The translations under genes were made by a program, and so were the position numbers. Of a stretch of DNA of 15,106 nucleotides, positions 1 to 15,106 are shown in pieces. Below the pieces are notes generated by a model. It was given only the letters and a program-made list of their open reading frames with translations. It searched no databases and was not told where the DNA came from. Where the stretch lies: positions 1 through 15,106 of the forward strand of contig DAIDBH010000004.1 in assembly GCA_027310185.1 (NCBI GenBank). Direction: 5' to 3'. Origin of the DNA: Thermoplasmatales archaeon. Lineage in GTDB: Archaea; Thermoplasmatota; Thermoplasmata; Thermoplasmatales; Thermoplasmataceae. Positions within the stretch are counted from its first letter, which is position 1; the number at the start of each line of letters is the position of its first letter.

Positions 1-2
1 TT

Positions 3-3000
3 ACAGGAGGGACATCTCCTTACACTTATGCATGGTACAATAGTGGGACATTAGAATCTTCCACGTCAAGTACATATACAACCTCATTCAGTAGTTCAGG
101 GACGTATGTTATCGAAGTGATAATCAAAGATGCCAACGGAAATAAGGCATACTACAACTTTACAGAAACTGTAAATGTCGATCCCTCAGTCAGCATCACA
201 TCCTCACAAAACCCAACAGATGTCGGTAATAGTGTTACATTCACGGCCTCAGCCTCTGGAGGATCAGGATCATATACTTATCAGTGGTATTATGCAAGCA
301 ATAACACAGCAATATCAGGAGCAACGGGATATGAATATACCAGATCTTTTAGCACATCGGGGACATACTCGTTTTATGTCATCATTCATGATGGCAATGG
401 CAATGCAGCCCAATCAAGCACATTGGACGAGACTGTAAATGCTGATCCGTCAGTAAGTATCTCTGAGTCTCCATCTCCAACAGATGTGGGAGTAAGCGTG
501 ACTTTTACGTCCTCAGCCTCTGGTGGTACTGGTTCTTATAATTATACATGGACGATAGACGGTAAAACCTATTACACGCAATCTGTGACAGTAGTATTCG
601 GCACCTCAGGGACATATACAGCACAACTAACTATAAGGGACACTCTTGGAGACACAGCAAGTGCATCAGAGAGCATAGTGGTCAATCAGGATCCAACAGT
701 AAGTATCAGTGCAGAATATTCAACTGTCTATTCAAAAACAAATGACACTCTCTCAGCCTCAGGAGATTACGGCACTGGCACTTACAATTATACATGGTAC
801 AATGGGACAACAATCATAGGATATGGGCATACCCTAATTTACAAGTGGGGATCAAAGGGCAATTACACGATCTCTGTAGAAATAAAAGACTCACTTGGAG
901 AGACATACACAACCAGTGTCATCATTCAGGTTGTACCACATCCTGACATTTTCATAGCAGGGCCATTAAAGGTAACAGTTGGGCAGTCAAACACGTGGTC
1001 TATGGTTGCATCTCATTTAACAATTAACGGTAATGTAGAATGGTACAATGACGGCACAAGTGCATCTGATACAACTCCATTCTTTACCTTCTCTTATCCT
1101 GTCGCAGACGTGAATGAAACCATCGAAGTCAGTTATGACGTGCAGGGAAAATACTACAATAGCACAATAACAATCCATGTGTATGGTAAACCTAAGGTAT
1201 CAATCAGCGAGACTGATCTCACAACCGATGTTGGACTGAGTGATTCATTCAGTGCAATTACCTCCTCAGGTACTCCTGGTTATACATTCGTATGGACTGT
1301 AGATGGGCAGTCATTCGACTCTCAGGACTTTACATACTCATTCAGTAGTTCAGGGACACATCTCGTAAAGGTAACTGCTACTGACGGTGACGGCGTCTCG
1401 GTCTCAGCAGAGGCTAACATAACTGTAAATGCTGATCCGTCAGTAACGATTTCTACCTCTAATAGCCAGTACGATCTCGGTTATTCCATAACATTCACAG
1501 CCTCGACAAAAGATGGCACTAGGTCATATACTTATCAGTGGTACCTGAACGGCAATGCAGTCTCAGGGGCAACGTCAAGCACTTATACAACCTCTTTCAC
1601 TGCCTCAGGCACTGATTCGGTATATGTGATCATTCAGGATAGTTTAGGTGTAAGTGCAACCTCTAATCATATCTCAGTAGATATCAAAAATCAACCAAGC
1701 GTAACGGTCTCAGCATCAAGGCATAATGCAGATACCGGACAGGTTATATCATTTGATTCAGCGGTCTTTAACGGTACAGGGCCGTACACTTATGAATGGT
1801 TCATAAATTCAGGGTCAGTATCAACCCAAGCCTCTTTCTCATATACCTTTACCACTGCTGGAACATATACAGTGAAACTCACGGTAACTGATTCAGATGG
1901 GTATTCTTCAAGTGCAAGTGTGACTGTTATTGTATCCTCTGATCCGTCCGTCTCAATCAGCACGCCGCATTCAAAAATTGATATTGGATATGCTGATTCA
2001 TTTTCAGCAGCTGCAACAGGAGGACTTTCTCCATATTCTTATGAATGGTTATATCTTGGCAATTCAATTTCTACCTCCTCCTCGTTATCTTACTCTTTCA
2101 ACAGTGCAGGAAATAAGACTATCGAGGTAATTATAACAGATGCAAACGGATACAATTCATACTCAAATATCACTGTTCTGGTAGTCTCCCATCCTTTTGT
2201 GCAGATAGGGGAAAAATACAACTCTTTAGATGTGAATGTACAGGATATTTTCACATCTACGGTTGAATATGGAAGTGCACCATACAACTACACATGGTAT
2301 GTCGGATCAGTGATTGTTGGATATGGATCTTCTCTTTCCCATACCTTTACCACTGCTGGAACATACACAGTCAAACTCACGGTAACTGATATAGATGGCT
2401 ATAAGTACACTGCTTCTAAAGGCGTTACTGTTGTTGCTTCTCCATCTGTAAGCATTCTCGCAAACTACCACGAGATAGATCAGGGGATGACTATTGATTT
2501 CCTCTCAGGAGTGCAAAATGGCACAGGGCCATACAACTACACATGGTCAATAGGCACTGTTGCTGTGGGCTATTCATCCTCGCTTTCCTATGCATTCAGT
2601 ACATCGGGGACGTATACTGTCTCTGTCACTGTGAAAGATTCATTTGGAGAATCAGGTAAAGCATCAATAACCATAACCGTAAACAGTCCTATTTCTGTTA
2701 GTGCTTCCGTAAAATACAATTCTATAGACGCTGGACAGAACGGTATCTTTACAGGTTCAGTAACAGGCGGTACAGGGCCATACAGTTATTCATGGGCGAT
2801 AGATGGAAATGTTATCAGTTCTCAGCAAATGCTTACTTATTCTTTCATCAATCCTGGTACCTATACAATCACATTCACTGCAACCGATTCGTTTGGAAAA
2901 TCAGCCTCTTACTCTCTGTCCATAAAAGTTAATCCCTCGCTCTCAGGGGCGTTGAATATCACATATACAACAGTGGATACCAATATTACTGACACGATCA

Positions 3001-4919
3001 CACTCACTGCAAAGAATGGTACAGGGCCGTACACTTATGCAATCCTGATCAATGGCAAGTTAGTATCTTCTATCGATTCATATTCTCAATATTTCACGTC
3101 TCCTGGCACTTTCCTCATATCAGCATACATAAATGATTCCTCAGGGCAAAGCATCCGGTTGACAGCTTCCATAGTGGTAAGGGCAAATCCCACTGTCTCC
3201 ATCGTATCTCCAACGAACAAAACAGACGTTAGCGATCTGACCAGTTTCAGAGGCATCCTTACAGGAGGCATAGGACCATATACATACTCATGGCTTGTAG
3301 CGGGGCATACCTATGCAAATTCAACTCTTTCGTATGCATTTCTCTCGACTGGCGAGTACACGGTGCAGCTAACAGTCACGGATGCATTCGGCAGGCAAGC
3401 AATCGCATCCATAAACGAAACAGTATTCCCAGATCCAACCGCAACGCTGGTAAAACCTGCACACATTGTAGCATCAGAGCAAACCCCTCTCTCTCTGAAC
3501 ATTTCCGGTGGAATTGCACCATTTAAGGTATCATGGGCATTCCCGGGAGGTGAACAGTTCTCCGGTAACGCCATAACCTATGCTTTCAGCTCATCAGGAC
3601 CAAATACATTCCAGGTTAGGGTGCAGGATGCCAGTGGATATACAGATACACAGAATTTCACTGTAAATGTTGGTTTATATGTTACCATCTCAGCAAATCA
3701 GACAAGAGGCATAGGGCCTCTATCAGTCCAATTCAGTTCATCCGTCCTAGGCGGATCAAGTTATTCATACAACTGGACATTCTCTCCAGGGCATTCGAGT
3801 TTAGAACCTAATCCCTCCTATACTTTTCCAGTGGGTAACTATACCGTGCATTTTACTGCAACCGCAAATAATGGGGCAATAGGCCAGAAAAACTTAACCA
3901 TACAGAGTCTACCAGAGCCAGTTACTTTCCTGTATAGCACTGATCTAAACATTACTCAGGCATTCCATTTCAGGGCTGTACCTAATTGGGATGCAGAGGC
4001 GCCATATTCAGCGTCATGGTCATTTCCCAACGGACAGCAACTTACGGGACTGAATATCTCTTATAAGTTTCCAGTATACTCAGAATTTAACAAGGTTCTG
4101 GCAACATTCACATTCAATGGAAAATCATACTCGCAAATCTTAACCGTCAGGATGATCCCTGCAAATCCGATCATATCTTTCAAACTACCTAAAATCATAC
4201 CTGTTGATACTCTTCTCTCTCTTAATGCAACAGCCTCAGCACCTGATTCGTCCTCATTCACATACCAGTGGACGATCAATGGGCATTTAGAATCAGGACA
4301 GGATCAGTTTTATTATTTCAGTTCAGTCAAAAATTACTCCGTCTCTCTTACTGTCACAGATTCGCTTGGTGCAACTACGACGATATCTCATTATATCGAT
4401 GTTGTAGCACTGGAGAGCAATACAACCATTGTGATCGGTTATCATCTAAAGACAATCGGGCCTGACGATTATTATACTATCAAAGTTCAGTCTACAGATG
4501 GGATTGACATTACAGAGGCATTTCTAGGGGATAACCAACTTACTCTTACTCTGATAAATGAGACAACCACATCCTCGGGCACAATCGCATATTACAATCT
4601 TACTCTCCTACAGTCAGATTATCCTGCTGGAACACACTCACTTAATGTAATTTCATTTAACTCTCAGTCTCAGAGTAATCATGTTACTATCCCATTTTCA
4701 GTGTCGAGTCAGTACTCATCTTCAAGTTTTTCCTTCGAGACAATCATTCAATTTTTCGGAGGATTCTCAAATTTCCTCGTGCTAATACTGACACTTGCAG
4801 GAGTTGTGATTGCATATTCTTCATTGAATAGGGAGGCAAATCCTGACGTGGTCATACAAGAGACAGGCAAAAAGGGAAAAACAAAGAGTGTAGTCCTGAA
4901 GGGCAGGAGGAAGAAATAA
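3..4919 (+). CDS. Giant PKD/Ig-like repeat surface protein with C-terminal membrane anchor (5'-truncated; adhesin or spike candidate)
   Basis: The frame is open from position 3 (TGGTSPYTYAWY...), so GTG at 117 is not the true start. About 17 complete ~83-aa repeats follow the pattern P-S-V-S-I...D-V-G...F...GGTGPYxYxW...SYTFxxxGTYxVxLTVTDxxG, plus a partial repeat at the window edge and a divergent last beta domain. It has many N-x-S/T sequons, a hydrophobic helix (FSNFLVLILTLAGVVIAY) and a basic tail (KKGKTKSVVLKGRRKK). Confidence 0.92.
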   Translation, partial: TGGTSPYTYAWYNSGTLESSTSSTYTTSFSSSGTYVIEVIIKDANGNKAYYNFTETVNVDPSVSITSSQNPTDVGNSVTFTASASGGSGSYTYQWYYASNNTAISGATGYEYTRSFSTSGTYSFYVIIHDGNGNAAQSSTLDETVNADPSVSISESPSPTDVGVSVTFTSSASGGTGSYNYTWTIDGKTYYTQSVTVVFGTSGTYTAQLTIRDTLGDTASASESIVVNQDPTVSISAEYSTVYSKTNDTLSASGDYGTGTYNYTWYNGTTIIGYGHTLIYKWGSKGNYTISVEIKDSLGETYTTSVIIQVVPHPDIFIAGPLKVTVGQSNTWSMVASHLTINGNVEWYNDGTSASDTTPFFTFSYPVADVNETIEVSYDVQGKYYNSTITIHVYGKPKVSISETDLTTDVGLSDSFSAITSSGTPGYTFVWTVDGQSFDSQDFTYSFSSSGTHLVKVTATDGDGVSVSAEANITVNADPSVTISTSNSQYDLGYSITFTASTKDGTRSYTYQWYLNGNAVSGATSSTYTTSFTASGTDSVYVIIQDSLGVSATSNHISVDIKNQPSVTVSASRHNADTGQVISFDSAVFNGTGPYTYEWFINSGSVSTQASFSYTFTTAGTYTVKLTVTDSDGYSSSASVTVIVSSDPSVSISTPHSKIDIGYADSFSAAATGGLSPYSYEWLYLGNSISTSSSLSYSFNSAGNKTIEVIITDANGYNSYSNITVLVVSHPFVQIGEKYNSLDVNVQDIFTSTVEYGSAPYNYTWYVGSVIVGYGSSLSHTFTTAGTYTVKLTVTDIDGYKYTASKGVTVVASPSVSILANYHEIDQGMTIDFLSGVQNGTGPYNYTWSIGTVAVGYSSSLSYAFSTSGTYTVSVTVKDSFGESGKASITITVNSPISVSASVKYNSIDAGQNGIFTGSVTGGTGPYSYSWAIDGNVISSQQMLTYSFINPGTYTITFTATDSFGKSASYSLSIKVNPSLSGALNITYTTVDTNITDTITLTAKNGTGPYTYAILINGKLVSSIDSYSQYFTSPGTFLISAYINDSSGQSIRLTASIVVRANPTVSIVSPTNKTDVSDLTSFRGILTGGIGPYTYSWLVAGHTYANSTLSYAFLSTGEYTVQLTVTDAFGRQAIASINETVFPDPTATLVKPAHIVASEQTPLSLNISGGIAPFKVSWAFPGGEQFSGNAITYAFSSSGPNTFQVRVQDASGYTDTQNFTVNVGLYVTISANQTRGIGPLSVQFSSSVLGGSSYSYNWTFSPGHSSLEPNPSYTFPVGNYTVHFTATANNGAIGQKNLTIQSLPEPVTFLYSTDLNITQAFHFRAVPNWDAEAPYSASWSFPNGQQLTGLNISYKFPVYSEFNKVLATFTFNGKSYSQILTVRMIPANPIISFKLPKIIPVDTLLSLNATASAPDSSSFTYQWTINGHLESGQDQFYYFSSVKNYSVSLTVTDSLGATTTISHYIDVVALESNTTIVIGYHLKTIGPDDYYTIKVQSTDGIDITEAFLGDNQLTLTLINETTTSSGTIAYYNLTLLQSDYPAGTHSLNVISFNSQSQSNHVTIPFSVSSQYSSSSFSFETIIQFFGGFSNFLVLILTLAGVVIAYSSLNREANPDVVIQETGKKGKTKSVVLKGRRKK
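1843..2390 (+). repeat. Near-identical 50-bp intragenic direct repeat (1843-1892 and 2341-2390)
   Basis: ATACCTTTACCACTGCTGGAACATA(T/C)ACAGT(G/C)AAACTCACGGTAACTGAT is 48/50 identical. Both differences are synonymous and the offset is 498 nt, equal to two PKD repeats. Confidence 0.9.
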
Positions 4920-4972
4920 AATGGATGGGTGGCAGGAGTGGGAAACGAAGCATAAAGGGGGTGATAAAGAAC

Positions 4973-5107
4973 ATGGCGGCAAGAAAAAATAAGAAAACAA
5001 CCGGAAGAAGAACCACAAGAAGCAGCAGAAGGACAGGCAAAAGCACTGCAAGAAGGACGACCAAAGGGAAGAAGTCTTCCGGAAAGAAATCGACCAGGAG
5101 GAGATAA
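4973..5107 (+). CDS. 44-aa protamine-like Arg/Lys/Ser/Thr-rich peptide (putative nucleic-acid condensing protein)
   Basis: An SD-like GGGGGTGA (4957-4964) precedes ATG 4973; an alternative start is at 4925. MAARKNKKTTGRRTTRSSRRTGKSTARRTTKGKKSSGKKSTRRR has 20 K/R, 15 S/T and no acidic or aromatic residues. Confidence 0.7.
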   Translation: MAARKNKKTTGRRTTRSSRRTGKSTARRTTKGKKSSGKKSTRRR

Positions 5108-5115
5108 ATTACTAA

Positions 5116-5160
5116 TGCCTGAGAAGGCAATTCAAAATTTTTAAAAATTTAATTATATAA
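5116..5160 (+). promoter_or_regulatory. Intergenic GNRA hairpin, AT-only palindrome and TATA-like box (possible internal promoter or terminator)
   Basis: TGCCT-GAGA-AGGCA at 5116-5129, perfect palindrome AAATTTTTAAAAATTT at 5135-5150, and TTATATAA at 5153-5160, about 30 nt before ATG 5192. Confidence 0.4.
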
Positions 5161-5191
5161 AATAGGGGGAACAGAAAAAAGAGGGAAAGGA

Positions 5192-5536
5192 ATGGAATTC
5201 AGAAAAGTTGGAACAGGAAGGAAAAGAAGGACCGCTCCCATAAAGGAGAGGAAGGCACGAAGGCACAGAGAGAAACATCTCACTCAAAGAGAAATGGAAG
5301 AAAGATCCTATGCAGGGATAAGACACCCTGGAAGCCTTACAAAATACGGTTACCATATCAATGGAAGCACGATGCAGAGAGAAACTGCCCTGGACAAGGC
5401 TACAAAGCGATATGGAAGAAAGTCAGTTCTTCAAAAGCTCAGCGATTTATACCGGTTAGATTACAACAAACCTGATCTTAGAGAAAATATCATCCAGGAT
5501 ATAAGGTACGTCAGCAAAGGAAAAAGGAGTGATTAA
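5192..5536 (+). CDS. Basic 114-aa protein, DUF5771-like motif, putative DNA-binding or virion core protein
   Basis: A very basic N-terminus is followed by PGSLTKYGYH...RETALDKATKRYGRKSVLQKL...D. The family assignment is from memory and unverified. Its stop abuts the next ATG. Confidence 0.75.
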   Translation: MEFRKVGTGRKRRTAPIKERKARRHREKHLTQREMEERSYAGIRHPGSLTKYGYHINGSTMQRETALDKATKRYGRKSVLQKLSDLYRLDYNKPDLRENIIQDIRYVSKGKRSD

Positions 5537-5827
5537 ATGGGAAAAATAACTGATGCGATAATTGCTATTCTTGTGCTGATAGTAGGTTTGTATGTACTTA
5601 CAAGACTTGGGATCACATGGTCAGGGATATGGAAAATGATCCATACATTCTTTTCCTCTTCATCTCCTGCAACAAATGGGACAGCTACGTCGATTATATT
5701 CGGAATGGCTGCAAGTAACAGCAAAGTTCGGGACAAGATTAAAAAAAGAAAAGAACAGCTTATCAGGCTATCAAAAATAAGAGAAATTAAGGGAATTATA
5801 AAAAGGAGAGTGAATCGACGTGCATAA
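5537..5827 (+). CDS. Small membrane protein (N-terminal TM helix, amphipathic segment, basic C-terminal helix); candidate envelope or matrix protein
   Basis: SD AGGAGTGA lies upstream. The sequence has a hydrophobic AIIAILVLIVGLYVL segment, an NGT sequon and a K/R-rich C-terminus. Confidence 0.8.
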   Translation: MGKITDAIIAILVLIVGLYVLTRLGITWSGIWKMIHTFFSSSSPATNGTATSIIFGMAASNSKVRDKIKKRKEQLIRLSKIREIKGIIKRRVNRRA

Positions 5828-6692
5828 GGCAGTACTTTCTATATTTATAGGGCTGTCCGTCGCCTTAATCTTATTTTCGTTGCCCGCTGTACCCTCCGGA
5901 CATCCCATTAATTCAGGGCATTACACTGATGACATATCTACTCCCGTCTCATCCCATGTCCAAATTTATTCTACTTATCCTGGCAGTCCACAATACGAGA
6001 TATATGTGCCCCTGAACTCGTCAGGATTTGCTGTTTATCCTATCTGGCATATATTCTTGTATGGAAATGGGGCATTTACATTATTAGCTGATGGTAGTCA
6101 GGTTGAAAGTGGCTTCTCTACTGGTGCTTATAATCTTTCATATACCTTTACAGGTGGGTATGCTAATGCAACACTGATTTTTAACGGAAAATACACTTTC
6201 CATGATTCTATTTCTTCTGAACTGACCGACCACAATATTCAGTCAGTCCAGGTATATTCCTCATATCCTGGACAGGCTCAATTTTTAACGGTGCAGAATG
6301 GAGTCTCAGGCGCATTAATGTACACGTATTGGACTGCTATACTGCAAAGTACTCAGAATGTGACCTATTCAATATATGTTGGAGGTCAATCGCTGGCATC
6401 AGGGTCATTTGTTGGGACAAAAACAATCAAATTCAATGTTACAGGTAGTTCAGCAACAGTTACTATTGGGGTTGGTAAAGAAGTCTACAGATACCCGTCT
6501 GAATTAATTTCATCCGTCCCAATTCAAAGATACTATGCTCCAAAACCTCCTGCTCTAGTATATACTGTGACCGAATATGAATATGGGATTGCAAGAGCAT
6601 TCGTTGCATCTTTATTTGCAGTTCTTGTTTTGCTTTTGAGTGTAAGAAAACTCGTTATGGAGAGAAATAAGAGGGAGGTGCATATATTATGA
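5820..6692 (+). CDS. Membrane-anchored beta-rich protein with signal or TM N-terminus, two tandem homologous domains and a C-terminal TM
   Basis: GTG start with SD AGGAG overlaps the upstream gene. N-terminal hydrophobic AVLSIFIGLSVALILFSL; internal repeat VQIYSTYPG versus VQVYSSYPG, 96 codons apart; C-terminal AFVASLFAVLVLLLSV followed by RK. Confidence 0.85.
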   Translation: MHKAVLSIFIGLSVALILFSLPAVPSGHPINSGHYTDDISTPVSSHVQIYSTYPGSPQYEIYVPLNSSGFAVYPIWHIFLYGNGAFTLLADGSQVESGFSTGAYNLSYTFTGGYANATLIFNGKYTFHDSISSELTDHNIQSVQVYSSYPGQAQFLTVQNGVSGALMYTYWTAILQSTQNVTYSIYVGGQSLASGSFVGTKTIKFNVTGSSATVTIGVGKEVYRYPSELISSVPIQRYYAPKPPALVYTVTEYEYGIARAFVASLFAVLVLLLSVRKLVMERNKREVHIL

Positions 6693-7513
6693 GCTGGAGA
6701 GAGAACAGAAGAGAGAAGAAGTTGATCAAAGATGCCAAAAAACAGGGACTTAATGTTGTCCCAGGTTCTTCCCCTGATGAGAAAGTCAGGAGAGCTGTGG
6801 AGAAATTCAGCTCATGGAGGGAAATCTTAAAGAATTCTATCCCGCAGCTGCTGATTTCTATTTTACTCCTGTATGTGGAATATGAGATAATTGGGCTAAT
6901 CTATACACTCATTTCTGTAGCCGTATATGCCCCCCTCATATTCTTCTATTCTAAATCCCTCATAGAAAAAAGAGGACGATATCTACTGGTTGTCTCAATT
7001 GACAAGGGATCCACTGAGATCACCAGGTATCTGATACCGGATGAGCTCTGGGATTTGATCGAATTTGATCATCCTCTTGTGCCAGGAATGATCCGCTTCA
7101 ATGGCCGTGACACATTCCTTGGAACTAAGGTGTGGACATTAGATGGGACAAATCAGATCTACAAGGTAAAATTGTCATGGTTCCATTTCAACCAGCTGGA
7201 ATATCTAAGGAATAGAGGAATATTAGAACGAGCCATCGCATTCTCCACCCAGCTAAGTCTTGAGAATGCAGAACTCGAAAAGCTAAAAGAATTCCTTGCG
7301 GTGGTCGAAGGAAAGAGACAGACCAAGGAGAGACTGGATCTGATAGACAAGGCATACAGAGAAGATCCTGTGGAATTGAAGAAGAGGATACTCAAGGTTC
7401 AAAGCAGGATAGATGAGCTGGCGCAGTCTAATAGAGATCTACTCGCAGGATATGAAGAGTCGGAGGAGAAGGAAGAAAGAGAAAAGGAGGTGGAAAATGA
7501 TATACAGAATTAG
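6689..7513 (+). CDS. Membrane protein with TM hairpin, soluble beta domain and C-terminal coiled coil
   Basis: ATGA overlap and SD GGAGGTG. Hydrophobic LLISILLLYV and IIGLIYTLISVAVYAPLIFFY segments, and a heptad-like VELKKRILKVQSRIDELAQSNRDLL. Confidence 0.85.
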   Translation: MSWRENRREKKLIKDAKKQGLNVVPGSSPDEKVRRAVEKFSSWREILKNSIPQLLISILLLYVEYEIIGLIYTLISVAVYAPLIFFYSKSLIEKRGRYLLVVSIDKGSTEITRYLIPDELWDLIEFDHPLVPGMIRFNGRDTFLGTKVWTLDGTNQIYKVKLSWFHFNQLEYLRNRGILERAIAFSTQLSLENAELEKLKEFLAVVEGKRQTKERLDLIDKAYREDPVELKKRILKVQSRIDELAQSNRDLLAGYEESEEKEEREKEVENDIQN

Positions 7514-7775
7514 TGGTAATATCAAATCCGCAGATGTGTATCAGGCAATAGAGGATATTATTTTTGAGTCACCAGAACTAAAGAATAACGTCTGGCTTAA
7601 CCATAGAAAGGAGATGATAGAAGTGATTGAGAATGAGGATGCCAGAGCTCCCCCTCTCTCTCTTTTGTTCGATGAGGGAGTAATGATCGAGAGACAGGAT
7701 GGCGTATCTTTAATAGACATCCTGATTGATGAGATCAGGGAAAAGGCAAAGAAGGAGGAGACAGAAGATGAATGA
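7497..7775 (+). CDS. Small acidic hypothetical protein (92 aa)
   Basis: Start reassigned from 7413 to ATG 7497 on SD AAGGAGGTG. It overlaps both neighbours in operon fashion. Confidence 0.7.
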   Translation: MIYRISGNIKSADVYQAIEDIIFESPELKNNVWLNHRKEMIEVIENEDARAPPLSLLFDEGVMIERQDGVSLIDILIDEIREKAKKEETEDE

Positions 7776-8175
7776 ACAGGACACGCTGAAAGGTCCAAAC
7801 CTTACGTACTACCTGCTTTTGAAAGCCTCGGAATATCCAGGAGAAACAACCCACAGTGTACGAGGGGCATTCATGTGGGGAGAAAAATTGAAGGCAGTGC
7901 ACCATAATCTTTCATATTCGCACAGGGAAGATGATGAATACCTGAATGAATATATGAGGATTAAGGAGAAGATCGATCAGATTTCTAGAGACTACTATCC
8001 GTCTGAAAGGTATGTCATGGAAGCATACGAAATACTTCACGAGTGGCTGGGCAGCTTATCAAGGCTGTATTACAGGCTTGGAATGATGGCTAATGAGAGT
8101 CCGAGACAGCTGGAGTGGAATCAAGAAAGTGTTACTAGAGTAACAGAAACAGGAGGTGAAAAGAATGGGAGATGA
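7768..8175 (+). CDS. Alpha-helical hypothetical protein (135 aa), probable paralog of next gene
   Basis: Start reassigned to ATG 7768 on SD AAGGAGG. Motif AYEILHEWLGSLSRLYYRLGMM. Confidence 0.75.
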   Translation: MNEQDTLKGPNLTYYLLLKASEYPGETTHSVRGAFMWGEKLKAVHHNLSYSHREDDEYLNEYMRIKEKIDQISRDYYPSERYVMEAYEILHEWLGSLSRLYYRLGMMANESPRQLEWNQESVTRVTETGGEKNGR

Positions 8176-8572
8176 TGATTTTGCACCTACAGTGGGAGAA
8201 AAATCTCTTGCCAAGCTCTATGATCAGGCAACAACACTTCTGGCTGCAGGACCACTGGTAAGAAGTGTAAATCAGTTGAAGTACGTGCTCTCTGCCATGG
8301 ATCTGGTTCTCGGTCCTCTGTCAGCTGCAAATATGGACTTCCAGCAGGCTAAGACATATATTTATACCCAGCTAAAGGAAGCGCAAGAGAAGGAGGGAAG
8401 AAAGGCCATAGTGGAAAATGCACCTCTTACATTTACTATACTTCAGGACTGGTTCGAAGAGCTGAACAAGGTGATCGATGACAACAATCTGCTGTTTGCT
8501 TCCTCATCGGTATATCAGGAAACCTATTCCGACAAATATGATGGAGGTGATGAAGATGAAGCTACCGTTTGA
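8165..8572 (+). CDS. Alpha-helical hypothetical protein (135 aa)
   Basis: Start reassigned to ATG 8165 on a perfect SD AGGAGGTGA at 8151-8159. Motif TFTILQDWFEELNKVIDDNNLL. Confidence 0.78.
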   Translation: MGDDDFAPTVGEKSLAKLYDQATTLLAAGPLVRSVNQLKYVLSAMDLVLGPLSAANMDFQQAKTYIYTQLKEAQEKEGRKAIVENAPLTFTILQDWFEELNKVIDDNNLLFASSSVYQETYSDKYDGGDEDEATV

Positions 8573-9407
8573 AGATCCTGAATATTCTAAAGGGAGATAC
8601 AACACCTGGCTTATGCCCTGGATTCGCAAGAGGATTGCACACAACATGGATGTCCTTGCCCTTGTTGTTGGCCCAAGGGGAAGTGGAAAATCCTACTCAG
8701 CCCTGGAACTGGCCCATACATGTGATTCAACATTCAATCAGGAGAAGGTATTCTTTGATGTTACCGAATTCGTGGACTATATCATTGACGGTAAATTGTC
8801 CAAAGGAAATGCAGCAATCCTGGACGATGCCGGAGTATTCATGAATTCCAGGGACTGGCGGTCCATACAGAACAAGGCCATATCCATTGTAGCCCAGTCA
8901 TTCAGATACAAGAACCTGATCACATTCATTACAGTTCCCAAGGAAAACTATATCGATGCCCAGACTCGAGGGTTATTCAACATTACTTTTGAAGCTACAG
9001 ATGAACAGGGTGTATTCAAGGTGAAGCTCCCAAAGCCCAATCCTTTCAGGAGAGGAGAGGACATGCTGGTATATCCAAGGGAGCAGGTTCCCACAAAGGG
9101 GTTGAGAACCAGAACCATTACTGTCAAGACTACAAAATTCCATCTGCCTCCGCAGTGGCTGATTGACCAGTACGAGGCGAAGAGGGACATCGAGATAAGA
9201 AAGAAGCAGAAGGAGGTTCAGGATCAGCTGCATTCAATTGGAAGGGAGAAGAATAACAATGGATCGTCAAAGAAGGGAAGAAATCCAAATTCAATCAAGA
9301 ACCTTAAGCAATTCAGAGGCAAAAAGCAGCAAGGAGAGAACACCGAAAGCCCCACCGATAGAAAACAAGTATCATCCGAGGTTTCTCCCGAAACCTATAG
9401 CCACTGA
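8556..9407 (+). CDS. P-loop NTPase, Zot/pI-like (FtsK-HerA-related) genome extrusion or packaging ATPase candidate
   Basis: SD GGAGGTGA at 8543-8550 precedes ATG 8556. Walker A is GPRGSGKS (8670-8693) and Walker B is AILDDAG. The downstream FRYKNLITFITVP...IDAQTR parallels the R-H/K-x-x-hhhh-T...ID-x-x-x-R pattern of Zot/pI-type ATPases. Confidence 0.85.
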   Translation: MKLPFEDPEYSKGRYNTWLMPWIRKRIAHNMDVLALVVGPRGSGKSYSALELAHTCDSTFNQEKVFFDVTEFVDYIIDGKLSKGNAAILDDAGVFMNSRDWRSIQNKAISIVAQSFRYKNLITFITVPKENYIDAQTRGLFNITFEATDEQGVFKVKLPKPNPFRRGEDMLVYPREQVPTKGLRTRTITVKTTKFHLPPQWLIDQYEAKRDIEIRKKQKEVQDQLHSIGREKNNNGSSKKGRNPNSIKNLKQFRGKKQQGENTESPTDRKQVSSEVSPETYSH

Positions 9408-9616
9408 CATGTTACCTACATATAAAACAGTCAAAGATGATTGCGTCATGCTCATGAACTTAGGGAAATTGAAATTTGGAGGAGAAATGAAAGAGAGTGA
9501 AATTTGGAATTTAGAAGGAGGGTGAACTAAACGATGCCGATAAGGCCTTGATTAAACTTAGAGGGATATAACTAATAACAAACCAGTAAGAAAAAATAAA
9601 TTTGGAGGAATAAGAA

Positions 9617-10642
9617 ATGGTAGAGAAATGGATTACAAAAAAAGATGGAATGAATGAAAGTAAGCATGTTAAAATAGAGACGTCTAAAAAGACAAGGGAA
9701 GTCATGGTATCTAAAATGGAACCCTCTGCAGGCCAGCTTGAGAAACAGGCATGGGCTATCCTTGGAGATCTCTCTAAGGTTACAACAGTTGATCAGCTGC
9801 TGCTGAGTATGAAGAAATACAGCGGCACACTGGGAAACTACTCGGGAGAAAACTCAATGCTGATCTATATGCAGAATCCAAATGCAACCATAGTCAGATC
9901 GGCCACAGAATGGAAATACTTTGGAAGGGAGGTAAAGCCGGGAGCTCATAAGATGAGCGTGCTGTTTCCCATAGGCATACCGCAGAAAGCAGGACCTGGT
10001 AAACTGAAGGACTTCATGGAGAAGAAGAGGGAAGAGGGATTGAGCGACGAGGCCATAGCGCAGCTTGTAAAGGAGAAATTCAACCTCGAGGGAGATACCG
10101 CATACCACTTTGGCGTTGGCAGTGTATATGATATCAGGGATACCGAGCCTATTCCAGGAAAGCCCCAGAAGCCGGAAGATGAAACAATCAAGGCACAAAC
10201 ATTCTACAAGGATCTGAAGGAGATTGCAAAGAAGCACTATATCGTTCAGGAGGATTCAATAGCCGGAGTGCATGGTGCCAGAGGATACACTGCACATTCA
10301 TCTGATGGGGAAGGGCAGAGGATCGTTGTTATGAAGGTGCCAGGAGAAGATGAGAACGTGCTGCATACATTGATTCATGAAATGTCCCATGCAAGGCTCG
10401 ATCACCTGAAAAGGAAGGATATCCCAAGGGGTATTGCAGAATCAGAGGCGGAACTTTCAACCTACCTTGTTGGAGCGCACTTCGGTTTTGACTTCAAGGA
10501 TGACAGTGCTGCATACATAAAGGGATGGCTCGATGATCCTCAAAACAAAGGGAAGAAGCTGGATAAGGAAAACTTAGACAGGGTTTTGAACAATGCCAGA
10601 TGGCTGATCAACCAGATAACTAATAAGATTGGCAGCCAGTAA
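9617..10642 (+). CDS. ArdC-like protein: N-terminal ssDNA-binding domain plus C-terminal zincin-like metallopeptidase (HExxH)
   Basis: NYSGENSMLIYMQNPNAT...EWKYFGREVKPG fits the ArdC-N/DUF1738 pattern. TLIHEMSH...ESEAELSTYLVGAHFG...SAAYIKGW fits the ImmA/IrrE/MPTase-like pattern. SD GGAGG. Confidence 0.85.
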   Translation: MVEKWITKKDGMNESKHVKIETSKKTREVMVSKMEPSAGQLEKQAWAILGDLSKVTTVDQLLLSMKKYSGTLGNYSGENSMLIYMQNPNATIVRSATEWKYFGREVKPGAHKMSVLFPIGIPQKAGPGKLKDFMEKKREEGLSDEAIAQLVKEKFNLEGDTAYHFGVGSVYDIRDTEPIPGKPQKPEDETIKAQTFYKDLKEIAKKHYIVQEDSIAGVHGARGYTAHSSDGEGQRIVVMKVPGEDENVLHTLIHEMSHARLDHLKRKDIPRGIAESEAELSTYLVGAHFGFDFKDDSAAYIKGWLDDPQNKGKKLDKENLDRVLNNARWLINQITNKIGSQ

Positions 10643-10654
10643 GAAATCTAAAAT

Positions 10655-10719
10655 GCAGAAAAACCAGTCAATCATTTTATCTCAGATAGGCTGGATTTTC
10701 TGCCATCATATTTATTTTT
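10655..10719 (+). terminator. 19-bp imperfect inverted repeat followed by a T-rich tract downstream of the ardC-like gene
   Basis: GCAGAAAAACCAGTCAATC (10655-10673) and GATAGGCTGGATTTTCTGC (10685-10703) are 16/19 complementary with an 11-nt loop, followed by TTTATTTTT (10711-10719). Confidence 0.5.
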
Positions 10720-10746
10720 GATCTACTATGAAAGAAGTTTTTTGAT

Positions 10747-10886
10747 CGTACTCCATAACGTGTGGAGTACGGGTCCGGGAAAGGCTGCCGATTTGTTCTT
10801 TGAGTCCTGAACTCGTGTAAAAGGTTGGCAGCTTACGGATCGACACCATGCCTCGAAAGAGACGAATAGTAGAGTGTTTACCGACC
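10747..10886 (+). ncRNA. Putative IS110 bridge RNA (5' hairpin, target-binding loop, donor-binding loop)
   Basis: Hairpin CGTACTCCA/TGGAGTACG (10747-10771). Stem AGGCTGCCGA/TTGGCAGCTT encloses the inner hairpin GAGT-CCTGA-ACTC. A second module has the inner hairpin TGCCTC-GAAA-GAGACG flanked by GACACC and ATAGTAG, which match the donor junction. Transcript boundaries are approximate. Confidence 0.7.
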
Positions 10887-10921
10887 ACATATTTCCCGGA
10901 ATTACCATAGGAGGTAACAGA

Positions 10922-12067
10922 ATGTATATAGGAATAGACGCACATAAACTTAGCGAATCCGTATGTGTTACGGATAAGGTTGGAACTATACTGGAAGAGT
11001 ACAAAATGGACAACAGTGAAGAGAACTGGAATAAGTTCATGAAGAAATACAGTAAAGATGATGCAGAGATTGCCGTTGAATCATCAACATCAGGAAAGTA
11101 TGTTGCCCATCTGTTGAGGGATAATGGATTCCATCTGCACCTTGCAAACCCAAAGGAGTTGAAGCCAGTATTCAAATCAAACAAGAAGACGGATAAGAAT
11201 GATGCAAGGATTCTTGCAAGGCTTCTCCGTACGGGTGATCTTCCTGAATCATACCTTCCCTCAAAGGAGGTTGATGAACTGAGAACAGCCGTAAGATACA
11301 GGAGGTCTCTTGGAGAGGAGATCACCTCCATAAAGAATAAGGTCCATGCTCTCCTTGCAATTCATGGCATCAGCATAGAGGCTTCAGACATTTTCGGAAA
11401 GAGATCACTGGGCAAAATACTTGCCTCTTCGGACGGGCTTCCGGAAACAGACAGCATCATACTGACAGATCTGATCTCCAGGTTCAGTGATCTGTCACTG
11501 AGGATAGAAAAGATGCAGGATAAGCTTGCATCCATGGGAAATGGCATTGAAGAGGTGAAAACACTCATGACAATACCAGGGATAGATTACTACAGTGCAA
11601 TAGCAATATACTCTGAAATAGGAGACATAAAACGTTTTCCTGACGCTGATCATCTATCTTCATATGCAGGCCTTGTTCCCCGTGTGGATCAAAGTGGAGA
11701 AACTGCAATTTATGGGCACATAACAAAATCCGGTCCATCTGTATTGAGATATTTCATTGTGAATTCGGTACATACACTGATCAAGCTATCGCCAACATTC
11801 AAGAGAGTGTACAGAAAGATGAAGAAGAGGATCGGAAGGAACAGATCAATTATAGCAGTGGCAAGGAAACTTGCCGTTGTCATATATAACATGCTTGAAA
11901 AGAAGAAAGAATTCGTGGAGGAACATGCGTTTAAAACACTGAAGGAGAAGAAGCTGAAGAACATGGCAGCAAGATCTGCAATATCTCATGGATTCAGCAG
12001 GGAAGACATGGAAAATGTAATTAAGGATATTGGAATTCGTTCAAAGTCAACAAGACTTCTTTCATGA
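10922..12067 (+). CDS. IS110-family transposase/recombinase (DEDD RuvC-like plus Tnp20 domain), 381 aa
   Basis: SD GGAGGT at 10910-10915 precedes MYIGIDAHK. Catalytic motifs are GID, AVES and KTDKND. C-terminal motifs are TIPGI...EIGDIKRF and YAGLVPRVDQSG (conserved Ser), plus AVARKL. Confidence 0.95.
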   Translation: MYIGIDAHKLSESVCVTDKVGTILEEYKMDNSEENWNKFMKKYSKDDAEIAVESSTSGKYVAHLLRDNGFHLHLANPKELKPVFKSNKKTDKNDARILARLLRTGDLPESYLPSKEVDELRTAVRYRRSLGEEITSIKNKVHALLAIHGISIEASDIFGKRSLGKILASSDGLPETDSIILTDLISRFSDLSLRIEKMQDKLASMGNGIEEVKTLMTIPGIDYYSAIAIYSEIGDIKRFPDADHLSSYAGLVPRVDQSGETAIYGHITKSGPSVLRYFIVNSVHTLIKLSPTFKRVYRKMKKRIGRNRSIIAVARKLAVVIYNMLEKKKEFVEEHAFKTLKEKKLKNMAARSAISHGFSREDMENVIKDIGIRSKSTRLLS

Positions 12068-12081
12068 CACCTTATCTGTTT

Positions 12082-12100
12082 AAAGGACACAAAAGGACAC
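12082..12100 (+). repeat. Tandem 9-bp direct repeat AAAGGACAC with 10-bp period (possible operator)
   Basis: Copies at 12082-12090 and 12092-12100 overlap TTTAAA (12079-12084), upstream of the regulator gene. Confidence 0.45.
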
Positions 12101-12130
12101 TGTTATGAAATATGTTTAATTTAAGCAATA

Positions 12131-12538
12131 GTGATTACTGCGGAAGAATGCCAGAGTAGAAAATCATCCGCAAGGATTAATTTAAAAACCAAAACACTAC
12201 TCCGGGAGTGGGATAGGCTTCATAGTAGAGGCAGGAAGAGATCCTATGAAGAGATAATCACTGCGCTTTTAGAAAGGGACAGAAACAAATCAAATGCATT
12301 CTTCAATCTTAATCTCCCAGTTGTTGACAGATTCATTCTCACCCTGATAGAAGATGGAGTAAAGACATCAAAGGTTATTCTGACCAGGCTTAAGAAGGAA
12401 AATTTTAACATCTCCTTGAGATCGCTTCAGTCTCACCTGGAATACCTTACCAGAGACAATCTGATTATAAGAAAAAGGAAAGACTATGGAAATGAATACG
12501 AATATTTCATCTCAAATTATGAGAAAGCATTAGAATAA
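12131..12538 (+). CDS. DNA-binding regulator: RHH-like N-terminus fused to winged-helix C-terminal domain
   Basis: SARINLKTKTLL...SYEEIITALLE has a strand-helix-helix pattern. VDRFILTLI...TSKVILTRL...ISLRSLQSHLEYLTRDNLIIRK...EYFI has a wHTH pattern. The GTG start is uncertain. Confidence 0.75.
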   Translation: MITAEECQSRKSSARINLKTKTLLREWDRLHSRGRKRSYEEIITALLERDRNKSNAFFNLNLPVVDRFILTLIEDGVKTSKVILTRLKKENFNISLRSLQSHLEYLTRDNLIIRKRKDYGNEYEYFISNYEKALE

Positions 12539-12732
12539 AGGGCAACAAGAGGATTTATTTTTATCCACAACTCATTTTAAAACCATTTAAGGCTATTCGA
12601 TTAATCTCTTAATATTATTACATTACCAATAAGACACGAGTTTTGACATCTCCTAGTAATTGGACAAAATTTTCTTAAAAAGAGGGGCATGATTATTCCT
12701 TGTAGGTGATCTTTAATTTTGACTCAATACAA

Positions 12733-12760
12733 ACATGTCAAAATGCACATTTTGTCATGT
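12733..12760. other. 28-bp 11-6-11 inverted repeat; candidate tyrosine-recombinase (dif/res-like) site
   Basis: ACATGTCAAAA-TGCACA-TTTTGTCATGT has arms 10/11 complementary and lies 110 bp upstream of the recombinase gene. Confidence 0.55.
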
Positions 12761-12808
12761 CATGAAACCTGCTTTGACTGTTTATTTATATACCAGTCCA
12801 ATTAATCA

Positions 12809-12849
12809 GTAAGAGATCTCTTACAGCACTAACCGGAAACCTATTTAAA
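12809..12849 (+). promoter_or_regulatory. Perfect 16-bp palindrome plus archaeal BRE/TATA promoter for a leaderless recombinase transcript
   Basis: GTAAGAGATCTCTTAC at 12809-12824. GGAAAC is followed by TATTTAAA at 12842-12849, centred ~25 nt before ATG 12870, and there is no SD. Confidence 0.6.
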
Positions 12850-12869
12850 GAGTTAGATAATGTCATGTT

Positions 12870-13502
12870 ATGGCTTTGCCCATCCCAAAGAACATGATGA
12901 TCCAATCAAGTGGAAGATCTCTGTCAATAGATTTTTTTTCAGATGATGAAGTTAAGAAGATCTTTCATGAGATATCTGAAAAGATCAATACAGATAAAAA
13001 GAGAACAGATAAACATAAGCGGTATTTTCTACTGGTTGAATTTCTATATAGAACAGGCGGGAGAATAGATGAAGTTCTCCTGGTTAAACCGTCCGATGTG
13101 AATCTGGCCACAAATTCGATCAGAATGAAGACACTTAAACAGGGCAAAGATAAGAACGGCATTCAAAGAGAGAAATACAGAATTATACCATTGCATTTGG
13201 AATTAAGGGATGCATACATGCAGTATCTACTTGACATGAACATTTCAACAAAATCTGAGGATCCTTTATTTCCAATGTCGAGGCAGGTTGTAGATCTTTA
13301 TTTTAAGAAGATGCAGGATAAACTTGGCTTTAAGGTTCATGCCCACAAGTTCAGGCATACCTTTGCAGTTAAGGCCATAATGGATAATGTGCCATTGAAT
13401 ATATTGCAGCAATGGTTAGGCCATTCATCTGTTTTTACAACATCGATATATACTCAGATAACAGGAATGGATACTTCAGAGTTTATGGAAAGGGTGAAGT
13501 GA
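12870..13502 (+). CDS. Tyrosine recombinase (catalytic domain only, resolvase/Xer-like), 210 aa
   Basis: Full catalytic set: TGGRIDE (R), LKQG (K), HKFRH (H-x-x-R), WLGH (H) and TSIYT (Y). There is no room for an N-terminal core-binding domain. Confidence 0.93.
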   Translation: MALPIPKNMMIQSSGRSLSIDFFSDDEVKKIFHEISEKINTDKKRTDKHKRYFLLVEFLYRTGGRIDEVLLVKPSDVNLATNSIRMKTLKQGKDKNGIQREKYRIIPLHLELRDAYMQYLLDMNISTKSEDPLFPMSRQVVDLYFKKMQDKLGFKVHAHKFRHTFAVKAIMDNVPLNILQQWLGHSSVFTTSIYTQITGMDTSEFMERVK

Positions 13503-13537
13503 AATTGAGTGTTGATGAACGCACATTAGTTGCAGAT
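13499..13537 (+). pseudogene. Probable 5' fragment of a gene coupled to the recombinase and interrupted by the IS200/IS605 element
   Basis: GTGA overlap with the recombinase stop and an SD-like AGGGTGA. It reads MKLSVDERTLVAD up to the IS right end, and the empty-site join (GAT|GTA) stays open. Confidence 0.35.
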
Positions 13538-13700
13538 CTGACATACTCTCCTCGCTAAAGCATCGGAGGTTCTAAGGTCGCTATCACTCATAACGTTGCC
13601 TCTCAAGGGATATCAGTGTTCCCTTTGCACGCATCACTGTCTACATGCAATCGATCTATGCCTTTCTCAAATGCTGGACGCAACGCTATGTTGAATGAAG
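13518..13700 (-). ncRNA. Predicted TnpB omegaRNA/reRNA (3' end of tnpB, right end and flanking guide)
   Basis: Inferred from established IS200/IS605 biology. The scaffold ends at TCAG and the guide is the adjacent flank ATCTGCAACTAATGTG.... The 5' boundary cannot be determined from sequence. Confidence 0.5.
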
Positions 13701-14604
13701 CGTTGGCATCGGCATGATCAACGTGCCCACACTGCGAACACTCAAAACTCTTACCTGAACGGTTGCCTATCTGCCTACATCTCGAACAGTCTTTCGATGT
13801 ATTATATGGGTCAACATAGACAACGGGTATTCCAAGTAGTCTGGCTTTGTATTCTATCATCTGTTCGAGCTGATAGAATGACCAGCTATTCAGGGAATAC
13901 CTGAAATTCCTGCCCGATTTTGCTTTCCTTATGCCTTTTAGGTATTCGAGCTTGATTCCCATTCCATTCTGTTTTGCTTCCTGCACTATTTTTTTCGAGA
14001 CCTTGTTATTGATATCTTTCTCTATTCTACTTTCTCTTCTCTTTGTCTTCTTCACCTTCCTGTATTTACCACGCTTCTGAAGATTCCTTCTAATGCTCTT
14101 ATATTTCTTATGAACATGTTCAGCTTGTTTTCCAAGTTTTAACACTTTGCCTGTTTTGGGGTTGCCTACTACGGCAATATGACTCGTGGCGTTCCGATCA
14201 ATGCCAAGGTAACCGACCGGTTCGATCATGGCTTTCTCCGGAATTAATACCGAAACGTATGCAAAATCCCTGTCCAGTTCAATCTGGCTTATTTTCTCAA
14301 AATCGTTCCTGAAATAATAGCCCAGTTCCAGTCCAAGCGAAGTTATTGTTATTGTCCTGTTTCTATGATCGAACTTAATCCCCTGTGCAGGTACTGTGAG
14401 TTTTACCGATTTGACCTTTTTTGCACGAAAGTTCCTGCTGTATTTCCGGAGAATCTGGTTGGCTATAACGGATTTAAGTCCAAACTGCTTGACATTCTTT
14501 GAGGAGAGTGTTCTGTGCTCTATTGCATACTGTGCTACCTGTTTCGCTTTATTCAGTTCATCGGAGAAATCCCTGTTATGCTTAATTTTAAATGTTAATA
14601 TCAT
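13603..14604 (-). CDS. tnpB: TnpB RNA-guided endonuclease, 333 aa
   Basis: RuvC-I LGIDRN, RuvC-II IKLEYL, WSFYQLEQMIEYKA, Zn finger CSRC...CSQC and RuvC-III HADANA. ATGA overlap with tnpA. Confidence 0.95.
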   Translation of the reverse strand: MILTFKIKHNRDFSDELNKAKQVAQYAIEHRTLSSKNVKQFGLKSVIANQILRKYSRNFRAKKVKSVKLTVPAQGIKFDHRNRTITITSLGLELGYYFRNDFEKISQIELDRDFAYVSVLIPEKAMIEPVGYLGIDRNATSHIAVVGNPKTGKVLKLGKQAEHVHKKYKSIRRNLQKRGKYRKVKKTKRRESRIEKDINNKVSKKIVQEAKQNGMGIKLEYLKGIRKAKSGRNFRYSLNSWSFYQLEQMIEYKARLLGIPVVYVDPYNTSKDCSRCRQIGNRSGKSFECSQCGHVDHADANASFNIALRPAFEKGIDRLHVDSDACKGNTDIP

Positions 14605-15014
14605 ACCCCTTTCTGCTCCTCTATGTATTTTTTTACAACCTCAAGTGTTACTGCACCCACGGAAGAAATGAATTTCGAATGTGTCCACAGGGTTGGAAGC
14701 TTTCTCTTAAGTTCTGGGAACTCATTTCGCAGGACGAACGAACTGTACCCCTTAATCTGATTGACAACGTGATATACACCACACTTTGGATTGATGTCTA
14801 TCAAGAGATGTACATGATCGGGCATAACTTCCATTTCAAGTATCTTGTACTGGTATTCATCCTGCTTCTCCATAATTAGCTCTTTTAGTCTCAGATCGAT
14901 GCCATCCTTCAGGACGCTTCTTCTGTATTTGGGACAAAATATTACATGGTATTGACAACTGTACACCATATGCGACTCATGATGATATTCCTTTTCCTTA
15001 TTACTTATTTCCAT
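14601..15014 (-). CDS. tnpA: IS200-type Y1 HUH transposase
   Basis: YHVIFCPKYRR, HUH motif DHVHLL, IKGYSS, and catalytic Tyr in VKKYIEEQ. Confidence 0.96.
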   Translation of the reverse strand: MEISNKEKEYHHESHMVYSCQYHVIFCPKYRRSVLKDGIDLRLKELIMEKQDEYQYKILEMEVMPDHVHLLIDINPKCGVYHVVNQIKGYSSFVLRNEFPELKRKLPTLWTHSKFISSVGAVTLEVVKKYIEEQKGV

Positions 15015-15106
15015 CTATCAAATATGATATACCATTCTTGTTAAAATACTTATCGCAATTCATCTCCTCTCTAAAGATCGGAGCTTTCTTGCTCATAAAT
15101 TTGTAA

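Follow-up and report, generated by a model that had tools for sequence, protein, structure and literature searches.

The window analysed here is an entire contig of 15,106 bp from a Thermoplasmatales archaeon, and its left end lies inside the gene for a giant PKD-repeat protein. The eleven co-oriented open reading frames reported by the initial annotation between positions 3 and 10642 are all present in the ORF list, on the plus strand and in the order given there (Table 1), and from 5192 to 9407 all junctions abut or overlap, by 4 to ~35 nt. The tyrosine recombinase placed 3' of this block is well supported, although the regulator beside it has only sub-threshold winged-helix matches, and two insertion sequences had been missed: an IS110 element between the ArdC-like gene and the regulator, and an IS200/IS605 pair at the right end. 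Transmembrane (TM) segments of the window proteins, C-terminal and other, were assigned by hydropathy.

Table 1. Predicted genes and other features of the 15,106-bp window.
Feature	Coordinates	Strand	Details
Giant PKD surface protein, candidate adhesin	3..4919	+	5'-open, 1638 aa seen
g60, 60 aa, low-complexity, extremely basic	4925..5107	+	pI 12.0; 25 K+R, 0 D+E
g114, 114 aa, soluble, basic	5192..5536	+	Pfam DUF5771, pI 10.5
g96, small membrane protein	5537..5827	+	TM aa 1-31 (N-terminal), pI 11.7
g290, type I membrane glycoprotein-like	5820..6692	+	N-terminal signal/TM, C-terminal TM
g274, membrane protein	6689..7513	+	hydrophobic TM-like hairpin aa 53-92
g120, small acidic soluble protein	7497..7775	+	ORF opens at 7413
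g149, conserved soluble protein	7768..8175	+	ORF opens at 7726; likely start 7768
g138, small acidic protein	8156..8572	+	
ATPase, TM-less P-loop (ASCE)	8538..9407	+	ORF opens at 8478; likely start near 8538
ArdC-like protein	9617..10642	+	HEMSH motif; putative ssDNA-binding N-terminal domain and zincin HExxH peptidase
IS110-family insertion sequence	10719..12073	+	DEDD_Tnp_IS110 1.6e-27, Transposase_20 1.1e-20
g135, small basic, possible winged-helix regulator	12131..12538	+	sub-threshold Rio2_N 0.0058, HTH_12 0.0098
Promoter/operator-like region upstream of integrase	12733..12872	+	13-nt inverted repeat (repeat search)
Tyrosine integrase, short, 210 aa	12870..13502	+	Phage_integrase 4.2e-22
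IS200/IS605 element	13603..15014	-	TnpB 13603-14604, TnpA 14601-15014

The PKD protein matches Pfam PKD_4 in 11 stretches (4.7e-81) and is built of tandem PKD/Ig-like domains, a non-PKD C-terminal region, and one C-terminal TM helix (aa 1580-1610) followed by a basic K/R tail; it contains 36 N-x-S/T sequons. The protein is a conserved component of the module with its anchor at the C-terminus: orthologues at the same position in related loci are 58.6% (L024, over 1155 aa) and 61% (L029) identical, and locus L035 carries a complete form of 1589 aa with an N-terminal signal anchor. The right end of the window (14966-15106) is identical to C15:1-141, and this adjoining contig has a second, small PKD gene.

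The two small proteins that follow are as basic as first described, but g60 is not conserved: it has no family match and no homologue at related loci, and while it is a possible DNA-condensing protein, its status as a gene is doubtful. In relatives g114 keeps its position directly 3' of the adhesin gene; it scores 2.9e-6 against DUF5771 (27.9 bits, cut-off 26.2), a family matched by four of five other members scanned (E 5e-6 to 8e-5, one of those four above the cut-off), has the conserved motif GIRHPGSL..GYH, and is a candidate DNA-binding or internal protein. By BLAST clustering g96 is kept in six loci; after its TM segment come a loop rich in Ser/Thr, with a single sequon, and a C-terminal helix of strongly basic character. 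Against VP21, the capsid protein of His1, it scores only weakly (E 0.019, set of 28 proteins). Two tandem Ig-like beta-sandwich domains make up g290, with a short basic tail after the C-terminal TM helix; its AF2 model (pLDDT 77.7) has only generic Ig-like relatives among the Foldseek matches listed (Fc receptors, titin, filamin), with no viral fusion or spike protein found among them. The labels of its 46 homologues are Thermoplasmatales or absent, and homologue labels thus agree with the type of host originally proposed. The charged C-terminal half of g274 is probably a coiled-coil; this protein has no family match and stands above 0.9 in the Atlas only with its own cluster, but follows g290 directly at 13 or more loci. 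The same g274 protein sequence is on record from another contig, of 1.93 Mb, on which basis a near-identical strain may hold a complete integrated copy.

Three small soluble proteins are encoded 5' of the ATPase. The start of g120 at 7497 is suggested by homologues of 85-100 aa (family n=10), and it has no family match. At related loci g149 is always directly upstream of the ATPase (alignment of 12 sequences); it has 40-52% identity to four loci by tblastn and no similarity to SSV1 A153, and its C-terminus in the window departs from the family consensus. With 75% identity to L019 and 57% to L022, g138 is common only to a second type of element (C6-like), and is absent at other loci with the adhesin-g290 module.

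Judged by its sequence, the ATPase is the one link between this module and known biology. With a Walker A motif of GPRGSGKS and a Walker B motif of ILDDAG, it matches phrog_5484 over positions 8-237 of 239 (E 5.8e-12); this is the fusellovirus B251 family, against which SSV1 B251 scores 5e-101 and which is also matched by the ATPases of Haloferax virus LSV-48N, C6 and L025. Comparison of the family alignment with B251 by hhalign gives 90.8% (E 1.2e-6, 184 columns) and with His1 ORF16 90.9%, and a C-terminal LPxW..YE.kR stretch is common to the family and B251. The family HMM likewise retrieves LSV-48N (3.3e-41), B251 (6.4e-11) and His1 ORF16 (3.2e-6), whereas VP8 of the pleolipovirus HRPV-1, used as a negative control, gave 1.3% by hhalign and no HMM match. 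The sequence evidence thus makes the window ATPase a homologue of ATPases in three kinds of spindle-shaped virus. In tblastn searches of 50,697 phage and virus records the window ATPase matched LSV-48N alone and that of L025 only LSV-48N and Sulfolobales Mexican fusellovirus 1, and there were no relatives among 72,556 plasmids; the nearest Atlas clusters are 65-92% viral and carry AAA/Zot labels, with Zot in 12-17% of members. The fold itself is generic: the top Foldseek match of the model, the N-terminal domain of the inovirus pI-like Zot (2R2A, E 1.4e-5, TM 0.46 on target), is weak and tied with RFC, RuvB and RAD51, VIA-align gives Z ~11 for VirB4, UvsX and FlaH alike (VirB4 first, Z 11.1), and of 18 family members examined six have a weak Pfam Zot match (lowest E 0.017). 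The protein is a candidate genome-packaging or extrusion motor, and an SSV1 minireview places B251 in the absolute core, linked to replication and packaging (PMC9608457). However, an autonomous virus is not proven by the ATPase alone, because the plasmid-virus hybrid pSSVx, according to the same source, also carries one of the B251 type (PMC9608457).

Downstream, the ArdC-like protein is a candidate anti-restriction or entry protein that matches ArdcN (5.9e-4) and MPTase-PolyVal (1.5e-3) below their curated Pfam cut-offs and phrog_1365 at 2.8e-6; it is 82% identical to its L025 counterpart, MPTase-PolyVal is found in two of four other members, and no PDB sequence match was found. Proteins of the ArdC type are typical of conjugative plasmids. 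The IS110 element is a later insertion outside the module; contigs C17 and C14 terminate in sequences with 99-100% identity to its two ends, which points to a second copy; the IS200/IS605 element (Cas12f1-like_TNB 4.4e-23, Y1_Tnp 3.7e-42) is a later insertion or a neighbour. No homologue of g135 was found at the related loci examined. The promoter/operator-like region contains a repeated TGTCATGT(C/T)ATG motif and is kept on contig C6, next to the second element there (C6:54052-54245, 77.8% identical at the nucleotide level), and copies of the integrase that are 88% identical adjoin the module in L024 and the ATPase in L022.

The gene arrangement is beyond chance, because the same order is repeated at at least 16 other loci (L024, L025, L026, L029-L032, L034-L041, three loci in G116, G129 and G155). 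A survey of 169 genomes of the order found g290, the marker of the module, in 16, the ATPase in 30, and hyd1, a gene 5' of the adhesin in full-length relatives, in 13; seven of the genomes have between them 10 places where a single contig carries hyd1, g290 and the ATPase in this order, and only one of 16 other genomes of the genus has g290. The block is a mobile module, as had been proposed, conserved but patchy in its distribution, and not a housekeeping one. The complete genome G116 contains two tandem copies of 19,026 bp that are 99.8% identical and include integrase and MCM helicase genes, and integrases, MCM or primase genes and methyltransferases are linked to the module in the flanks of relatives. 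Among the 16 CRISPR spacers found in this genome, a single one, 37 nt long, has a match on the related contig L024, where 31 of the 33 bases that align are the same. The loci are also mosaic: the g138-ATPase part of the window is 73-77% identical to C6-type loci, the second type of element in the order, in which the ATPase has other neighbours, as against 37-41% to other module loci, and the k7 gene of seven related loci is absent from the window. Terminal overlaps, as a sign of a circular form, were found in none of four related contigs tested, and neither the ATPase nor g290, each used in a scan of the IMG/VR viral contigs, found a relative there.

Full-length relatives carry a variable replication module and two or three small hydrophobic proteins 5' of the adhesin. 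Among these hyd1 is short, with an N-terminal leader-like stretch, two hydrophobic segments and an adjacent paralogue, and is 48-99% conserved over 69 homologues. All these genes are absent from the window because the contig begins within the adhesin gene; the window holds only a part of the module, and the best candidates for coat proteins are those encoded upstream of the adhesin in relatives. Similarity to known capsid proteins was not detected, hyd1 giving <1% by hhalign against His1 VP21 and SSV1 VP3. The initial annotation saw no capsid, terminase, relaxase or VirB4-sized ATPase, and none of these families was found in the window or among the neighbouring proteins scanned in four relatives, ten from each of L025, L024, G155 and G116. 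On the best reading, the window represents two-thirds, at the 3' side, of a mobile element that is integrative and mosaic and belongs to a Thermoplasmatales-type archaeon, and this copy, without the upstream genes and with two IS elements, may be defective or only partly assembled.

The statement that no described family resembles this gene combination was too strong, since the ATPase and the layout (adhesin, ~6 conserved genes, TM-less ATPase, integrase) match those of spindle-shaped viruses. In the fusellovirus SSV1 an integrase gene follows that for the B251 ATPase, and its minireview (PMC9608457) describes features like those of the window: a large terminal adhesin, TM-anchored and with numerous sequons for N-glycosylation, small basic protein(s) that bind DNA, and a number of small TM proteins; the full-length relatives are ~20 kb, and their two adjacent paralogous small hydrophobic proteins recall VP1/VP3. 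In contrast, there is no detectable similarity to VP1/VP3, VP2, VP4, A153/A154, B277, C166 or other SSV1 proteins, the window adhesin consists of PKD repeats, its integrase has a short form of 210 aa, and the host belongs to acidophilic euryarchaea and not to the Sulfolobales. The closest viral ATPase is that of LSV-48N (27-31% identity by tblastn), which has a short (206-aa) integrase gene one gene past the ATPase gene. Its virions are lemon-shaped, yet its published description reports no ORF resembling a known capsid protein (PMC12714723), and the same lack of a recognisable capsid protein is seen here. No other protein is common to the two, the next-best match being that of g290 to an Ig-like protein of 143 aa (E 0.006, set of 67), and LSV-48N infects a haloarchaeon. 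His1 (Halspiviridae) has the homologous ORF16 ATPase, with a C-terminal HTH of the kind also carried by part of the window's ATPase family, and a series of small TM proteins ahead of two that combine a signal peptide with an anchor at the C-terminus. It is, however, linear, encodes a protein-primed polymerase and lacks an integrase, and no relative of its VP21 capsid protein could be detected here. The proposed wyrdviruses of Asgard archaea are described as having genomes of ~15 kb with capsid protein(s), a receptor-binding adhesin, five conserved genes of unknown function and a TM-less AAA+ ATPase likened to B251 and inovirus pI, with extrusion-like release inferred (10.1101/2021.07.29.453957); the window's layout fits this published description, although their recognisable His1-like capsid proteins have no counterpart in the window's family. 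Inovirus pI/Zot proteins give only weak matches, and unlike them the window ATPase has no TM segment or C-terminal membrane domain; other inovirus genes are absent. The ten other module families have no convincing match to proteins of SSV1, LSV-48N, His1 or HRPV-1.

On balance we lean, if modestly, towards the window being a fragment of a new spindle-virus-like integrative element. It is best read as one member of a family, unnamed but widespread, that has at its conserved core a morphogenesis module like those of non-lytic spindle- or lemon-shaped archaeal viruses, and it is probably part of a virus, from a family not described so far, that exits the cell without lysis. The extrusion-type role first suggested for these genes fits the B251/His1-ORF16 family of their ATPase. 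Particle formation, particle shape and all the functional roles that follow are inferred. The element's DNA would be condensed by g114, perhaps g60, and the basic tail of the membrane-anchored g96, and the ATPase together with g120, g149, g138 and g274 would bring it to an assembly site at the cell membrane. A particle, presumably made of the two or three small hydrophobic proteins, highly conserved, that are seen in full-length relatives, would form and exit across the membrane without lysis, exposing the PKD protein and g290, which would bind the next host. The ArdC-like protein could then aid survival of the incoming DNA, and the integrase would insert the element into the chromosome.

There is a substantial chance, somewhat short of even, that the window copy is a dead remnant or satellite that has lost its coat genes and survives as integrated DNA alone or depends for its mobility on an intact relative, in the way that pSSVx depends on SSV2. 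The contig starts within the adhesin gene and hyd1 is found nowhere in the 99.5%-complete assembly; the two IS insertions, the missing k7 gene and the derivation of the g138-ATPase part from another element type also point this way. Against it, all eleven ORFs are intact with translational-coupling overlaps, a break in a PKD repeat gene is an expectation of short-read assembly, the left end has no overlap partner, and the identical g274 on the 1.93-Mb contig may mark a complete copy.

The main rival to a virus-like element, which we regard as unlikely but worth serious consideration, is a non-viral integrative plasmid spread by cell contact or membrane vesicles, in which the PKD protein and g290 would serve cell-cell adhesion, the hydrophobic proteins of full-length relatives would be the subunits of a pilin-like or vesicle-coat structure, and DNA pumped by the ATPase would be protected in the recipient by the ArdC-like protein. 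The presence of the latter, at its sub-threshold scores, and the lack of a known capsid protein or IMG/VR relative are consistent with this, as is the build of hyd1, whose long leader-like N-terminus and two hydrophobic helices are also those of VirB2-type pilins. VirB4 ranks first in VIA-align but ties with RecA-like and FlaH folds, and neither a VirB4-sized ATPase nor VirD4/TraG or relaxase was found in the window, nor any of those families among the flank proteins of the four relatives (ten each, not every ORF). The B251-like ATPase of pSSVx (PMC9608457) is a precedent outside autonomous viruses, but the relatives of this ATPase lie in three spindle-shaped virus kinds and not in the plasmid collection, from which g290 is absent as well.

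The affinity to pleolipoviruses entertained by the initial annotation is not borne out. The order of a small membrane protein, an anchored surface protein, a membrane protein, small proteins and an NTPase resembles the VP3-VP4-ORF6-ORF7-VP8 map of HRPV-1, with similar predicted topologies, and several genera of the host group have no cell wall, which would suit fusion-type entry by a pleomorphic enveloped virus. No HRPV-1 protein has sequence or profile similarity to the module, however: VP8 is not matched by the ATPase family, VP3, VP4, ORF6 and ORF7 are unmatched by module families at E <0.29 (set of 28 proteins), g290 resembles generic Ig-like sandwiches among the matches listed, and HRPV-1 has no counterpart of the giant adhesin or the hyd genes, making such a virus improbable. 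Least credible of all is an immobile chromosomal island of a host S-layer-like PKD protein and accessory membrane proteins: PKD-rich surface proteins are described as common in archaea of these habitats (PMC5498576) and there is the small PKD gene on C15, but the patchy occurrence, the tandem near-identical copies in a complete genome, the linked integrase, replication and methyltransferase genes, the viral-type ATPase and the CRISPR spacer match to a relative all argue for mobility.

The window spans one whole contig (C2) of 15,106 bp in an assembly of 19 contigs (1.88 Mb, 99.5% complete). The eleven co-oriented genes of the initial annotation are borne out by a six-frame listing of open reading frames, in the order proposed there (see the table below). 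The giant PKD protein at the left end carries 36 N-x-S/T sequons, and its C-terminal part has a single hydrophobic helix (aa 1580-1610) and a K/R tail. No tRNA genes and no Rfam families are found in the window, and searches of Pfam, PHROGs and NCBIfam give nothing above noise for g60, g96, g290, g274, g120, g149 and g138, all encoded between the PKD protein and the P-loop ATPase. Pfam DUF5771, for which no paper naming the family was found in the literature collection searched, is detected near its cut-off in five of the six g114 members scanned; g60 is not conserved in relatives and may not be a real gene. For the ArdC-like protein the ArdcN match reaches 20.5 of the 22.6 bits that the cut-off requires, and that to MPTase-PolyVal 19 of 27.5 bits; among four other members MPTase-PolyVal is matched in two and ArdcN in none, and no match is found among PDB sequences. 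The last 42-63 residues of a 95-aa ORF near the ATPase gene resemble an ORF near another integrase gene on contig C12 (40-45% amino acid and 72% nucleotide identity).

Features of the window and of related loci; coordinates without a prefix are those of the window
Feature	Coordinates	Strand	Description
Giant PKD protein	3-4919	+	5'-open, 1638 aa; Pfam PKD_4 4.7e-81, 11 stretches
Contiguous gene run	5192-9407		all gene junctions abutting or overlapping
g60			very basic small ORF, pI 12.0
g114			very basic small ORF, pI 10.5
g96			membrane protein; N-terminal TM helix, basic tail, pI 11.7
g290			membrane protein; signal/TM plus C-terminal TM
g274			membrane protein; hydrophobic hairpin aa 53-92
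g120			small soluble protein
g149	7768-8175		small soluble protein
g138			small soluble protein
P-loop ATPase			Walker A GPRGSGKS, Walker B ILDDAG
95-aa ORF	9238-9525		overlaps ATPase 3' end and gap ahead of ArdC-like gene
ArdC-like protein			HEMSH motif; ArdcN 5.9e-4, MPTase-PolyVal 1.5e-3, both under curated cut-offs
IS110 element	10719-12073		between ArdC-like gene and putative regulator
Putative regulator			small protein between IS110 and integrase; winged-helix matches sub-threshold only
Probable operator	12733-12872		13-nt inverted repeat (ACATGTCAAAATG / CATTTTGTCATGT) and repeated TGTCATGT(C/T)ATG motif, up to integrase start codon
Tyrosine integrase			210 aa, intact gene; Phage_integrase 4.2e-22
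Counterpart of split int210-like gene	12733-13503		
Right contig end with IS200/IS605 pair (TnpB, TnpA)	13603-15106		 final 141 bases identical to C15:1-141
Second-type element (L001)	C6:46268-57999		
Split int210-like gene, first part	C6:54052-54245		upstream region and first 17 codons
Split int210-like gene, second part	C5:442-1014		residues 20-210
Element copies in G116 (L051-L054)	C1, about 1810700-1859160		
DUF5131 protein gene in G155	L050:9613-11571		
CRISPR array	C19:28255-29473		16 spacers, 36-nt repeat

Comparison of related loci by tblastn and clustering of their ORFs reveals a recurrent gene order: giant anchored PKD protein, g114, (k7), g96, g290, g274, g120, g149, ATPase, (ArdC-like protein), (small TM protein) and integrase, where k7 is a 320-390-aa protein absent from the window. 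This order is seen in related genomes (L024, L025, L026, L029, L030 and L031), in metagenome contigs (L032 and L034-L041), and also in G129, in G155 and at three loci of G116. By sequence comparison the PKD protein is part of the module, with orthologues in the same place that are 59% identical over 1155 aa in L024 and 61% identical in L029. Matches to g290 occur in 16 of 169 genomes of the order, representing 12 of 37 genera and one of the 16 other genomes of its own genus; by this marker, roughly one genome in ten of the order carries an element of the family. The ATPase is matched in 30 of the 169 and hyd1, a small hydrophobic protein encoded upstream of the PKD gene in full-length relatives, in 13. 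The three genes hyd1, g290 and ATPase lie in that order on a single contig at ten places in seven genomes. The cluster is thus no constant component of the relatives' core chromosome, nor is it a housekeeping surface locus. Scans of IMG/VR with the ATPase and with the g290 alignment gave no relatives.

In the complete genome G116 two 19,026-bp copies of the element, 99.8% identical, lie 29,432 bp apart; each contains the whole module together with an MCM helicase gene (Pfam MCM 4e-43), and an integrase gene is located beside one of them. The g290 gene is broken into two ORFs in either copy. An integrated copy in G155 is found near a tRNA-Pro gene and is accompanied by genes for an integrase, a DUF5131 protein and an HNH nuclease; the DUF5131 protein (phage Gp37/Gp68-type) contains an intein with a LAGLIDADG domain, and the HNH nuclease gene adjoins it. 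We conclude that the window is very likely part of an integrative mobile element. A 34.5-kb contig labelled Candidatus Parvarchaeum also encodes a 98%-identical ATPase, together with an ArdC-like protein that falls into the same cluster at 90% (P0001 and P0210); this is either a binning error or the element in a DPANN symbiont of these hosts.

An ordinary conjugative (type IV secretion) system is not indicated by the proteins scanned: no Pfam, NCBIfam or PHROG family for a VirB4-type ATPase, VirD4/TraG or relaxase is found in the 17 window proteins, and none in ten flank proteins scanned at each of L025, L024, G155 and G116, the one trace being a sub-threshold Relaxase_C match (0.0043) in a single L025 protein.

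The one link of the window to known biology is its ATPase. It matches phrog_5484 (5.8e-12) over profile positions 8-237 of 239, in effect the full length; this is the family matched by B251 of the fusellovirus SSV1 (5e-101) and also by the ATPase of the lemon-shaped virus LSV-48N, the paralogue on contig C6 and the L025 orthologue. An HMM built from 12 locus sequences matches the LSV-48N ATPase at 3.3e-41, SSV1 B251 at 6.4e-11 and His1 ORF16 at 3.2e-6, and with hhalign an 18-sequence alignment of the family (A1) aligns with B251 at 90.8% (E 1.2e-6) over 184 columns, with a common C-terminal stretch; the hhalign value for ORF16 is 90.9%. In a tblastn search of 50,697 phage and virus records the only matches are to spindle- or lemon-shaped viruses, namely LSV-48N and, with the L025 ATPase as query, Sulfolobales Mexican fusellovirus 1. 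A scan of genome contigs with the ATPase alignment yielded no confirmed relatives, though the genome search later recovered them.

The window ATPase has no TM segment and is of the B251/ORF16 type known from spindle-shaped viruses; some members of its family have a C-terminal HTH, as does His1 ORF16. Its AlphaFold2 model (pLDDT 71) has a generic ASCE fold, for which the best Foldseek match is the Zot N-terminal domain (E 1.4e-5), with RFC, RuvB and RAD51 close behind, and for which VIA-align gives VirB4, UvsX and FlaH tied at Z about 11 (RecA-, VirB4- and AAA-type folds). Zot is an inovirus pI-like ATPase, and the P-loop domain of the window ATPase is weakly Zot-like; lacking a TM segment, the protein does not have the inovirus pI/Zot architecture, in which an N-terminal P-loop domain is followed by a TM segment and a periplasmic or C-terminal domain. 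The best match of the profile among PDB sequences (E 1e-3) covers the P-loop only and is of little use, and a predicted complex of the ATPase with g149 scored 0.00 in a run without controls, which is uninformative either way.

The gene layout offers further points of comparison with spindle-shaped viruses. The integrase gene follows the ATPase gene in SSV1 and LSV-48N, as it does in the window, and the anchored giant PKD protein occupies the position corresponding to that of the spindle-virus terminal adhesin; this candidate adhesin has no sequence similarity to SSV1 VP4. The wyrdviruses of Asgard archaea are described as having capsid protein gene(s), a receptor-binding adhesin, a block of five conserved genes and an AAA+ ATPase closest to inovirus pI yet TM-less like B251, from which gene set the authors infer an extrusion-like assembly (10.1101/2021.07.29.453957); the layout described there is that of the window module and its relatives. 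According to a minireview on SSV1, B251 is in the absolute core of fuselloviruses, is implicated together with A154 in replication and packaging, and is carried with A154 by the satellite pSSVx too (PMC9608457). The remaining module families give no convincing match to SSV1, LSV-48N, His1 or HRPV-1 proteins: hhalign values for g149, g120, g138 and g274 are all below 2% against SSV1 A153, B277 and C102, and likewise against LSV-48N proteins 21 and 22 and His1 ORF17 and ORF18.

No VP1/VP21-type major capsid protein (about 80 aa with two hydrophobic helices) is encoded in the window. In the full-length relatives L025, L035, G116 and G155 the region upstream of the candidate adhesin gene encodes two or three small hydrophobic proteins, along with a membrane protein of 390-470 aa. 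First among the small proteins is hyd1, for which 69 homologues are known under labels such as Thermoplasma, Cuniculiplasma and Caldiplasma. It consists of a variable leader-like N-terminus and a conserved part of ~85 aa, which contains two hydrophobic segments and has an acidic tail; together with the adjoining paralogue it is reminiscent of the fusellovirus VP1/VP3 pair. The hyd1 alignment (A3) reaches hhalign values of 0.4% to His1 VP21 and 0.2% to SSV1 VP3, and no PDB sequence is matched below E 0.3; with values under 1% and nothing relevant in the PDB, hyd1 is therefore not recognizable by sequence as a spindle-virus capsid protein. In a set of 28 proteins the match of g96 to His1 VP21 is weak (E 0.019). 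A comparable situation is found in LSV-48N, which is reported to form lemon-shaped virions without any ORF resembling a known capsid protein (PMC12714723). The other surface candidate, g290, has 46 homologues, all unnamed; its model contains two Ig-like sandwiches flanked by a signal peptide and a TM helix, and the Foldseek matches listed are generic Ig-like proteins only.

With the balance tipping somewhat in its favor, the best-supported reading takes the conserved core for a morphogenesis module like those of spindle-shaped viruses; it is drawn from the layout of the genes, their distribution and a single hallmark gene with viral homologues. Its main rival is a plasmid of non-viral nature, spreading through cell contact or in vesicles. 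Such a plasmid is suggested by the presence of an ArdC-like gene, by the resemblance of hyd1 to a pilin and by the absence of a recognizable capsid protein; neither the ATPase nor g290 has a match in the plasmid collection (72,556 plasmids for the ATPase), and we consider this explanation rather unlikely. A relationship to pleolipoviruses, among the groups to which the module had first been likened, is not supported: HRPV-1 VP8, the NTPase used as negative control, gives an hhalign value of 1.3% and no HMM match to the ATPase family. The g290 and g96 HMMs do not match HRPV-1 VP4 and VP3, but the generic Foldseek result for g290 does not by itself argue against a spike of this kind.

The spindle-shaped-virus reading has a more ambitious form, which we put forward tentatively and consider rather unlikely: the elements would represent a new virus family of the wall-less or acidophilic Thermoplasmatales, with a hyd1/hyd2 coat unrelated to the SSV/His1 capsid, extrusion driven by a B251/pI-like ATPase and an adhesin tip of ~18 PKD domains. 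The hyd1/hyd2 pair resembles a conjugative pilin in its leader and its two hydrophobic helices. Were the proposal correct, the family would connect spindle-shaped viruses mechanistically with extrusion as seen in inoviruses or conjugative pili, and the elements would be related to LSV-48N, another case without a recognizable capsid protein.

Few viruses are known for the Thermoplasmatales. A 2026 survey of archaeal proviruses records only 30 provirus regions for Thermoplasmatota and Nanobdellota combined (PMC13573593). No relative of the module came up when the automatic IMG/VR collection was scanned with the ATPase and g290, and a limited literature collection searched for Thermoplasmatales with spindle-shaped, provirus and fusellovirus themes contains no description of the element. 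If the elements make particles, spindle-type assembly with a B251 ATPase would be extended to another major archaeal lineage, and a new coat protein family would be indicated that gives a handle on the LSV-48N capsid. The order hyd1-adhesin-g290-ATPase is a usable signature for finding such elements, which should be of interest to archaeal virologists; a new principle would follow only if the hyd proteins are a new coat.

The window copy itself is mosaic. For g138 and the ATPase it shares 73-77% identity with a second element type, present on contig C6 of the same genome, where the ATPase is 73% identical, and in G004, G011 and G019 (loci L001, L020, L018 and L019). Besides the ATPase, elements of this type encode an integrase of 421 aa, a protein of 130 aa, two small TM proteins (one of them 110 aa long), a membrane protein of 661 aa and a 590-880-aa P-loop protein that is a candidate primase-helicase. 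The same genes flank the second-type element in C6 and G011. The ATPases of the other adhesin-g290 loci share only 37-41% identity with that of the window, whereas its ArdC-like protein and the one of L025 agree at 82%. The last ~30 residues of g149 depart from a C-terminus (…RLGLMIPENLTYTEGGEEGI) kept in 10 of 11 relatives, and the divergence falls exactly at the switch to the g138-ATPase pair of the second type. Together, this departure at the junction and the differing identities indicate that the window element is a recombinant of two element types. It is without k7, carries two inserted IS elements, and no hyd1 gene is found anywhere in the assembly; as such, the copy may be defective or only partly assembled, and the position of the left contig end inside a repeat gene, with no overlap to other contigs, favors partial assembly. 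A g274 protein identical to that of the window is on record on a 1.93-Mb contig.

One of the insertions is an IS110 element that the initial annotation had not noted, with DEDD transposase and IS116/IS110/IS902 C-terminal Pfam domains both above cut-off. At 99-100% identity its two ends, left and right, recur at the ends of contigs C17 and C14, which points to a second IS110 copy joining those contigs. The other is an IS200/IS605 pair, identified by Y1_Tnp (3.7e-42; TnpA) and Cas12f1-like_TNB (4.4e-23; TnpB). Contig C15 (L003), with which the window shares its final bases, encodes a 369-aa secreted PKD protein and a wHTH protein that has a relative encoded on the element contig L024.

The inverted repeat and TGTCATGT(C/T)ATG motif ahead of the integrase gene are kept beside the C6 element, and the region is thus likely an operator. 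In fuselloviruses the SSV-type integrase gene is split on integration; the window's own 210-aa gene is intact, and a second int210-like gene (residues 20-210 74% identical) is divided between the C6 element and contig C5, with no shared core or att sequence seen at the break. No flanking direct repeats were found around the elements in G116 or G129, and none of four related contigs has the terminal overlaps expected of a circle. One CRISPR array was found in the genome, none of whose 16 spacers matches the window beyond chance (best 16 of 17 bases, E 0.65); spacer 16 (37 nt) agrees in 31 of 33 aligned bases (E 4.7e-8) with L024:3661-3693, which lies on a related-element contig from a different species in the genus.

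Follow-up and report, generated by a model that had tools for sequence, protein, structure and literature searches.

A probable IS621-type bridge RNA with readable target and donor guides in an archaeal IS110-family insertion sequence

The window, a 15,106-nucleotide stretch of a contig from a Thermoplasmatales archaeon, very probably holds at 10725-12072 an intact, recently active insertion sequence of the IS110 family whose left end gives rise to an IS621-type bridge RNA (Table 1). That the 197-nt left end encodes an RNA of this kind is the most likely reading, and the element's own small RNA appears to choose by base pairing both its insertion sites and the element's own ends. In the proposed mechanism, the 5' strand (GACAC-C) and the 3' strand (AUAGU-AG) of the second loop would recognise the joined ends of the excised element, and the 381-aa DEDD/Ser recombinase, if its chemistry is analogous to that of IS621, would exchange strands at the CT core. 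After top-strand exchange, the dinucleotide that follows each core-pairing AG would probably serve as a handshake guide. We infer that the RNA is produced, where it starts and stops, and that the element passes through a circular intermediate.

The element, its ends and its recombinase

The ends and the CT core put forward in the first-pass annotation were confirmed independently by the alignment of other copies and by a repeat contig. At the left junction TTTGAT-CT is followed by ACTATG, and at the right junction CATGACAC-CT is followed by TATCT. In the same genome a second copy is divided between the ends of two contigs; its match to the window breaks off where GTT-CT meets ACTATG and where GACAC-CT meets TTAAG. 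Other copy ends in this genome are 99-100% identical, and in a related genome two other sites carry copies of 98-99% identity. In a DNA run, possibly from the source sample, a separate 1352-nt contig corresponds exactly to 10722-12073 at a depth of 87 versus 17 for the flanks, which suggests about five copies of the element in the likely source sample.

The tips of the element (ACTATG... and ...GACAC) are not inverted repeats, and the CT core flanks it on both sides with no long target duplication. Inside the tips, the subterminal inverted repeat (STIR) has 11 perfect contiguous pairs among 13 of 14, a length like that of IS1111 elements. The left end spans 197 nt (10725-10921) and the right end only 3 nt from stop codon to core, as minimal as first annotated, with the TGA (12065-12067) lying inside CATGACAC. 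Once excised and joined, the ends would read ...CAT-GACAC-CT-ACT-ATG..., that is ...CATGACAC-CT-ACTATG..., or in longer form ...TTTCATGACAC-CT-ACTATGAAA....

Table 1. Features of the element and its putative bridge RNA (positions in the window)
Feature	Position	Strand	Basis or remark
Left target (LT) of this insertion, TTTGAT	10717..10722	+	5/6 positions equal guide TTTGTT
Core dinucleotide CT, left junction	10723..10724	+	CT at both junctions in the window and in other copies
IS110-family element	10725..12072	+	1348 bp including one CT core copy; second copy, related-genome copies, repeat contig
Right donor arm (RD), ACT	10725..10727	+	Between core and inverted repeat; ACTACT in some relatives
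STIR, left arm ATGAAAGAAGTTTT	10728..10741	+	13/14 complementary to 12052-12065, first 11 perfect
5' hairpin (GTACTCCATAACGTGTGGAGTAC region)	10747..10771	+	Helix 1; 96% of cells paired; pair-keeping changes are G-U wobbles only, no compensatory pairs
Closing helix, 5' strand UCCGGGAA	10774..10781	+	Helix 2, encloses both loops; pairs with 10893-10900
Target-binding loop, outer stem, 5' strand	10782..10791	+	Helix 3, pairs with 10825-10834; 4 pairs changed on both sides
Left target guide TTTGTT + core CT (TTTGTTCT)	10792..10799	+	Covaries with left flanks, 22 insertions
Target-binding loop, inner hairpin	10801..10815	+	Helix 4; 2 pairs changed on both sides
Right target guide GTGTAAA + core-pairing AG	10815..10823	+	Covaries with right flanks, 12 insertions; AAAAG (10819-10823) is its 3' part
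Candidate handshake guide GU, target loop	10824..10825	+	Complementary to last two bases (AC) of left donor arm; covaries with donor in sister family
Left donor guide GACAC + first core base C	10842..10847	+	Identical to 12066-12071; covaries with donor end between families
Donor-binding loop, inner hairpin (GAAA loop)	10850..10863	+	Helix 7; 2 pairs changed on both sides
Right donor guide ATAGT + core-pairing AG	10866..10872	+	Reverse complement of CT-ACTAT
Candidate handshake guide AG, donor loop	10873..10874	+	Its A can pair with the T preceding CT in targets
Closing helix, 3' strand UUCCCGGA	10893..10900	+	Predicted fold
Hairpin sequestering GGAGG	10902..10917	+	Predicted fold; directly upstream of start codon
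IS110-family recombinase gene, 381 aa	10922..12067	+	Pfam, NCBIfam and PDB matches, motifs
STIR, right arm	12052..12065	+	Within last codons of recombinase gene
Left donor arm (LD), GACAC	12066..12070	+	Window and other copies
Core CT, right junction	12071..12072	+	Window and other copies
Right target (RT) of this insertion, TATCT	12073..12077	+	2 of first 5 bases equal guide prediction TTTAC

Five of the nine junctions in relatives with a left end beginning ACTACTATG break the simple rule of left target, CT and element end: two are without the T of CT, two are without CT altogether and one has CT twice. Neither a true end at ACTATG with extra target bases before CT nor (CTA)n slippage of the end explains all nine. 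The search for an empty site in 103 genomes of the family recovered none, as nothing in them is syntenic with the right flank; the left neighbour gene is kept in many of these genomes, and similarity stops at the end of that gene. In the assembled contigs of the sequencing runs no circle (go-back) joint and no joint skipping 10725-12072 was found. Two joints between opposite strands, from 10655/10657 to 12071, do occur in these contigs.

Judged by its sequence, the protein is an IS110-family recombinase with an N-terminal DEDD RuvC-like domain and a C-terminal Tnp domain with its Ser-Gly. It matches Pfam PF01548 (DEDD_Tnp_IS110; 1.5e-27, residues 3-146 of 381) and, over the C-terminal Tnp domain, PF02371 (Transposase_20; 1e-20), and it scores 238 bits against a cut-off of 140 for NCBIfam NF033542, 'IS110 family RNA-guided transposase'. 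In the PDB only the transposases of IS621 and ISCro4 matched, at E about 2e-9 and chiefly across the Tnp domain; the TDxxDA and SG motifs are present in the alignment, where VDQSGE aligns with YESGSS of ISCro4. The translation contains the motifs IGID, VES, TDKND and QSG, with D6, E53, D91 and D94 as putative catalytic residues by roles carried over from IS621, of which only the E and TDxxD motifs were aligned.

Fold and guides of the left-end RNA

The 197-nt left end is predicted to fold (-66 kcal/mol, z = -4.1) into a 5' hairpin and two modules, each made of a stem, an internal loop and a hairpin. Across 14 homologues RNAalifold gave 48 pairs with 97.8% of cells paired, and eight pairs were changed on both sides: four in the outer stem of loop 1 and two in each of the inner hairpins of the target and donor loops. 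The observed covariation was equalled in 0 of 500 shuffles, and slid controls were 31-45% paired. This alignment holds 14 of 18 distinct full-length left ends, with L012 left out as a near-duplicate of L011 and L051, L052 and L065 as decayed. The two-loop fold proposed from the window alone is thus borne out by compensatory changes. The closing helix is invariant and is therefore neither supported nor contradicted by covariation. In the hairpin over GGAGG both arms, as read by eye, change together in homologues (TTACC/GGTAA versus ATCATCAC/GTGATGG). The spacing first claimed for the core-pairing AG, 7-8 nt behind the inner hairpin of either loop, is about right, with AG at 10822-10823 after a hairpin ending at 10814/10815 and AG at 10871-10872 after one ending at 10863.

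A search of 10400-12400 against Rfam 15, which may or may not include a bridge-RNA family, returned at E up to 1 only two chance-level matches (a miRNA and Xist), both outside the RNA. A scan for sigma-70 promoters and terminators, whose models are not applicable to archaea, gave nothing above expectation. One contig from an RNA library spans the whole element and its flanks; the library may contain DNA, and its depth is unreadable as expression. This contig shows a third left flank, absent from the assembly of this genome.

All four segments first read as guides lie where they had been placed: GACACC at 10842-10847, ATAGTAG at 10866-10872, TTTGTTCT at 10792-10799 and AAAAG at 10819-10823. When the 197-nt left end was dinucleotide-shuffled 20,000 times, using the window alone, the donor pair (exact GACACC with exact ATAGTAG 10-40 nt later) arose in three shuffles, the weaker target pair in 749, and both pairs together once. 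The donor match is therefore unlikely to be due to chance, while the target match is not convincing alone and becomes so only because of the comparative data. The core is present in three of the guides (CT, AG and AG); in the left donor guide CA stands in place of the expected CT, so that this guide covers only the first core base, and the predicted fold of the free RNA pairs its CAC with GUG at 10874-10876. Neither the donor loop nor the ends vary within this family, and covariation with the ends is seen only between families, in comparison with the sister family described below.

Both target guides track the flanks of homologous insertions by covariation, and they do so in the strand sense first proposed. 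On the left, guides of 22 independent insertions matched their own flank at a mean of 6.36/8 (8/8 in 3, 7/8 in 10, 6/8 in 4, 5/8 in 2 and 4/8 in 3) versus 5.03/8 for the flanks of other elements, and 0 of 100,000 permutations equalled the observed sum. The background of 5.0/8 is raised because many targets share GAT-CT. These insertions are 22 of 27 element/site rows; L052 and L055 share the site of L051 and were left out, as were L060, L061 and L064, whose flanks closely resemble that of L057. On the right, over the first 5 nt after CT, the mean for 12 insertions was 3.58 for own flanks versus 2.09, a value equalled in 1 of 100,000 permutations (1 to 7 per 100,000 depending on the length counted). 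Strongly divergent guides match their own flanks exactly, for example ATTGGA, TCCTAT and CCGCT, and TGTAT on the right side. The preferred target first predicted from the guides, near TTTGTT-CT-TTT, fits the four left flanks seen for exactly this guide (TTTGAT, TATGTT, ATTGGT and TTTATT, each followed by CT), none of which is a perfect match.

In the consulted parts of Hiraizumi et al. 2024 (PMC11208158), handshake guides pair with positions 6-7 of the non-cognate DNA and not with the cognate DNA. As far as complementarity in the sequences can tell, this IS621 rule holds for the target loop, where the sister family has AU for AT, AA for TT, AC for GT and GU for AC. The handshake AG of the donor loop is invariant, so it offers no covariation, and only the A:T pair at position 7 fits.

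The sister family and alternative readings

A sister IS110 family with 42-50% protein identity occurs in the same archaeal order (loci L014-L039), and this genome has two copies of it where contigs start (C1 and C18). Like the family described here, it has a 5' hairpin, a closing helix, two loops, a hairpin over the ribosome-binding site and a similar STIR (CTTTTTTCAT / ATGAAAAAAG). Its central donor is similar on the other strand, GACAT-CT-TCT versus GACAC-CT-ACT. With the register read by eye, the left donor guide matches its own ends at 5/5 in 14 of 16 elements and in four states (GACAT, GACAC, GACCT and GATTT), and at its variable base the right donor guide agrees with the end in 15 of 15; at the core position the left donor guide reads AA.

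It is highly improbable that the structured left end serves the recombinase mRNA solely as a 5' leader or translational control element, with the protein picking the sites and the matches reflecting chance or an AT-rich preference of the form ...T-CT-T.... This reading would agree with the hairpin that sequesters GGAGG just before the start codon, with the weak target match in the window alone (749/20,000) and with the GAT-CT shared by many targets. Permutations that keep this shared background nevertheless gave 0/100,000 on the left and 1/100,000 on the right, very different guides match their own flanks exactly, and the same signal is found independently in the sister family. A family that is guided by a bridge RNA could also include a copy that is dead or mis-targeted and no longer moves. 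For the present copy the poor fit of the right target to its guide (2/5) and the lack of a circle junction or excision product in the sequencing-run contigs would agree with this, yet its reading frame is open with the catalytic motifs present, the genome's other copy ends are 99-100% identical and the depth points to some five copies in the likely source sample, making a dead copy quite unlikely.

A further reading concerns GACAC, which the first-pass annotation had warned could alternatively pair with GTGTT. Loop 1 might be a true target guide while GACAC is structural, in a stem with GUGUU; donor recognition would then fall to AUAGUAG and to contacts between the protein and the long inverted repeat. 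The pairing itself is real for this family, as RNAalifold pairs CAC with GUG in 14 of 14 sequences, and in the sister family CUCGACA and UGUCGAG pair in a stem of 7 bp. In addition, the left donor guide lacks the full core, and the STIR of 11-14 bp is far above the 2-3 bp given for the IS110 group in the consulted parts of Durrant et al. 2024 (PMC11208160). What weakens the warning is that in the sister family the guide shifts with the donor end and its pairing partner does not: GACAU becomes GACCU or GAUUU along with the element end, while UGUC on the opposite strand is unchanged. The stem is therefore lost and identity to the DNA is kept, so that a purely structural GACAC is unlikely and a donor-guiding role is preferred.

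What sets the sister family apart is that, relative to the gene, its DNA is read in mirrored orientation. Its loop-1 5' strand matches the right flank taken in reverse complement (6.4/8 versus 4.3/8; 0 of 100,000 permutations), and against the left flank it gave no signal (3.67 versus 3.60). The apparent mirror orientation between the two IS110 lineages is well supported. Tentatively, the lineages may share one bridge-RNA architecture and, relative to the genes for RNA and recombinase, read target and donor oppositely, the asymmetric 10-bp donor centre (5 + CT + 3) having been flipped as a cassette in evolution, given the long and near-symmetric STIR. The mirroring may have arisen by an inversion event or by gradual drift of the guides. 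A flipped cassette, if real, would show in nature that nothing but the guides sets cargo orientation. No mention of mirrored orientation was found in the running text of the bridge-RNA literature searched.

Relation to known systems and host

Since their description in bacteria in 2024 bridge RNAs have been mined at scale, and NCBI already names the protein family 'RNA-guided transposase'. The mechanism is thus not new, and the locus is a well-supported new example and not a new kind of system. In the IS1111 group the corresponding RNA is the seekRNA, reportedly described by Siddiquee and colleagues in 2024. The first-pass annotation had likened the layout to that of IS621 of Escherichia coli, and the comparison stands against the consulted parts of Durrant et al. 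2024 (PMC11208160) and Hiraizumi et al. 2024 (PMC11208158). In both elements a recombinase with DEDD and Tnp domains is preceded by a long left end holding an RNA with two internal loops, and the core is CT. Each loop carries on its 5' strand the top-strand sequence of left half-site and core, and on its 3' strand the complement of core and right half-site. The strand sense of the target guides is that of Durrant et al. 2024, the donor guides fit the RE-CT-LE junction, and donor positions 6-7 are complementary to the dinucleotide that follows the core-pairing AG in loop 1.

The present element differs from IS621 in that its protein is only remotely similar (E about 2e-9), its host is an archaeon, its promoter must be archaeal, and its right end is minimal (3 nt past the stop codon). 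Its STIR is 11-14 bp versus 2-3 bp, with donor arms of 5 and 3 nt between STIR and core; its left donor guide covers one core base, whereas all four guides include the core in the IS621 accounts consulted; and a predicted helix (10774-10781/10893-10900) encloses both loops. According to the same parts of Durrant et al. 2024 (PMC11208160), IS110-group elements have a long left end with the RNA, a short right end and a STIR of 2-3 bp, and IS1111 elements have a short left end, a long right end with the RNA and a STIR of 7-17 bp flanking the donor core. The element in the window has the left-end RNA and short right end of the IS110 group without its short STIR. It resembles IS1111 elements, as described there, in the long subterminal inverted repeats around the donor core and differs from them in its left-end RNA and minimal right end.

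These hybrid features, a left-end RNA with an inverted repeat of IS1111 length, together with the mirrored sister family, bear on the relation between the IS110 and IS1111 groups. As an archaeal example the locus is clean and internally validated, its guides can be read (target about 6+2+5-7 nt, donor 5+2+5 nt), and its relatives form a natural series in which guides and sites can be read against each other. For annotation, hypervariable blocks of 8 and 7 nt in otherwise near-identical left ends are to be taken as guides and not as noise.

The acidophilic archaeal host first proposed agrees with the distribution of the element: homologous elements occur in metagenome-assembled genomes of Thermoplasmata and Thermoplasmatales, and the runs containing this stretch are mine-drainage and tailings metagenomes. 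At 381 aa, the recombinase is a compact one from an acid-adapted host.

Guides and their DNA partners

The first-pass annotation had proposed that the 197-nt left end of the IS110-type insertion at 10725-12072 encodes an IS621-like bridge RNA, with loop 1 reading the target and loop 2 the donor. Comparative sequence analysis supports this interpretation. Reading 10400-12400 confirmed every string and coordinate proposed, and the guide layout is the arrangement given in the accessible text of Durrant et al. (2024, PMC11208160), in which each loop pairs through 8-9 nt of its 5' strand with the bottom strand and through 4-7 nt of its 3' strand with the top strand, counting the core. When the left end was dinucleotide-shuffled 20,000 times, the target motif pair arose in 749 shuffles, so the target match in the window is not significant by itself. 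The donor pair arose in 3 of 20,000 and is therefore significant on its own; both pairs together arose in 1 of 20,000.

Features of the contig, guides of the left-end RNA and sister-family copies
Feature	Position	Strand	Remarks
1600-aa PKD-repeat protein	117-4919		
Upstream neighbour gene	9617-10642		sub-threshold ArdC-N match, 5.9e-4 (below cut-off)
Left target guide TTTGTTCT	10792-10799	+	5' side of GAGUC...ACUC hairpin
AAAAG, part of right target guide	10819-10823	+	3' side of GAGUC...ACUC hairpin
Left donor guide GACACC	10842-10847	+	one side of CUC-GAAA-GAG hairpin
Right donor guide ATAGTAG	10866-10872	+	other side of CUC-GAAA-GAG hairpin
Short tyrosine integrase, downstream of element	12870-13502		Phage_integrase 4.2e-22
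TnpB-like protein	13603-14604	-	Cas12f1-like TNB 4.4e-23
Y1 transposase	14601-15014	-	Pfam Y1_Tnp 3.7e-42
Sister-family copies, window's own genome	C1:1-1240 and C18:1-1240 (L035, L036)		contig starts
Sister-family example	L038:1288-2700		

A protein search of 169 genomes of the order (E up to 1e-20) gave homologues in 58, including copies at 99%, 98%, 94%, 71%, 68% and 59% identity. The 21 bases following the left tip are identical across the 99-59% copies and, used as an exact pattern, found 10 loci in species genomes and 16 in metagenomes, the named records being Thermoplasmata, Thermoplasmatales or Thermoplasmatota MAGs. The combined set holds 27 distinct element/site combinations. The window's own stretch was present in metagenomic runs from mine drainage, mine tailings and fuel cells. 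In two runs (X5 and X6), contigs from mine drainage and tailings align to conserved stretches of the left end but skip 10785-10861 or 10792-10887, within the guide-bearing region (10785-10887), a pattern expected where numerous variants carrying different guides occur together.

Five of the 27 rows were set aside because they repeat a site exactly or nearly so; in the 22 insertions left, the homologue of the 8-mer at 10792-10799 matched its own left flank at 8/8 positions in three, 7/8 in ten, 6/8 in four, 5/8 in two and 4/8 in three. The mean was 6.36 against 5.03 for the flanks of others, and none of 100,000 permutations equalled the observed sum; guide and flank agree, for example, as TCCTAT-CT, CCGCT-CT and ATTGGA-C. 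On the right, the reverse complement of the bases preceding the core-pairing AG predicted a mean of 3.58 of the first five flank bases in the 12 elements whose right end could be read, against 2.09 for others (1 of 100,000 permutations), with CT-TGTAT, CT-TTAGG and CT-GTT among the predictions borne out. The window's exact guide occurs beside the left flanks TTTGAT, TATGTT, ATTGGT and TTTATT, each followed by CT (the last from an RNA-library contig, which cannot prove transcription), and the right flanks TATCT, TTAAG and TAGAC. Given these flanks, the proposed optimum TTTGTT-CT-TTT is reasonable, although none of the natural sites is a perfect one; the window copy's right flank is the poorest fit, at 2/5.

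As the donor loop and ends are nearly invariant in the window family, only guide-end identity is seen there. Donor covariation was examined in 16 elements of a sister family, a second IS110 family of the same order (loci L014-L039 and two copies in the window's own genome) at 42-50% protein identity, whose loop 2 carries GACAU and AUAGAAG at homologous positions. With the GACAT-type match, including the preceding G, re-read by eye, the left donor guide equals the element end at 5/5 positions in 14 of these (GACAT in ten, GATTT in two, GACAC and GACCT in one each) and at 4/5 in the other two. In each of the 15 elements whose right end is readable, the variable base of the right guide is that of the end (A 12 times, G three times). 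One additional element, nested against another IS end, misfits the rule. The first-pass annotation had cautioned that GACAC could instead pair with GTGTT within the RNA. Beside the sister guides GACCU and GAUUU the opposite strand UGUC is unaltered, so these guides still equal the DNA but can no longer form the alternative stem, which bears on that caveat.

According to the accessible text of Hiraizumi et al. (2024, PMC11208158), each loop of the IS621 RNA has two bases directly 3' of its core-pairing bases that, once strands have been exchanged, base-pair with the non-cognate DNA at positions 6-7 and must stay unpaired with the cognate DNA. The target-loop GU at 10824-10825 stands opposite donor AC; by eye, sister elements have AU for AT, AA for TT, AC for GT and GU for AC, with one half-fit (AC for CT). 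The donor loop fits at its first base only, an invariant A at 10873 that faces the T preceding CT.

The predicted left-end RNA and the recombinase

The predicted fold of the left end has an energy of -66 kcal/mol (z = -4.1). Four of 18 distinct sequences were dropped (one near-duplicate, three decayed), leaving 14 intact left ends of 88% mean identity, whose variation sits mainly in two blocks that are exactly the two proposed target-guide segments. RNAalifold predicted 48 pairs; 97.8% of alignment cells pair and eight pairs change on both sides (four in the outer stem of loop 1 and two in the inner hairpin of each loop), covariation that none of 500 shuffles matched, with slid controls 31-45% paired. 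The 5' hairpin and an enclosing helix (10774-10781/10893-10900) are conserved with no compensatory changes. A search of Rfam 15 over 10400-12400 (E up to 1) gave no match within the left-end RNA. The left end has a conserved T-rich block at 10739-10746, but an archaeal promoter could not be located. The hairpin UUACC...GGUAA (10902-10917) covers a GGAGG motif 8 nt upstream of the ATG; because its two arms vary in concert among relatives, it may restrict recombinase translation.

The 381-aa protein (ATG at 10922, TGA at 12065-12067) matches Pfam DEDD_Tnp_IS110 (1.5e-27) and Transposase_20 (1e-20) and scores 238 bits on NCBIfam NF033542 ('IS110 family RNA-guided transposase'; cut-off 140). Its only sequence relatives in the PDB are the IS621 and ISCro4 transposases (E about 2e-9), with which its TDxxDA and SG motifs align; IGID, VES, TDKND and QSG are all found in the translation.

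Ends, copies and irregular junctions

The left junction reads TTTGAT-CT|ACTATG (CT at 10723-10724) and the right CATGACAC-CT|TATCT (CT at 12071-12072), so that the stop codon lies within CATGACAC, as claimed. An additional copy in the window's genome (19 contigs, 1.88 Mb) is split over contig ends, C17:1-143 at 99% and C14:84490-84628 at 100% identity; window identity stops there at ...ATGTT-CT|ACTATG and ...GACAC-CT|TTAAGTG, in agreement with the proposed ends and core. In a DNA run that is possibly the source sample, the element forms its own 1352-nt contig, exactly 10722-12073, at a depth of 87 versus 17-18 for both flanks, which hints at about five copies, all of them with T before and after CT. 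Neither a circle junction nor a contig skipping the element is present among the assembled contigs of the runs, and no empty site was found among 103 genomes of the family, since the right flank is not syntenic there. Two 'opposite strands' joints in the runs link 10655/10657 to 12071.

Subterminal inverted repeats (10728-10741/12052-12065) are complementary at 13 of 14 positions, and joined ends would therefore read ACTTCTTTCAT-GACAC-CT-ACT-ATGAAAGAAGT. Three sister copies in one complete genome give LT-AG|ATGTC-ATGAAAAAAG ... CTTTTTTCAT-AGA-AG|RT (LT and RT, left and right target flanks), which on the other strand joins as CTTTTTTCAT-GACAT-CT-TCT-ATGAAAAAAG, the layout of the window family. 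The sister family shares the RNA architecture and reads the DNA in mirror orientation: its donor guides correspond to the other strand of the element ends, and in loop 1 the 5' strand matches the right flank when that flank is reverse-complemented (6.4/8 versus 4.3/8; 0 of 100,000 permutations), with no signal against the left flank. In one sister element (L033) the right-junction core is AA (TT on the guide strand), matching UU at the core position of the guide, and the left junction and other guide retain AG/CT, which fits a target core that differed from the donor core. At L035:1190-1240 the right end of a sister copy is tandemly duplicated, with AACTTTTTTCATAGAAG twice in succession.

Nine relatives (L006, L007, L008, L009, L041, L048, L051, L059, L062) start ACTACTATG rather than ACTATG; the junction (CTA)3TG in place of (CTA)2TG suggests slippage at the left tip. 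LT-CT-ACTACTATG describes four of them; among the other five, CT is without its T in two, absent in two and doubled in one, leaving 0, 1 or 4 bases at the expected core position. The L034/L010 copy has the left tip CTACTATTATG and ATC replacing the start codon. At L037:1-1100 (same junction in L011, L012, L044 and L049), a window-family and a sister element meet left tip to left tip, head to head, as ...CTTTCATAGT-AG|ATGTCATG...; apparently the left junction of the former was the precise insertion site of the latter, whose right end at this locus is CATAGT, not CATAGA. With the nesting resolved, the original left target of the window-family element, ACAGAT-CT, fits the guide TCAGAT-CT.

Comparison with known groups and the surrounding contig

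The repeats of the element (11-14 bp) have the length stated, in the accessible text, for the IS1111 group, whereas those of the IS110 group (IS621) are 2-3 bp; the RNA of the IS1111 group lies at the right end, that of the window element at the left. Unlike IS621, the element has repeat-to-core donor arms of just 5 and 3 nt, a left donor guide spanning one core base rather than two, a predicted helix enclosing both loops and a right end without a non-coding part. Bridge RNAs were predicted for 85.7% of ISfinder IS110 elements (Durrant et al. 2024, PMC11208160), 662 archaeal IS110 recombinases have been catalogued (Vaysset et al. 2024, preprint), and the covariance models of a 2026 preprint draw on 181,180 bacterial and archaeal intergenic sequences adjacent to IS110. 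The accessible text (figures and supplements apart) of the literature on bridge RNAs or IS110 in archaea, including Thermoplasma, describes no archaeal bridge RNA that we could find.

Together with the PKD-repeat protein, the integrase and the upstream neighbour (conserved across the family) suggest that the contig belongs to a mobile or variable region. The Y1 transposase and TnpB-like genes form an IS200/IS605-type pair (13603-15014), which gives the 15-kb contig its second RNA-guided mobile element.
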